Counted from the first letter of the stretch, positions 1-64,000 are shown. The stretch is 64,000 bases of DNA from Candidatus Manganitrophaceae bacterium (GCA_016200325.1 JACQEZ010000006.1:30302-94301); one strand, 5' to 3'. Translations and numbers: made by a program. Notes: generated from the sequence alone by a model not told the origin.

Positions 1-548
1 CTCAGAATCGACTTTTCAGCGAGGTATTGCTTAACCTCGGGACGGACCGTCCTCCGCCGTTTTTCTTCGGCGTCCGCCGCGCCGCCGATCTCGAGCCAAT
101 CTCCTTTCTTCAAGCGCCGCCCGTCGAAACCGCCGATGCCGCTCTGAAGGTGCGTCGACCGGCTCCCCATCACCTTCGAGACGATGAGGCCGCCGCGCAG
201 AGAGAGGTAGCTTCGGGCGCCGTCTTTCATTGCGCGGCATTGCAATGTCTGTCCCGCGCGGACCGGAACCGACGTCCAGAGCGGCATCGGCTGGTGGTCG
301 AGGGTCGGCTCGCAGTCGGCGCCGGTGATCGCGATGACGCCGCGCGCCTCGAATTCGAACGTCCCGCCGACGAGGGTCATCTCCAGGGAGGCCGCCGTCC
401 CGTCATTCCCGACCAACAGATGGCCGAGCCGGAAGGCAACCGGGTCGGCCGCGCCGGCGGGAGAGAGGCCGACCTGCGCGAACCCAAATCGTCCCCGGTC
501 TTGGACCGTCGTTTGGAATCCGGGAGAGAGGACCCGAAGGGCCGGCAT
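1..548 (-). CDS. pxpC: 5-oxoprolinase subunit C / biotin-dependent carboxyltransferase family (KipA-like), 3' end outside window
   Basis: Not in the ORF track; translated by hand from ATG at 548 with AAGGAG RBS: MPALRVLSPGFQTTVQDRGRFGFAQVGLSPAGAADPVAFRLGHLLVGND...LEMTLVGG...GARSYLSLRGG...GSRSTHLQSGIGGFDGRRLKKGD. Open to position 1 and directly downstream of pxpB. Confidence 0.9.
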   Translation of the reverse strand, partial: MPALRVLSPGFQTTVQDRGRFGFAQVGLSPAGAADPVAFRLGHLLVGNDGTAASLEMTLVGGTFEFEARGVIAITGADCEPTLDHQPMPLWTSVPVRAGQTLQCRAMKDGARSYLSLRGGLIVSKVMGSRSTHLQSGIGGFDGRRLKKGDWLEIGGAADAEEKRRRTVRPEVKQYLAEKSIL

Positions 549-558
549 CAGCGCTCCT

Positions 559-1260
559 TCAAACCGATTCAGATAAAGGCCGCTCACGCAGCCGATCGAA
601 TTCCGCGCGGGAGACCGGCCGAAACCGGACGTGGTCGCCGATCGACAGGAGCGAGGGGGAGGTTCTCTCCGGGACAAAAAGATCGACCGTGGTTCGGCCG
701 ATGATCCGCCAGCCGCCGGGGGTCGCGATCGGATAGATCCCGGTCTGCGCCCCGCCGATCGCCACACTTCCGGCCGGAACACGGGTCCGGGGCGAGGGGA
801 GTCGCGGGGTGGCGAGTCGGGCGGAGAGCCCTTCCAAATAAGGAAACCCCGGCGTGAAACCGATGAAGGCGACCTGATAGACCCCTTCGGCGTGAAGCCG
901 GACAACCTCCTCCGGGACAAGATGGTGATGTGCCGCGACCGCCTCCAGGTCGGGCCCGAACGCCGCGCCGTAGCAGACGGGGATTTCGATCGTTCGCGCC
1001 GCGGTCTCGGTTTGCGCCGGCGGATCGTTCAATAAAGAAAGGAGGTGCGATTCGACCTCCGGGTGAGAGATCTGGAACGGATCGAAGGCGATCAGGACCG
1101 AGGCATAGGCCGGGTGAATGTTGACGATAAAATCAAAGCGGGAGGCGAGGAGCCGCGCGGTGAAGGACTGGACTTTTTCGCGCGCCCGGCGGGAAATTCG
1201 GTGGCCGAACGAGACGAGGATCGAGTGATCGCTGGCGGGCTGAATCAAGAGGGGATTCAT
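559..1260 (-). CDS. pxpB: 5-oxoprolinase subunit B (KipI / allophanate hydrolase subunit 1 family)
   Basis: Motifs IHPAYASVLI, EIPVCYG, FIGFTPGFPYL, RVPAGSVAIGGAQTGIYP, TPGGWRIIGRT. Start moved to ATG 1260 (GGAG upstream). Confidence 0.9.
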   Translation of the reverse strand: MNPLLIQPASDHSILVSFGHRISRRAREKVQSFTARLLASRFDFIVNIHPAYASVLIAFDPFQISHPEVESHLLSLLNDPPAQTETAARTIEIPVCYGAAFGPDLEAVAAHHHLVPEEVVRLHAEGVYQVAFIGFTPGFPYLEGLSARLATPRLPSPRTRVPAGSVAIGGAQTGIYPIATPGGWRIIGRTTVDLFVPERTSPSLLSIGDHVRFRPVSRAEFDRLRERPLSESV

Positions 1261-1494
1261 GGGCGCTCCCATCGGAGAGGGGTTCAAGGACCAGGGGAAA
1301 CGTTGATGCGCGGGCATCGTCCTTTTGCTCATGCTACCTGAAGTGGCTTGGCGCTTCAAGGGGGAGCGGGGAGGTGGGTCACTCCCTCCTCAGCGACCAG
1401 GGGCTTGCAATGTTTCGCTTGAATTTTATATAATTATTCACCCTTGCGTTTCTCCCTGTTCCCTCTCGTTTTTCTGATTATTCCGAAATAAACC

Positions 1495-1524
1495 TTGCTT
1501 CTTAAAAATCGTTTTTTTTATAAT
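1495..1524 (+). promoter_or_regulatory. Putative sigma70 promoter for the poly-HAMP kinase operon
   Basis: TTGCTT (1495-1500), 18-nt spacer, perfect TATAAT (1519-1524) in an AT-rich intergenic, about 60 nt before the GTG start. Confidence 0.5.
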
Positions 1525-1587
1525 GCTATTATTCGCGTTTTTTATTTTTAACGTCCACATACTCACCTCTAAACCCAGGGGGACAAC

Positions 1588-4500
1588 GTGATCATCAGTG
1601 ACTCCGAGATCAAAAAAGCAGGCAAACTTTCGCTGAAGCAAAAGGGGAAGAACGGCAAGATCGCTCCCCCCAAAATCGCTTCCCCAAAGAGCGGCGCGCT
1701 CAAGAATGGGAACGTCAGGAGCGGCGGCGCAAAGAATGGGAACGGCTCCAGCGAGGAGACCCTACTGCTTCTTCTCCAGGCACTGAAGGCGGTCAAGGAG
1801 GGTAATTTTACCGTCCGGATGCCGATCATCCCGAACGGCGTCTTGGGAGAGATCGCCGATGCGTTCAACGACGTGGTCGAATTAAGCGAGCAGCGGGCCG
1901 ACGAGTTCGTTCGGGTCAGCCGTGAGGTGGGACGAGAAGGGCGGATGACGGAGCGGGCGTCGACCGGCGGTGCGCGGGGGATGTGGGCGGCCACCGTCGA
2001 ATCGATCAACGCGTTGATCGAAGACCTGGCCCGGCCGACCACGGAGGTCGCCCGCGTCATCAGCGCGGTGGCCCAAGGCGATCTGTCGCAAAAGATGGCG
2101 TTGGAAATCGAAGGCCGGCCGGTCAAAGGAGAGTTCCTCCGGATCGGTACGACGGTGAATACGATGGTCGATCAGCTCAGCTCCTTCGCCTCCGAGGTGA
2201 CGCGTGTTGCGAAGGAGGTGGGGACCGAAGGAAAGCTCGGCGGCCAGGCGCAGGTGAGAGGGGTCGCCGGAACTTGGAAGGATTTGACCGATAACGTGAA
2301 CCAGCTCGCGGGGAACCTCACCTCTCAGGTGCGTAATATCGCGAAAGTCACCACCGCGGTGGCAAAAGGAGATCTCTCGCAGAAGATCGAAGTCGACGCG
2401 CGCGGCGAGATCTTGGAGCTGAAGAATACGATCAACATCATGGTCGATCAGCTCAACTCCTTCGCCGCCGAGGTGACCCGGGTTGCGAAAGAGGTGGGGA
2501 CCGAAGGGAAACTCGGCGGCCAGGCGCAGGTGAAAGGGGTTTCCGGAACTTGGAAAGATTTGACCGATAACGTGAACCAGCTCGCGGGGAACCTCACCTC
2601 TCAGGTGCGTAATATCGCCAAGGTGACGACGGCCGTTGCAAAAGGGGATCTCTCGCAAAAAATTACCGTCGATGCGAGAGGCGAAATCCTCGAACTCAAA
2701 GAGACGATCAATACGATGGTGGACCAGCTCCGATCGTTCGCTTCGGAGGTGACGCGTGTGGCGAAAGAGGTGGGGACCGAGGGGAAACTGGGCGGCCAGG
2801 CTGATGTGAAGGGGGTCTCCGGAACCTGGAAGGATCTCACCGACAATGTGAACCTCCTCGCCGGAAACTTGACCTCTCAGGTGAGAAATATCGCCAAGGT
2901 GACGACGGCCGTGGCGAAGGGCGACCTCTCCCAGAAGATCGAAGTCGATGCCAAGGGGGAGATCTTAGAGCTAAAGAACACGATCAACATCATGGTGGAC
3001 CAGCTCAACTCCTTCGCCGCGGAGGTCACTCGTGTGGCGAAGGAAGTGGGGACCGAGGGAAAGCTCGGCGGCCAAGCCGAGGTGAAAGGGATCTCCGGAA
3101 CGTGGAAAGACCTCACCGATAATGTGAACCTGCTGGCGGGAAACCTCACCTCTCAGGTGAGAAACATCGCAAAAGTCACCACCGCGGTGGCGAAAGGAGA
3201 CTTGTCCCAGAAGATCGAAGTCGATGCGAAGGGGGAGATCTTAGAGCTGAAGAACACGATCAACATCATGGTCGATCAGCTCAACTCGTTTGCCGCCGAG
3301 GTGACGCGGGTGGCGAAAGAGGTGGGTACCGAGGGAAAGCTCGGCGGCCAAGCCGAGGTGAAGGGGATCTCCGGAACCTGGAAGGATTTGACCGACAATG
3401 TGAACCAGCTCGCGGGAAACCTCACCTCTCAGGTGAGAAACATCGCGAAGGTGACCACGGCCGTTGCGAAAGGGGATCTCTCGCAGAAAATTACGGTCGA
3501 TGCCCGCGGCGAAATCCTCGAGTTGAAAAATACGATCAACATCATGGTGGACCAGCTCAACTCGTTTGCAGCCGAGGTGACGCGGGTTGCGAAAGAGGTG
3601 GGGACCGAGGGAAAACTCGGCGGCCAGGCCGAGGTGAAGGGGGTCTCCGGAACCTGGAAAGACCTCACCGACAATGTGAACCAGCTGGCAGGAAACCTCA
3701 CCTCTCAGGTGCGTAATATCGCGAAGGTGACGACGGCCGTGGCGAAGGGCGATTTGTCGCAGAAGATTACCGTCGAAGCGAAAGGGGAGATCTTAGAGCT
3801 GAAGAACACAATCAACATCATGGTCGACCAGCTCAACTCGTTTGCCGCCGAGGTGACGCGGGTGGCGAAAGAGGTGGGTACCGAGGGAAAGCTCGGCGGC
3901 CAAGCCGAGGTGAAGGGGGTCTCCGGGACTTGGAAAGACCTCACCGACAATGTGAATCTCCTCGCGGGGAACTTAACCTCTCAGGTGAGAAACATCGCGA
4001 AGGTGACGACGGCCGTTGCAAAGGGGGACTTGTCGCAGAAAATTACCGTCGAAGCGAAGGGGGAGATCTTCGAGCTGAAGAACACGATCAACATCATGGT
4101 CGATCAGCTCAACTCCTTTGCCGCCGAGGTGACGCGGGTTGCGAAAGAGGTGGGGACCGAGGGAAAACTCGGCGGCCAGGCCGAGGTGAAGGGGGTCTCC
4201 GGTACCTGGAAGGATTTGACCGACAACGTGAACCAGCTGGCAGGAAACCTCACCTCTCAGGTGCGTAATATCGCGAAGGTGACGACGGCGGTGGCGAAGG
4301 GCGACCTCTCGCAGAAGATCACTGTCGAAGCGAAGGGGGAGATCTTAGAGCTAAAGAACACGATCAACATCATGGTCGATCAGCTCAACTCGTTTGCAGC
4401 CGAGGTGACGCGGGTGGCGAAAGAGGTGGGGACTGAAGGAAAGCTCGGCGGCCAAGCCGAGGTGAAAGGGGTCTCCGGTACCTGGAAAGATCTCACCGAC

Positions 4501-6837
4501 AATGTGAATCTGATGGCGAGCAACCTGACGACCCAGGTGCGCGGGATCGTGAAGGTCGTGACCGCCGTCGCGAACGGAGACCTGAATAAAAAGTTGGTCG
4601 TCGACGCGAAGGGAGAGATCGCCGCGCTCGCCGAAACGATCAACAGCATGACCGACACCCTGAGGATCTTCGCCGACCAGGTGACGACGGTGGCGAGAGA
4701 GGTCGGTATCGAAGGGAAGCTCGGCGGACAGGCGAAGGTGCCGGGGGCCGCCGGTATCTGGAAGGATCTGACCGACAACGTGAACCAGCTCGCCGGTAAC
4801 CTCACCACCCAGGTGCGGGCGATCGCGGAGGTGGCGACCGCCGTGACGAAGGGGGATCTGACCCGGTCGATTACGGTCGAAGCGCAGGGAGAGGTCTCGG
4901 TCCTGAAGAACAACATCAATCAGATGATCGCGAACCTCAAAGACACCACGCAGAAGAATACCGAGCAGGACTGGTTGAAAACGAACCTCGCGAAATTCTC
5001 CGGCATGATGCAGGGGCAGAAAGACCTGAAGGCGATCTCCCGGTTGATCATGTCGGAGCTGACGCCGCTCGTCTCGGCGCACCACGGCACCTTCTTTATC
5101 ACGGAGGTGCAGGACAACCAGCCGGTCTTCAAGCTCGTCAGCAGTTATGCCTTTAAGGAGCGGAAAAACCTCGCCCAGCAGTTCCACTTGGGAGAAGGGT
5201 TGATCGGGCAGTGCGCGCTGGAGAAGAAGAGCATCCTCCTCACGCAGGTTCCGCCCGATTACATCGTCATCAACTCGGGGCTCGGCCAGGCGCCGCCGCT
5301 CAGCATTATCGTCCTCCCGGTCCTCTTCGAAGGGGAGGTCAAGGCGGTCATCGAGCTCGCCTCGTTCCAGCCGTTCAGCCCGATCCACCTCATCTTCTTG
5401 GAACAGCTGATGGAGAGCATCGGCGTCGTCTTGAACATGATCTCTGCGAGCATGCGGACGGAAGAGCTCCTCAAGCAGCTGCAGAAGTCGAACGCGGAAC
5501 TCGAAGCCCAGGCGAAAGAGCTCGAAGAGAAAGCGAGCCTCCTCGAGATCAAGAACCGGGAGGTCGAGCTCGCCTCGGTCTCCTTGGAGGAGAAAGCGGA
5601 GCAGCTCTCTTTGATTTCCAAATACAAATCGGAGTTCTTGGCCAACATGTCCCACGAGCTCCGGACGCCGTTGAACAGCCTGCTCGTCTTGGCAAGATTG
5701 CTCTCCGAGAACAAAGACACGACCCTCACCCCGAAACAGGTCGAATATGCGCAGACGATCTATACCTCCGGCTGCGATCTCTTGAACCTGATCAACGAAA
5801 TCTTGGATCTCTCCAAGGTCGAGTCGGGGAAGATGCGGGTGGCGACGAGCCGGGTGCTGCTGAAAGATGTTCAGGAATATGTGGAGCGAACCTTCAGCGA
5901 GGTCGCCCAGCAGAAGGGGCTCAACTTCGGAATCAACATGGAAGAGGAGCTTCCAAAGACGATCCAGACCGACGAGCAGCGGCTGCAGCAGATCCTCAAG
6001 AACCTTCTCTCCAACGCTTTCAAGTTTACCGACCAGGGGAATGTAACGCTCCGGGTCGGTCCGGCCGATGAAAATGTCTCGTTCGAGCGGGAGATGCTGA
6101 ATCAGTCGAACCGGGTGATCGCCTTCTCCGTCACCGACACCGGAATCGGCATTCCAAAGAAAAAGCAAAAGTTAATCTTCGAAGCGTTCCAGCAGGCCGA
6201 TGGAACCACCAGCCGCCGATACGGCGGGACCGGCCTGGGATTGACGATCAGCCGGGAGATCGCCCGGCTCCTCGGCGGAGAGATCCATGTCGACAGCACC
6301 CCGGGACGGGGAAGCACCTTCACCCTTTATCTGCCGGAGCAGTATCAAGGCCCGGAGGGCGATCTCGGCGAGCAGACCTTGGTCGAAGAGCAGCGGCTCT
6401 TGGAGTACAGCAACGCCGGCTCTCAGGAAAGCGGATTGGACGGCGGGCGGATCTTGATCATCGACGACGACGTCCGGAATATCTTCGCCGTGACCAGCCT
6501 GCTCGAAAGCCACGGGATGGAGGTCCTCCACGCGGAAAATGGAAAAGAAGGAATCGAGCTGCTGAAAGAGAAAAAAGGGATCGATCTCGTCTTGATGGAC
6601 ATCATGATGCCGGAGATGGATGGATACGAGACGACCCGGGTGATCCGCAAAATGGCCCCCTATCGGGCGCTGCCGATCATTGCGCTCACCGCGAAGGCGA
6701 TGAAAGGAGATCGGGAGAAGGGAATCGAGGCCGGCGTATCGGACTATATCACCAAGCCGGTCGACAATGATCGCCTCCTCTCGCTTCTCCGGATCTGGTT
6801 GAACCGGAAAAGTGAAGGGAAGTCGAAGCAGAAATAA
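1588..6837 (+). CDS. Soluble poly-HAMP hybrid histidine kinase (HAMP array-GAF-HisKA-HATPase-REC), bacterial relative of OsaA / fungal group III kinases
   Basis: 10 copies of WKDLTDNVN at 92-aa spacing, GAF-like region, H-box [16 protein letters not shown]-box [14 protein letters not shown] boxes DTGIG and GGTGLGL, C-terminal REC (IDDD...LMDIMMP...KP). No transmembrane segment seen. Confidence 0.93.
2170..4929 (+). repeat. Intragenic 276-bp tandem repeat x10 (92-aa HAMP units)
   Basis: Trp codon of WKDLT at 2275, 2551, ... 4759, an exact 276-nt period. Confidence 0.95.
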
Positions 6838-6861
6838 AAGGGCGAGGCGGTAGACCGCTCC

Positions 6862-8463
6862 ATGCAAAAAATTAAAATCTTATTGGTGGACGACCACTGG
6901 GAGAATCTCATCGCGCTCCAGGCGCTTTTGGACTCTCCCCTCTATGAGCTGGTCTCCGTCCTCTCGGGGAGAGAGGCGCTGAAGAAGCTTCTCATCGAGG
7001 AGGATTTCGCCCTCATTCTCCTCGATGTTTGTATGCCCGATCTCGATGGTCTGGAGACCGCCGCATTGATCAAGAAGCGGCCGAAGGTCCGGGAGATCCC
7101 GATTATCTTCCTCACCGCCATCAATAAAGAAGATCGCTTTGTCTTCGAAGGGTACGCCATCGGCGCGGTCGATTACCTCTTTAAACCGTTCGAGCCGATG
7201 ATCTTGCGGTCGAAGGTGGCGGTCTTCACCGAGCTCTATCGGAGTCGAGAACAGATCCGGCGTCAGACCGAGCTCCTTCGGCAGATCGAGCGGCGGGAGC
7301 ATGAACGACATCTCCTCGAACAGGAGCTGGCCCTCCGGGAACGTTACAAAAACCTGGCCGACGCCATTCCCCAGATTGTCTGGTTCGCCGACAAGAACGG
7401 CGAAATGGAGGCGTGCAATGTCCGGTGGTTCGACTACACCGGCCTCTCCGAGGAAGAGAGCGTCGGGGACAGGTGGAATCGGGCGGTCCACTCCGGCGAT
7501 CTCAGCGAGACCGCCCACCGATGGGCGGAGGCGATTCGAACCGGACGGGCCTTCGAGACGGAATGTCGTCTTCGAGGAATCGAAGGGGGATACCGCTGGC
7601 ATCTCGTCCGCGGCATCCCGGAGCGGAATCGGGACGGGGAGATCGTCGCCTGGCTCGGCACCTTCACCGACATTGAAGACCAGAAGCGAAATGAAGAAGC
7701 GCTGAAGCAGAAGACGCTGGAGGCGGAGGAAGCCAATCGGACCAAGTCGGAGTTTCTCTCCAACGTCTCTCACGAGCTCCGCACCCCGCTCAACGCCATC
7801 ATCGGCTACGGCAGCCTCCTGTTGGAAGGGGCTTACGGCGATGTTACGGAAGAGGCCAAGGGACCGTTGGAAGGGGTCCAGCGTAACGCCACCGACCTGC
7901 TGTCATTGATCAACCATCTGCTCGACCTCTCCAAAATCGAATCGGGCGAGATGCCGGTGCATGTCGATACGGTCGATCTCAAATCCCTTTTGGCGGAGGT
8001 CGTCCACGATGCAAACGCACTGATCAAAGGCCGTCCGGTTGAAATGGGTTGTCATATTCCGGAAGACCTTTCGCCGATCGAGAGCGACGCCTCCAAAATC
8101 AGACAGATCATATTAAATCTCCTTTCCAATGCCGTGAAGTTTACCGAGCGGGGGAGCGTCACCCTGACCGCTTGCCATCTCGAACAAGGGATTCGGATCT
8201 CGGTCAAAGATACCGGGGTCGGCATGAAGGCCGAAGATATCCCGCGCATTTTCGAGCGATTCCAGCAGCTCGACGGCTCGCTGACCCGAAAGGCGGGAGG
8301 GACCGGGCTGGGGCTGACGATTGTGAAAAACCTCATCACCCTCCTTCAAGGCCGAATCGAAGTCGAGAGCACCGCCGGGGTTGGATCGACCTTCACCGTT
8401 TTTCTCCCGAAGAGCCTCTCTTTTCCCCTTTCCCCCAGCCAGGCCTCCCAGCTGTCCGCGTAG
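6862..8463 (+). CDS. Hybrid REC-PAS/PAC-HisKA-HATPase histidine kinase
   Basis: N-terminal REC (LVDD, LLDVCMP, FLTA, FKP), PAS/PAC (ADAIPQIVW...YRWHLVRG...WLGTFTDI), [25 protein letters not shown]. Confidence 0.92.
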   Translation: MQKIKILLVDDHWENLIALQALLDSPLYELVSVLSGREALKKLLIEEDFALILLDVCMPDLDGLETAALIKKRPKVREIPIIFLTAINKEDRFVFEGYAIGAVDYLFKPFEPMILRSKVAVFTELYRSREQIRRQTELLRQIERREHERHLLEQELALRERYKNLADAIPQIVWFADKNGEMEACNVRWFDYTGLSEEESVGDRWNRAVHSGDLSETAHRWAEAIRTGRAFETECRLRGIEGGYRWHLVRGIPERNRDGEIVAWLGTFTDIEDQKRNEEALKQKTLEAEEANRTKSEFLSNVSHELRTPLNAIIGYGSLLLEGAYGDVTEEAKGPLEGVQRNATDLLSLINHLLDLSKIESGEMPVHVDTVDLKSLLAEVVHDANALIKGRPVEMGCHIPEDLSPIESDASKIRQIILNLLSNAVKFTERGSVTLTACHLEQGIRISVKDTGVGMKAEDIPRIFERFQQLDGSLTRKAGGTGLGLTIVKNLITLLQGRIEVESTAGVGSTFTVFLPKSLSFPLSPSQASQLSA

Positions 8464-9014
8464 ATTTACCTTCTTTATTTATCTCAACTCCTTCTAGAGA
8501 TTATCCCGCTAACATCACCAAACCGTTATATAAATTCTAAAAATATGGAAAAGGAATATCCCTCCCGAAGACAAAATGGATTGGAATGCGGTGCGCATTC
8601 AAGCCTTCCGTCTCTATTGCTCTCTCCCTTTTCTAGAATGTGAATATAAAATCAAGTTCCGATAATACACTACGGTAATAGTACGTAAATATTTTGTTAA
8701 CGGCCTGTTAAAAAGGTACCGACTGTCACATTTTCAAAAGTCGAAATTCTCTTTTGATAATCCCGACATTGACAATTCTCTCAATGTGTATTTTTTTCCA
8801 AGATTCTTAAAATTAGTTATCAAAATAACCTTGCGCTAAAACAGGATCGATGGTATTAATCATCGGTGGCAGTTGAAAGAGTCACTAAATGTAAGTTACT
8901 GCTACACGGTATTCGCATCATCTGGCTTCAAGCGCAAGAACGCGCGAACACACTATATGCCTCATTCCGGGAAATTAATTTTCGGGATGGGTTTCAGGAG
9001 GAGGGAAGTTCAAG

Positions 9015-9692
9015 ATGAAGAAACTGATAGTCGTACTGGCTCTATTGTTGGGAACGATTGCGGGAGGACAGAGCGCCGCGAATGCGGACGAGTTGACCTT
9101 TCCACTCGATCAGCTCATCAGCCCCATTTCCATTCCCAATATCCCCCCCCAGGCTGTGGTCACCATGGCCGATGACGGAAACAAGGTCCGATTTGATATT
9201 ACCAATATCTCGTCGGGCAAGCTTCAGTCACTTTTTTTCAATTTCAGTGGCGATCCCCTCGGCCATGACCCGCGTGATTTAAGGTTCAGCGACGTCATGG
9301 TCGAAGGTTCCGCGCTGGGTTCAGACGCATTCAGAACACGTCTGGCTCCGACCGACACGGCAAGAAGAGGAAATCTTTTTGTCGAAGGTGGGGGCTTTTT
9401 CGACGGAAAGCTTGTTCTGAACCGAGACTTTCTTCTCGGAAGCGGGGATACTCTCTCTTTTGATCTGGGTATCAATGGAGTGAATCTTTCTCCCAACGAC
9501 TTCAACGTCAAGTCTCTGGCGGATGGATCGGGAGGGCCGACCTTTACGTTGGCTTCTCGGATCATTGGCCTAAGCGGAGGGTCCGTTTGGGTCGGTGGGT
9601 TAACACCGGTTCCACTTCCAGCCTCTTTTCTTCTCTTTGGATCGAGCCTGATCGGCTTGGCTGCCATTGCCCGAAGGAAATTGGCCGCATAA
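9015..9692 (+). CDS. Secreted VPLPA-CTERM (PEP-CTERM family) exosortase substrate
   Basis: Signal peptide MKKLIVVLALLLGTIAGGQSAANA. C-terminus VPLPA-SFLLFGSSLIGLAAIA-RRK (motif, TM helix, basic cluster). Strong AGGAGG RBS. Confidence 0.88.
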   Translation: MKKLIVVLALLLGTIAGGQSAANADELTFPLDQLISPISIPNIPPQAVVTMADDGNKVRFDITNISSGKLQSLFFNFSGDPLGHDPRDLRFSDVMVEGSALGSDAFRTRLAPTDTARRGNLFVEGGGFFDGKLVLNRDFLLGSGDTLSFDLGINGVNLSPNDFNVKSLADGSGGPTFTLASRIIGLSGGSVWVGGLTPVPLPASFLLFGSSLIGLAAIARRKLAA

Positions 9693-9697
9693 CCATG

Positions 9698-9737
9698 CTG
9701 TTGAGAGCATCCAGACAGACTTGGATGCTCTCAACAG
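9698..9737 (+). terminator. Perfect 16-bp stem-loop after the CTERM gene (terminator or mRNA-stabilising hairpin)
   Basis: CTGTTGAGAGCATCCA / 8-nt loop / TGGATGCTCTCAACAG; no U-tract. Confidence 0.5.
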
Positions 9738-10119
9738 AGATGGGCCATCTTCTAGACAGTCATCTTTAGCGATTCAAACATTAAGTCGTGAATAAACAAA
9801 AGTTGCTGTAGAATAGCTGCGAGTCTGGTCGTTCTAAGAAGAATGATGATGCGGAGCGCAGAGATATTCAGGAGGCTGGTTTTTAGGCAATTCATGTTAA
9901 TATAATCGATACAATTTTTCTCGGTGAGCAAGTTCCTCTCTTTTCCCTCTATGTAAATCTGGTGTCTTGTTGATCCTCTAACTGAAACAACTGGCATGCT
10001 CACTGAAAGTAAACCTATAAAGCGTGCGGGCAGTAGAAGATACTTCCATATCGTTAAAGAGTGATAAAAAAGCAGTAACAATTCTATTATCGTTTGATGT
10101 TTTATCAATGAGGTAATCC

Positions 10120-11991
10120 GTGCATGGACGCATGTATCCAATTATTTTTAGCTTAAGCATGATAATGGCAGTTGGTATCCTTGGTTATTCAAAAGAGGGT
10201 TTTCCCGGTCTCACTGAAGGGGAAGATGTCATCCTATCTGAGCATTTTGATCCGATTCAAAATCGGCAAGCTGCCGGCGCTCAAGGAAGCGGTTTAGAAC
10301 TTCATGATGCCATGTTTACTCCCAGCGACAAAGGAGGACAGGCGTTACAACTCGATGCAGGGACTTACGCGACAATAAACCCTTCCAAAAGGATCAGTGC
10401 TAAGGCGGGAACCATTTCATTCTGGACCAAGCCGATTTGGGGAGAAGATAAGGGATCGCATACTTTTCTCACAATGCCCTGGGCGGATGGCAAAAAAAGT
10501 TATATGGCGATTTCATTCGGATGGTGGGAACCACAGGGACTACAACGCCTCTATTTTATTGTAAGCAACCAAGAAGGTATGCATTGTGCCGTACCATATA
10601 AGATTGATCCAGATGCCTGGATTATGATTACGGCCGTCTGGAAAAGTGGCAATGATGGCTATTGTAAGCTTTTTATAAACGGCACAAAAATCGTAGAACA
10701 AACGAAGTCCTTCTCGGGAGAATACACCAACGCTGGACCAATCTATTTAGGCTCTGATAGGGGTGCGACCGATCAGCGGGGACGGAGTGCGGTTGCACTT
10801 TTTGACGACCTTACTATCCTTGGTCGGCCGCTTTCTACGGAAGAGGTCATAAAGTCATATAAAAATGACGAAAAAAACCTGCAAACAGCCTCTGGGGGCA
10901 AATGGAAATGGCTTGAACAGGGAATCTCTATTCCCTTGGAACAAAAGAGAAATGGCCAAGGAAAACTTTTGGAGAGCCGAGTCATTTTTGATGAAGATAT
11001 GCACTGGGCATTTTCCAAAAAAGCAGCCGACGACATCTTAACAAAGGTAAAGGCAGCCGGGTTCAATGTTTACATCCCTTGTGTCTGGCATGGAAACGGT
11101 ACCTACTATCCGACATCTTTAGCACCCATGGATCCCAAGCTGGCATCGATCATTCCTGGTGGATATGATCCGTTAGCCTACCTCATTCAGAAGGCCCATA
11201 GTATGGGGATTGAAATACATCCCTGGTTTACGGTTGCACTAAGGCAGGGAACCCTCCTCCCGAAATTCTATGAAGAAGGAGTTCCGCAAGATGCTTATGA
11301 TGTACACAAACCAGAATTTAGAAAGTTTATTACGGATCTGATGCTTGATCTTGTACAGCGCTATGACGCCGACGGAATCAACCTAGATTATATTCGAACG
11401 GTCGGCATTTGTACCTCGGATGATTGTCAGAAGGATTATCTTGAAAAAACGGGTAATAACTTTAAATTAGATTATGCGCTAAGAGGAGTCTTAGGCCCTG
11501 CCAGAGATCGTATCGAGAGGTGGCAGGATGATGCGGTCACGGACATCGTCCAAAGTTTTGTAACCAACGCAAGAAAAATGAAACCCAAATTAATTATTAG
11601 TGTTGACGGCCATCCAAAACCTCCCGATGAAAAGAGAGCTCTCGAGGGAAGAGATGAACTGAGGTGGGCCAATGAAGGTTTAATTGATGTAATCTTTGAT
11701 ATGGATTACAAGGAAAGGATAGATTTTGAAACGGTTGACCGGTTGCGAAAAGCTTTAAAGCAGCCTGAGAAGGTAATCGTTATGTTTGGGAACTATGATA
11801 AGCCTGACGAAAAATCGAGTGTAATACCGAGGCCAGGGGCATTGGTTGCCAAGTATGCCGCCTTTGCCCAGCACAAGTGGCCTAATAATGGCGTAGGGCT
11901 CTACATCTATAGCATGTTAAATGATGAGCAGGTAATTGCTTTAAAGAAAGGTCCCTTCGCGGAAGATGCGCTTCCGCGCTGGAGAGGTTAA
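10120..11991 (+). CDS. Secreted LamG/ConA-like domain + family-10 glycosyl-hydrolase-like (GHL10/DUF187) protein
   Basis: N-terminal hydrophobic signal. LamG-like GTISFWTKP...WIMITAVW...KLFING...IYLGSD...FDDLTIL. TIM-barrel motifs AGFNVYIPCVW, AHSMGIEIHPWF, DGINLDYIR. Confidence 0.78.
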   Translation: MHGRMYPIIFSLSMIMAVGILGYSKEGFPGLTEGEDVILSEHFDPIQNRQAAGAQGSGLELHDAMFTPSDKGGQALQLDAGTYATINPSKRISAKAGTISFWTKPIWGEDKGSHTFLTMPWADGKKSYMAISFGWWEPQGLQRLYFIVSNQEGMHCAVPYKIDPDAWIMITAVWKSGNDGYCKLFINGTKIVEQTKSFSGEYTNAGPIYLGSDRGATDQRGRSAVALFDDLTILGRPLSTEEVIKSYKNDEKNLQTASGGKWKWLEQGISIPLEQKRNGQGKLLESRVIFDEDMHWAFSKKAADDILTKVKAAGFNVYIPCVWHGNGTYYPTSLAPMDPKLASIIPGGYDPLAYLIQKAHSMGIEIHPWFTVALRQGTLLPKFYEEGVPQDAYDVHKPEFRKFITDLMLDLVQRYDADGINLDYIRTVGICTSDDCQKDYLEKTGNNFKLDYALRGVLGPARDRIERWQDDAVTDIVQSFVTNARKMKPKLIISVDGHPKPPDEKRALEGRDELRWANEGLIDVIFDMDYKERIDFETVDRLRKALKQPEKVIVMFGNYDKPDEKSSVIPRPGALVAKYAAFAQHKWPNNGVGLYIYSMLNDEQVIALKKGPFAEDALPRWRG

Positions 11992-12095
11992 AAGTGTAAG
12001 GACTTTATTCAGATGTCCTGATCTTAGATCAGATCGTTTCCGGAATTGGAAGTTTTATTTTTATTAGAGGCGGCACGGGACAAGGACAGACCATA

Positions 12096-13442
12096 GTGGA
12101 TTCTCTTTTTCTTCTATATCTTTCTTTAATATTTTTTATAGGTCTCGCCATTATTTTTATCTCGCGGGCGGGATTGATCCTTCTGATATTATTGCCTGCG
12201 TCACAAATGCTAGGGTTCCTCGATCCTATGTCGATTGCAATCAAGGGCACATTTGATATTCATGCTTTGCTTGCGTTGATCTTAGCAGGTTCAATTTTAT
12301 TTTCAATTCATCGTCTCGGAGATCTGCGACGAGCTCGACTCTTTACTCCGATGTTAATCTTGGCAGCCTTCTGGCTATTTGGCGTGATTTATCCTGTGTT
12401 ACAAGGTTATTCTTCGCTATTTTATTCGTTGAAGGCTTCAAAAGAGTTTCTGATGATTTTTGCATATTTTGGTGTTTTTTTGTTTTTGCGAACAGAGAAA
12501 GATGTGAAGTGGGGTTGGTCTCTTTTATTGGCTCTGGGATTCTACTATGCCCTTCTTGAGATCATCGCACAAATTCTTGGATTGTCACTGTTAAATCACC
12601 TGGCATTTGCCTATAGAAAAGAGGCATTTATATTTTGGAAAGTCTATCTGCAATTTTGGCCGGTGATTTTAATAGCGCTCCTCCACAGCTATTACGAATC
12701 CGTTTATGGTCTCGGAGGAGCTTACCTGCGTACCGCGGTCGGGTTTATCGGGTTGCTGCTCACTTTTTTCCGTTCTTACTTACTAGCGACTGTATCAGTT
12801 ATTCCTTGTATGCTTTTACTTTCGAAACAGGGGTTGGACAAAACCTTTTGGAAGAGCTTTGCCCTGGTAGGCACGGCCGGCGCTGCTCTTCTGACTGTTG
12901 GGATCACTATGGGAAATGGACTTGATAAGATAGAGGGTATCTCAGACGAATTCGTTTTCTCCGGTGTTACTGAACTCGCCACTAATTCAGGTGGTGCCTT
13001 GGTCGGCAGAGAAGTTTTTGCAAGGCCGCGAAGAAAGATCATTGATAAAAGCCCATATCTGGGATATGGATTTATCGATAAGGAGTCAAAATACGGTTTA
13101 GCTGTTAAAAAGCAGGTTATAGGTGAAACGTTAGGATTTGTAGATAAAGGCGATGTAGATGTCGAAGTAAAATTCGGCTATTTGGGGGGTGCCCTTCTCT
13201 ATGGGACCTTCATTTACCTTGTAGTCATCCTGTTGGGCCTTGCACGGCGGGGTTTGAATCCTCAATTTTCTGTTCGATGTCTCACAATGGCATCTACACT
13301 AGTCATCTTTCTTTTAGTACAGCCCGTACATGCGCCATTGAGCTATAGTTTTGCTTTACTGCCGCTCTGTATCGCATTGGGTCTTATCGAAAGAGAGCAG
13401 TCCCTAATTATCGTCAGTAATAAGAGGACGCTCTCATGGTGA
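12096..13442 (+). CDS. Multi-pass membrane protein, probable Wzy polymerase / O-antigen ligase family
   Basis: About 10 or more hydrophobic segments with a large C-terminal-half loop, sitting between the hydrolase and GT/flippase genes. Assignment is mainly contextual. Confidence 0.6.
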   Translation: MDSLFLLYLSLIFFIGLAIIFISRAGLILLILLPASQMLGFLDPMSIAIKGTFDIHALLALILAGSILFSIHRLGDLRRARLFTPMLILAAFWLFGVIYPVLQGYSSLFYSLKASKEFLMIFAYFGVFLFLRTEKDVKWGWSLLLALGFYYALLEIIAQILGLSLLNHLAFAYRKEAFIFWKVYLQFWPVILIALLHSYYESVYGLGGAYLRTAVGFIGLLLTFFRSYLLATVSVIPCMLLLSKQGLDKTFWKSFALVGTAGAALLTVGITMGNGLDKIEGISDEFVFSGVTELATNSGGALVGREVFARPRRKIIDKSPYLGYGFIDKESKYGLAVKKQVIGETLGFVDKGDVDVEVKFGYLGGALLYGTFIYLVVILLGLARRGLNPQFSVRCLTMASTLVIFLLVQPVHAPLSYSFALLPLCIALGLIEREQSLIIVSNKRTLSW

Positions 13443-14596
13443 CGATGCTTCATATTCTTGAAACTCTCTCTGATTTTGGTGGTACACCGAGGAAATTACT
13501 CTATCTGACAAAGTACGCCAATCGGAATCAATGCAAATTCATTTTTCTTCTCTTCAGATCGTCTTCCTTGGACAAAGACTTCGAATCGCTGGAGAAGGAA
13601 TTCACACAACATGGCGCGACGATTCTGAAATTTAATACCACTTCCTTTTTAAAACTGGCTTGGAAAATACGATTGGAAGCAATGAGACTTGAAGCCGATG
13701 TGATCTGTACCCACTATACCCGCGCTCTTGTAGCGGGGTATCTGGCGTCAAAGAGTCTAGGCCTCCCGCTGATCCACCATGAGCATAGCAGCGCTCATTA
13801 TCGTAAAGGGATCGGGCGAGTGCTGGGAGGATTTTGCCTTCCCAGAGCGGAGGCCACCATTTGTAACTCGAAATACACGATGAATACGATTCAAACAGGA
13901 TATCCGGGCGCTACAGGAAAATTACATGTCGTCTACAATCCGGTGGAAGAGCGTCTTGTTGGCGTGGAGCGAAGGGCATTTAGAGATCAGGTGGGGGCAA
14001 GATCAAGTGACATTTTAATCGGTCATGTCGGGGGAATGATTCCACAGCGGGACCAAAAAACATTGATCAAGGCCTTCCGTGAAATCCATTCTGAATTTAC
14101 AAACACAAAATTAGTGTTGATTGGGGACGGGCCGGTCCAATCCGAGTTGAAATCCCTCGTTCAAAGTTTAGGACTAACAACAGATGTGATTTTTACCGGC
14201 TACACCCGCGATGTGGGAGAATATTTGAATGCGATTGATATCTATGTCAATCCGACCCTCGATGAAGGATTTGGAATCGCCGTCGTAGAAGCGATGTTAG
14301 CAAAGCTGCCTGTGATCTTATCCGATCAGGGGGCACACCCCGAATTAGTTTTAGAGGGGCAGAATGGATTTCTCTATCCCGGAGGGGACGCGGAGTCTCT
14401 GGCAAAAAAGGTCAAATTGCTTATTGAAAATCCTGACCAGAGAAAAAACATCGGAATAAAAGCATATGAAAGTGCAAAAACATCTTTCGCCCCATCCATC
14501 TTTGCCTCAAACTACCTTCATATAGTAGAAAGCATTTTAAAAAATTCTAAATCATCCAACCGTCCTATCCAACAGCGTGGCGCTCAATGGAGCTGA
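13436..14596 (+). CDS. Glycosyltransferase family 4 (GT-B)
   Basis: IGHVGG...KDQ-like motif, LIGDGP, EGFGIAVVEAMLAKLPVILSDQG (ExxE motif). Confidence 0.9.
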   Translation: MVTMLHILETLSDFGGTPRKLLYLTKYANRNQCKFIFLLFRSSSLDKDFESLEKEFTQHGATILKFNTTSFLKLAWKIRLEAMRLEADVICTHYTRALVAGYLASKSLGLPLIHHEHSSAHYRKGIGRVLGGFCLPRAEATICNSKYTMNTIQTGYPGATGKLHVVYNPVEERLVGVERRAFRDQVGARSSDILIGHVGGMIPQRDQKTLIKAFREIHSEFTNTKLVLIGDGPVQSELKSLVQSLGLTTDVIFTGYTRDVGEYLNAIDIYVNPTLDEGFGIAVVEAMLAKLPVILSDQGAHPELVLEGQNGFLYPGGDAESLAKKVKLLIENPDQRKNIGIKAYESAKTSFAPSIFASNYLHIVESILKNSKSSNRPIQQRGAQWS

Positions 14597-16080
14597 CCGT
14601 ACTCAAGAGAAAATTAGCCTGGGGCTCTGCCGCCGGCTTGTTCAGGGTTGGGCTGGCCATTCCGATCTATATTCTCTTAACGCCCTTTATTCTGAAGAAA
14701 CTCGGCCCGGAATTGTTTGGCGTCTGGTCGCTCAACACAATTATTATCAGCTTCCTCAACCTGACAGATTTTGGTTTCAAAAACAGCCTCGTCTATTATG
14801 TCGCGAAGGAACATGAAAAACCGGCGGAGATCAATAAGCATTTTAATGCCGTATTCTGGACTTACTTTGTAATCACCCTGTTGGCATTCACGACCGTCCT
14901 CATTCTCAGGACGGTTATCGTTAGAGACTTATTGAGAATCCCGGAACACTTTCACGACGAAGCTGTCTTTGTATTGCTGATGACCATGGGTAGTTTCGGC
15001 GTCCGGTTTTTGGCCGCTCCTTACCAAGCTGTCATCGAAGGGCATCAAGAAATTTATTACTCTCATCTGATCTCATTGTTGTGGCTTCTGGTCTATTCGA
15101 TAGGATCTGTTCTGGCGCTGTTGCTAAGCCCCGATGTTTATGCGCTTGGAGCAGTTATTCTCGCTGCCAATGTGGTCGTATATATCGGGTTCTATGGGTA
15201 TGTCCGCCGACGGTATCCGTTTATTAAAGTTAGCCTAAAACAGATCGAGCGGGAAAAACTCAAAAGCATTTTAAAATATGGGGTCGGCATCCAAATCGCC
15301 ACGCTGGTAATCGCACTCCGAGAGCCGATGTATAAAATCTTGATCGCCAGGAGTTACGGCCTCGCAAATGTAGCGACCTTCGAAATCGTCTATAAGCTCT
15401 GCACCCAACTGATCTCCGTCGTCGTCTCTCCTCTTCTCGGGGTGTCGGCCACCTCAGCCATGCTCTCTGACCGTAAGCAGGATTTAGAGAAGGTGTTAAG
15501 ACCCTTCTTCGGGTATGCCCTTTCTATATTAATCCCGTCCGCTCTTTTTTTTGAATCGTTTTCGCGGGAGTTAATCAATCTCTGGCTGGGGTCTAATCTG
15601 CTGAACGCGGCCGAAATGCTCTCGATCATTTTTGTTGCGTTCGCCGTCTATTATGTTACTGAGACCTTGTATAAAGCGATAGAAGGCTCCGGCCTCTCTT
15701 CTTACAGCGGAGCAATCCAGATCACGACTGTCATTGTTCATATCGGTGTTTTTGCATTGCTGGCCTCTTACCCGTTCTGGTCTGTTCCGATATCGATTCT
15801 CATAGGCTTTCTGGTTTTTAGTCTCAGCAACTTTTTTGTGTTTAGGTGGCGCTTTAGGGATATTACGCTCATACGACCCACTCAGATTCTTTGGGTGTTA
15901 ATACCGGGCTGCTTATACATTTTATTTCAAGTGATAGCGACAAAAGAGACCTGGCCTTTTATCTTTTCGGCATACCTGATTGCCCATCTATTCTGCGTGA
16001 GGAACGCTAAGATCTTTGATTGGATCGGGATGATCAAACAATTTTTTTCTTTGAAGATGAGACAAAGGGTGCCGTCTTGA
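14587..16080 (+). CDS. wzx: Wzx-type oligosaccharide flippase (MOP superfamily)
   Basis: LTPFILKKLGPELFGVWSL...DFGF N-terminal signature, many TM segments, located in the EPS locus. Confidence 0.82.
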   Translation: MELTVLKRKLAWGSAAGLFRVGLAIPIYILLTPFILKKLGPELFGVWSLNTIIISFLNLTDFGFKNSLVYYVAKEHEKPAEINKHFNAVFWTYFVITLLAFTTVLILRTVIVRDLLRIPEHFHDEAVFVLLMTMGSFGVRFLAAPYQAVIEGHQEIYYSHLISLLWLLVYSIGSVLALLLSPDVYALGAVILAANVVVYIGFYGYVRRRYPFIKVSLKQIEREKLKSILKYGVGIQIATLVIALREPMYKILIARSYGLANVATFEIVYKLCTQLISVVVSPLLGVSATSAMLSDRKQDLEKVLRPFFGYALSILIPSALFFESFSRELINLWLGSNLLNAAEMLSIIFVAFAVYYVTETLYKAIEGSGLSSYSGAIQITTVIVHIGVFALLASYPFWSVPISILIGFLVFSLSNFFVFRWRFRDITLIRPTQILWVLIPGCLYILFQVIATKETWPFIFSAYLIAHLFCVRNAKIFDWIGMIKQFFSLKMRQRVPS

Positions 16081-16280
16081 TCGAAGCGTCGTGCAATTTT
16101 TTATTTTTTAGGCTGCCTATTTCTTTATATGTTTGGAGCGATTCATGATTTCCCCCCTTCCCTCTGCTTTCGGTTAAGACGAAGCAGGTGGGCTGCAGAT
16201 CATTTATATGATCTGAGGAGATGTAACAATGAAAAATAAATCTCTTAGATTAATCGCTCCAACTTTGTAAGGGAGGTGGC

Positions 16281-17405
16281 ATGTTCAACAAAAAATTTTC
16301 ACGGAGACAATTCATCCAAATGTCGACTCTGGTCGCGGCCGGCTCGTTCTGCCGGCCACTCATGTCGATGGCGCAGACCCTACCGACATTGGAAAGTCGC
16401 GCCATATTTGACGAGGGGTTGAATTGGGTCACAAATGCGTCTGCCGTGAGACTTTTGGATCGGATCAAGAAGGCAGGTTTCAATGTCTTCATGCCGTGTG
16501 TCTGGCATGGGATGGGAACTACTTGGCCCTCCAGTCTGGCCCCTTGGACCACTCAGACACCCCGCATCGCAGGGTTCGATCCATTGGACAACCTTATCAA
16601 GCTGGCAGACGGTTATGATATAGAAATTCATCCGTGGTTCACCGTAACCCTACGGCAGAGAGAGTTTCTACAACAGTATTATGAAAGCGGGAGCCCGGAA
16701 AATGCATTTGATGTACACAATGATAATTTTCGTGCTTTTATCTCCGCCCTAATTACTGAAGTCGCATTAAGATATCCGGTTCAGGGAATCAATCTGGACT
16801 TTATGACGACCATGGGTATTTGTAGGGGAGCTGCTTGTATCGATCAGTATACGGCCGATACCGGACGAAAGCTTTTAGCTGATTGGAATCTTAGAAAACT
16901 GCCCGGTTACGGTGCGCAATACCTTATTGCTTGGCAAAAAGAGGCAACGACCGACATCCTGCGCCGTGTGTCTACAAAAATCCGGGGATTAAAGAAAAAT
17001 ATTCTTATTAGCATAAATGCGACTCCCGGTGTTTATGACCTGACTTTCCAGGGCGATGACAGTATTAATTGGGTCGATCAGGGATTATCAGATGTACTCT
17101 ATTGCATGGATTATCAACCCGATCCCGATACTGCAAAAATTCGAACCTGGCAGGCGGGGATGAAACGGCCCCAGGCGGTCGCATTACTCGGTGGGAATTT
17201 CGATGTGACCTCGACCGGGGTCGTTGTGGCAAGAGATGCTGCGAGGGTGGCTCAAATTATCTCCGAAGCTCGTACGATCGGCTCAGGAGACGGAGTAGCT
17301 CTCTACATTTACAGCCGATTAAGCGATGCGCAGATTCAAACACTCTCAACCGGCGTCTTTAAAACGCCTGCGGTGCCGCATTGGACACGCGCGACCGTAT
17401 CTTAG
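16281..17405 (+). CDS. Tat-exported GHL10 family glycoside hydrolase-like protein
   Basis: Tat motif SRRQFI followed by an h-region and AQT cleavage. AGFNVFMPCVWHG, IEIHPWF, GINLDF; clearly paralogous to the C-terminal domain of 10120-11991. Confidence 0.8.
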   Translation: MFNKKFSRRQFIQMSTLVAAGSFCRPLMSMAQTLPTLESRAIFDEGLNWVTNASAVRLLDRIKKAGFNVFMPCVWHGMGTTWPSSLAPWTTQTPRIAGFDPLDNLIKLADGYDIEIHPWFTVTLRQREFLQQYYESGSPENAFDVHNDNFRAFISALITEVALRYPVQGINLDFMTTMGICRGAACIDQYTADTGRKLLADWNLRKLPGYGAQYLIAWQKEATTDILRRVSTKIRGLKKNILISINATPGVYDLTFQGDDSINWVDQGLSDVLYCMDYQPDPDTAKIRTWQAGMKRPQAVALLGGNFDVTSTGVVVARDAARVAQIISEARTIGSGDGVALYIYSRLSDAQIQTLSTGVFKTPAVPHWTRATVS

Positions 17406-17521
17406 TTCGTCTATACAAATCGAAGATATCGCTTGAAATACCCTTTGATCTGAGTCATATTACGGGAAAGTTACTTGATATTTTTAGGTAAGAATAAAAG
17501 TGAAATACTCTGGGATAGTCG

Positions 17522-18703
17522 ATGAAGCTGGCCGTCCTGACTAACATCCTAACCCCATATCGGATTCCTCTGTTTGAAGCCTTACAACGCCGTATAGATG
17601 ATCTCACGGTATTGTTGATGGCGGAGCGGGAGGAAAACCGCGATTGGAAGCTCTCTTCCTATCGGTTTAAGACGGAGGTATTGCCGGGGGTCCATCTTAG
17701 GCCCCCCGGTCGTCCGGTTTCGCTTCATCTGAACTATGGCGTGACCCGGGCGTTGCGCCGCCTAAATCCTGATATGGTGTTGAGCGGCGGTTTTGGTCCT
17801 GCAAACCTAGCTGCCTGTCTTTATTGTCGTCTTTCCGGGAAAAAATTCATCGGGTGGGGAGAACTCACGCTACGGGAACCGATGCGGCTCTCTACCGTTC
17901 AAAAATCGATTCGGCGATGGATCACCACCCGCTCCGCCGGCTCGATTGCTTCATCCGGAGAGGCGGCTGTATTTTTTGTTCATTACGGGGCAAAACCCGA
18001 GACGGTTCTAAAAACAGTCACCCCATTTAATGTCGGTGCTTTTTACGACAGGGCGGAGGCGTCCCGGCGTGAACCAGGGTTTCTTCCCCAGCGGGAGAAA
18101 TATTCACGGCCGATCCTTCTTTCAGTGGGCCGGATAACGAACATCAAGGGATATCAAGAGCTCTTTAAGATCTATCAGCGGGTCATTGCATCGCGTCCGG
18201 AAGCGTCGCTGCTGATTGTGGGCGACGGTCCTGAGCGAGCACTTTATGAGAAAGAGGCCAGAGAGCGGGGCTGGCACAATGTCCATTTTGTCGGATTCGT
18301 GCAAGAGACAGAACTCCCCCGGTATCTTGCCCTCTCCGATCTTTTTATTTTTCATACTCTGTATGATCCATTTGGATTGGTCCTGAGCGAAGCGATGGCG
18401 GCAAAGGTCCCGGTCGTCTCCTCCATTCATGCGGCCGCGACGGGGGATTTGATCGAAGAAGGGGTGACCGGATTCCGAATCGATCCACGGGACACCGAAG
18501 CGGCTGCGGGGACGATCTTGAACGTCTTAAAGCGCTCACCGGAAGAGAGAACCGCCATGACCGAAGCGGCTTATGAACGGGTCAAGGAATGTGATATCGA
18601 GCCGTCGGCTGAGAAGATGGTTCAATTTATGGAATCGTTGTTTGAATCGAAAGAAAGGATTGGCGCCGACCCGATCCGTTCGAAAGCGGTGAATCATGTC
18701 TAA
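17522..18703 (+). CDS. Glycosyltransferase family 4
   Basis: LSVGRITNIKG, IVGDGP, DPFGLVLSEAMAAKVPVVSS. Confidence 0.9.
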   Translation: MKLAVLTNILTPYRIPLFEALQRRIDDLTVLLMAEREENRDWKLSSYRFKTEVLPGVHLRPPGRPVSLHLNYGVTRALRRLNPDMVLSGGFGPANLAACLYCRLSGKKFIGWGELTLREPMRLSTVQKSIRRWITTRSAGSIASSGEAAVFFVHYGAKPETVLKTVTPFNVGAFYDRAEASRREPGFLPQREKYSRPILLSVGRITNIKGYQELFKIYQRVIASRPEASLLIVGDGPERALYEKEARERGWHNVHFVGFVQETELPRYLALSDLFIFHTLYDPFGLVLSEAMAAKVPVVSSIHAAATGDLIEEGVTGFRIDPRDTEAAAGTILNVLKRSPEERTAMTEAAYERVKECDIEPSAEKMVQFMESLFESKERIGADPIRSKAVNHV

Positions 18704-19874
18704 AAAAGGGATACCGGAGAAAGCAACCCTCCTTTTGATCGGACCGACCCCGCCGCCGTATCACGGCGTCGGGATGGCAATGCAGGCGATTCTTGATTCG
18801 TCGATTGCGACGCAGTTTCGTTTGGTGCACCTCGACATTACCGATCGGCGCGGAATCGGCCATGTCGATCAGCCCGATCTCTATGATGTCTTTCTTTTTG
18901 TGAAGCAGTTTTTCCGGAATGGGATGTTGATCGTCCGGGAGCGGCCGGCATTGTTTTATATTCCGATCTCCCAGACGCGGATCGGGTTCATCCGGGACAG
19001 CCTCTTCATCCTCCCGGCGTTAATGATGAGATCTCGGGTGATCGTTCATCTTCATGGCGCGAATTTCGAATCCTTGGCGGACCAGGGGGGATTCCTTTGG
19101 AAACGGTATCTTGATTTTATCCTTCGGCGGGTCGCGCGGTTCATTGTGCTCGGTGAAATGCTCCGGCCGATCTTTGGTCGCTGGGCGGCCCCGGATCGGA
19201 TCTCGGTGGTTCCGAATGGGGTGATCCAGGAAAAGGCTGAAATGTCGGAGCGGCGTTTGAGCGCGCAACGACCATTTCGTATTCTCTTCTTATCGACCCT
19301 TTGTCGACAAAAGGGATTGTTCGTTTTACTCGATGCGATTCCGCTGATCGTTCGCGAGGAGAAGGACGTGGGGTTCGAGATCGCCGGCCCGTGGGCATCA
19401 GAGGATGTGCGTCGGGAAGCGGAGCGCCGGCTGACCGAAAATGGGATGACGGACCGGGTCCGTTTTGTCGGTCAGATCACCGGCGAGGAAAAGCGCCGCT
19501 TTCTGAGATCGGGCGACCTCTTCATCTTTCCGGGCGTGCAACAGGAGGGGCAGCCGCTCACGGTGTTGGAAGCGATGAGCGAAGGGCTTCCGGTGGTTGC
19601 GACCGACCGGGGATGCCTGCGGGAGACGGTGGCCGAGGGGGTCACCGGGTTTATCGTTCCCCCCAATTCGGCCGAAGCGATCGCCGAGAAGGTGATTCAT
19701 CTCATCCGCCATCCCGGCCGACGTGATCAGTTAGCGATCAATGCCGCAAAGCGGGTGAAGGAGAGTTATACGGTGGAGCAGTTTGTTTTTCGGTTGGAGG
19801 AGGTTTTTGGCCAAACGCTGATCGCTTCAGGGCGACAAAACCGAGGCGGGGTACGCCTGGAGTCGACGCCATGA
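18696..19874 (+). CDS. Glycosyltransferase family 4
   Basis: PPPYHG, VHLHG, LSTLCRQKG, EGQPLTVLEAMSEGLPVVATDRG. Confidence 0.9.
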   Translation: MSKKGIPEKATLLLIGPTPPPYHGVGMAMQAILDSSIATQFRLVHLDITDRRGIGHVDQPDLYDVFLFVKQFFRNGMLIVRERPALFYIPISQTRIGFIRDSLFILPALMMRSRVIVHLHGANFESLADQGGFLWKRYLDFILRRVARFIVLGEMLRPIFGRWAAPDRISVVPNGVIQEKAEMSERRLSAQRPFRILFLSTLCRQKGLFVLLDAIPLIVREEKDVGFEIAGPWASEDVRREAERRLTENGMTDRVRFVGQITGEEKRRFLRSGDLFIFPGVQQEGQPLTVLEAMSEGLPVVATDRGCLRETVAEGVTGFIVPPNSAEAIAEKVIHLIRHPGRRDQLAINAAKRVKESYTVEQFVFRLEEVFGQTLIASGRQNRGGVRLESTP

Positions 19875-19968
19875 TCCTTTCAGGTTGAGCGGCTGTGATT
19901 CGATAGAACGACCAAGAAATAGGGTAGGACCTAGAGCTTTTTAATAATGTAACCGGATTAAACCAACG

Positions 19969-21330
19969 ATGCTAAGTCATTCAGTACAAGTCATCTCTGC
20001 CAAAACATATGGAGAAGATCTCGATCGCTACCTGCCGGATACGCTCTTTTTACAAATTAAGCCGGGCGATACCGTCGTCCTGAAACCGAATTGGGTCAGC
20101 GAGTCACACAAGTATCGTCTCGATGATTGGGAATATGTCATCACCCATCCAGCCGTGATTACAGCCGTGTTGCGCAAAGTCCTGGCTCGGCTCGGTGGAG
20201 AGGGGAAGGTCATCATCACCGACGGTCCAACGACGGAGGCCTCGTTCGCCAAGCTGATCAGCCATTATCCGGTCGCCGATTGGAAAATGCTGGCGCACGA
20301 TGCGCATGTCGAACTGGAGGTCTTTGATCTACGAGAACACGAATGGGAGACCCGGGACGGAATCGTGGTAAAACGGATGGCGCTTCCAGGGGATCCGCGT
20401 GGGAAAACGGAGATTGACCTTGTGAATGAACTGAGTGAATTCCGTGGGCATCTAAAATCGAAGCGGGGCTACTGCGGCGCCGACTATGACTTAAGCGAGG
20501 TCAACCGGGCGCATGACGGCCACCACAATCTCTATAGCGTCTCCCGGAGTGTCCTGGAGGCCGATGTCTTCATTAACCTGCCGAAATTGAAGACCCACCG
20601 GAAAGCCGGTATTACCTGCTGCTTGAAGAACCTCGTCGGGATCAATACGTATAAGAATTATTTGCCGCATCATTCAGAGGGGGGTCCGTCCGAGGGGGGA
20701 GATCAATTTCCAACCGACAACGTCAATGCTAGACTCGAAGGTCCTTTGATGGCGTTCCTGAAACAGTATGTCCTGAAAAACCCGATGGTGGCCCGGGTAT
20801 TGAGCCCCCTCAATGCCGTCGGGCGGGCTGTTTTCGGAGACACCCGGGAGGTGATCCGGAGCGGGAACTGGTATGGCAATGACACCCTCTGGCGGATGGT
20901 TCTCGACCTGAACAAGGTCCTTTTCTATGGCAACCCCGATGGCACCCTTCGTCAAGATCTTTTGATCAATGCAAAATGCTATATCGGAATTGTGGATGCG
21001 ATTCTGGCGGGGGAAGGGCATGGTCCGCTGGCGCCGGAACCGGTGGAGATGGGATATCTCATTTGTGGAACCAATCCGGTAGCGATTGATGCCGTCAGTG
21101 CTTCTCTGATGGGATTTGATCCTCTTAAAATTCCGTGCATCGCCCGGGCCTTTCAGGTGGACCAGTATCGACTCTGCGATTTTAATCTGGAAGAAATCCG
21201 CGTTGAGGTGGACGGAGCAGCGTTTCTTATCCACGACCTTCCACAAGCGTATTGTATCTCCTGTGAACCGCAGTTCGGATGGAAAGGTCATATCGAGAAA
21301 ATAGAGTATGTGACCACTGCAGCAAATTAA
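19969..21330 (+). CDS. DUF362 domain-containing protein
   Basis: VVLKPNWV, ITHPAVI, DVFINLPKLKTH, ITCCLKNLVG, GEGHGP, NPVAIDAV motifs typical of DUF362. Confidence 0.8.
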   Translation: MLSHSVQVISAKTYGEDLDRYLPDTLFLQIKPGDTVVLKPNWVSESHKYRLDDWEYVITHPAVITAVLRKVLARLGGEGKVIITDGPTTEASFAKLISHYPVADWKMLAHDAHVELEVFDLREHEWETRDGIVVKRMALPGDPRGKTEIDLVNELSEFRGHLKSKRGYCGADYDLSEVNRAHDGHHNLYSVSRSVLEADVFINLPKLKTHRKAGITCCLKNLVGINTYKNYLPHHSEGGPSEGGDQFPTDNVNARLEGPLMAFLKQYVLKNPMVARVLSPLNAVGRAVFGDTREVIRSGNWYGNDTLWRMVLDLNKVLFYGNPDGTLRQDLLINAKCYIGIVDAILAGEGHGPLAPEPVEMGYLICGTNPVAIDAVSASLMGFDPLKIPCIARAFQVDQYRLCDFNLEEIRVEVDGAAFLIHDLPQAYCISCEPQFGWKGHIEKIEYVTTAAN

Positions 21331-21465
21331 TTTGGGATAGGAAGCTCCCTCGCGGGGAAGGGAGATGAGAGATCGGCGACAGAATTAACATTGAATTTAC
21401 ATCGAGTTCATTTTCTGATTCTTGGAAGACGGCATATTCATTTTCAATGGCGGATTAAAAAGTAG

Positions 21466-22941
21466 ATGATGGCGCTTCTTCATAACGTAAAAACCTGGAC
21501 CACACAGAACATTACCCGTCTGCCGATCGGGATGAATCGCTGGCTCCTGGCCCTCAACCGGAGACCCGATTACCTGTTCGGTGCGGAGTACACCCGTTAT
21601 CGGGGCTTTCTGCGAGAAGCGTCTGTTTTCTACGACAATACCCCTTCCCTTTTGGAAGCGGTGAACCGTGCAATAAAAGAGGTCGGCTATTACCGCGACG
21701 CTTACGGCGGGAAGAAGATACGCTCGGTTGCCGAATTTGAGGAGACAATCGGCTTTATCGATAAAGACACGATCTTGGAGAACTATGATCGGTTCGTCAG
21801 TCCAACGATTAACCTTGAGGCGTATGACACCGGGACCACCGGCGGGACCAGCGGCAAGCCGCTCACCTTCATCGCTCCCAAAAAGCGCTATGTGGTTGAG
21901 CTTGCCACGATGCATTCTCTTTGGGAGCAGGCGGGGTATGACTTCTCTGTCCGGGCGGTCATTCGGAACCATCGGCTGGAGGGCGACCGGGATTTTTTAA
22001 TTAATCCATTGACGCGGGAGGTGATCTTCGACGGCTTCCGTCTCACGGACGACTATTTTTTGTTCATCTATGAGACCCTTCGTCGTCTGAAAATTCGCTT
22101 CATCCACTGCTATCCGTCGACCGCGTATGAGTTCGCGACTTTTATTCATCGGAAGGGGCTTGATCCCTCTCTGATTACGGCGTTCCTCTCCGGTTCGGAA
22201 AATATTTTCGACTATCAGTTGGAGCTCATTCAGAACCGACTCGGAATCCGCTTTTACAATTGGTATGGCCACAGTGAAAAACTGGTTTTGGCCGGCTACT
22301 GCGCCGGGACCGACCACTATCATGTAGAGCCGACCTACGGCTATTTCGAGCTGATCGACGAAAAAGGCCGCGTCGTCCGCGAACCGGGGGGGCAAGGGGA
22401 GATCGTCGGAACCTCCTTCCACAACCCCGGGATGCCATTCATTCGATATCGGACCGGCGACGTTGCCGAACTCGTCGGCGATCACTGCGACGCGTGTGGG
22501 CGCCGGCTTCCGGTTCTCAAGGACATTCAAGGGCGCTGGAGCGGCAATCGGATCTACAATGGAGACGGAACCTTCGTGACCACGACCGCCTTGAACCTCC
22601 ACAACGAACTGTATCAAGTCATCAACGGCATTCAATATCTGCAGGAGCGAAAAGGGGAGCTGACCGTGTTGGTGGTCAAATCCTCCGATTACAGGGAGGG
22701 CCATGAAGCCTCTCTTTACCGCCATTTTAAAGAGAAACTTCATCCCGAGACGGTAGTGACAATCCAATATACCGATCGACTGCTGCGCAAACCGAACGGC
22801 AAGTTCGTCCATATCCTCAGCAGCGTCGACGCCGGCGCACTCCATCCTGTTCCTGATTCGTTGGAGAGAGAGTCGAAGGGGGTGCACAGGGGATCGGCGG
22901 AAATCGATCGAGATCGAATAGACATTTTGAGGGGAAAATGA
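21466..22941 (+). CDS. Phenylacetate-CoA ligase / CapK-like adenylate-forming enzyme
   Basis: ANL motifs TTGGTSGKP (P-loop), YGHSE, FIRYRTGD, IQGR, NGKF. Confidence 0.85.
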   Translation: MMALLHNVKTWTTQNITRLPIGMNRWLLALNRRPDYLFGAEYTRYRGFLREASVFYDNTPSLLEAVNRAIKEVGYYRDAYGGKKIRSVAEFEETIGFIDKDTILENYDRFVSPTINLEAYDTGTTGGTSGKPLTFIAPKKRYVVELATMHSLWEQAGYDFSVRAVIRNHRLEGDRDFLINPLTREVIFDGFRLTDDYFLFIYETLRRLKIRFIHCYPSTAYEFATFIHRKGLDPSLITAFLSGSENIFDYQLELIQNRLGIRFYNWYGHSEKLVLAGYCAGTDHYHVEPTYGYFELIDEKGRVVREPGGQGEIVGTSFHNPGMPFIRYRTGDVAELVGDHCDACGRRLPVLKDIQGRWSGNRIYNGDGTFVTTTALNLHNELYQVINGIQYLQERKGELTVLVVKSSDYREGHEASLYRHFKEKLHPETVVTIQYTDRLLRKPNGKFVHILSSVDAGALHPVPDSLERESKGVHRGSAEIDRDRIDILRGK

Positions 22942-25088
22942 AACAGATCATTCAAAATTACCGAACCGGCGTTTTAAAGGTAGACGAGGTTCCGGCGCCG
23001 ACCGTCCGCGAAGGCGGCCTTCTCGTTGAGAACCAGGCCTCTCTGATCAGCGCCGGCACGGAGCGCTCGACGGTCCAGGTGGCGCAAAAGAGCTTGGCGG
23101 GAAAAGCGATGGACCGGCCTGACCTGGTGAAAAAAGTGCTCGCCAAAATCAAGAAAGAGGGGATCACCGACACGTTGAGGATGGTCTTTGAGCGGCTCGA
23201 CACCCCCGCGGCGCTCGGCTACAGCTGCGCCGGGACGGTGCTGGAGATGGGAAAGAAGGTCGAGGGGTTCTCGGTCGGCGACCGGGTCGCCTGCGCCGGG
23301 CAGAATTACGCCTCCCATGCCGGCATCGTCTTTGTCCCGATGAATCTCTCCGTCAAAATTCCGGACGGGGTCGATTTTGAGGAGGCATCATTCGTGGCGC
23401 TCGGCGCGATCGCCCTGCAGGGGGTCCGCCAAGCCGAGCCGCAGTTGGGCGACCGGATCGCCGTGATCGGACTCGGTCTGCTCGGCCAGCTGACCGTCCA
23501 GCTGCTGAAGGCGGCCGGATGTCACGTCGTGGCAACCGATCTCGATCCGGAAAAGTTGATCCTCGCCAAAGCGCTCGGCGCCGACGAGGCGGTCGGGCCC
23601 GATCGGTTGGTCGATGCAGCCGCCGATGTCACGCTAGGGCAGGGGGTCGATGCGGTCATCATCACCGCGAGCACCAAAGAGAATGGTCCGGTCGAGGTGG
23701 CCGGAACGATCTGCCGGAGAAAAGGACGGGTCATCGTCGTCGGGGCGGTCGGAATGACCCTCCCCCGCGAGCCCTATTACAAGAAGGAGCTGGAGCTGCG
23801 CCTCTCCACTTCGTATGGACCGGGCCGGTACGATGCCGATTATGAAGAGAAGGGGCACGACTATCCCTACGGCTATGTCCGCTGGACCGAGCGGCGGAAC
23901 ATGGAGGCCTTTCTGCACCTGATTCAGCAGAAGAAGATCGATGTCAAACGGCTGGTCACCCACCGCTATCCGATTCAGGAGGCGGAGCAGGCGTATCAGA
24001 TGATGATGGAAAACCGGGAGCCGTACCTCGGCATTCTGGTCGTCTATCCTCCGGAAGAGCGCCGCCCGCAGGATCGGACGATCCAGCTCCGCCCGGCGAA
24101 GCAGACCGGGACGCTGCAGCTCGGCATCGTCGGGGCGGGGAGCCATGTCAAAGACCGCCTCCTCCCCAAGCTGGCCGAGATGAAAGAGGTGACCCTCCGC
24201 GCCATCTGCACCGGCAACGGGCTGCATGCCAAGGCGGTTGCCGAGAAGAGCGGCGCGGTGTACTGCTCCAGCGACTATCGAGAAGTTTTGAAAGATGACG
24301 CCGTGACGGCCGTCTTGATCGGCACGCGCCATCAGGATCATGGAACGATGGTGGTCGAATCGCTCCGAGCCGGGAAACATGTCTTTGTCGAAAAGCCGCT
24401 CTGCCTGACGGAGGCGGAGCTCGAGGAGATCGCTGCAGTCTATTCGGCGAAGGCGAACGACGGGCTCCAACTGATGGTCGGGTTCAACCGGCGGTTCTCT
24501 CCCCACATGGAAGAGGCGAGACGCTTCTTTCAGGGGAGGAGGAACCCGCTGGTGATGTTGTATCGGGTGAACGCCGGGGCGATTCCGCCGGAGCATTGGA
24601 TCCAGGACCCCGAGATCGGCGGGGGACGGATCGTCGGAGAAGGATGTCATTTTATCGATTTCATGCAGGCGCTCTGCGGCGCACCCGCCACCTCAGTGCA
24701 GGGTCGGAAGATCGGGCAACACAGCTCCGGGTTGACCGAGGACCAGAGCCTTCTCTCCTTGACCTTCGGCGACGGCTCGATCGGCACCCTATTATACGCA
24801 GCGGGAGGAGATCCTTCCCTTCCGAAGGAGCGATTCGAGGCGTTCGGGGATGGAAAGGCCTGGGTGATGGACGATTTCGTCGCCTCCGAATTTCACGCGA
24901 ACGGGAAGCAGAGCAAATTCAAATCGGGAAAGCAGGACAAAGGGTTTCAAGGAGAGCTCGCTCAGTTTGTCGAATCGGTGCTCCGGGGATCGGGTCCGGC
25001 GATCCCGTTTGAAGAGATCCGGGCGGTCACCCTGGCCTGTCTGCGGGGGGTCGAGAGTTTTAAAACCGGTCAGGTCTATTCGCTTTAG
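22938..25088 (+). CDS. Bi-domain oxidoreductase (MDR-type dehydrogenase + Gfo/Idh/MocA)
   Basis: LGYSCAG, GLGLLG Rossmann motif. Second domain GIVGAG, HVFVEKPL, VGFNRRF. Confidence 0.88.
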   Translation: MKQIIQNYRTGVLKVDEVPAPTVREGGLLVENQASLISAGTERSTVQVAQKSLAGKAMDRPDLVKKVLAKIKKEGITDTLRMVFERLDTPAALGYSCAGTVLEMGKKVEGFSVGDRVACAGQNYASHAGIVFVPMNLSVKIPDGVDFEEASFVALGAIALQGVRQAEPQLGDRIAVIGLGLLGQLTVQLLKAAGCHVVATDLDPEKLILAKALGADEAVGPDRLVDAAADVTLGQGVDAVIITASTKENGPVEVAGTICRRKGRVIVVGAVGMTLPREPYYKKELELRLSTSYGPGRYDADYEEKGHDYPYGYVRWTERRNMEAFLHLIQQKKIDVKRLVTHRYPIQEAEQAYQMMMENREPYLGILVVYPPEERRPQDRTIQLRPAKQTGTLQLGIVGAGSHVKDRLLPKLAEMKEVTLRAICTGNGLHAKAVAEKSGAVYCSSDYREVLKDDAVTAVLIGTRHQDHGTMVVESLRAGKHVFVEKPLCLTEAELEEIAAVYSAKANDGLQLMVGFNRRFSPHMEEARRFFQGRRNPLVMLYRVNAGAIPPEHWIQDPEIGGGRIVGEGCHFIDFMQALCGAPATSVQGRKIGQHSSGLTEDQSLLSLTFGDGSIGTLLYAAGGDPSLPKERFEAFGDGKAWVMDDFVASEFHANGKQSKFKSGKQDKGFQGELAQFVESVLRGSGPAIPFEEIRAVTLACLRGVESFKTGQVYSL

Positions 25089-25095
25089 GAAGAGG

Positions 25096-27024
25096 ATGGC
25101 ACAAGTAAAAGGGAAAATGGGGGGTCTTCGATGGGTGGTCCGGCGTCTGCGGGCGATGGGTCCGGCCGAGCTGGTTCATCGCGTCGGCGAGCAATGCGCC
25201 CTTCGGGTGATGCAGGTGCAGCACCGGATCGGCCGAAAACAGGCGCGGCAGCGGTATGTCGATGTCTCGGCGTTTGAGTTCTGCTTCGGCACAAAGCCGA
25301 GGCTTCCGGAGCTTCAATGGTCTTTTCCAAAAGATCCGGCGCTCGCCGAACAGCTCCTTGCAGGGAAGCTCCCCGGATTCGGATTCGAGTGGCAATGGCG
25401 GCCGGAGGCCGGGGTCTGGCATGCCGCTCCCGACACCGGGCGCGAATGGCCTTCGGTTTTTTTCGGCGCGATTCGCTACCGGCCGGGCAATCCATATGGG
25501 GATATTCGGATCGCTTGGGAGCCCGCCCGCCTTCAGCAGTTGGTCGGGCTGGCATTGTTGGCGAAGCAGTCGTCGCCCGAAATCAGCGATCGGGCGGTGG
25601 CGCTGCTGGAAGCGCAGCTCCTCTCCTGGGTGGAGGCCAACCGGTTCGGGGTCGGGATTCATTATATCTCCGCGATGGAGTGCGCGCTTCGCCTGATCGC
25701 CGTCTGCCATGCCCTCGACCTCGTTCGGGAGAAATTGCAGCAGCCCGACCGGATCTGGCCGACCTTGGTCGGGCTGGTGGAGAGCCATGCGGCGCTGATC
25801 GCCAAGCGGTTGTCGCTCCACTCCTCTGCCGGAAACCATACGATCGCGGAAGCGGCCGGGCTCGTCTATGCCGGCTTCCTTTTCCCGGAGCTGCAGGGGG
25901 CGACCCGGTGGCGGTCGCGCGGTCTCGCCTTGTTGGAAGAGGAGGCGAACCATCAAATTTTGCCCGACGGCGGCGGGGTCGAACAGGCGTTCGGCTATCT
26001 TCGCTTTATCCTCGATCTCTATGGGCTCGTGATGGAATTGCTCGATTGCAAGCAGCGGATGATTCCGCAGACCATCCGAGCGGCCGTTCAGCGGGGCGGT
26101 CGCTTTCTCGGCGCAATGCAAGGGGGAGCGGCGCGGCCTCCCTCGATCGGGGATGACGACCGGGGCGCGGCCCTCTCTCCCTATTTACGGTGGTCTTGGG
26201 ATCAGACAGGATGGGACCCCGGCTGGACCGCTTTCAAGGAGAGCGGCTATTCGCTCTTCTGCGGCGACGGGAGTCCAAGCGGTCGGACCGAAAAGAGCAC
26301 CCTTCTCTTCGATCATGGCGGGCTGGGGATGGCGCCGTTGTATGGCCATGGCCATGCCGATGCGCTGTCGGTCACCCTCCGGAGGGGCGAAACGGAGATG
26401 CTGGTCGATCCGGGAACCTATACTTACAACGGAGAGGCCCGGTGGCGGGCGTACTTCCGGGGAACCGCGGCGCACAATACGGTCACGGTCGATGGCCTCG
26501 ATCAGGCGGTTCAGGAGAGCCCATTCATTTGGTCCAAACCATTCCGAGCCAAGATCGTCCGACGCGAAGAGATTCCGGGCGGCGGGGTGCGCCTGCTCGC
26601 CCGCCACAATGGCTATGCGCGAATCGGGGTGACCCATTGGCGGGCGGTGGTCTACCAGCCGCCGCGCGGGTGGCTGATCTGGGACTGGCTCTCCGGCGAA
26701 GGAGAGCATACGTTGGAGCTGCATTGGCATCTCGGCCTCACGCCGGAGAAAGAGGGAACGTCCCTTTTCCTCTCGCATCCGACGGAGCGGCTTTCGCTTT
26801 CAGTGGAGGGGGGGGATCTCACCTTGCATCGGGGGGAGACCGAGCCGATCTTGGGGTGGCAATCGCCCGGCTATGGGATAAAGGAGCCGATCACGACCGC
26901 GCGGGTCCGCTATCGCGGATCGCTGCCGCACGAGTTTATCACCCGGATCGGGATCCCCTCTCTTTCGGAAAAGGATCCTGGAATTTCGGAAGCGCTCTCT
27001 TTGTTGCGGAGGTGGGTTTCATGA
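25096..27024 (+). CDS. Heparinase II/III family (alginate/oligosaccharide lyase-like) protein
   Basis: WEPARLQQL, GNHTIAEAAG, HGHADALS, VDPGTYTY, HNTVTVDG. Start placed at ATG 25096 (AGGAAGAGG RBS). Confidence 0.85.
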   Translation: MAQVKGKMGGLRWVVRRLRAMGPAELVHRVGEQCALRVMQVQHRIGRKQARQRYVDVSAFEFCFGTKPRLPELQWSFPKDPALAEQLLAGKLPGFGFEWQWRPEAGVWHAAPDTGREWPSVFFGAIRYRPGNPYGDIRIAWEPARLQQLVGLALLAKQSSPEISDRAVALLEAQLLSWVEANRFGVGIHYISAMECALRLIAVCHALDLVREKLQQPDRIWPTLVGLVESHAALIAKRLSLHSSAGNHTIAEAAGLVYAGFLFPELQGATRWRSRGLALLEEEANHQILPDGGGVEQAFGYLRFILDLYGLVMELLDCKQRMIPQTIRAAVQRGGRFLGAMQGGAARPPSIGDDDRGAALSPYLRWSWDQTGWDPGWTAFKESGYSLFCGDGSPSGRTEKSTLLFDHGGLGMAPLYGHGHADALSVTLRRGETEMLVDPGTYTYNGEARWRAYFRGTAAHNTVTVDGLDQAVQESPFIWSKPFRAKIVRREEIPGGGVRLLARHNGYARIGVTHWRAVVYQPPRGWLIWDWLSGEGEHTLELHWHLGLTPEKEGTSLFLSHPTERLSLSVEGGDLTLHRGETEPILGWQSPGYGIKEPITTARVRYRGSLPHEFITRIGIPSLSEKDPGISEALSLLRRWVS

Positions 27025-27755
27025 GCGCGGAGCGGATCGACATCCTCGGGGTCCCGACCGACTGCGTCGATATGAGCCGGGCCTTGGAGCGGGTGGAGGC
27101 GATGGTCGCGGGAAACCGGCCGGAAACGGTAATCGCAGTCAACCCCGAGAAGGTGATCAAGGCGAGACAAGATCCGCGGCTTCTGAGCCAACTGAGGAGA
27201 GCCGGTCTGTTGATTCCGGACGGCATCGGGGTGGTCCTGGCGGCGCGGTTCCTCCGGCTCGGCCGGATGGACCGGGTTCCCGGATCGGAATTGATGCCGG
27301 CAATCTGCGAGCGGGCGGCTCAAAAGGGCTATTCGATCTTTCTCTTTGGAGGAAGCCCGGAAGTGAATGCGCAGACGGCCGAGGTGCTTCGCAAACGCCT
27401 TCCTCAGATTCGGATCGTGGGGCGCCAGCATGGCTATGTGGCGGAGGAGGAGATGCCGGCGGTGATCGGAAAAATCAATGCGTCGGGGGCCGAGATCCTC
27501 TTCGTCGCCTTGGGAAGCCCGAAGCAAGAACTCTGGATGGAACGCTATCTTCCCGAGCTTCGAATCAAGGTCTGCCAGGGGGTCGGCGGAACGTTTGATG
27601 TCCTCTCGGGCCGGGTAAAGCGGGCGCCGCTCTTTTTTCGAAGGCTCCATCTGGAATGGTTCTACCGGTTGGCCTCTCAACCGAAACGGCTTGTGCGACA
27701 GACCGCCCTGCCGAAATTTGCATTTTTGGTATTGCGACAAAAGGTAACCGGGTAA
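27021..27755 (+). CDS. WecB/TagA/CpsF family glycosyltransferase (WecG-like)
   Basis: IAVNPEKV, IPDGIGVV, RVPGSELM, FVALGSPKQELW, GVGGTFD, RAP...LEWFYRL. ATG 27021 overlaps the upstream stop (ATGA). Confidence 0.92.
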   Translation: MSAERIDILGVPTDCVDMSRALERVEAMVAGNRPETVIAVNPEKVIKARQDPRLLSQLRRAGLLIPDGIGVVLAARFLRLGRMDRVPGSELMPAICERAAQKGYSIFLFGGSPEVNAQTAEVLRKRLPQIRIVGRQHGYVAEEEMPAVIGKINASGAEILFVALGSPKQELWMERYLPELRIKVCQGVGGTFDVLSGRVKRAPLFFRRLHLEWFYRLASQPKRLVRQTALPKFAFLVLRQKVTG

Positions 27756-27760
27756 CCGTG

Positions 27761-29362
27761 ATGCGTCTCCGTTCGAAACCGCTCTTTTCAAATCGATTCT
27801 TTTGGCTCGGCATGGTCATTCCCGCCGTTCTTCTTGGAATCATATACAGCAAAGGGATTGCGTATATGGTCTACAAGTGGTCCGCCGACGAGAATTACGG
27901 CCACGGCTTTTTCGTCCCGCTGATCAGTCTCGCCCTTCTCTGGCAGCGGCGACAGCGCCTCCGGGAGATGTCGCCGCAAGGGTCGTGGTGGGGAATTCCG
28001 GTCCTCCTGGTCGGGGTGGCCTTCTACCTCGTCGGCGAGCTGACCACCCTCTATGTCCTGGTCCATCTGTCGCTCTGGATCGTCTTGATCGGCCTCACCC
28101 TTGCCGCCCTTGGGCGGGAGGGGACGCGGGCGATCGCTTTTCCGATCTTCTATCTCCTTGCGATGATTCCGCTCCCCGATTTCATCAACCAGGGGCTCTC
28201 GGGCCGCCTGCAGCTGGTCTCCTCGGCGCTCGGGGTCGGCTGCCTTCAATGGGTCGGCGTGACCGCCTTCCGCGAGGGGAATGTCATCGACCTCGGGCCG
28301 ATCCAGCTCCAGGTGGTGGAGGCCTGCAGCGGGCTCCGATACCTCTTCCCCCTGGCGACGTTCGCGTTGCTCTGCGCCTATCTTTTTAAAGACCGTTTCT
28401 GGAAACGGGCCGTTCTCTTTCTCTCCAGCCTCCCGATCGCCGTTTTCTTGAACGGATTCCGTATCGGGATGACCGGGGTGCTGGTCGAGCTTTACGGAAA
28501 GAGAACGGCGGAGGGATTTTTCCACAGCTTTTCGGGATGGCTCCTTTTCATGGTCTGTCTCTCCCTCCTCTTCGGGGAGATGTGGCTTCTCAGCCGGATC
28601 GGCGTGGGAGGAAAGCCCCGCCCCTTTCGAGAGTGGTTCGGGAAGAGCGCCGATTCTCCGGGAAAAGGGTCGACGCGATCGGAAGGACCCCCTCGAAGAT
28701 TCGCGATTCCGGCCCTCTCGGCCCCGACCTATCTTTTCTCATTGGCATTGCTGGTCCCGGTCCTCCTCCTCTCGTTTCAGCTGGAAGCGCGGGAAGAGAT
28801 CGTCCCCCCCCGCCTTTTCTTTTCCGATTTTCCGATGCGGGTCGCCGGATGGAAGGGAAAGCCGCTCGTGATGGACCAGGCTTATCGGGAGGCGCTCCGC
28901 TTCGACGATTATCTTCTCGCCAACTATCAGCAGCCGGGCGATCCTCCCGTCAACCTCTACGCCGCCTACTATCGTTCTCAGAAAAAGGGGCAGTCGGCGC
29001 ATTCGCCCCGAACCTGCATTCCGGGCGGGGGATGGGAGATCACATCGCTCAAAGAGATGCAGATCGACGGCCCGGCGGCGGGGAAAGAGGCGCTGCAGGT
29101 CAATCGGGTCTTGATTCAAAAAGGGCAAGAACGGCAGGTTGTTTTTTACTGGTTCCAACAACGGGGAAGGATGCTTACCAACGAATACCTCGTGAAGTTT
29201 TATCTTCTCTGGGATGCACTGATGAAAAACCGGACCGACGGGGCGTTGGTTCGGTTAACGGTGCCGCTCCCGGCAGGGTCGGACGATGCCGCCGCCGACC
29301 AGAAGCTGATGCAATTTGCAAAAACGGTCCGTCCGCTGTTGGACCGATATATTCCAGAATAG
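27761..29362 (+). CDS. xrtD: Exosortase fused to EpsI domain, VPLPA-CTERM-specific type
   Basis: NYGHG, REGNVIDLGPIQLQVVEACSGLRYLFPL (catalytic Cys), NGFR (Arg), FFHSF (His). C-terminal EpsI (DDYL, HSPRTCIPGGGW, YWFQQRGR, RTDGALVR). A VPLPA substrate lies in the same locus. Confidence 0.82.
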   Translation: MRLRSKPLFSNRFFWLGMVIPAVLLGIIYSKGIAYMVYKWSADENYGHGFFVPLISLALLWQRRQRLREMSPQGSWWGIPVLLVGVAFYLVGELTTLYVLVHLSLWIVLIGLTLAALGREGTRAIAFPIFYLLAMIPLPDFINQGLSGRLQLVSSALGVGCLQWVGVTAFREGNVIDLGPIQLQVVEACSGLRYLFPLATFALLCAYLFKDRFWKRAVLFLSSLPIAVFLNGFRIGMTGVLVELYGKRTAEGFFHSFSGWLLFMVCLSLLFGEMWLLSRIGVGGKPRPFREWFGKSADSPGKGSTRSEGPPRRFAIPALSAPTYLFSLALLVPVLLLSFQLEAREEIVPPRLFFSDFPMRVAGWKGKPLVMDQAYREALRFDDYLLANYQQPGDPPVNLYAAYYRSQKKGQSAHSPRTCIPGGGWEITSLKEMQIDGPAAGKEALQVNRVLIQKGQERQVVFYWFQQRGRMLTNEYLVKFYLLWDALMKNRTDGALVRLTVPLPAGSDDAAADQKLMQFAKTVRPLLDRYIPE

Positions 29363-29392
29363 AGACCCAAGGATGGGAGAAAGTGCAATCAG

Positions 29393-31027
29393 ATGATTAA
29401 TCTCTTTTTTATTTTTGTTTCTTCCATGGTGATCTGCATGACATTGATTCCGATCTTGATGAAGTCGGCCGCTTACCTCCATGTGGTCGATCTTCCGGGC
29501 GGGAGAAAGATGCATGCGGAGCCGATCGCGCGAATCGGAGGAATCGCCTTTGCGACCGGCGCCCTCGTCTCGCTCCTTATCTGGCTGCCGCTCGACCGGT
29601 TGATGGTCGCCTACCTCCTCGGCGCCGGCGTCATCGTCTGCTTCGGCGTCTTGGACGACCGGTTCGGCCTCCATTTTAAGAAAAAATTCTTGGCGCAGCT
29701 GGCGGCGGCGGTGATCGTGGTGGAGGTCGGCGAGGTCCATCTGACCACCTTCCCCTTTATGGATGAGATGGCGATACCGGTCTGGGTCAGCGTTCCTCTG
29801 ACGGTGTTGACCTTGCTCGGGGTGACCAATGCGATCAATCTGTCGGACGGTCTCGACGGCCTGGCGGGAGGGCTCTCGCTCCTCAGCTTCGGCGGGATTG
29901 CCTATCTGGCCTATTTGGCCGCCGATCCGCTCGTTCTCTCTCTCTCCCTCGCCGCCATGGGGGGAATCTTGGGATTCTTACGCTTCAACACCTATCCCGC
30001 TCGGATTTTTATGGGAGACGGCGGGAGTCAGTTCCTCGGTTTTTCGCTCGGCGTCGCCGCGATTCTTTTGACCGACGGGATCCGCGGCGGATACAGCCCT
30101 TGGGTGGCGCTCCTGATTCTCGGCTTGCCGATCCTCGATACCCTCGGCGTGATGGCGCAGCGATGGACGGAGGGGCGATCGCTCTTCGTCGCCGACCGGA
30201 ACCACCTTCACCACAAGCTTTTGGCGATCGGCTCTTATCATCATGAGGCGGTCACGCTGATTTACGCCTTTCAAGCGATGATGGTCAGCCTGGCGGTGCT
30301 CCTGCATTGGCGGGGAGAGATGTTCCTGATGGCGGCATGGGGGATGATGGCCCTTTCGGTCTCCTCTCTTTTCTTTCTCGCCGGGCAGGGCCGGGTGCAG
30401 CTCCATCGGCCCGACCGGGAACACGCTCTCTCGATCAGCATGGTTCGGAAAGTCCGGGAGAGCCGCCTCTTCTCCGAGCTTCCGACCCAGCTGTTGGGCG
30501 CCGGGATTCCGCTCTTCTTGGTGGTGAGTGTCTTTATCCCGCGGCAGATCCCGGGCGATTTCGGACTCTTGGCGATCATTCTTTTCAGCCTGCTTCTGTT
30601 GGGGCTGCTCTTCTTTAGACGCTCCGCGCCGCTGCTGATCCGGCTGGGGCTTTATGTCGGAGGGGCTTTTATCGTCTATCTGAATGAGCAGTCGCCGAGC
30701 GGGAGCGGCTGGCCGATCCATACTTTTTTAAATCTTTTTTTCATCGGGGTGGCGGTGATGGTGCTGATTGCAATCCAGGTCAACCGGGAGCAGCCGTTTC
30801 AGATGACCCCGCTCGATTATCTCGTTCTTTTTTTCACGTTGATCGTTCCGGTGTTGCCGGAGATGCGGGTCGGCGAGATCCTCGTCGGCCTGATCGCAGG
30901 GAAATTAATCATCCTTTTCTTCGCGTATGAGCTGCTCCTCAGCCGGCTTTCGGAGCGGACGATGCAGCTCGGCCTGTCGGCCCTCTGGGCGCTGTTGGTT
31001 TTGGGGGTTCGCGCCTGGGTGGTGTAA
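29393..31027 (+). CDS. MraY/WecA family polyprenyl-phosphate sugar-1-P transferase with C-terminal membrane extension
   Basis: RIGGIA, GVLDDRF, NAINLSDGLDGLAGG, FMGDGGS, PILDT, DRNHLHHKL, followed by about 200 extra hydrophobic residues. Confidence 0.88.
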   Translation: MINLFFIFVSSMVICMTLIPILMKSAAYLHVVDLPGGRKMHAEPIARIGGIAFATGALVSLLIWLPLDRLMVAYLLGAGVIVCFGVLDDRFGLHFKKKFLAQLAAAVIVVEVGEVHLTTFPFMDEMAIPVWVSVPLTVLTLLGVTNAINLSDGLDGLAGGLSLLSFGGIAYLAYLAADPLVLSLSLAAMGGILGFLRFNTYPARIFMGDGGSQFLGFSLGVAAILLTDGIRGGYSPWVALLILGLPILDTLGVMAQRWTEGRSLFVADRNHLHHKLLAIGSYHHEAVTLIYAFQAMMVSLAVLLHWRGEMFLMAAWGMMALSVSSLFFLAGQGRVQLHRPDREHALSISMVRKVRESRLFSELPTQLLGAGIPLFLVVSVFIPRQIPGDFGLLAIILFSLLLLGLLFFRRSAPLLIRLGLYVGGAFIVYLNEQSPSGSGWPIHTFLNLFFIGVAVMVLIAIQVNREQPFQMTPLDYLVLFFTLIVPVLPEMRVGEILVGLIAGKLIILFFAYELLLSRLSERTMQLGLSALWALLVLGVRAWVV

Positions 31028-31116
31028 GGGCGGGGTCGGATTGAAGTGAATGGGGTTGAATTGAATCGGATCGGTTCGGATATCTTGGGCGTCAGCGTCC
31101 AGGCGGGAGGAAGGTC

Positions 31117-33504
31117 ATGAAGCGGGGTGTGGTCCAAACAGCAATGCTGGTTTTCCTGATCCTTCTGGTCGGGTGCGGCGGACCGGAGGCGAGAAAGGCC
31201 AAATATACCGCACGGGCCCAGCAATATATTCAGGAAGAGAATTGGCCGAAGGCGCGCGTCGCCCTTCGCAACGTCCTCAAGATCGATCCGAAAGATGCCG
31301 ATGCGACCTATCTCTATGCCCTGGTCGAGGAGAAGGAAAAGAACTGGATGAATGCCTTCCGCTATTACGCTCAAGTCATTGAGCTCGATCCCGACCATCG
31401 TGACGGCCTGATCAAGCTGAGCCGGTTTTATCTGGAGGGGGGAGCGACCGACAAGGTGTCGGAGCTGACCCATCATATCTTGGTCAAACATCCGAACGAT
31501 CCGGTGGCCGAAACCTTCCAGGCGGCCGTCCTCCTCAAGAAGGGACAAAAGGGGGAGGCGATCGCGCAGCTCCAGAAGATTCTTCAACGAAACCCCGGCG
31601 AGCCCGACGCCACCAGCCTCCTCGCCGCCGTCTATACCGACCAGAAACGCTGGGAGGAAGCGGAAAAGGTCTTGCGAAAAGCGGTCCAGCTCCACCCCGA
31701 AAACGTCGTCCTGCTGAACAACCTCGGCAATACGTGGGTCCGGTTGGAACGGTTCAGTGAAACGGAAGGAATCCTCAAACAGATCGTCGGAATGGAACCG
31801 AAGGCCTTTGAACACCGGGTCCGGCTGGCGGCGTTCTACCGCTCTCGAAACGAGTCGGCCAAAGCGGAAGCGGCGCTCCGCGAAGCGGTCCGTCTCGATC
31901 CGGAGAGCGAGGAGCGGCGGCTGGTCCTCGCCGACTTCTTCGCGAAAGAGCGCAATCTCAAGGAGGGAGAGGCGATCTTGTTGGAGGCGAAAAAGGCGCT
32001 CCCCCGGTCGATGAAGATTCCGTTTGCACTCGGCCAGTTTTATGAAACGACCGGGCAGGGGAGCCGGGCGCGGGGGGTCTATCAGGAAATTATTGATCAG
32101 GAGGGGACCCATCCGCAAGGGCTTGAAGCAAAGGTGAAGCTGGCGACGTTGGATCTCGCCGAAGGGAAAAAGGAGGAGGCGACGGCCCGGTTGAAAGAGG
32201 TGCTCCAGGAGAATCCGGCCGCCTCCGAGGCGCTGGTGTTAAAGGGAAAGATGTCCCTCGGAAAAGGGGAAGGGAAAGAGGCGATTCAAGCCTTCCGGAG
32301 CGTCTTGAAAGACCAGCCCGACCGGGCCGACATTCATGCCCAGCTCGGAGAGGCCTATCTCTTGACCCAAGAAGCGGATCTGGCACGAGAGAGTTTTGAA
32401 CGGGCGGTCGCACTGAACCCGAGTCAGTTGGAAGCCCGCCGCGCCCTCGCCCGGATCGATGCGTCGGCCGGAAAGCGGAAGGCTGCGCGTGACCGGGTGG
32501 AAGCGATCCTCAAAGAGACTCCGAACGATCTGGAATCGACCTTGATGCTGTTCGGTCTGCAGATGACCGAGCCCGATCTGCATGGCGCGGAGGTAACCCT
32601 TCAGAAGGCGCGCGCGATCGGGGCGAATGACTTTGTGGTCGGGATGGCGGAAGGGGAGCTCTATTCCGCCCGCCGGGAGTGGGACAAAGCGATCGCTTCG
32701 TTTGATCGGGCCGCCGCGCTCCGCCCGGACGCGGCCGACCCGCTTTTTGCGCGGGTTCGAATTGAATTAAGCCGGGGGAAGACGCGCGAGTCGCTTCAAT
32801 ATCTTCAGCAGGTCGTGGCCGCCCGACCGACCCATCCCTACGCCCACGGGATGTTGGGAGAGGTCTGGCTGGTCCAGAGGGAGTGGGCGGCGGCGGAGCG
32901 GGAGCTTCAAGAGGCGAGCCGGCTGAAGCCCGATTGGGTCAATCCCTGGATCGAGCGGGCACAAATTCGGCTCTCTCGAAAACAGCCGGCCGAAGCGGTC
33001 TCCCTGCTGGAGTCGGGGATCGCCTCCAATCCTAAATCGGATGAGCTTCGACTGCTGCTGGCGTCGGTGCTGAGCGACACCCAGCAGATCGATCGGGCGA
33101 TCGGGGTTTATGAATCGATCGTGAAGGAGAATCCCAAATCGGTCGTGGCGGCCAACAACCTGGCCTCCCTCCTGGCCGATAAGAAGGGAGATCCGAAGAG
33201 TCTGGAGCGCGCGTTGGCGCTGAGCCGGGATTTTGAAAATACCGCCCCGCAGGCCCCCTTTCTCGACACCCTCGGCTGGGTCTATGTCAAAATGGGACAG
33301 GCCGACCAGGCGGTCCGGCTCCTTCAACGTGCGACGCTGGAAGCGCCCGACCGACCGGTCTTTCATTATCACCTCGGGGTCGCTTATTACAAGGCGGGAG
33401 AGGTCAAAAAGGGGAGACAAGCCTTGACAAAGGCGCTCCAATCGGGCAAAACATTTCCAGGGTCGGAAGAGGCAAAAGCGCTGTTGGCTGAGAAAAAGGG
33501 GTAG
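31117..33504 (+). CDS. TPR-repeat lipoprotein, PrsT-like (exosortase-system associated)
   Basis: Lipobox LLVG-C; tandem TPRs throughout; C-terminal ANNLA...DTLGWVY...YHLG motif. Confidence 0.8.
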   Translation: MKRGVVQTAMLVFLILLVGCGGPEARKAKYTARAQQYIQEENWPKARVALRNVLKIDPKDADATYLYALVEEKEKNWMNAFRYYAQVIELDPDHRDGLIKLSRFYLEGGATDKVSELTHHILVKHPNDPVAETFQAAVLLKKGQKGEAIAQLQKILQRNPGEPDATSLLAAVYTDQKRWEEAEKVLRKAVQLHPENVVLLNNLGNTWVRLERFSETEGILKQIVGMEPKAFEHRVRLAAFYRSRNESAKAEAALREAVRLDPESEERRLVLADFFAKERNLKEGEAILLEAKKALPRSMKIPFALGQFYETTGQGSRARGVYQEIIDQEGTHPQGLEAKVKLATLDLAEGKKEEATARLKEVLQENPAASEALVLKGKMSLGKGEGKEAIQAFRSVLKDQPDRADIHAQLGEAYLLTQEADLARESFERAVALNPSQLEARRALARIDASAGKRKAARDRVEAILKETPNDLESTLMLFGLQMTEPDLHGAEVTLQKARAIGANDFVVGMAEGELYSARREWDKAIASFDRAAALRPDAADPLFARVRIELSRGKTRESLQYLQQVVAARPTHPYAHGMLGEVWLVQREWAAAERELQEASRLKPDWVNPWIERAQIRLSRKQPAEAVSLLESGIASNPKSDELRLLLASVLSDTQQIDRAIGVYESIVKENPKSVVAANNLASLLADKKGDPKSLERALALSRDFENTAPQAPFLDTLGWVYVKMGQADQAVRLLQRATLEAPDRPVFHYHLGVAYYKAGEVKKGRQALTKALQSGKTFPGSEEAKALLAEKKG

Positions 33505-33505
33505 G

Positions 33506-34075
33506 ATGAAAAAAGGTATCGGTTGGTTAACCCTTTGGGGGATTTTTTTCCAGGCTTCCATCTTATTCGGCGTAGACGGAAAAGGAATCGAGCCGGGATA
33601 TTTGCTGGGACCGGAAGATGTCTTACATGTGTCGATCTGGAAGGATGAGGCGCTCACCCGGGAGGTGTTGGTTCGGCCCGACGGCCGGATCTCCTTCCCT
33701 TTGGTCGGCGACCTTCAGGCGGCGGGTCGAACGGTGGAAGATCTGAAGGCGGAGCTGACGAAGCGGCTGACCCCTTTTATTCCGAACCCGACCTTGTCGG
33801 TCGAGGTTCAAAAGGTGAACAGCTACAAAATTTACGTCTTGGGAAAGGTCGCCCGGCCGGGCGAATACCTGGTCGGACATGAGACCGATGTCATGCAGGC
33901 GCTCAGCCTCGCCGGCGGCTTGACCCCTTATGCCGCCGAGAACCGGATCCGGGTCTTGCGCCGGGAAAACGGAGCGCAGCAGACCTATCTCTTCCGTTAT
34001 TCGGAGGCGATTCAAGGAGAGCATCTGGAACAGAATATCCTGCTCAGACGGGGTGACGTGGTGGTTGTGCCGTGA
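33506..34075 (+). CDS. Short polysaccharide export OPX protein (Poly_export + one SLBB)
   Basis: YLLGPEDVLHVSIW, VRPDGRISFPLVGD, IYVLGKVARPG, ALSLAGGLT, LRRGDVVVVP; only 189 aa. Confidence 0.88.
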   Translation: MKKGIGWLTLWGIFFQASILFGVDGKGIEPGYLLGPEDVLHVSIWKDEALTREVLVRPDGRISFPLVGDLQAAGRTVEDLKAELTKRLTPFIPNPTLSVEVQKVNSYKIYVLGKVARPGEYLVGHETDVMQALSLAGGLTPYAAENRIRVLRRENGAQQTYLFRYSEAIQGEHLEQNILLRRGDVVVVP

Positions 34076-35286
34076 GCCAGACACTCGGCGGACGGCTTCC
34101 TTGTCCCCGGGCGTGGGAAATGGGCCGGACAGCGATTCTCCTCGGCGTGCTTTTCCTCTGGATCTCGGCCCGAACGTGCGATGCCGTCGAATACACCGTG
34201 GTCCCTTCGCTCTTCCTGAGAGAGCAGGTGAACACGAACCTTTTGATGACGGCCGCGCCGCACGATACGATCTGGGAATACTCGCTCTCGCCGTCGGTCC
34301 GGGGGCGCGCGGCGATGGAGCAGTGGGAGGTGAGCGGCGATCTCTCCGCCGTCTTCTCCCGGTTTTGGAAGACGGAAGAACTCGACGCGAACGATCTTTT
34401 TTTAAAGCTCTCGGCCCGGTATAAGGGCGAGCTCGATACATTCGGCTTGGAGGGGAGCTCCGCCCATGACTCGACCTGGCGGAGCGAGTTGCAGGAGACG
34501 GGGCTGGTCCTCGGGACGGGGAGACGGGATTTGCAAATCATGAATCTAACCTGGAATCGGGTGATCACCGAGCGGCTCTCCGGGGTGGCACGATATCAAT
34601 TTGGAGACGCCCGCTACAGCCATCAGCCGCCGGGGCTTTTTAATTACCAGTCTCATCTGGCGACGTATGATCTGACCTATGCCCTCTCGGAGAGGGAGCA
34701 GGTTACCGGCGGGGCGCAGCTCTTGTCGTATCAATCCTCCGACGCAGGGATTGAATCCAACGTGGCGGGAGTTCAGTTCGGATTCGTTCATGCCTTTTCA
34801 GAGACGTTCCATGGAACGCTCTTGGTCGGCGCCCGGGAAATGTGGACGACCCTTTCGATCGGGGAATTTCACCGGAACGATCGCGAGTCGGGATGGCTGA
34901 CGGAGGGAACGGTCGATAAGAGGTTCGAGCGGACCCAACTTCAGGGGAGCTTCAGCCGTCGGGTCGATCCGAGCGGGGCGGGATATCTTCTCCAGGTCGA
35001 TCATCTCTGGGGGTCGGTCGATCGCTCCTTCACCGAGAACACCGCCGGGCATCTGGCGGCCCATTTCTATCAGACCCACCCGCTTCGAAACGACCTGCCG
35101 ATCTCGGACAGCCATTCATACAGCGTCGAGCCGAGATGGTCGTGGAAATGGGCCGAGCTGTGGGAGGCGGTCCTCTCCTACCGGTATGCAGCGGTGACCA
35201 ACGAGCGGAGCAATATCAGGGTGGCCTCCCATTCGATTTCAGGGATGTTGACCTATCACGGTCCGGTCTGGACTTCATCCCGATAA
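34072..35286 (+). CDS. Outer-membrane beta-barrel protein of polysaccharide export
   Basis: Signal-like N-terminus, alternating aromatic/hydrophobic beta-strand pattern, located between OPX and chain-length genes. Confidence 0.65.
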   Translation: MSQTLGGRLPCPRAWEMGRTAILLGVLFLWISARTCDAVEYTVVPSLFLREQVNTNLLMTAAPHDTIWEYSLSPSVRGRAAMEQWEVSGDLSAVFSRFWKTEELDANDLFLKLSARYKGELDTFGLEGSSAHDSTWRSELQETGLVLGTGRRDLQIMNLTWNRVITERLSGVARYQFGDARYSHQPPGLFNYQSHLATYDLTYALSEREQVTGGAQLLSYQSSDAGIESNVAGVQFGFVHAFSETFHGTLLVGAREMWTTLSIGEFHRNDRESGWLTEGTVDKRFERTQLQGSFSRRVDPSGAGYLLQVDHLWGSVDRSFTENTAGHLAAHFYQTHPLRNDLPISDSHSYSVEPRWSWKWAELWEAVLSYRYAAVTNERSNIRVASHSISGMLTYHGPVWTSSR

Positions 35287-35295
35287 GGAGTTAAA

Positions 35296-37089
35296 ATGAA
35301 TGAACCGATGCTTCCTTCAAATGCCATTGACGTAAAGAGCCACTCCGTGGAAGAGCGGACAAAGGATTTGCGGGATTATCTGCAATTCTTCCAACGGAGA
35401 AGAAAGCAGATGCTCATCCCTTTCTTGTCTCTTTTTGTCCTCGGCGCAATCGTCACCTTTTCTCTCCCGGCGGTCTACCGCTCGACCGCCACGATCCTCA
35501 TCGAGGAGCAGGAGGTGCCGGCCGATCTGGTCCGTTCGACCGTCACCAGCTATGCCGACCAGCGGATCGAGACGATTAAACATCAGGTGATGAGCCGCGC
35601 GAACCTCCTGAAGATCATCGACGAAGACGGGCTCTATCCGAAAATGCGAAAAAAGAAGACGACCGAAGCGTTGTTAAAACGGTTTGCCGACGATATCAAT
35701 GTCGAGGTCATCAACGCCGAGGTGGTCGACCGGCGGACCGGCCAGCAAACCCATGCGACGATTGCCTTTACCCTTTCTTACGACGGTGAAACACCGGAGC
35801 TGGCGCAGAAGGTCTCCAATGAATTGACCAGCCTTTTTCTCTCCGAGAACATCCGGACCCGTTCGCGGAATGTCCAGGAAACCACCGCGTTCCTGAATAA
35901 GGAGGCGCAGACGCTGTCGAACCGGATCGAGCAGCTGGAGAAAAAAATCGCCCTCTTCAAGCAACGGGCCGACGGCGCCCTTCCCGAGATGGTGCAGCTG
36001 AACATGCAGCTGATGAACCAGTCGGATCGGGAGCTGATGGATGTCGATCGGGAGATCCGGAACCTGGAGGACCGAAAGATTTTGCTGGAAGGCCAGCTCG
36101 CCACGCTGAAGCCGAATACCCCGATCATGACCGCGAGCGGGGAGCGGATCTTGGATACCGACGAGCGGCTCAAGGCGCTGCGGGCCCAATATTTGAGCGC
36201 CGCCTCCAACCTGTCGCCGCAGCATCCCGACCTGATCAAGATGAAACGGGAGCTGGAGGCTTTGGAAAAAGAGACGCAGGAGCGGGACAATTCCGACGTT
36301 GTTTGGAAGCGGCTGACCGATGAACGGGCGAAGTTGGCGACGCTCACCCAGCGATACAGCGATAAACATCCGGACGTCATTCAGGCCCGGAAAATTGTTG
36401 CATCGTTGGAGGAGCAGATCCGGCAGAGCCGGCCGGAGCGAGCAGCCCCTCCCAAGCCGGAAAACCCCGCTTATATTATGATGCAGACGCAGTTGACCTC
36501 CGCGATCAACGAGCTGAGCTCCATGCGTGCAACGCGGGAGAGCCTCAAAAGACGGGCCGCCGATCTGGCTCGCCGGCTTGAGAAAACCCCTTCTTTCGAA
36601 CAGCAATACCTCGACCTCACCCGCGACCGGGACAACTCTGTTCTGAAGTACCATGAGATTCGATCGAAGCTGCTCGAAGCGCAGGTCTCGGAAGGGCTTG
36701 AATCGCAGCGGATGGGAGAGCGCTTCTCGCTGATCGATCCCCCGGCGGTCCCGGAAAAACCGGAGAAACCGCGCCGCTCTGTGATCCTCTTATTGTCGAT
36801 GATCTTCGCGACGGTGGGGGGGGTCGGCTATGGGGCGGCCAAAGAGAACCTCGACCACTCGATCTACACGGCCGACCGGCTTTGGCAGATTACGGAAGCG
36901 CCGCCGCTGGTCGTCGTCCCTTATATCGTCACCTCGGAGGACCTTCGCCTCCGCCGGCGACGACGGATCAAAACGATTTTAATCACGATGATTCTCGTGG
37001 CATCGCTCCTGACCCTCTGCCATCTCTTTTGGGTTCCACTCGATGTCATTTGGTATTCTACGCTGCGGCGGTTCGGGATCGAATATTAA
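35296..37089 (+). CDS. Polysaccharide co-polymerase / chain-length determinant (Wzc N-terminal part, GumC family)
   Basis: Two TM helices flanking a long coiled coil, PAVYRSTATILI, YSDKHPDV, ERFSLIDPP. Confidence 0.88.
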   Translation: MNEPMLPSNAIDVKSHSVEERTKDLRDYLQFFQRRRKQMLIPFLSLFVLGAIVTFSLPAVYRSTATILIEEQEVPADLVRSTVTSYADQRIETIKHQVMSRANLLKIIDEDGLYPKMRKKKTTEALLKRFADDINVEVINAEVVDRRTGQQTHATIAFTLSYDGETPELAQKVSNELTSLFLSENIRTRSRNVQETTAFLNKEAQTLSNRIEQLEKKIALFKQRADGALPEMVQLNMQLMNQSDRELMDVDREIRNLEDRKILLEGQLATLKPNTPIMTASGERILDTDERLKALRAQYLSAASNLSPQHPDLIKMKRELEALEKETQERDNSDVVWKRLTDERAKLATLTQRYSDKHPDVIQARKIVASLEEQIRQSRPERAAPPKPENPAYIMMQTQLTSAINELSSMRATRESLKRRAADLARRLEKTPSFEQQYLDLTRDRDNSVLKYHEIRSKLLEAQVSEGLESQRMGERFSLIDPPAVPEKPEKPRRSVILLLSMIFATVGGVGYGAAKENLDHSIYTADRLWQITEAPPLVVVPYIVTSEDLRLRRRRRIKTILITMILVASLLTLCHLFWVPLDVIWYSTLRRFGIEY

Positions 37090-37101
37090 TCAATATTTTA
37101 T

Positions 37102-37135
37102 TTTGTTTCTAAATAAAGTTTGTTTCTAAATAAAG
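37102..37135. repeat. Exact 17-bp tandem duplication in an AT-rich intergenic
   Basis: TTTGTTTCTAAATAAAG at 37102-37118 and 37119-37135. Confidence 0.9.
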
Positions 37136-37150
37136 AGAGATGGAGCATCG

Positions 37151-37936
37151 ATGAACGGAGGGGAAATGGAAGGGGTCGAGTCAACACGCAAACCACAGCT
37201 GGAAAAAAAGGGAAACGGGGAGCTCTCCCAACCGCTTCAACGGACCGTGAGGTCGGCGGAGATCGTTTACACCCGCACCCGTCTCGTCCCGACCTCGCTG
37301 GAACGCTTGAGAGAGCGACGGATCATTACCGCTGCAGAGGAGGGTCCCTTGGCCGACGCCTTTAAGATGCTGAGAACCCAGGTGATGCTTCGGATGCGGG
37401 AGAATCGATGGAACCTTCTGGCCGTGACCAGCCCCGGGAGCGGCGAGGGGAAAACGGTGACCACGGCCAATTTGGCGATGAGCCTGGCGATGGAGGTTCA
37501 CCAGACCGTCCTGCTGGTCGATGCCCACCTACGCAATCCCGGAATTCATACCCTCTTCGGCCTCGGAAAGGGACCCGGCCTGGTCGATTATCTCGTCGAT
37601 CAAAAACCGATTGAAGATTTGCTGATCCATCCCGGCATTCCCGGCTTGGTCATCCTGCCCGCGGGAAGGGCGGTTCAAAACTCGAGCGAGCTCCTCACCT
37701 CTCCGCAGATGCTGGGGCTCGTCAATGAATTAAAGTACCGGTATTCCTCCCGGGTGGTCCTCTTCGATCTCCCCCCGCTTCTCCAAACCGCCGATGCGCT
37801 CGCTTTCTCTCCCTATGTCGATGCGATGCTTCTCGTCGTTCAAGCCGGCCGCACGCAGACGGAAGAAGTGGAGCGGGCGCTGCATCTGCTGAGGGGGGTT
37901 CCGATCCTTGGCACCGTCCTAAACCAAGGAGGGTAG
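37151..37936 (+). CDS. CpsD/CapB family BY-kinase-like protein (Wzc C-terminal part)
   Basis: DAFKMLRTQV, Walker A SPGSGEGKT, A' VDAHLRNP, Walker B VLFDLPP, ends GTVLNQGG. Confidence 0.88.
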   Translation: MNGGEMEGVESTRKPQLEKKGNGELSQPLQRTVRSAEIVYTRTRLVPTSLERLRERRIITAAEEGPLADAFKMLRTQVMLRMRENRWNLLAVTSPGSGEGKTVTTANLAMSLAMEVHQTVLLVDAHLRNPGIHTLFGLGKGPGLVDYLVDQKPIEDLLIHPGIPGLVILPAGRAVQNSSELLTSPQMLGLVNELKYRYSSRVVLFDLPPLLQTADALAFSPYVDAMLLVVQAGRTQTEEVERALHLLRGVPILGTVLNQGG

Positions 37937-38315
37937 TAAACCCCTTCCTTTCAGCCGCCGGAGGAGCGTCCGCCGGCCGCGCTCATCCGTTTCAAGCCGA
38001 TCCAACCGGCCCCTCATGCAAGCCGACCGACGTCACAACGGCCTGCGGTTGCTTTCCGTCCGGGCCCTGCCACGGCATCCTCTTCCTAGATTTTAATCGA
38101 ACTCTTTTTCAACGTCGTCTCTCCCCAACGCAGCGTGATCGTCCCTCGCTCAAACCGGTCTCCCTTCTTTCTGTCGCATTTCATGCAAAAACGTCGGCCG
38201 ATCCAATGAAGTGATCGGCGCCTCTGCCTGCCGGTGATGCATAGAAAATATATTTCATTTGTATAAAACCCATGCCGGCCCCCTCTCTTTCTTCAAAAAG
38301 CATTGTCACTCCACT

Positions 38316-38332
38316 CTGGTATAAGGCTTGCT
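38316..38332 (+). promoter_or_regulatory. Putative sigma54 (-24/-12) promoter of the cupredoxin gene
   Basis: CTGGTATA-AGGC-TTGCT with exact GG-N10-GC spacing; AT-rich tract upstream. Confidence 0.6.
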
Positions 38333-38427
38333 CTTTTAAAGCGGAGAAGGACAACGGGGACCTTTCTGGAGCAAGGGCGCTCCTCACAGAAAACAGGCGG
38401 GGGGCTTTTTTATTTTGGGAGGGGCCG

Positions 38428-38901
38428 ATGGAAAGCAGGGGAGATTTTTCGAAAAGGGTTTCAGGAAAACGGTCGTCGTTCAGCGGCTCGACAGGGAGGA
38501 AGGCCCGGCTCCGCACGGCGGTCACGCTTCTAATCTCATCAGCTTTATTCGGATTCGTTTCATTCGGATCGGCCAGCGTCGGCCCCCAGGTCCATGTTCC
38601 GAAGGTCCCGAAGCTGATCGAGCAAAACCCCGGCGCCCCCTTCCTCGTCGCCCGGGACAACTATTACTCTCCGCGTTACCTTCAGGTGAAGGTGAGAGGC
38701 GGCAGCGTCCTTTCAATCGAGAACAAGGGAGCGAACACCCACGGGCTGATCATCCCGGCGTTTGCATATCAAGGGGTCGTTCAACCGGGCGGGGTCCAGA
38801 AAATCAGGGTGCCGAAGAAAAAGGCGGGGCTGTACGATTTTTATTGCCCGTATCACAAGGGGATGAGAGGGACGATTGAAATTGTGTCGGCCCATAGCTG
38901 A
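38428..38901 (+). CDS. Exported cupredoxin (type-1 copper) protein
   Basis: Basic n-region and hydrophobic segment; NTHG (His) and YDFYCPYHKGM (Cys-His-Met ligands). ATG 38428 with GGGAGG RBS. Confidence 0.82.
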   Translation: MESRGDFSKRVSGKRSSFSGSTGRKARLRTAVTLLISSALFGFVSFGSASVGPQVHVPKVPKLIEQNPGAPFLVARDNYYSPRYLQVKVRGGSVLSIENKGANTHGLIIPAFAYQGVVQPGGVQKIRVPKKKAGLYDFYCPYHKGMRGTIEIVSAHS

Positions 38902-38945
38902 TGGCGCCGCCCGCGTAAACCCGGTCCATCCCGATCGAATCGGTC

Positions 38946-39377
38946 CTACGCCGTCTGGCATTTGGAGCAAAAGCCGTAGAAGGTGACCGAGAGATTCGCT
39001 TTTTGGAAATCGTGGATCTCCCGCAGCGCCCTTTCCACCTGTTCGAAGAAGCTCCGGTTCCCTTTGCTGACTTTACCGCACGCTTTGCAAATGATGAAAT
39101 GGTGGACCGGCTGCTCGAAGATAAACTGATACCGCTTCCCTTTTCCCGGAACGCTGATCTCCTGGATCACGCTCAGCTGCTTGAGCATCTCCAGATTTCG
39201 ATAGATGCTCGACCGGTTGATGCCGGGGAGCTTGTCCTGAAGATGCGCGACGATCTCCGGCAGGGAGAGGTCCCTCGAATGATGATCGATGAAGTACTGA
39301 AGCAAAATCTGCCGGGCCGGTGTAATCCGCTGCTGATTATGACGGAGCACGGCAATCAAATCTTTATGTTTTTTCAT
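38946..39377 (-). CDS. Fur family transcriptional regulator (Fur/Zur/PerR)
   Basis: RITPARQ, SIYRNLEML, HHFIICKACGKV, FYGFCSKC. ATG 39377 with GGAGG RBS. Confidence 0.9.
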   Translation of the reverse strand: MKKHKDLIAVLRHNQQRITPARQILLQYFIDHHSRDLSLPEIVAHLQDKLPGINRSSIYRNLEMLKQLSVIQEISVPGKGKRYQFIFEQPVHHFIICKACGKVSKGNRSFFEQVERALREIHDFQKANLSVTFYGFCSKCQTA

Positions 39378-39449
39378 ATTCCCTCCGGTCCACTCGGCGA
39401 TGTCATCGTGGACGATGCACCCTCCAGATGCTACACGATTCATCATGCA

Positions 39450-39516
39450 AATGCAACATATATTTATTTGCGACATGTTGCATTATTTGCTATAGTTAAT
39501 TTGAACACGTTGTTCA
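39450..39516. promoter_or_regulatory. Palindromic operator candidates in the fur/sulP divergent intergenic
   Basis: AATGCAACAT (39450-59) and ATGTTGCATT (39475-84) form an inverted pair; TGCGAC-AT-GTTGCA (39469-82); TGAACA-N3-TGTTCA (39502-16). Confidence 0.5.
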
Positions 39517-39548
39517 TGTCTAATTGATTTATTTGAGAAAGGGACCAG

Positions 39549-41360
39549 ATGAAAACGGGGGTGGTTACGCCGACGCCGGTGGTTACGTCGTCGGTTTCTT
39601 ATGTCGATCGGGTATGGATGTTTACAAAAACAAACTATCTCGTCGATGTGGCGGGCGATTTCTGGGGAGGGATAACCGCGGCGATTGTTGCCCTCCCGCT
39701 GGCGCTCGCCTTTGCGCTCGCCTCAGGGGTCGATGCGAAATACGGGCTTTACACCGCGATCGTCGCCGCTGTCGTGGCGGCCCTCTTCGGCGGCTCGAAA
39801 GTACAGATTACCGGACCGACCGGCGCTATGGCGGTGATCCTCGCCGGGATTGTTGCGCAGTATGGGATACAGAAGCTCTGGGTCGCTGCGATTCTTGCCG
39901 GCGTCTTCCAGATCGCCCTCGGTCTCTCGAAGATGGGGCGGTTCGTCCTTTATATTCCTCATCCGTTGATCACCGGCTTCACGAATGGAATCGCCGTGAT
40001 TATCTTTGCCGGTCAGCTGAACAATGCCCTCGGCCTGCAGTTCCCGGCCGCCGGAGATGCGAATTTTTTTGAAAAGATCTATATCACGGTTACCCACCTT
40101 CCGCAGGCGAACCTTTCGGCGGTTCTTCTGACGGCCGCGATCCTCCTGATCATGTGGATGATGCCGGTCTCCATCACCCGCCGGGTGCCGGCCTCTTTGA
40201 TCGGTCTCACCTTGATCACCGCACTGGCGGCCCTGCTCCACCTGAATGTCCCGACGATCGGGGCGATTCCCCACCTCCTTCCAAGCCCCCAGCTTCCCAA
40301 ATGGTCGTGGGGAGATCTTTCACTTTTGATTCGGCCGGCGCTGGCATTGGCGGCGCTTGGATCCATCGAATCGCTCCTCTCGGCGGTGGTCGCCGACAGC
40401 ATGATGACCTCCGAACGCCACGACAGCAATAAGGAGCTGGTCGGGCAGGGGCTGGCGAACATTGTGACCGCTTTCTTTCAGGGGATTCCGTCTACCGGCG
40501 CGATCGCCCGGACGGCGGTGAACGTCAAGAGCGGGGCGAAGTCGCGCCTCTCCAGCATCTTTCACAGTGTCACGCTGGTGATCATCATGTTTTTCCTCGC
40601 CGACTTCGCCGCCCATATCCCCCTCGCCGCATTGGCCGGAATCTTAATGATGACCTCCTTCCGCATGGTGGAGTGGGAGAGCACCCGGGCGGTCTTTCGC
40701 GCCCCCGAAGCCGACCGGATCGTCTTGCTGATCACCTTCGGTATCACGGTGGCGTTCGATCTGATCCTGGCGGTTGAGATCGGATTGATCGCCGCGGGGC
40801 TCCTCTTCATCCGGAGAATGAGCGGCCTCGGAATGCTTAACCAGTCGGTCGATTCAATCCTCAAAACCCCCGAAAAGGCCGAGCCGATTCAGGTCTGTCC
40901 CTATGTCGTGGTCTTCGAGGTCGGCGGGCCGATCTTCTTCGGCGCGGCGGAGAAGTTCGTCAATGAGGTGAAGAAAAGATTTGACATGAAAGTCCTGATT
41001 CTTCGTCTCCGGCTGGTCACGATGATCGACGCCACCGGCGTCATGGCCTTTCGTGCCATTCTCGACCATACGGAGCATATCGGCGCGAAGCTTTATATCA
41101 GCGGGTTACAGCCGCAGGTTCGCTCCGTATTGACAAAAATGGAGCTGATCGACCGCATCCCGGAGTGGCGGATTTTCGATCGGGCGAGCGAAGCGATCAT
41201 GGCCGCCGCCGAGAGAATGTCGAAAGAGGTCTGCACCTCCTGTCCCCACTACATTGAGAGCGGATGTGACCTCTTGCAAAGCGCGCAGAAGCCGGTTTCC
41301 CGCCCGTCGGAAACGCAGACAACGCCTGAAGTCGGCCTGACGATGCAAAACCATCCTTGA
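39549..41360 (+). CDS. SulP/SLC26 family anion transporter with STAS domain
   Basis: GITAAIVALPLALAFA, GPTGAMAV, DSNKELVGQGLAN, TGAIARTAVNVKSG, STAS GPIFFGA...VTMIDATG. Confidence 0.92.
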   Translation: MKTGVVTPTPVVTSSVSYVDRVWMFTKTNYLVDVAGDFWGGITAAIVALPLALAFALASGVDAKYGLYTAIVAAVVAALFGGSKVQITGPTGAMAVILAGIVAQYGIQKLWVAAILAGVFQIALGLSKMGRFVLYIPHPLITGFTNGIAVIIFAGQLNNALGLQFPAAGDANFFEKIYITVTHLPQANLSAVLLTAAILLIMWMMPVSITRRVPASLIGLTLITALAALLHLNVPTIGAIPHLLPSPQLPKWSWGDLSLLIRPALALAALGSIESLLSAVVADSMMTSERHDSNKELVGQGLANIVTAFFQGIPSTGAIARTAVNVKSGAKSRLSSIFHSVTLVIIMFFLADFAAHIPLAALAGILMMTSFRMVEWESTRAVFRAPEADRIVLLITFGITVAFDLILAVEIGLIAAGLLFIRRMSGLGMLNQSVDSILKTPEKAEPIQVCPYVVVFEVGGPIFFGAAEKFVNEVKKRFDMKVLILRLRLVTMIDATGVMAFRAILDHTEHIGAKLYISGLQPQVRSVLTKMELIDRIPEWRIFDRASEAIMAAAERMSKEVCTSCPHYIESGCDLLQSAQKPVSRPSETQTTPEVGLTMQNHP

Positions 41361-41387
41361 TCTTCGAATCTTTGGTCACGGAATACC

Positions 41388-41418
41388 GTTTGGGAGAGGC
41401 CCTGCGCCTCTCTCAAAC
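41388..41418. terminator. Stem-loop between convergent sulP and pal
   Basis: GTTTGGGAGAGGC / 5-nt loop / GCCTCTCTCAAAC (13 bp, one G-U); weak U-tracts. Confidence 0.45.
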
Positions 41419-41440
41419 ATTCACACTGAAACAACCTCTC

Positions 41441-42025
41441 TCAATTTTCTGCACCCGGCGAAACAAAATGGGCTCGCCGATTCTCACGGTAACATCCCTC
41501 GCTCTGTTCGGAGCAGAACGGCTTCTCTTTTCCATAGCTGATGGTCGAGAGCTGGGAGGGGGCAACACCCAAATCGATCAGATATCGCTTTACCGCCTCC
41601 GCCCGACGGTTTCCGAGAGTTAAGTTATACTCGGTCGTCCCTCGCTCGTCGCAATGCCCTTCAATCGTGACTTTTGTTTCAGGATGTTCCTTTAACGCTT
41701 TTGCATCCTCTATTAATCCGGTTTTTGCTTCTTGCCGAAGGAGCGCCTTGTCATAATCAAAGAAGGTATCCTGAAGTTGAAGCGCCTTCTTGGGAACCCC
41801 CATCGCCGTCTGCTTTGGAACTTGCGCCGAACTCGAAGAGGGAGGAATCACTTCCATTAAATCGTGTCTGGGCATCCCCTCCGTCGAAGGGGCGGCATGC
41901 GCGCTCAGACCGGGAGCTTCTGTTCCTTCGGTCTTTAAGGCGCTGTTTTCCATCTTCCGGTTACACGCCGGCAAAACAACCGTCAGGGTTGCAAGCAGAA
42001 GTAGGGTCATCTTCCATCGGTTCAT
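41441..42025 (-). CDS. pal: Peptidoglycan-associated lipoprotein (OmpA/Pal family)
   Basis: Lipobox VLPA-C, FFDYDK, IEGHCDERGTTEYNLTLGNRRA, ISYGKEKP, NRRAHF. ATG 42025 with AGGAG RBS. Confidence 0.88.
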   Translation of the reverse strand: MNRWKMTLLLLATLTVVLPACNRKMENSALKTEGTEAPGLSAHAAPSTEGMPRHDLMEVIPPSSSSAQVPKQTAMGVPKKALQLQDTFFDYDKALLRQEAKTGLIEDAKALKEHPETKVTIEGHCDERGTTEYNLTLGNRRAEAVKRYLIDLGVAPSQLSTISYGKEKPFCSEQSEGCYRENRRAHFVSPGAEN

Positions 42026-42727
42026 CTTTTTTCTCCTTTGTTGGATCAGAAAGGGACCGCTTTCTCCTATTTCGCAAAACAGCGGCAGCGGGTCCCGGGG
42101 TTCACTCAAGCGGCCTTAATCAACGTACCGCCTGGATCGGGGCTATTTATTTTTTTATGAAGGGACAAGGTCGCTTCCTCCACCTGCTTGAGCGCTTACT
42201 TTGTATACAAAATAATAATAGGAAAGGGTAGCACTTTGTATGTCGTTGTCAAATATTTTGCGAAAAGAGGCGCCGGCCGGTTCGGGAACCATTTCCCGAA
42301 TCGGGGACGGAAACGACTTAAGAAATATTCAATTGATCTTTCAATTATCCTAAAATATTATATTCTCGGTAAGAATTTCCAGAGATTTTCCATTTTATAA
42401 ACCGTTTGTTTCATTACCCTCCCAGTCCGCCTATTGTTTACCTCCTCACAAGTCCTTTATTCGACGAAGCTGCTGCTCAGAAACCCTTTTCTTCAAATCA
42501 TCAAAAGATTTACTAAATCGCGCAAGCGCATCCGTTGAGAACCGACCGTCATTAAACAGACCTTGGTCATCCTAAACGCTGCCGTGAATTCGAGCCGGGC
42601 GGAATCTCCAAATGGGGTTTCTCTCCTTACGATACATTTTGATACGTTTAAGAACGAATCGTTACCCCAGACCTTGAAAACAAGAGGCATTGCGATTCGC
42701 GGCTCGAACGACTTCAATGGCTTACGG

Positions 42728-42744
42728 TTGGCATTCGATTTGCG
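42728..42744 (+). promoter_or_regulatory. Putative sigma54 promoter upstream of the hydrolase/redox block
   Basis: TTGGCATT-CGAT-TTGCG, exact GG-N10-GC and close to YTGGCACG-N4-TTGCW. Confidence 0.6.
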
Positions 42745-42982
42745 ATATGACATCTGGTTTGACGTTCATAGACTCAAACTCAAAGAGGAAAATGTGCATG
42801 GTCGCAATATCGTTCGCGCCGACCCGGTACCGCTTTATTCCAAACTTATCTTATCTAATATAACAAGGTCGACAAGGGTCGCCACTTCACGGCGGAGCTC
42901 CGAGCCGCGTTCAAGCCGCCGCGCTCGCTGACTTGCCTACGCACAAACCCAAAAATCCAAAACGACTCAAAGGGAGGAGACC

Positions 42983-44224
42983 GTGGCCCAAACCAGTCCG
43001 AGACAACGAGGGAGCGAGCAGGTGGCTGATCAGAATGCGATCCGCCCTTTTCGCGTGAGTTTTCCAGATACAGACCTCGCCGATCTGCGCAGGCGCATCA
43101 ACGCAACGAAGTGGCCTGAGCGGGAAACGGTCTCGGATGACTCGCAGGGGGTGCAGCTCGCGACGATGCAATCGCTTGCGCGCTACTGGGCGACCGATTA
43201 TGACTGGCGCAAGGTTGAGGTGCGGCTGAACGGGGTGCCGAACTTTATCACGAACATCGACGGGCTCGACATTCATTTCATCCACGTCCGCTCGAAGCAT
43301 GAGAACGCACTGCCGCTGATCATCACGCACGGATGGCCCGGCTCGATCATCGAGCAGATGAAAGTTATTGGGCCGCTGACCGATCCGACAGCGCATGGTG
43401 CGAGCGCCTCGGACGCGTTCCATGTCGTGATTCCATCGCTGCCGGGCTACGGCTTCTCCGGTAAGCCGACGGCGCCCGGGTGGAACCCCGCCCGCATCGC
43501 TCGCGCCTGGACGACGCTGATGCAGCGTCTCGGCTACACCCGGTTCGTGGCGCAGGGGGGCGACTGGGGGAATGCCGTCTCGGAGACGATGGCCCTGCAG
43601 CAGTCGCCGGGACTGCTCGGCATTCACACCAACATGCCGGCCACGGTTCCAGCCGACATTGCAAAGGCGCTCGCGTCCAACGAGGCCCCGCCGACCGATC
43701 TCACACCCGACGAGCGGCACGCGTGGGGTCAGCTCGACTTTTTCTACAAGAAGGGGCTCGGCTACGCCAACGAGATGGGCCTCCGCCCGCAGACGCTTTA
43801 CGGGCTGGTCGACTCTCCGATCGGCCTCGCGGCCTGGATGCTCGACCACGACGCGCGCAGCGAAGAGATGATCGCCCGGGTCTTCGACGGGAAGAAGGAG
43901 GGGCTGTCGCGGGACGACGTCCTCGACAACGTCACCCTCTACTGTCTGACGAACACCGCGATTTCCTCGGCGCGCCTCTACTGGGACACCCGGCAGCTTC
44001 CGGCAAAGGGCGGTTTCTTCGACGCGAGGGGGGTCCGGATCCCGGTCGCCGTGAGCGCCTTCGCCGAGGAGATCTACACCGCCCCGCGGAGCTGGGCGGA
44101 GCAGGCGTATCCGAAGCTCATTCACTACAACAAGCTCGATAAGGGGACACACTTCGCGGCGTGGGAGCAGCCGCAACTCTTTTCAGAAGAGGTCCGCGCC
44201 GGCTTCCGACCTCTGCGTAAATAG
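42983..44224 (+). CDS. Epoxide hydrolase (EHN + alpha/beta hydrolase)
   Basis: IRPFRV, GLDIHFIHV, HGWPGS, QGGDWG nucleophile, HFAAWEQP. GTG with GGAGGAG RBS. Confidence 0.92.
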   Translation: MAQTSPRQRGSEQVADQNAIRPFRVSFPDTDLADLRRRINATKWPERETVSDDSQGVQLATMQSLARYWATDYDWRKVEVRLNGVPNFITNIDGLDIHFIHVRSKHENALPLIITHGWPGSIIEQMKVIGPLTDPTAHGASASDAFHVVIPSLPGYGFSGKPTAPGWNPARIARAWTTLMQRLGYTRFVAQGGDWGNAVSETMALQQSPGLLGIHTNMPATVPADIAKALASNEAPPTDLTPDERHAWGQLDFFYKKGLGYANEMGLRPQTLYGLVDSPIGLAAWMLDHDARSEEMIARVFDGKKEGLSRDDVLDNVTLYCLTNTAISSARLYWDTRQLPAKGGFFDARGVRIPVAVSAFAEEIYTAPRSWAEQAYPKLIHYNKLDKGTHFAAWEQPQLFSEEVRAGFRPLRK

Positions 44225-44325
44225 GGGAGTGATCAACGAAGAAGAGAGGATATGTACGGCCGGGCTCTCTCAAGGTCATCGCCGTGCTCACGATCCGGAC
44301 GCGAGAAAGAACAGGAGGCGAAGAG

Positions 44326-44937
44326 ATGAGTGAAGGTTTCTTCTCACGCGGGTTTCACGGTCGACGCCGGACGAGTGACCTCAGCGAGAGACTCCCGCCG
44401 GGACAATACCTTGAGCGTGACTTTCCCGTCCTCTCGGCAGGGCCGACCCCGCAGACGCCCCTCGCGAGCTGGGATTTCTCCATTGTCGGGGAGGTCGATC
44501 AGCCGAAACGCTGGAGCTGGGATGCATTTCATACGCTCCCACGCGAGACAATCACCCGGGACATTCACTGTGTGACCAAGTGGTCGAAGCTCGACACGTA
44601 CTGGGAGGGGGTCTCCCTCGATCTCCTGCTCGCGCAGGTCGCCACGGCGGCCGAATACGTGATCGCCTTCTGTGATGGGGGCTATACCACCAATCTGCCG
44701 CTGGAAGAGGTGACGGGGAGGAAGGCTTGGATTGTCGATACCTATGAAGGGGAGCCGCTGGCGTCTGAACATGGCGGCCCGGCGCGTTTGCTGATCCCCC
44801 ATCTCTACTTTTGGAAGAGCGCCAAGTGGGTGCGCGGCCTCCGTCTGCTTGAGAAGGATGAGCCGGGCTTCTGGGAGTCGCTCGGCTACAACAATCACGG
44901 TGATCCATGGAAGGAAGAACGCTACTGGGGCGACTGA
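44326..44937 (+). CDS. Sulfite oxidase-like molybdopterin oxidoreductase (MsrP/YedY-related), no export signal
   Basis: LPPGQ, DIHCVTKWS (Mo-ligating Cys), YTTNLPL, EHGGPARL, YFWKSAKW, GFWE...GDPW. Confidence 0.87.
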   Translation: MSEGFFSRGFHGRRRTSDLSERLPPGQYLERDFPVLSAGPTPQTPLASWDFSIVGEVDQPKRWSWDAFHTLPRETITRDIHCVTKWSKLDTYWEGVSLDLLLAQVATAAEYVIAFCDGGYTTNLPLEEVTGRKAWIVDTYEGEPLASEHGGPARLLIPHLYFWKSAKWVRGLRLLEKDEPGFWESLGYNNHGDPWKEERYWGD

Positions 44938-45680
44938 GCTGGCAGCTCGGCGAGGTGGTGGCGACGCGGCCGGAAACCGCCCGGACGAAGAGCATTACAC
45001 TCGATCTCCCCGGCTGGACGGGGCATCGCGCGGGGCAGCACGTCGACGTGCGACTCACGGCAGAAGACGGCTACCGGGCCGAGCGAAGCTATTCTATCGC
45101 CTCTCCGCCCGAGGAGGCGCCGCGGGTGACGCTCACCGTCGAACGGCTCGATGACGGGGAGGTGTCCCCCTACCTCACCGAGGAGCTGCGCGTCGGCGAC
45201 AAACTGGAGCTGCGCGGCCCGATCGGAGGCTACTTCGTCTGGGAGGCGGAGATCGGCGGCCCGCTCCTGCTGGTGGCCGGAGGGTCGGGCATCGTGCCGC
45301 TGATGGCGATGCTGCGCCACCGGGACGCCGCGGCCGGCACGGTGGCGACCCGTCTGCTCTATTCGTCGCGCGCTCTGGAGGAGATGATCTACCGTGACGA
45401 ACTCAACCGGCGAATGAAAAGCAGCGCGATGTTGGAGGTGTTGCAGACGCTGACCCGAGCGCAGCCGCCCGGATGGACCGGCTACTCCCGCCGGATCGAT
45501 CTCCAGATGCTGCGGGAGGTGGCCTGGCCGGTCGAGCAGCGTCCGCTGACGTTTATCTGCGGGCCAACCCCTTTCGTCGAAACGGCCGCAGCCATTCTGG
45601 TCAAACTGGGACATGAACCGGCACGCCTCAAGACGGAACGATTCGGACCGACCGGAGAGAAAAAGCATGATGGAGAATAA
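44907..45680 (+). CDS. Ferredoxin-NAD(P)+ reductase-like FAD/NAD(P)H oxidoreductase
   Basis: RSYSIAS, GEVSPYL, RGPIGG, AGGSGIVP, ICGPTPF, ERFG. Overlaps the upstream gene by 31 nt. Confidence 0.88.
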   Translation: MEGRTLLGRLSWQLGEVVATRPETARTKSITLDLPGWTGHRAGQHVDVRLTAEDGYRAERSYSIASPPEEAPRVTLTVERLDDGEVSPYLTEELRVGDKLELRGPIGGYFVWEAEIGGPLLLVAGGSGIVPLMAMLRHRDAAAGTVATRLLYSSRALEEMIYRDELNRRMKSSAMLEVLQTLTRAQPPGWTGYSRRIDLQMLREVAWPVEQRPLTFICGPTPFVETAAAILVKLGHEPARLKTERFGPTGEKKHDGE

Positions 45681-45930
45681 GCTAGACGGTAACGCTGCCG
45701 CCGGCATCTTGCAAGAAATCTTTCCCTTTGAAATGACCCTCGCCCAGGCCACCTGCGCCGGCTGCGGCGCCCACGATGTGATCGGCGCGGCCGCTGCCTA
45801 CATGCACCGGATGGGGACGATCATCCGTTGTTCCCGGTGCGACAATACGCTCATCCGCATCACACATATCCGGGGGAGCTACTTGCTCGATATGCGAGGC
45901 GTGCACCTCCTTCAAATGAAGGAAGGGTAG
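45667..45930 (+). CDS. Small two-CxxC protein (DUF6510-like)
   Basis: LDGNAAAG, CAGC, RCSRC, LDMRG. Overlaps the reductase stop. The family name is recalled, not searched. Confidence 0.72.
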   Translation: MMENKLDGNAAAGILQEIFPFEMTLAQATCAGCGAHDVIGAAAAYMHRMGTIIRCSRCDNTLIRITHIRGSYLLDMRGVHLLQMKEG

Positions 45931-46028
45931 GGGGGAACCTTTTGCGCAAGGCGTGATGAACAGGGTCTGGTCTTGTCATGCACAATAACGTCTCGCAAGA
46001 GAACCATCAAACTGAGAAGGAGAAAATC

Positions 46029-46853
46029 ATGAGTACGATAACGCTGAAGGATGGAACCGAGATTTATTACAAGGATTGGGGCACCGGTCAGCCGATCGTG
46101 TTCAGCCATGGCTGGCCGCTCTCGGCGGACGATTGGGACACGCAGATGCTCTTCTTCCTCGGCAAAGGTTTCCGTGTGATCGCCCATGACCGCCGCGGCC
46201 ATGGTCGCTCCACCCAGACCGGCGGCGGCCATGACATGGATCATTATGCCGACGACCTCGCGGCTTTGACCGCGCATCTGAATCTGGAAAATGCCGTGCA
46301 CGTCGGCCACTCCACCGGCGGCGGCGAAGTGGTCCATTATCTGGCGCGCCATGGTGAAAGCCGGGTGGCAAAGGCGGCGATTGTCAGCGCGGTGCCGCCG
46401 CTGATGGTAAAGACAGCCGCCAATCCGGGTGGGCTGCCCAAGGAGGTTTTTGACGGATTTCAGGCGCAGCTCGCCACCCATCGCGCCCAGTTTTATTACG
46501 ATTTGCCGGCCGGACCCTTCTATGGCTATAACCGGCCCGGCGCGAAACCGTCTCAGGGGGTGATCGGGAACTGGTGGCGCCAGGGGATGATGGGAGGGGC
46601 GAAGGCGCATTATGACGGCATCGTCGCCTTCTCCCAGACCGACTTCACTGAAGACCTGAAGAAGATCACGGTGCCGGTGCTGGTGATGCATGGCGATGAC
46701 GACCAGATCGTCCCGTATGCCGATTCCGCGCCGCTGTCGGCAAAGCTGCTGAAGAACGGCATCCTAAAAACCTATAGAGGCTTTCCGCACGGCATGCCGA
46801 CGACCGAGGCCGACACCATTAACGCCGACCTGCTGGCTTTCATCAAGTCGTAA
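46029..46853 (+). CDS. Non-heme chloroperoxidase-like alpha/beta hydrolase (perhydrolase)
   Basis: [44 protein letters not shown]. Confidence 0.9.
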
Positions 46854-46989
46854 CAACCGCCGGCTGGACCGGCTGGAAAGGAGCGCGCTCTTTCCTTCGG
46901 AATGCCGGAACAGGATGCCGAGCCGGTCATTGACGGCGACCGTAATCGATCCGCATTCGCCTGCGTGGAATCTTATGGAAGGATCCGTC

Positions 46990-48075
46990 ATGAAAGCAAC
47001 CCGGCTCTTGCTTACCGTGATACTCGTCGGCATCCTCGGCGTGTCGATTGAGACGCTGGCCGAAAACGAAAGAGAGGTGCAGCAGATGAAATCCCCGGCG
47101 GCCCAATTACCGATTGAAGGGACGTTCCCTTCTCTCGGCCATGCCACCGCGTGGCTCAATTCAAAACCGCTGACGCCGGCCGGCTTGCGCGAAAAAGTTA
47201 TCCTCATCGACTTCTGGACCTACACCTGCATCAACTGGCTCCGCTCCCTTTCCTATGTCCGGGCGTGGGCTGAGAAATACAAGGATCACGGATTGGTGGT
47301 GATCGGCGTGCACGCCCCCGAGTTCTCATTCGAGAAAAACATCGAGAACGTTCGCCGCGCGGTGAATGCGATGAAGATCGATTATCCGGTGGCGGTCGAT
47401 AACGACCATGCGATCTGGCGTGCGTTCGATAACGAATATTGGCCGGCGCTCTATTTCATCGATGCGAAGGGACAAATCCGACATCATCAATTCGGCGAGG
47501 GGAAATATAATCAGTCCGAAAGGATCATTCAGCAATTGCTGGCCGAGGCTGGATTCGGCGGCATCGGTCGTGACCTGGTTTCAGTCGACGCCCGGGGTGT
47601 GGAAGCGACGGCCGACTGGGGGCGCTTGAAATCCCCGGAGAACTATCTCGGATATGACCGGACCGAGCGCTTTGCCTCCCCCGGCGGCGCAACATTGAAC
47701 CAGCGCCGCGTCTATGCCGCCCCCGTGCGATTGGGGCTCAATCAGTGGGCCCTTTCAGGGGATTGGACGGTCGGAAACGAAGCCTCGGTGCTGAACTCGG
47801 CCAACGGGCGGATCGGATCCCGCTTTCACGCCCGCGATCTTCATCTCGTCATGGGGCCGGCCATGCAAGGCGGTTCCATCCGGTTTCGCGTCCGGATCGA
47901 TGGAGAGCCGCCGGGCGCGGCGCACGGCGTCGACGTGGACGAACAGGGCAACGGCATGGTGACCGAACCGCGGCTTTATCAGCTGATACGACAACCGACG
48001 CCGATCGCGGACCGACTGTTCGAGATCGAATTTCTAGATCAGGGTGTGGCGGTTTATGCGTTCACGTTTGGCTGA
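46990..48075 (+). CDS. Exported DipZ-like redoxin with C-terminal beta-sandwich domain
   Basis: Signal peptide, WLNSKPLT, DFWTYTCINW, IGVHAPEF, YWPALYFID, SPENYLGY, AFTFG. Confidence 0.85.
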   Translation: MKATRLLLTVILVGILGVSIETLAENEREVQQMKSPAAQLPIEGTFPSLGHATAWLNSKPLTPAGLREKVILIDFWTYTCINWLRSLSYVRAWAEKYKDHGLVVIGVHAPEFSFEKNIENVRRAVNAMKIDYPVAVDNDHAIWRAFDNEYWPALYFIDAKGQIRHHQFGEGKYNQSERIIQQLLAEAGFGGIGRDLVSVDARGVEATADWGRLKSPENYLGYDRTERFASPGGATLNQRRVYAAPVRLGLNQWALSGDWTVGNEASVLNSANGRIGSRFHARDLHLVMGPAMQGGSIRFRVRIDGEPPGAAHGVDVDEQGNGMVTEPRLYQLIRQPTPIADRLFEIEFLDQGVAVYAFTFG

Positions 48076-48118
48076 TCTGCCTCAGGGGTCCAAAAAGCGA
48101 ACCGCCGACGAATCGTCC

Positions 48119-50866
48119 TTAAAGATCGAGCTCCGCCGCAACCAACGGATCGCCGACCTGGCGCCGTAGGCGGAACCCGAGCTTCTTGCAGATCCGTTGC
48201 ATCGGGAGATTGTCGGCCAGGATATCGGCGCGGATTCGTTTGAGATGTTCGTCTCGGCCGATCTGGATGAGCCGACGGAGCAGCTCGGTGCCGAGTCCTT
48301 TTCGTTGATAGGGATCGCTGATCAGCATTGAAAACTCGGCCTCCTCCGTCCCTGAAATCTGGGTCAGCCGGGCAGCCGCCAAGATTTGCCGCGCTTCCGT
48401 TTTGGGATCTTTGTGCTCCGCGACCAGCGCCATTTCGCGATCATAGTCGATGAAGCAGATCCGGGTCAGCCGCTCGTGGGCGGTCCGCTGGCTGAGCTTC
48501 AATGCCTGAAAGTAGCGGAGGTAGACGCTCTGGTCGGAGAGGTTTTGATGAAACCGGACCATCATCGGCTCATCTTCCGGACGGATCGGTCGGATCGTCA
48601 CCCTCGTTCCGTCTTTGAGCGTATATTCACCGACATATTGGGTCGGGTAGGGGCGGATCACCAATTTCGGAAGGGCCTCCTCCCGGACCTCTTTTCCATG
48701 AAGGAGCACCCGGGCGTCGAGCGCGATCTGCCGCGCCGATGAGACGAGAAGCGGATTGATGTCGATCTCCTTCACCCAGCGCTGTTCCACCACCAGACGG
48801 CTGAACCGGACCAAGAGCTGCTCCAGCGCCGCAAGGTCGACCGGCGCTTTACCCCGCACCCCTTTGAGCGCGGTGAAGATCCGTGTCTGCTCCATCATCC
48901 GTCGGGCGAGGGTCGTCGTCAACGGCGGAAGACCGAGCGCCCGATCTTGGAAGACTTCCACGAGGGTTCCCCCGGTGCCGAAAAGGAGGATCGGACCGAA
49001 CTCCGGGTCGAGGCTGCTTCCCAAAATTAATTCATAACCTTCCTGCCGGACCATCGGCTGGACGGTGACCCCGAGGAAATCCCGTGCAGGTACCCTTTTC
49101 TCGATCGCCCGGTAGGCGCGTCGGACGGCGGCGGCGTTCGCCAGGTTGAGCTGCACCCCACCGACATCGCTCTTGTGTGTGACCGTCTTCGAATCGAGTT
49201 TGAGGACGACCGGATAGCCGATCTCCGCCGCCGTCTCGACCGCCTCATTTTCGCTTTTTGCAATACGGGTTTCGACCGTGGGGATGCCGTAGGCCGAGAG
49301 CAGCTGCTTTGATTCGAATTCGGTCAGGAGCGTTCGTCCTGATTTGCGGATCGACCGAATCAGCCGCTCGGCGGCGCCGGGATGGATCCCCTCTTCGGTG
49401 GTAAGCACCGGGGTTTCATAAAGGCTTCGAAGATGATAGTTGTATCGCCACATGTAGTTGAAGGCGCGGACGGCGGTGTCGGGATAGGGGAAGGTCGGAA
49501 TCCCGGCCTGGTTTAGAATCTGGGTGCCGGCGGCCACGTCGGCGCCCCCCATCCAGCTCGCGAGGATCGGCTTGCCGTCGAGCCGCGCGTGCGCCTTCAA
49601 CCGCTCGGCGGTTTGGGTCGGATCGGTCATCGCCTGCGGGGCCAAGATGGCGAGAAGCGCGTCGCTGTGAGGGTCCTGGGCGGCGGTCTCCACCGCTTTC
49701 GCGTAACGTTCGGCGCTGGCGTCTCCGAGGATGTCGATCGGATTGCCGTGGCTCCAATGCGGGGGAAGAAATTGGTTGAGCGCTTTGATCGTCTCCGGCG
49801 CCGGCTCCGAGAGAACCCCTCCGCCCAGAATCAACGCGTCGGTTGCGAGCACCCCCGGTCCGCCGGCGTTCGTCACGATCGTCAGACGCGGGCCTTTGGG
49901 CCGGGGCTGTTTGGATAAGACCTCCGACATGTAGAAAAGGTCGGCGATTCGGTCGACCCGGAGGACACCCGATCGGCGAAACGCGGCATGCAGCACCTCA
50001 TCGCTTCCGGTCAGGGCGCCGGTGTGCGAAGCGGCCGCTTTCGCCGCGGCCTGGGTCCGTCCCGCTTTGATCACGATGATCGGCTTGGTCAGCGCGACCT
50101 CGCGGGCCGCCGAGAGGAACGAGCGGGCATCACCGATCGATTCCATGTAGAGGACGATGCTCTGCGTCCGGGGATCGTTGCCGAGATAATCGATCAGATC
50201 GCCCCAGTTGACGTCGAGCATCGATCCGATCGAGACGAACGCGGAGAAGCCGACCAGCTCTTGAAGACTCCAATCAAGAATCGCCGTGCAGAGCGCGCCG
50301 CTCTGGCTGATGAAGCCGACACTTCCTCCCCGCGCCATGGCCCCTGCGAACGTCGCGTTGAGGCCGGTCAACGGGTTCATCACCCCGAGACAGTTGGGGC
50401 CGATGATCCGCATCTTTCCCCGCCGCGCCTCGGCAAGAATCTGCCGCTCCAGCTCGGCCCCGGCGGCCCCCGCCTCTTTGAAGCCGGCCGAGATGATGAT
50501 CGCTCCTCGAACGCCGGCGTCGACACATTCTCGGATGATTTCCGGCACCGTCTGCGCCGGGGTGGCGATGACGGCGAGATCGACCGGTTCCGGCACCGAC
50601 GCAATATTGGGATACGCTTTGATTCCGAGGACGCTCACCCGCTTGGGATTGATCGGAAAGACCACGCCGCCGAACGGGCTGCCGACCAGGTTGCGGAGGA
50701 GGGTCCTCCCGACACTCCCTTCCTGCTCGCTCGCGCCGACGAGCGCGACCGTCTTCGGGGAGAAGAAGAGATCGAGGGGATGGTGCCGGGCGCGAAGGAG
50801 GTCATGGGCCGGCTCCCGCTCCGGGATAACGTGGGATGCCGGACGTTTCGGTTTTTCCTTGGACAT
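48119..50866 (-). CDS. Bifunctional acyl-CoA synthetase (NDP-forming)-like / GNAT protein lysine acetyltransferase (Pat type)
   Basis: CoA-binding N-terminus ([15 protein letters not shown]), ISQSG, SHTGAL, ATP-grasp ([21 protein letters not shown]), C-terminal GNAT ([16 protein letters not shown]). Confidence 0.9.
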
Positions 50867-50949
50867 TCAGTCTCCGTGGGGGTGATTCGTTAAAGGAGGG
50901 GAGCGGCAGAGCGGGAATTGAACCGGTCCCCTCCCTTTAGACGGTATGC

Positions 50950-51993
50950 TTAGTTCGCCGACATGACGACCTTGAGCGCTTTTTCCTTGGCGGCATTTCC
51001 GAAGGTGTCATACGCCTTCATCACGTCATTCAGGTTAAACCGATGGGTGATGAATTGCTTCGGCTGCAGCTTCCCTGATTTTACCATTTTCAGGAGCATC
51101 GGTGTCGTCTCGGTATCGACCAAGCGGGTCGTCAGGGTGATATTGTGGGACCAGAGCTTCTCGATATTGAACGTCACCGGTTTTCCATGAACCCCGATGT
51201 TGGCGATGTGTCCGCCGGCGGCGACGATCTTCTGGCAGAGATCAAACGTCGCCGGAATACCGACCGCCTCCACCGCAACATCGGCCCCTTTTCCGCCGGT
51301 CAACCCCATCACATTTTCGACCGCGCGGCCGTCGCTGCTGTTGATCGTTTTGGTCGCTCCGAATTTTTTGGAGACCTCCAGGCGGTTGTCGTCGACATCG
51401 ATCATGAGAATCTCGGCCGGGGAGTAGAGCTGCGCCGTCGCCAAGACGGCGAGCCCGATCGGTCCGGCCCCGACGATTGCGACGAGGTCTCCCGGCTTCA
51501 CCGCGCCGTTCAGCACGCCGCATTCGAAGCCGGTCGGGAAGATATCGCTCAGCATCGTCAAAGCCTCTTCATCGACCCCTTCCGGAATTTTGTAGAGGCT
51601 GGTGTCGGCAAAAGGGATCCGGACGTATTCGGCTTGCGTTCCGTCGATCAAATGGCCGAGGATCCAGCCGCCGCCGTTCTCGCAGTGCGAATACATCCCC
51701 CGCTTGCAGTTGGCACAGCGGCCGCAAGAGGTGATGCAGGAGATCAATACCCGGTCGCCGGCCTGGAAACTGCCGACCGCATCGCCGACCTGATCGATCA
51801 CGCCGACCCCCTCATGGCCGAGGATCCGCCCGTCGGTGACCTCCGGGACATCTCCTTTGAGGATGTGCAGGTCGGTTCCGCAGATCGTCGTCTTCGTGAT
51901 CTTCACGACGGCATCGGTCGGCGCTTGAATGATCGGTTTCGGTTTTTCTTCCCAGGCCCGTTTGCCCGGACCGTGATAGACAAGTGCTTTCAT
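50950..51993 (-). CDS. Zinc-dependent alcohol dehydrogenase family protein
   Basis: CGTDLH, GHEGVG, CGRCANC...C, GAGPIG, EAVG. ATG 51993 with GGAGG RBS. Confidence 0.92.
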   Translation of the reverse strand: MKALVYHGPGKRAWEEKPKPIIQAPTDAVVKITKTTICGTDLHILKGDVPEVTDGRILGHEGVGVIDQVGDAVGSFQAGDRVLISCITSCGRCANCKRGMYSHCENGGGWILGHLIDGTQAEYVRIPFADTSLYKIPEGVDEEALTMLSDIFPTGFECGVLNGAVKPGDLVAIVGAGPIGLAVLATAQLYSPAEILMIDVDDNRLEVSKKFGATKTINSSDGRAVENVMGLTGGKGADVAVEAVGIPATFDLCQKIVAAGGHIANIGVHGKPVTFNIEKLWSHNITLTTRLVDTETTPMLLKMVKSGKLQPKQFITHRFNLNDVMKAYDTFGNAAKEKALKVVMSAN

Positions 51994-52267
51994 GATTGAG
52001 TCCTCCTCCAAAGAGAATGGCTGATTCGATCCGAGTGTCCGGCAGACCTCCAGCGAAAAACATCGAAGCGCATCTGCTTCCGGCGGCAGCATCAGGCCGG
52101 ACCAGAATGTTCTATATCCTTAGCCATTCTGAAATATTTAAGGGAATTGGACAATCCCCCAAACGGGGTATTTTTAAAGGGAGGTGGAGCGAGCGCCGAG
52201 AGGAATGTCCTGTCGGTTAAACGCTCGCTTTAGGTGCAGAATGGTTTTGATTCGTAAATAGGATAGA

Positions 52268-52829
52268 TTATTTCCGCAGCGTCTTCATCGCCCCGCCCCA
52301 GCGGATCACCTGATCGAGCATTATGTTGACCGATTCCTCCTGGCCTGCGCCCGGCTTAAAGACCCTGAAGTTCTCAAAATCGGTGAAGAGGGAGAGGATC
52401 ACCTGGGCACGCACATCGGCAATCTGCAGCTCGGCCATCACCAGCCGCAGTTGTTCCACCGCGCGTGCCGCCGGCGCTGCCATAGCCAACAAACCCCGCC
52501 GCCTTGTTGTTCCACTCCCGATATAAATAATCGATCGCATTTTTGAGGGCGCCGGAGGTCCCATGGTTGTACTCGGGGGTGACGAAAACATAGGCATCGA
52601 AGGGATCGAGCTTGGCCGACCAGGCTTTGGTGTGCGGCTTTGTATACTGACCCAAGGAGGGGGCATCGGCTCATCGAGGAGCGGCAGGTTGAACGCTTTA
52701 ATGTCGACGAGCTCGTATTCAGCATCGGTACGTTTTTTTGCAATCTGCAATCTGATAGACCCATTGGGCGACCGCTTCGCCGTTGCGGCCCGGCCGCGTG
52801 CTCCCCAGGATAATGGCCACTTTGATCAT
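52268..52829 (-). pseudogene. NAD(P)H-dependent FMN reductase pseudogene with three indels
   Basis: GSTRPGRNG, TPEYNHG, LKNAID, GYG...RAVEQLR are spread over three frames. Breaks: 7-bp duplication (52739-52754), about 1-nt loss near 52658, about 2-nt loss near 52462. Confidence 0.85.
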
Positions 52830-53034
52830 GGTTCGCCTTCTTCTAATAAACCAAATTCTCTTCAGAGCGACATAAAAGAGCCTCCCTTTATTTAATACCA
52901 ACGAGCGGCCCCAGCGCAAGGATGATTCTCGATTCCTCAACGAATGGCCTGAGACTCCGGCGTGATAACGGTCGGGCCGGACGAAGGGGGTGAGGGTTCT
53001 TTGGGGGTGTCACATCAGGGAAGGGGACGGTGAT

Positions 53035-53436
53035 CTAGTGGGATTGGAGATTCAACCGGTCGGATTTTTTCTTCTTCTCGATGGCCCGCGCAACGTCGTC
53101 AAGGAGCCGGGGAATCTGAAACGGTTTCATTAAAAAACCGCAAGCCCCCATCAACACCAACTCCATCGCCTTGGGGATCGTTCCATATCCGGTGATGATC
53201 AGCACTTCAATGTGAGGGTCCTGTATTTTGATGGCCATCATGACGGCGGTTCCATCCATCTGCGGCATCCGCAGATCGAGCGTCACCAAATCGATCTTGC
53301 GCCGACGAACAATGTCGAGCGCCTGAAAACCGTCCGTCGCTTCTTCTATTTGATAAAACGGCATCAAGGCCATTTTTAGAGAGGCCCTCGGTCCCTCCTC
53401 ATCATCGACAATTAAGACCGTGCTTTTATTAGGCAT
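53035..53436 (-). CDS. Single-domain response regulator (REC only)
   Basis: LIVDDE, TLDLRMPQMDG, IITGY, LMKP. ATG 53436 with AGGAG RBS. Confidence 0.87.
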   Translation of the reverse strand: MPNKSTVLIVDDEEGPRASLKMALMPFYQIEEATDGFQALDIVRRRKIDLVTLDLRMPQMDGTAVMMAIKIQDPHIEVLIITGYGTIPKAMELVLMGACGFLMKPFQIPRLLDDVARAIEKKKKSDRLNLQSH

Positions 53437-53598
53437 CGGAGCTCCTTTGAATAAACTATACCCGATATCTCTTTTCTGACTATACATAAAGAAATGTAAT
53501 TTCCTCGAAATCGATCCGATTCCGCCCCATCTCGTCGGAAGCGCTTTGAAGGGGCCTCCAAGCAATGCTCGGCCGTGATCGGTGGCGCCGCCCGCCAT

Positions 53599-53638
53599 CC
53601 AGGGCAGGCCAAGGCGGGTCAAGGCGGGCCAGGACGGG
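53599..53638. repeat. Four imperfect 10-bp tandem repeats in the divergent promoter region
   Basis: CCAGGGCAGG CCAAGGCGGG TCAAGGCGGG CCAGGACGGG. Confidence 0.7.
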
Positions 53639-53927
53639 GCGGCCATGGCTTTCGATCAGCCCAACTTTTGCTTGACTTTAGAGCAAAATTATTCCAAATT
53701 ACTGTATGGATGAACCGGCGGCGGCCGGGAACACGAACCGTCTGGTTCGCGTATCCAAGCGTCAGCCACTCAGCAAAACTTGGCAGGTGAACAGGCCCGC
53801 GCATGCGCCTTGAAAACTCCGCAATCCTTCATCGCCGTCTCTCAAGCCCCGGGCATAAAAACCATTTGAATTCTTTTCCGTCTCCATCTGCTGGAACCCT
53901 GATTAACCCTTACTAAGAGGCCTATTG

Positions 53928-56900
53928 ATGGACAAGAGCAACAGTCCAAGTGCGACCGTCGACCCGAATACCCCAAGCAACCCCCTAAACGGCGATTCGT
54001 TTTCGAAACAGCTGCTCACCGCGATGCTTTCCTTCCGCGACGGCCAATTCGCCATCCGGATGCCGGTCGACCTGACCGGCGTCGATGGGAAGATCGCCGA
54101 TGCCTTTAACAACATCGTCGCTGTAACCGAACGCCGCGCACAGGAGACGGCGCGGGTTTGCCATGCGGTCGGCAAGGAAGGGAAGCTCAAACAGCGGATG
54201 GCGGTGCCGGCCGCTTCCGGGGGATGGGCCGACGAAGTCGCCGCCATCAATACGCTCATCGACGATCTGGTCTGGCCGACGACCGAAGTCACCCGGGCGG
54301 TCGGCGCGGTCGCGAAGGGGGATCTCGGACAGTCGATGGCGCTGGAGGTGGACGGCCGTCCGCTGGAAGGGGAGTTTCTCCGATCGGCCCAGCTGGTGAA
54401 CAAAATGATCGATCAGCTCTCGGTCTTCACATCGGAAGTGACCCGCGTCGCCCGCGAGGTCGGAACGGAGGGGAAGCTCGGTGGACAGGCGCAGGTGAAG
54501 GATGTCTATGGCGTCTGGAAAGACCTCACCGAATCGGTGAACCAGATGGCAGGGAATCTGACCGCCCAGGTCCGGAATATCGCCGAGGTGACGATCGCGG
54601 TCGCCAACGGCGATCTCTCGAAAAAAATCACCGTCGACGTCCGCGGCGAGATCCTCCAGCTCAAAGAGGCGATTAATACGATGGTCGATCAGCTTCGCGG
54701 GTTCGCCGCCGAGGTGACCCGTGTGGCGCGCGAGGTGGGGACCGACGGGAAGCTCGGCGGACAGGCGGTGGTGCCGGGGGTCGCCGGGACCTGGAAAGAT
54801 CTCACCGACAACGTGAACTCGATGGCCTCCAACCTCACCGGACAGGTGAGAAATATCGCCGAGGTGGCGACCGCCGTCGCCCGCGGCGACCTGTCGCGCA
54901 AAATCACGGTCGACGTGAAGGGGGAAATCCTCGAATTAAAAAACACCATCAACACCATGGTCGATCAGCTGAACTCCTTCGCCTTCGAGGTAAGCCGCGT
55001 GGCGCGCGAAGTCGGCACCGAAGGAAAGCTCGGCGGCCGGGCCGAGGTGCCCGACGTGGCCGGGACCTGGAAGGACTTGACCGACTCGGTAAACGCGATG
55101 GGAACAAACCTCACCGCGCAGGTCCGGAATATCGCCGAGGTAACGACGGCGGTCGCCCGCGGCGACTTGTCGCGCAAAATTACGGTCGATGTGAAAGGGG
55201 AGATCCTCGAGTTGAAAGACACCATCAATACGATGGTCGATCAGCTCAACGGCTTTGCCTCCGAGGTGACCCGCGTCGCCCGCGAGGTCGGAACGGAAGG
55301 AAAGTTGGGCGGTCAGGCGGTCGTGCCGGGGGTCGCCGGGACCTGGAAAAACCTGACCGACTCGGTGAACTCGATGGCGTCGAACCTCACCGGTCAGGTC
55401 CGAAACATCGCCGACGTGGCGACCGCCATCGCCCGCGGCGACCTCTCGCGCAAGATCACCGTCGACGTGAAGGGAGAAATCCTCGAACTCAAAAATACGA
55501 TCAACACGATGGTCGATCAGCTGAACGGCTTCGCCTCTGAAGTGAGTCGTGTGGCGCGGGAGGTCGGCACCGAAGGGAAGCTCGGCGGTCAGGCCGCCGT
55601 GCCAGGGGTCGCAGGAACGTGGAAAGACTTGACCGACAACGTGAACTCGATGGCGTCGAACCTCACCGGTCAGGTGCGGAATATCGCCGACGTCGCGACG
55701 GCGATTGCGCGGGGCGACCTCTCGCGCAAGATCACGGTGGACGTGAAGGGAGAAATTCTGGAGTTAAAGAACACGATTAATACCATGGTCGACCAGCTAA
55801 ACGGCTTCGCTTCCGAGGTGAGCCGTGTGGCAAGAGAAGTCGGAACAGAAGGAAAATTAGGGGGCCAGGCGGCGGTGCCGGGGGTCGCGGGAACATGGAA
55901 AGACTTAACCGACAACGTGAACTCGATGGCCTCCAACCTCACCGGACAGGTGAGAAACATTGCCAACGTGGCCACCGCCATTGCGAACGGCGATCTCTCC
56001 AAGAAGATCACAGTCGACGTGAAGGGAGAAATTCTGGAGCTGAAAAACACGATCAATACGATGGTGGACCAGCTCAACGCCTTCGCCTCGGAGGTGACGC
56101 GCGTTGCCCGTGAGGTCGGCACCGACGGAAAGCTCGGCGGCCAGGCGGTGGTGCCGGGGATCGCGGGAACATGGAAAGACTTGACCGACAATGTCAACTT
56201 CATGGCGTCCAACCTCACCGGGCAGGTGAGAAACATCGCCGAGGTGGCGACCGCCGTCGCCCGTGGCGACTTGTCCCGCAAGGTGACGGTCGACGTGAAG
56301 GGGGAGATCTTACAGCTCAAGGACACGATCAACACGATGGTCGACCAGCTCAATGCCTTTGCCTCCGAGGTCAGTCGGGTGGCGCGCGAGGTCGGCACGG
56401 AAGGAAAGCTCGGCGGTCAAGCGGTAGTGACCGGGGTGGCCGGGACCTGGAAAGATTTGACCGACAACGTGAACCAGATGGCGGGGAACCTGACGGCGCA
56501 GGTGCGCAACATTGCCGAGGTGACGATCGCGGTCGCCAACGGGGATCTCTCGAAGAAAATCACCGTCGACGTCCGGGGGGAAATTCTTCAGCTCAAAGAC
56601 ACTATCAATACCATGGTGGAGCAGCTCCGGTCGTTCGCGGCCGAAGTCACCCGCGTCGCCCGTGAGGTCGGGACCGAAGGGAAGCTCGGCGGCCAGGCCG
56701 AGGTGCCGGGGGTCGCCGGAACCTGGAAAGATTTGACCGACAACGTGAACTCCATGGCGTCGAACCTCACCGGTCAGGTGCGGAATATCGCCGACGTCGC
56801 GACGTCCATTGCCCGCGGCGACCTTTCCCGAAAAATCACCGTCGATGTGAAGGGAGAAATTCTCGAGCTCAAAAACACGATCAACACCATGGTCGACCAG

Positions 56901-59900
56901 CTCAACGGGTTTGCTTCCGAGGTCAGCCGGGTGGCGCGCGAAGTCGGGACCGAAGGGAAGCTCGGCGGCCAGGCGGCGGTGCCGGGGGTCGCCGGAACCT
57001 GGAAAGATTTGACCGACAACGTCAACTCGATGGCCTCCAACCTCACCGGACAGGTGAGAAACATCGCGGAGGTAACGATCGGGGTGGCGAACGGCGACCT
57101 CTCCCGAAAAATCACGGTCGACGTCCGGGGGGAGATCCTCCAGCTCAAAGAGGCGATCAACGCGATGGTGGAGCAGCTCCGGTCATTCGCTTCCGAGGTG
57201 ACGCGCGTCGCGCGCGAGGTCGGGACCGAAGGCCGGCTGGGGGTGCAGGCGGTCGTTCCCGGCGTCGCCGGGACCTGGAAGGATCTGACCGACTCGGTGA
57301 ACATCATGGGGGCCAACCTCACCGCGCAGGTCCGGAACATCGCGGAGGTGACGACGGCGGTGGCCCGCGGCGACTTGTCTCGGAAAATCACGGTCGACGT
57401 GAAAGGGGAGATTTTGGAATTGAAGAACACCATCAATACGATGGTCGATCAGCTTCGGTCGTTCGCCTCCGAGGTGACGCGCGTGGCCCGCGAGGTCGGA
57501 ACTGAAGGAAAACTCGGCGGCCAGGCCGAAGTGCCGGGGGTGGCGGGAACCTGGAAAGACTTGACCGACTCGGTCAACGTGATGGCGGCCAACCTGACCG
57601 ATCAGGTCCGGGGGATCGTGAAGGTGGTGACGGCGGTCGCGAACGGCAACCTCCGTCAGAAGCTGACGGTGGAGGCGAAGGGGGAGGTCGCCGCGCTGGC
57701 CGAAACGATCAACAGCATGACCGACACGCTCGCGATCTTCGCGGAGCAGGTGACCAACGTGGCGCGCGAGGTCGGCGTCGAAGGACGGCTCGGCGGCCAG
57801 GCGAACGTGCCGGGCGCCGCGGGAACCTGGAAAGACCTCACCGGCAACGTCAACCTGCTGGCGGCGAACCTGACAAACCAGGTCCGCGCCATCGCGGAGG
57901 TCGCAACCGCGGTGACGAAGGGAGACCTCACCCGCTCCATCCAGGTCGAGGCCCGGGGTGAGGTGGCCGAGCTCAAAGATAACATCAACACGATGATTAA
58001 CAATTTGCGGGCAACCACAGACCGCAACCAAGAGCAGGACTGGTTGAAAACGAACTTAGCGAAATTCACCCGGATGCTCCAGGGTCAGCGGGACCTCGTA
58101 ACCGTCGGCAAGCTGCTCCTTTCGGAGCTCGCCCCTCTGGTCAATGCGCAACAGGGCGCGGTGTACCAGATGCTGGGTGAAGGGACCGATACGTCACCGG
58201 CATTGCTCCTCCTCGCCGGCTATGCGATCGGCGACGAGCAGACCAAGCGGATCGAAATCGGCAAAGGGCTCGTCGGACAGTGCGCGATGGAGAAGCAGCG
58301 GATCCTCCTCACGAAAGTGCCCGAGAGCTACACCCAGGTCTATTCCAGCTTGGGGGGCGCCTCGCCGGAGAACATCGTCGTCCTTCCGGTGTTGTTCGAG
58401 GGGGAGACCAAAGCGGTCATCGAGCTCTCGTCGCTCCAGTCGTTCACGGCGACCCATCTCACCTTCCTCGAGCAGCTGACCCAGTCGATCGGGGTCGTCT
58501 TGAACACCATCGAGGCGACGATGCGAACCGAGAACCTCCTTCAGCAATCGCAGCAGCTGACGATTGAGCTGCAGACGCGGCAGGCGGAATTGCAGAATAC
58601 GAACGAAGAGCTGGGGACCAAAGCGAAACAGCTCGCCGAGCAGAATGTCGAGGTCGAACGGAAGAACAAAGAGGTCGAGCAGGCCCGGCGCGCGCTCGAG
58701 GAAAAAGCGGCCGAGCTGGCGCTCACCTCCAAATACAAATCGGAGTTCCTGGCGAACATGTCTCACGAGCTCCGCACGCCGCTCAATTCGATCCTCATGC
58801 TTGGGCAGCAGTTGAGCATCAACACGAATGGGAATCTGACGGGGAAGCAGGTCGAATATGCCAAGAACATCCACTCGGCCGGGACCGACCTTCTCACCCT
58901 CATCAACGACATTCTCGATCTGTCGAAAATCGAATCGGGAACAGTCACCGTCGAAGCCGAGGAGATCGCATTTCCGTTCCTTCGCGACAGCGTCGAGCGG
59001 AACTTCCACCATCTGGCGGAATCGAAGAGCCTCGCCTTTCATGTCGAGATCGATCCTGCGTTGCCGCGGACCTTTACGAGCGACCCCAAACGTCTGCAGC
59101 AAATTCTGAAGAACCTCCTTTCGAATGCCTTCAAATTCACGTCGCACGGCCAGGTCGCGATGAAAGTTCAGCTGGTCAAATCGGGCTGGTCGCTCGACCA
59201 TCCGATCCTCCGATTCGCCCAGAACGCAGTCGCCATCGACGTCGCCGACAGTGGGATCGGTATTCCGGCCGACAAGCAGCGGCTGATCTTCGAGGCGTTC
59301 CAACAGGCTGACGCGGGGACGAGCCGAAAGTACGGCGGCACCGGACTCGGCCTGGCGATCAGCCGCGAGCTGGCCTCGCTGCTCGGGGGAGAGATCAAAC
59401 TGGTGAGCACCCCCGGTTTGGGGAGCACCTTTACCCTCTACCTGCCGCTCTCGTATGCCGGCCCGGCGCGCGCGGTCACGGCGCCCGTGACCAGCGAGAC
59501 TCGCCAGGTCGCACCGCCCTCCAGCACCGTTCCGGTCTTGACGATCGCGAAAGCGGAGGAGAGCGTCGCCGACGATCGGGACGAGATCGAAGAGGGAGAG
59601 ACCGTGCTGCTGATCGTGGAAGACGATCCGCACTACGCCCGCGTCCTCCTCGGACTCGCCCGCGACAAAGGGTTTAAAGGGATCGTCGCGAACCGGGGCC
59701 AGGCGGCCCTGTCTCTTGCGCGGCAGTACCGGCCGACCGCGGTCACCCTCGACGTCTTCCTCCCCGATATGCTCGGGTGGACCGTCCTCAATAACCTGAA
59801 GCTCGATCCGGCCACCCGTCACATTCCGGTTCAGATGCTTTCGGTCGAGGAGGAGCGCCAGCATGGACTCTCCCACGGGGCCTTCTCCTATCTGGTCAAA

Positions 59901-60770
59901 CCGACGACCACGGAGGACCTCGAGCGGGCGTTGGATCGGATCAAAACTTACGTGGCCCGACAAAAGAAGCGGCTCCTCGTCGTCGAGGACAATGACATCG
60001 AGCGCCAGAGTGTGATCGCCCTGTTGGAGCACGACGACATCGAAATCTCCGGCGTCGCGAGCGGAGGCGAAGCCCTTCACGCGCTCGGCGAGAGCACCTT
60101 CGATTGTTGTATCATCGACCTTCGATTGCCCGACATGACCGGCTTTGAGCTGCTGGAGCGGATCCAAGGAAACGAAGCGATTCGAGATCTGCCGGTGGTG
60201 GTCTTTACCGGAAAGGAACTCTCGGAGGCCGAGGAAGCGCAGCTCCGAGTCGCGGCAAAGAGTGTCGTCCTCAAAGACGTTCAATCGCCGGAGCGGTTGT
60301 TCGACGAAACGGCCCTCTTCCTCCACCGGATCATCGCCAATCTGCCCGATTCGAAACGGCAGATCCTCGACCGGCTCCATGGATCGAACGAGGTCTTGCG
60401 CCACCGCAAAGTGTTGGTGGTCGACGATGATGCCCGAAACATCTTTGCGCTGACGACCGTCCTCGAGAACCATGAGATGGAGGTGATCAGCGCCACCAAC
60501 GGCCGCCGGGCGATCGAGCTGATTCAGGAGACGGCCGATCTGAGCATGGTGTTGATGGATATCATGATGCCTGAGATGGACGGCTACGAGGTGATGCGCG
60601 AGATCCGCGCCGATTCCAAATTCAGAACGCTGCCGATTCTGGCCCTCACGGCGAAGGCGATGAAGGGGGATCGTGAAAAGTGCCTCGCCGCGGGGGCATC
60701 CGACTATATCGCCAAGCCGGTCAATACCGACCAGCTTCTCTCCTTGCTTCGCGTCTGGCTCTATCGCTAA
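53928..60770 (+). CDS. Soluble poly-HAMP hybrid histidine kinase (13 units-GAF-HisKA-HATPase-3xREC)
   Basis: 13 WK(D/N)LT motifs at 92-aa spacing, [25 protein letters not shown]. Three REC domains (VEDD..LDVFLP; VEDN..IDLRLP; VDDD..MDIMMP). Confidence 0.94.
54411..57998 (+). repeat. Intragenic 276-bp tandem repeat x13 (92-aa HAMP units)
   Basis: Trp codon at 54516, 54792, ... 57828, an exact 276-nt period. Confidence 0.95.
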
Positions 60771-60779
60771 GGGGTATCG

Positions 60780-62471
60780 ATGATTATCGACAATAAAACG
60801 TTAAAAAAGCTGGAAGCCCCCGCGGTCCTGATCGTCGACGATCAACCGATGAACCTCAATGCACTGGAGGCGATGCTGGAAGGGACCGACTGCAAGGTCG
60901 TCCGGGCCCATTCCGCCGACGAGGCTTTGCTGTTGCTGCTTCAGCATGACTTCGCCGCCATCGTTCTCGACATCAAGATGCCGGGGGTGGGGGGGATCGA
61001 GCTCGCGACGCTGATCAAGCAGCGGAAGCGATCGCAGCATATTCCGATCCTCTTCCTGACGGCCTATATGGTGGACCAACCCGATGTCTTGCGCGGATAT
61101 GGAGTCGGCGCCGTCGATTTCTTGAGCAAGCCGATCGATGCGGGGATTCTCCGATCCAAAATCGGCGTCTTCATCGACCTTTATCGAAAGAGTCGGGCGC
61201 TCGGAGAGCTGAATGGCGCGCTGCACCGCGAGATCGCCGACCGACAGCAGGCGCAGGAGGCGTTGCAGCTCGCGAACCAGGAGCTTGAGCGGCGGGTGCA
61301 AGAGCGGACGGCGGAGCTCACCCGCGCACATCAAGGGGTCCAGGAAAATGAAGAACGCTTGCGCATGGCGATGGAGGTGGCGAGGATCGGCGCGTGGGAA
61401 TGGCACCTCGCCTCAGGTCGGATGACCTGGTCGACCGACCCGGAGGTCCTCTTCGGTTTTCCCCGGGGCTCCTTCGGAGCCGAGTTGAACCCCGTCCGCA
61501 TGCTCCACCCGGACGACAAGAAACATACCGACAAGGCGCTCACGACCGCCCTCAGGACCGGGACCTATGAAGCCGAATACCGGGCAGTTCGGCCGGACGG
61601 CGGCATCGTCTGGTTCAAGGAGCGGGGACGGGTGGTGGTCGACGCAGACGGAAGGCCCGAGCGAATGGTCGGAATCACCCGCGACGTCACGGCGGAGCAA
61701 GAAGCCGGACAGGAACGGGAGCGGCTGCTTCGGGAAGCGCGGGAGGCCCGCGATGAGGCCCAGCAGGCCAATCGCGCGAAGGACGAATTCCTGGCGATGC
61801 TCTCCCACGAGCTTCGAACCCCGCTCAACGCGATTCTCGGATGGGCGGTTGCGCTTCGGACGATGGAGTGGGATGAGGATACCCGCGCCAGCGGCCTGGA
61901 GACGATTGAGCGGAATGCCGTCGCGCAGACGAAGCTGATTGAGGATATTTTAGACGTCTCCGGAATTATCAACGGAAAACTGCGTCTGGAGATTCAGCAG
62001 ATCGATTTCATTCCGACCATCGAGGCGGCGGTGGCGGCGGTTCGACCGGCGGCCGAGGCAAAAGAGATCGAGCTGCTCCTGACCCTCGATCCGTCGGCGG
62101 GACCCCTTTTCGGCGATCCGAACCGATTGCAGCAGATCGTCTGGAACCTCCTGTCCAATGCGATCAAATTTACGCCGCGAGGCGGACAGGTTCAGGTCGG
62201 TCTGGAGCGAACGAACACCGATGCGGTGTTACGGGTGATCGACACCGGAGAGGGGATCGATCCCGGCTTTCTCCCTTATGTCTTCGATCGATTTCGTCAG
62301 GCCGACAGCTCCAACACCCGCCCGCATGAAGGTCTCGGCCTCGGACTGTCGATCGTCCGCCATTTGGTAGAACTCCACGGCGGGATCGTACAGGCCCACA
62401 GCCTCGGGAAGGGAAAGGGGTCGACCTTCACCGTTTTCTTTCCATTCAAAGCGGTATTCCCACCTCGTTAG
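60780..62471 (+). CDS. Hybrid REC-coiled coil-PAS-HisKA-HATPase histidine kinase
   Basis: IVDD, VLDIKMP, FLTA, LSKP; PAS (IGAWEW...HPDD...WFKERG); [24 protein letters not shown]. Confidence 0.92.
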
Positions 62472-62582
62472 GTTCAATTTCAATCCCGGTTCATTTTTGT
62501 GTCCTCCCCTTCTCTGGAGTGAACGCGTTATCGGTTCGTCCCTTAGCGGAATGTTGATTCAAAATAAAAGGATAACGCAACG

Positions 62583-63437
62583 ATGTTGAGTCTGAAGCTT
62601 TCTGTAGGCGATCGGTTCAGCTTTAAACGAATGACAGCCTTTTTCATCCCATTTCTTCTAATCATAGGAGCCCTGCTCGATGCTCCTGTCGAGGCGGCAC
62701 CGGTCCCAGTCCTCTTTCCGGAGGGCTTTACCCATGGCTTTCTGCTCGTCCGTTCACTCGATGGGGAGACCGTCGGCGAGGGAGAGCTCATCCAAACCGT
62801 CAAAGAGAAAGAACGGGTCGAAAGCCGGTTGATCTTCCGTTTCAAAGACGGCTCCGTCCATGAGGAGAAAGTGGTTTTCGCGCAGCAGCACCTCTTTAGG
62901 ATGGTCAGCTATCACTTGATCCAACGTGGGCCCGCATTTTCCGAGCAGGTCGACGTCTCTGTCGATCGGAACACCGCTCGGTACAAAATCAGATCTCAAA
63001 CGGGGAAGGAAGGCAAGGAGGAAGAGCGGACCGGGGAGGTCGATCTGCCGGAGGATGCTTACAACGGGATGCTCATCACCGTATTGAAGAATATACCGAA
63101 AAGCAGTGATGAAACGGTGAGCATTCTCGCATTTACCCCTGCGCCTGAAGTCATCAGACTGCGACTGCATTGGGTCGGGGAGCAGACCGTCCGGATCGGA
63201 GGCGATCTCTCCAAAAAGGCGATGGAGTATACCTTTGAGCCGCAGATCGGAAAGATTAAACAATTCTTCGGCAGGCTCTTCGGAAAGCTGCCGGCCGATT
63301 TTCACTACCGCTGCGCGATCCTGGCCGATGAAGCGCCCAGCTTCGTGGAATTGGAAGCGCCCTTGCAACTCTTGGGTCCGGTCTTTCGCTTTGAGTTGGT
63401 CAGTCCTCAGTTATCAACAAAGACAAGCCCAAAATGA
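62583..63437 (+). CDS. Hypothetical, probably exported beta-rich protein
   Basis: 284-aa ORF with a hydrophobic N-terminal stretch ending VEA-A; no recognised motif. Confidence 0.65.
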   Translation: MLSLKLSVGDRFSFKRMTAFFIPFLLIIGALLDAPVEAAPVPVLFPEGFTHGFLLVRSLDGETVGEGELIQTVKEKERVESRLIFRFKDGSVHEEKVVFAQQHLFRMVSYHLIQRGPAFSEQVDVSVDRNTARYKIRSQTGKEGKEEERTGEVDLPEDAYNGMLITVLKNIPKSSDETVSILAFTPAPEVIRLRLHWVGEQTVRIGGDLSKKAMEYTFEPQIGKIKQFFGRLFGKLPADFHYRCAILADEAPSFVELEAPLQLLGPVFRFELVSPQLSTKTSPK

Positions 63438-63542
63438 ATAGGAAGATCGGGTGAAAACAATCGCGTGCTTTTCCCAAGAACCTTCCTTTCCCAACAGCCT
63501 GAATCAATCATCCTCTCAACTCGGAACGCGATTCATCTGATA

Positions 63543-64000
63543 TCACGGCGTCGTTAGAACGAAATTATCGAACCACGTCGTGGCGGTTGCATTGGCATAA
63601 GAGCGAATCCCGGCATAATTTCCAAAGCTCAAACTGGCATCGGTCAACAGAATGGCCGGGCCGGTTTCAGCGGCAAAATAAACCGAGAGCGTCGATCCTT
63701 TTGCCACCAGGCGGACCCGATAATAGCTGTTGTAACTCATCGCCCTTTTTGCTGTCGCCAGCGGGGTGGGGGTTCCGCCGACATTCTTAAAGAGGGTGAG
63801 GTTTTGCTGGCCGACATCGACCATCGCATAGTAGAAATTGTCCGCGTTGGACCAACGGGCCATCACGCCGCAGCCATTGCCGCTGACGGTCAGCTTGCAA
63901 TCGACGGCCACGCTCTGGTCCGGGCCGATCACCGGGGTAAATAACGCTTCCAGCGTGGTTCCGGTTTCATTCCGGGCCTGGTTGTTGAAAATCTCAAAGC
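63543..64000 (-). CDS. 3' end of a probable secreted protein with a ConA/lectin-like beta-sandwich domain (5' end outside window)
   Basis: The frame is open from the window end (FEIFNNQARNETG...). GVMARW...YYAMVD...YRVRLVAKGSTLSVY...GIRS...WFDNF pattern. Confidence 0.65.
   Translation of the reverse strand, partial: FEIFNNQARNETGTTLEALFTPVIGPDQSVAVDCKLTVSGNGCGVMARWSNADNFYYAMVDVGQQNLTLFKNVGGTPTPLATAKRAMSYNSYYRVRLVAKGSTLSVYFAAETGPAILLTDASLSFGNYAGIRSYANATATTWFDNFVLTTP

What the first reader, a model, noticed from the sequence alone, without database searches (positions are those of the whole stretch)
10120..17405. Twin GHL10 hydrolase-like genes, one Sec + LamG and one Tat, embedded in a biosynthetic EPS operon
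Seen: two paralogous TIM-barrel domains (AGFNVxxPCVWHG, EIHPWFTVxLRQ, GINLD) flank wzy/GT/wzx, with different export routes and one carrying a lectin-like module. Known: characterised GHL10 members (e.g. E. coli DigH) are cell-wall glycoside hydrolases, and other EPS systems carry a dedicated periplasmic hydrolase (PelA, PslG, BcsZ). Inference: these could be a trimming, release or dispersal pair for the strain's own polymer, a role I do not know to be described for GHL10. The first keeps NLDYIR whereas the second has NLDFMT, so their catalytic status may differ.
Basis: partly seen in the sequence, partly recalled or inferred. Interest (0 to 1): 0.62.

Follow-up and report, generated by a model that had tools for sequence, protein, structure and literature searches.

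The report
Wzy-coupled GHL10 glycanases in slime locus
Two exported sugar-cleaving-type enzymes of an uncharacterised branch of the GHL10 family sit inside a slime-polysaccharide operon, and the same enzyme-next-to-polymerase pairing recurs in dozens of genomes from several phyla, so this branch most likely processes the cell's own polysaccharide rather than the cell wall.

Summary
ORF A (10120-11991) has a hydrophobic N-terminus, a LamG lectin module and a GHL10 barrel. ORF B (16281-17405) has a Tat signal and a GHL10 barrel. They are 40% identical and flank a Wzy_C polymerase, a GT4 and a Wzx flippase in a Wzx/Wzy-dependent XrtD exosortase locus (9015-37936).

A and B are not recent duplicates. 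They belong to two old sister clades, together about 250 clusters at 50% identity.

- In 55 of 75 related loci the GHL10 gene lies directly beside a Wzy-like membrane protein, against 3.4% by chance. The two genes are co-directional, with a median gap of 6-32 nt.
- One lineage carries a natural Wzy_C-GHL10 fusion.
- The four genes LamG-GHL10, Wzy, GT4 and Wzx move together between phyla.

The active-site signature differs from Cwp19: the proposed catalytic Asp is Tyr or Phe here. It is nearly invariant across both clades. ORF A has the full signature. ORF B lacks Arg176 and Asp246.

Best reading (0.55): periplasmic glycanases coupled to Wzy that process the locus's own polymer. No biochemistry exists, and a peptidoglycan or lipid-linked substrate is not excluded. 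I rate it a new variant of a known kind, of moderate interest. Earlier scan notes saw GHL10-like barrels in synthase-type EPS loci, but not this Wzy pairing.

The parts
9015..9692 (+). VPLPA-CTERM (PEP-CTERM type) sorting-signal protein, predicted XrtD substrate; first gene of the locus
   Evidence: TIGR03370 VPLPA-CTERM 30.1 bits (cut-off 25.35) and a weak PepA-like hit; PF07589 weak hit
10120..11991 (+). ORF A: N-terminal hydrophobic helix (signal or anchor), LamG lectin-like jelly-roll (about 10357-10848), GHL10-clade (beta/alpha)8 barrel (about 10969-11988); full family active-site signature
   Evidence: Pfam. AF2 pLDDT 87.5 with helix 7-20, jelly-roll and barrel. Foldseek finds Cwp19, GH156 and PgaB-C for the barrel and only generic lectin folds for the LamG part. 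Signature. GAGG Shine-Dalgarno before GTG 10120
12096..13442 (+). Wzy_C-family polymerase/ligase-like membrane protein (11 predicted TM segments)
   Evidence: No Pfam hit itself. 5 of 7 orthologs at 49-55% identity hit PF04932 Wzy_C, best E 3.3e-10. TM count
13436..14596 (+). GT4 glycosyltransferase, overlaps both neighbours
   Evidence: Glycos_transf_1 135 bits
14587..16080 (+). Wzx-type flippase
   Evidence: Polysacc_synt_3 59 bits and Polysacc_synt 53 bits; 10 TM segments
16281..17405 (+). ORF B: Tat signal (SRRQFIQ...SMA|Q) plus GHL10-clade barrel; variant signature F174, T176, N246
   Evidence: Pfam. AF2 pLDDT 86.7. Foldseek Cwp19 E 1.6e-18, GH156 6.5e-13, PgaB-C 2.5e-12. Tat motif. Signature. 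GGAGG Shine-Dalgarno
17522..19874 (+). Two further GT4 glycosyltransferases (17522-18703, 18696-19874)
19969..27024 (+). Conserved tailoring block: DUF362 protein, ANL/AMP-ligase, ADH-GFO fused oxidoreductase, heparinase II/III-like protein
27021..27755 (+). WecG/TagA-family (GT26) glycosyltransferase; likely start ATG 27021, overlapping the preceding stop
   Evidence: TIGR00696 174 bits; start scan
27656..29362 (+). XrtD exosortase with EpsI domain
   Evidence: TIGR04152 553.7 bits, cut-off 400
29393..31027 (+). WecA/MraY-family initiating phosphoglycosyl transferase
   Evidence: TIGR02380 156 bits, below its cut-off (family level only)
31117..37936 (+). Export and regulation block: PrsT-like TPR protein, Poly_export/SLBB (Wza-like), unknown 404-aa protein, GNVR co-polymerase (PCP), AAA_31 kinase-like ATPase

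Best explanation
ORF A and ORF B are exported glycan-active enzymes of an uncharacterised GHL10 sub-family. This sub-family is a dedicated accessory of Wzx/Wzy-dependent exopolysaccharide pathways, mostly exosortase-linked and initiated by WecA and WecG. Proposed mechanism: repeat units are built on undecaprenyl phosphate by WecA, WecG and the GT4 enzymes. Wzx flips them and the Wzy_C protein polymerises them at the periplasmic face. The GHL10 barrel, made together with Wzy, cuts the nascent or mislocalised polymer in the periplasm. This would set chain length, clear stalled polymer, or release it, as PslG, BcsZ, PelA, the PgaB C-domain, ExoK and the Tat-exported WceF do in other systems. ORF A is membrane-proximal, carries a lectin module to hold the polymer and has the full active-site signature. 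ORF B is a soluble Tat-exported paralog whose substrate pocket has lost Arg176 and Asp246, so it probably recognises a different linkage or decoration, or mainly binds. What is shown: domain content, fold, export signals, conserved pocket, gene pairing with Wzy, co-transfer of the cassette, and a natural Wzy-GHL10 fusion. What is inferred: hydrolytic activity, the EPS as substrate, and the division of labour between A and B.
For: Family and fold: PF02638 above its cut-off for both ORFs. Confident (beta/alpha)8 models whose best PDB matches are Cwp19, the GH156 sialidase and the EPS-processing PgaB C-domain. Conserved pocket: about 25 residues, predominantly at the C-terminal ends of the barrel strands, are nearly invariant in 99 + 119 homologs. 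Linkage to Wzy: a Wzy-like membrane protein is directly adjacent in 55/75 loci, against 3.4% for genes of the own genome. 30/42 of these neighbours plus 5/7 cassette orthologs hit Wzy_C. The pairs are co-directional in 63/64 cases, with median gaps of 6.5 nt (short type) and 32 nt (LamG type). Linkage to the wider locus: of 34 loci with full flanks, 33 have GT4, 24 WecG, 18 an exosortase and 17 WecA. Own-genome baselines are 5.2%, 0.5%, 1.2% and 1.1%. Phylogeny: all 41 short/Tat-clade rows are in EPS context. Co-transfer: LamG-GHL10, Wzy, GT4 and Wzx are co-inherited across Nitrospirota, Gammaproteobacteria and Geobacteraceae at 49-62, 49-56, 44-51 and 41-46% identity. The genes lie in a low-GC stretch (0.44-0.48 against about 0.6). 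Fusion: a natural Wzy_C+GHL10 fusion has 7 sequence variants on 10 or more contigs. Export: Tat motif in 73/85 short-clade members and a hydrophobic N-terminus in 94/119 LamG-clade members. Precedent: the founding GHL10 gene cwp19 also lies in a glycopolymer (PSII) locus (PMC5765458).
Against: No enzymatic data exist for any member of this clade. All well-characterised GHL10 enzymes (Cwp19, DigH) act on peptidoglycan. The pocket is almost invariant although the neighbouring Wzy proteins share only about 18% identity and the GT sets differ. That is unexpected for polymer-specific endoglycanases. It fits an invariant substrate, or a conserved GlcNAc/ManNAcA core of the repeat unit. The closest taxonomic relative (Manganitrophus L004) keeps a 64%-identical ORF A next to a non-homologous Wzy. 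A PVC/Armatimonadota/Bacillota sub-clade with the same signature is not in EPS loci. Cwp19's proposed catalytic Asp196 is Tyr/Phe here, so the catalytic residues are unknown.
Confidence: 0.55

Rival explanations
1. Peptidoglycan remodelling. Like Cwp19 and DigH, the two enzymes would cut glycan strands of the sacculus, locally opening the wall for the trans-envelope EPS export apparatus or for exosortase-sorted proteins.
For: Every well-characterised GHL10 enzyme acts on peptidoglycan. The best structural match is Cwp19. The near-invariant pocket across loci with unrelated Wzy and GT sets fits an invariant substrate such as the PG glycan.
Against: The gene is coupled to Wzy, not to the Wza/PCP export genes. 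It travels in the variable low-GC cassette with Wzy, GT4 and Wzx. One lineage fuses it to Wzy_C. Cwp19's proposed catalytic Asp196 and its Gln77 are replaced. The genome has a separate lipoprotein with a GHL10/PgaB-C-like barrel elsewhere. No dedicated PG hydrolase is known to be needed for Wza/Wzc systems (own knowledge).
Confidence: 0.15
2. Action on the lipid-linked end. The GHL10 barrel would work with Wzy on undecaprenyl-diphosphate-linked glycans. It would either release the finished polymer from the carrier (a step with no known enzyme in Wzy pathways, by my own knowledge) or hydrolyse stalled intermediates to recycle the carrier.
For: Tight coupling and fusion with Wzy_C, whose substrate is Und-PP-linked. 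The invariant pocket fits an invariant reducing end supplied by the conserved WecA/WecG initiators. Arg176 aligns with the carboxylate-binding Arg202 of GH156, so it could hold an anionic group (PMC6811678).
Against: Purely inferential. The PVC/Armatimonadota sub-clade with the same signature sits beside catabolic-type secreted proteins, which suggests an ordinary glycosidic substrate. ORF B and its kin have lost Arg176.
Confidence: 0.12
3. Non-catalytic partner. One or both proteins (ORF B above all) would be glycan-binding pseudo-enzymes that hold or guide the nascent chain at Wzy. This would resemble what was first thought of the PgaB C-domain.
For: ORF B lacks Arg176 and Asp246, which are otherwise conserved together (11 of 12 losses are joint). 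The fused form has lost E38, E45, C73 and H76. The canonical acid of Cwp19/GH-A at strand 4 is absent from the whole clade.
Against: D44, H117, D173, Y278, N306 and Y342 are invariant even in the deviant forms, as expected for a working active site. The variant pocket of ORF B is conserved in its sub-lineage rather than decaying.
Confidence: 0.1

Closest known systems
Cwp19 of Clostridioides difficile (GHL10; PDB 5OQ2/5OQ3)
   Same: Same Pfam family and best structural match (Foldseek E 1.6e-18, TM 0.68; profile E 1.7e-13). Shares the strand-3 HxWF...R motif and the strand-4 Asp (D195 = D173). Its gene also lies in a glycopolymer (PSII) biosynthesis locus.
   Different: Only about 20% identical. 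Cwp19's proposed catalytic Asp196 is Tyr/Phe here, and VVQVR is replaced by PCVWHG. Cwp19 is a Gram-positive S-layer protein with CWB2 repeats, reported as a peptidoglycan lytic transglycosylase.
DigH (YddW) of Escherichia coli
   Same: GHL10 family. An exported envelope enzyme of a diderm bacterium.
   Different: An outer-membrane lipoprotein that cleaves denuded peptidoglycan glycans at the septum (PMC12288456), not encoded in an EPS locus. I did not align its sequence here.
PgaB C-terminal domain (GH153) of the PNAG system
   Same: Third-best fold match (E 2.5e-12, TM 0.64). A periplasmic barrel encoded in the EPS operon that processes the nascent polymer before export (its role is from my own knowledge).
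   Different: Belongs to a synthase-dependent pathway, is fused to a CE4 deacetylase, and shows no detectable sequence similarity to ORF A or B.
GH156 inverting exosialidase EnvSia156 (PDB 6RZD/6S00)
   Same: Second-best fold match (E 6.5e-13). Local profile match E 2.9e-4 over the strand-4 region: LELDWMR against INLDYIR. This puts family Arg176 at the position of the carboxylate-binding Arg202.
   Different: A catabolic exo-sialidase with a C-terminal beta-sandwich. Equivalence of its catalytic Asp14 and His134 to D44 and H117 could not be tested without coordinates.
Operon-encoded EPS glycanases: PslG (GH39), BcsZ (GH8), PelA (GH166), ExoK (GH16), WceF/AmsF/WcaM
   Same: A periplasmic glycan-cleaving enzyme encoded inside the biosynthetic operon. 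ExoK and WceF belong to Wzx/Wzy-dependent pathways, and WceF is Tat-exported (own knowledge).
   Different: Unrelated folds or families. None is known to be systematically paired or fused with the Wzy polymerase gene.

Membership tests
GHL10 (Pfam PF02638) | Match to the family HMM above the gathering score | tested here: met
   85.1 bits (ORF A) and 71.9 bits (ORF B) against a cut-off of 27.9
GHL10 (Pfam PF02638) | (beta/alpha)8 barrel with Cwp19 as nearest solved structure | tested here: met
   AF2 pLDDT 86.7 and 87.5. Foldseek 5oq2 E 1.6e-18 and 6.8e-17
GHL10 (Pfam PF02638) | Active-site residues proposed for Cwp19 (Gln77, Trp127, Arg132, Asp195, Asp196, Tyr197) | tested here: inconclusive
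   The profile alignment gives W119 = Trp127, R125 = Arg132 and D173 = Asp195. But Asp196 corresponds to Tyr/Phe174 and Gln77 to Cys73. Part of the set is kept and the proposed catalytic Asp is not.
Peptidoglycan glycan-strand hydrolases of the DigH/Cwp19 type | Cleavage of peptidoglycan glycan strands | not testable with these tools
   Needs enzyme assays. Gene context points elsewhere.
Tat-exported proteins (ORF B) | Twin-arginine signal peptide, and Tat machinery in the genome | tested here: met
   SRRQFIQ followed by a hydrophobic region and SMA|Q. The RR motif is present in 73/85 clade members. TatC is present at 240 bits. The TIGR01409 HMM scores just under its cut-off, 15.8 against 16.7 bits.
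Operon-encoded periplasmic EPS-processing glycanases (PslG/BcsZ/PelA/PgaB-C/ExoK/WceF kind) | Encoded within the biosynthetic operon of the polymer, recurrently | tested here: met
   55/75 loci have Wzy adjacent. 33/34 loci have GT4 and 24/34 have WecG within 10 kb.
Operon-encoded periplasmic EPS-processing glycanases (PslG/BcsZ/PelA/PgaB-C/ExoK/WceF kind) | Exported glycoside-hydrolase fold | tested here: met
   Signal sequences and GH-type barrel
Operon-encoded periplasmic EPS-processing glycanases (PslG/BcsZ/PelA/PgaB-C/ExoK/WceF kind) | Hydrolysis of the cognate polymer | not testable with these tools
   No biochemical data for any clade member in the searched literature
XrtD / VPLPA-CTERM exosortase system (locus context) | XrtD exosortase plus a VPLPA-CTERM substrate | tested here: met
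   TIGR04152 at 553.7 bits against 400. TIGR03370 at 30.1 against 25.35.
Wzx/Wzy-dependent polysaccharide pathway (locus context) | Flippase, Wzy_C polymerase, initiating transferase, OPX and PCP proteins | tested here: met
   Wzx. Wzy_C through orthologs. WecA-like protein. Poly_export and GNVR.
GH156 sialidases | Catalytic Asp14/His134 and the carboxylate triad Arg129/Arg202/Asn346 | tested here: inconclusive
   Only Arg202 can be aligned, to family Arg176 (lost in ORF B), over a 40-residue local match. The remainder needs a coordinate superposition. I do not file this as GH156.

The most novel reading that the evidence does not exclude
This GHL10 clade is an unrecognised core partner of Wzy. 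It would be a periplasmic enzyme that acts on the undecaprenyl-diphosphate-linked polymer at the polymerase. It would either terminate and release chains from the lipid carrier or rescue stalled intermediates. That would fill a step of Wzx/Wzy-dependent polysaccharide assembly for which, to my knowledge, no enzyme is known.
Probability: 0.12. Interest if true: 0.85.

Novelty: new variant of a known kind. Interest (0 to 1): 0.58.

Why it matters
Exopolysaccharide operons commonly carry a glycanase that shapes or clears the polymer. For Wzx/Wzy-dependent systems few such enzymes are known, and none is systematically tied to the polymerase. Here an uncharacterised GHL10 branch of about 250 clusters at 50% identity appears as a Wzy-coupled module, fused to Wzy in one lineage. 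It occurs in nitrifiers (Nitrospira), manganese oxidisers (Manganitrophus), methanotrophs and Geobacteraceae, organisms whose flocs and biofilms matter in water treatment and biogeochemistry.

If the enzymes cut their own polymers, they would be:
- candidate tools for dispersing such biofilms;
- a handle on chain-length control;
- grounds for a new CAZy family distinct from the peptidoglycan-active GHL10 members.

The finding also warns against transferring the 'cell-wall hydrolase' label to all GHL10 proteins.

Tried and rejected
- Recent tandem duplication of A and B: rejected. They fall in two old clades separated by a 97% SH-aLRT branch, and each is closer to proteins of other phyla than to the other.
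- LamG module as a second catalytic domain (lyase or GH16): not supported. There is only a sub-threshold Polysacc_lyase hit. The fold matches are generic ConA-like lectin jelly-rolls, including the lectin-like subdomain of neurotoxin receptor-binding domains. That reflects the common fold only.
- Internal promoters or terminators between the genes: the counts do not exceed shuffled controls.
- A curated family for either protein: none in NCBIfam.
- Distribution in the window's own phylum: 0 of 120 sampled genomes match at E <= 1e-30. The clade is patchy, and I could not use this sample for co-occurrence statistics with XrtD.
- Literature: searches for GHL10, YddW, PF02638, DUF187, COG1649 and UPF0748 found no link to EPS or Wzy. 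The 2025 DigH paper gives no catalytic residues. The DogH paper reports starch activity but conflates GHL10 with GH10.
- Residue-level superposition on Cwp19, GH156 or PgaB: not possible, because model coordinates are not exposed to scripts.
- Some loci labelled Actinomycetota, Acidobacteriota or Nitrosospira sit on very short branches next to, or nested among, Nitrospira sequences. These are probably binning errors, so I did not count them as extra phyla.
Full report
**1. The observation**

The window holds a co-directional gene row from about 9015 to 37936. In order, it encodes:
- a VPLPA-CTERM protein;
- ORF A (10120-11991);
- an 11-TM protein (12096-13442);
- a GT4 (13436-14596);
- a Wzx flippase (14587-16080);
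- ORF B (16281-17405);
- two more GT4 enzymes;
- a DUF362 protein, an AMP-ligase and an ADH-GFO fusion;
- a heparinase II/III-like protein;
- a WecG-type GT26;
- the XrtD exosortase (553.7 bits, cut-off 400);
- a WecA-like initiating transferase;
- a PrsT-like TPR protein;
- a Poly_export/SLBB protein;
- a GNVR co-polymerase and a kinase-like ATPase.

ORF A is Laminin_G_3 plus GHL10 (85.1 bits). ORF B is GHL10 alone (71.9 bits; cut-off 27.9). The two barrels are 40% identical over 338 residues, E 2e-85.

The stretch 8-18 kb has a G+C of 0.44-0.48, against about 0.6 around it. This is typical of the variable, transferable part of polysaccharide loci.

Both ORFs have good Shine-Dalgarno sequences.

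**2. Export**

ORF B starts MFNKKFSRRQFIQMSTLVAAGSF...SMAQT.
- The twin-arginine motif is present in 73 of 85 members of its clade.
- The genome encodes TatC.
- The short TIGR01409 model scores just below its cut-off, 15.8 against 16.7 bits.

ORF A begins with a hydrophobic helix (residues 7-20 in the model). The same holds for 94 of 119 LamG-type relatives. I see no clear cleavage site, so ORF A may stay anchored in the inner membrane.

**3. Fold and pocket**

AlphaFold2 models are confident: pLDDT 86.7 for ORF B and 87.5 for ORF A. Both barrels match best to Cwp19, the only solved GHL10 (E 1.6e-18). Next come the GH156 inverting sialidase (6.5e-13) and the PgaB C-terminal domain (2.5e-12), which is the EPS-processing GH153 barrel of the PNAG system. 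The LamG part gives only generic lectin jelly-roll matches.

I aligned 99 short-type and 119 LamG-type homologs. About 25 positions are nearly invariant in both clades, and most of them lie at the C-terminal ends of the barrel strands. In ORF B numbering they are E38, R40, D44, E45, W49, N68, P72, C73, W75, H76, G77, D100, H117, W119, R125, D173, Y174, R176, S244, D246, M276, Y278, N306, Y342 and Q351.

The profile alignment to Cwp19 places GINLDYI on GVHFDDY.
- The family Asp173 therefore equals the buried Asp195 of Cwp19.
- Asp196, the residue proposed as catalytic in Cwp19 (PMC5765458), is Tyr or Phe here.
- Cwp19's VVQVR is PCVWHG here.

The same strand-4 region aligns locally with GH156 (LELDWMR; E 2.9e-4). 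This puts Arg176 at the position of Arg202, which binds the sialic-acid carboxylate in GH156 (PMC6811678). So this is a distinct GHL10 sub-family whose catalytic residues are unknown. D44, H117 and D173 are the invariant candidates, and they survive even in the most deviant members.

**4. ORF A versus ORF B**

ORF A has the full signature. ORF B has F174, T176 and N246.
- Arg176 is kept in 86/99 short-type and 119/119 LamG-type proteins.
- Asp246 is kept in 69/99 and 114/119.
- When Arg176 is lost, Asp246 is lost too in 11 of 12 cases.

ORF B's nearest relatives (63-67% identity) share this variant pocket. They sit in the same five-gene module: LamG-GHL10, Wzy_C, GT4, Wzx, GHL10. The variant is therefore conserved, not decaying. 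But because the invariant acids and histidines remain, a changed specificity is at least as likely as inactivity.

**5. Gene context elsewhere**

A scan of one genome per species returned 298 relatives. I studied the best 80 loci with 10-kb flanks. The recurring unit is not the twin pair but GHL10 next to a Wzy-like membrane protein.

*Adjacency to Wzy*
- The two are directly adjacent in 55 of 75 mapped loci and within three genes in 60.
- Only 3.4% of genes in the window's own genome have such a neighbour.
- Of 42 such neighbours, 30 hit Wzy_C. A few are flippases instead.
- The window's own 448-aa protein has no Pfam hit, but 5 of 7 of its orthologs hit Wzy_C.
- The pairs are co-directional in 63 of 64 cases. 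Median gaps are 6.5 nt for the short type and 32 nt for the LamG type.

*Wider locus content*

| Gene within 10 kb | Loci of 34 non-PVC loci with full flanks | Baseline, 21-kb windows of own genome |
|---|---|---|
| GT4 | 33 | 5.2% |
| WecG-type transferase | 24 | 0.5% |
| Exosortase | 18 | 1.2% |
| WecA-like protein | 17 | 1.1% |

Related loci are not independent, so these ratios overstate significance. The pattern does hold in Nitrospirota, Gamma- and Alphaproteobacteria, and several Thermodesulfobacteriota families.

Twins in one locus occur only in the window, its close relatives, two Manganitrophus genomes and one Syntrophobacteraceae MAG.

**6. Phylogeny and transfer**

The short/Tat clade is separated by a 97% SH-aLRT branch, and all 41 of its rows are in EPS context. 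The LamG clade holds EPS-linked sub-clades. It also holds an 11-row sub-clade from Planctomycetota, Kiritimatiellota, Armatimonadota and Bacillota that has no EPS genes nearby. One locus of that sub-clade sits beside DUF4838, M60-peptidase and F5/8-type-C proteins, which looks catabolic. The sub-clade keeps the same signature.

The four genes LamG-GHL10, Wzy, GT4 and Wzx are co-inherited between Nitrospira, Methylocaldum, other Gammaproteobacteria and a Geobacteraceae MAG. Identities are 49-62, 49-56 (33% in the Geobacteraceae MAG), 44-51 and 41-46% (39% in that MAG) respectively.

Against Manganitrophus SB1:
- conserved locus genes are 74-76% identical;
- ORF A is 64% and ORF B 53% identical;
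- the Wzy is not detectably related.

None of 120 sampled genomes of the window's phylum has the clade at E <= 1e-30. It is thus a patchy, mobile accessory.

An exhaustive profile search finds 247 clusters at 50% identity with E <= 1e-30, and 1915 with E <= 1e-10.

**7. A natural fusion**

One cluster (P0314, 824 aa) joins Wzy_C (residues 182-341) to this GHL10 barrel (489-754), with one extra hydrophobic segment between them. Seven sequence variants occur on at least ten contigs from two independent sources. This is one evolutionary event. It is real, however, and it argues for physical or functional coupling of the barrel with the polymerase.

**8. Interpretation**

The best-supported reading is that this clade supplies Wzx/Wzy-dependent, mostly exosortase-linked EPS pathways with a periplasmic glycan-processing enzyme that works at or just after Wzy.
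- ORF A would be membrane-proximal and lectin-assisted.
- ORF B would be soluble and Tat-exported, with a modified pocket.

This matches what PslG, BcsZ, PelA, PgaB-C, ExoK and WceF do elsewhere (own knowledge). It also matches cwp19 lying in the PSII polymer locus.

The main tension is the near-invariant pocket beside extremely divergent Wzy proteins, which share a mean 18% identity. Three explanations remain open:
- a conserved sugar of the repeat unit, for example the GlcNAc/ManNAcA core implied by WecA and WecG, with Arg176 holding a carboxylate (an inference);
- the lipid-linked reducing end;
- peptidoglycan.

I cannot separate these in silico. I therefore give the main reading 0.55, peptidoglycan remodelling 0.15, action on the Und-PP-linked end 0.12 and a non-catalytic role 0.10.

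**9. Novelty**

NCBIfam has no model for either protein. The searchable literature contains no link between GHL10 and Wzy or EPS loci. Earlier notes of this scan reported GHL10-like barrels in synthase-dependent EPS loci of other genomes, but not this clade or the Wzy pairing. Those notes are unchecked leads.

The general idea of an operon-encoded EPS glycanase is well known. What is new is the family, its own active-site signature, and the systematic coupling to Wzy. Hence 'new variant of a known kind', of moderate interest.

Noticed in passing
P0314 (metagenome protein, 824 aa): A natural fusion of a Wzy_C polymerase/ligase domain with the GHL10-clade barrel. Seven near-identical variants occur on at least 10 contigs from JGI and Logan. 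The fused barrel has lost E38, E45, C73 and H76.
   Followed up: partly
G000 contig C20, L003:1237-2577 (-): The genome's third GHL10-like gene encodes a 446-aa lipoprotein (lipobox LLAGC). It has an N-terminal YbgF/BamD-like TPR region and a barrel that weakly matches the PgaB C-domain (E 3.8e-8). It may be the housekeeping, DigH-like enzyme.
   Followed up: partly
L029-L036, L040, L042, L043, L051: A sub-clade of LamG-GHL10 proteins in Planctomycetota, Kiritimatiellota, Armatimonadota and Bacillota keeps the same active-site signature but has no EPS genes nearby. In L030 the neighbours are DUF4838, an M60-like peptidase and F5/8-type-C proteins, which suggests a catabolic role.
   Followed up: partly
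window 11404-11427 (ORF A residues 429-436) and the matching GICRGAAC stretch of ORF B just after its strand-4 GINLD motif: A Cys-x4-Cys pair in the strand-4/helix-4 insert is invariant in the LamG-type alignment (C431, C436). It is also present in the Tat-type proteins. Cys73 of the PCVWHG motif is conserved as well. Whether these form a disulfide or bind a metal is unknown, as is why one clade uses Tat.
   Followed up: no
window 9698-9737: A perfect 16-bp inverted repeat (ctgttgagagcatcca ... tggatgctctcaacag, 8-nt loop) lies directly after the stop of the VPLPA-CTERM gene. A 380-nt AT-rich spacer follows before ORF A. It may be a terminator or a regulatory hairpin separating two transcription units.
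   Followed up: no
window 8000-18000: G+C falls to 0.44-0.48 against about 0.6 on both sides. The drop coincides with the VPLPA gene and the five-gene module LamG-GHL10, Wzy, GT4, Wzx, GHL10. This is consistent with horizontal replacement of the variable part of the locus.
   Followed up: partly
window 25096-27755: The heparinase II/III-like gene ends at 27024. The WecG-type transferase most likely starts at ATG 27021, giving an ATGA overlap preceded by GGAGG. The block ADH-GFO, heparinase-like, WecG recurs in many related loci.
   Followed up: partly
L014, L019, L074: Loci labelled Solirubrobacterales, Nitrosospira and Acidobacteriota carry GHL10 sequences that sit next to, or nested among, Nitrospira ones; L019 and L074 are nearly identical to a Nitrospira sequence. 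These are probably mis-binned contigs.
   Followed up: no
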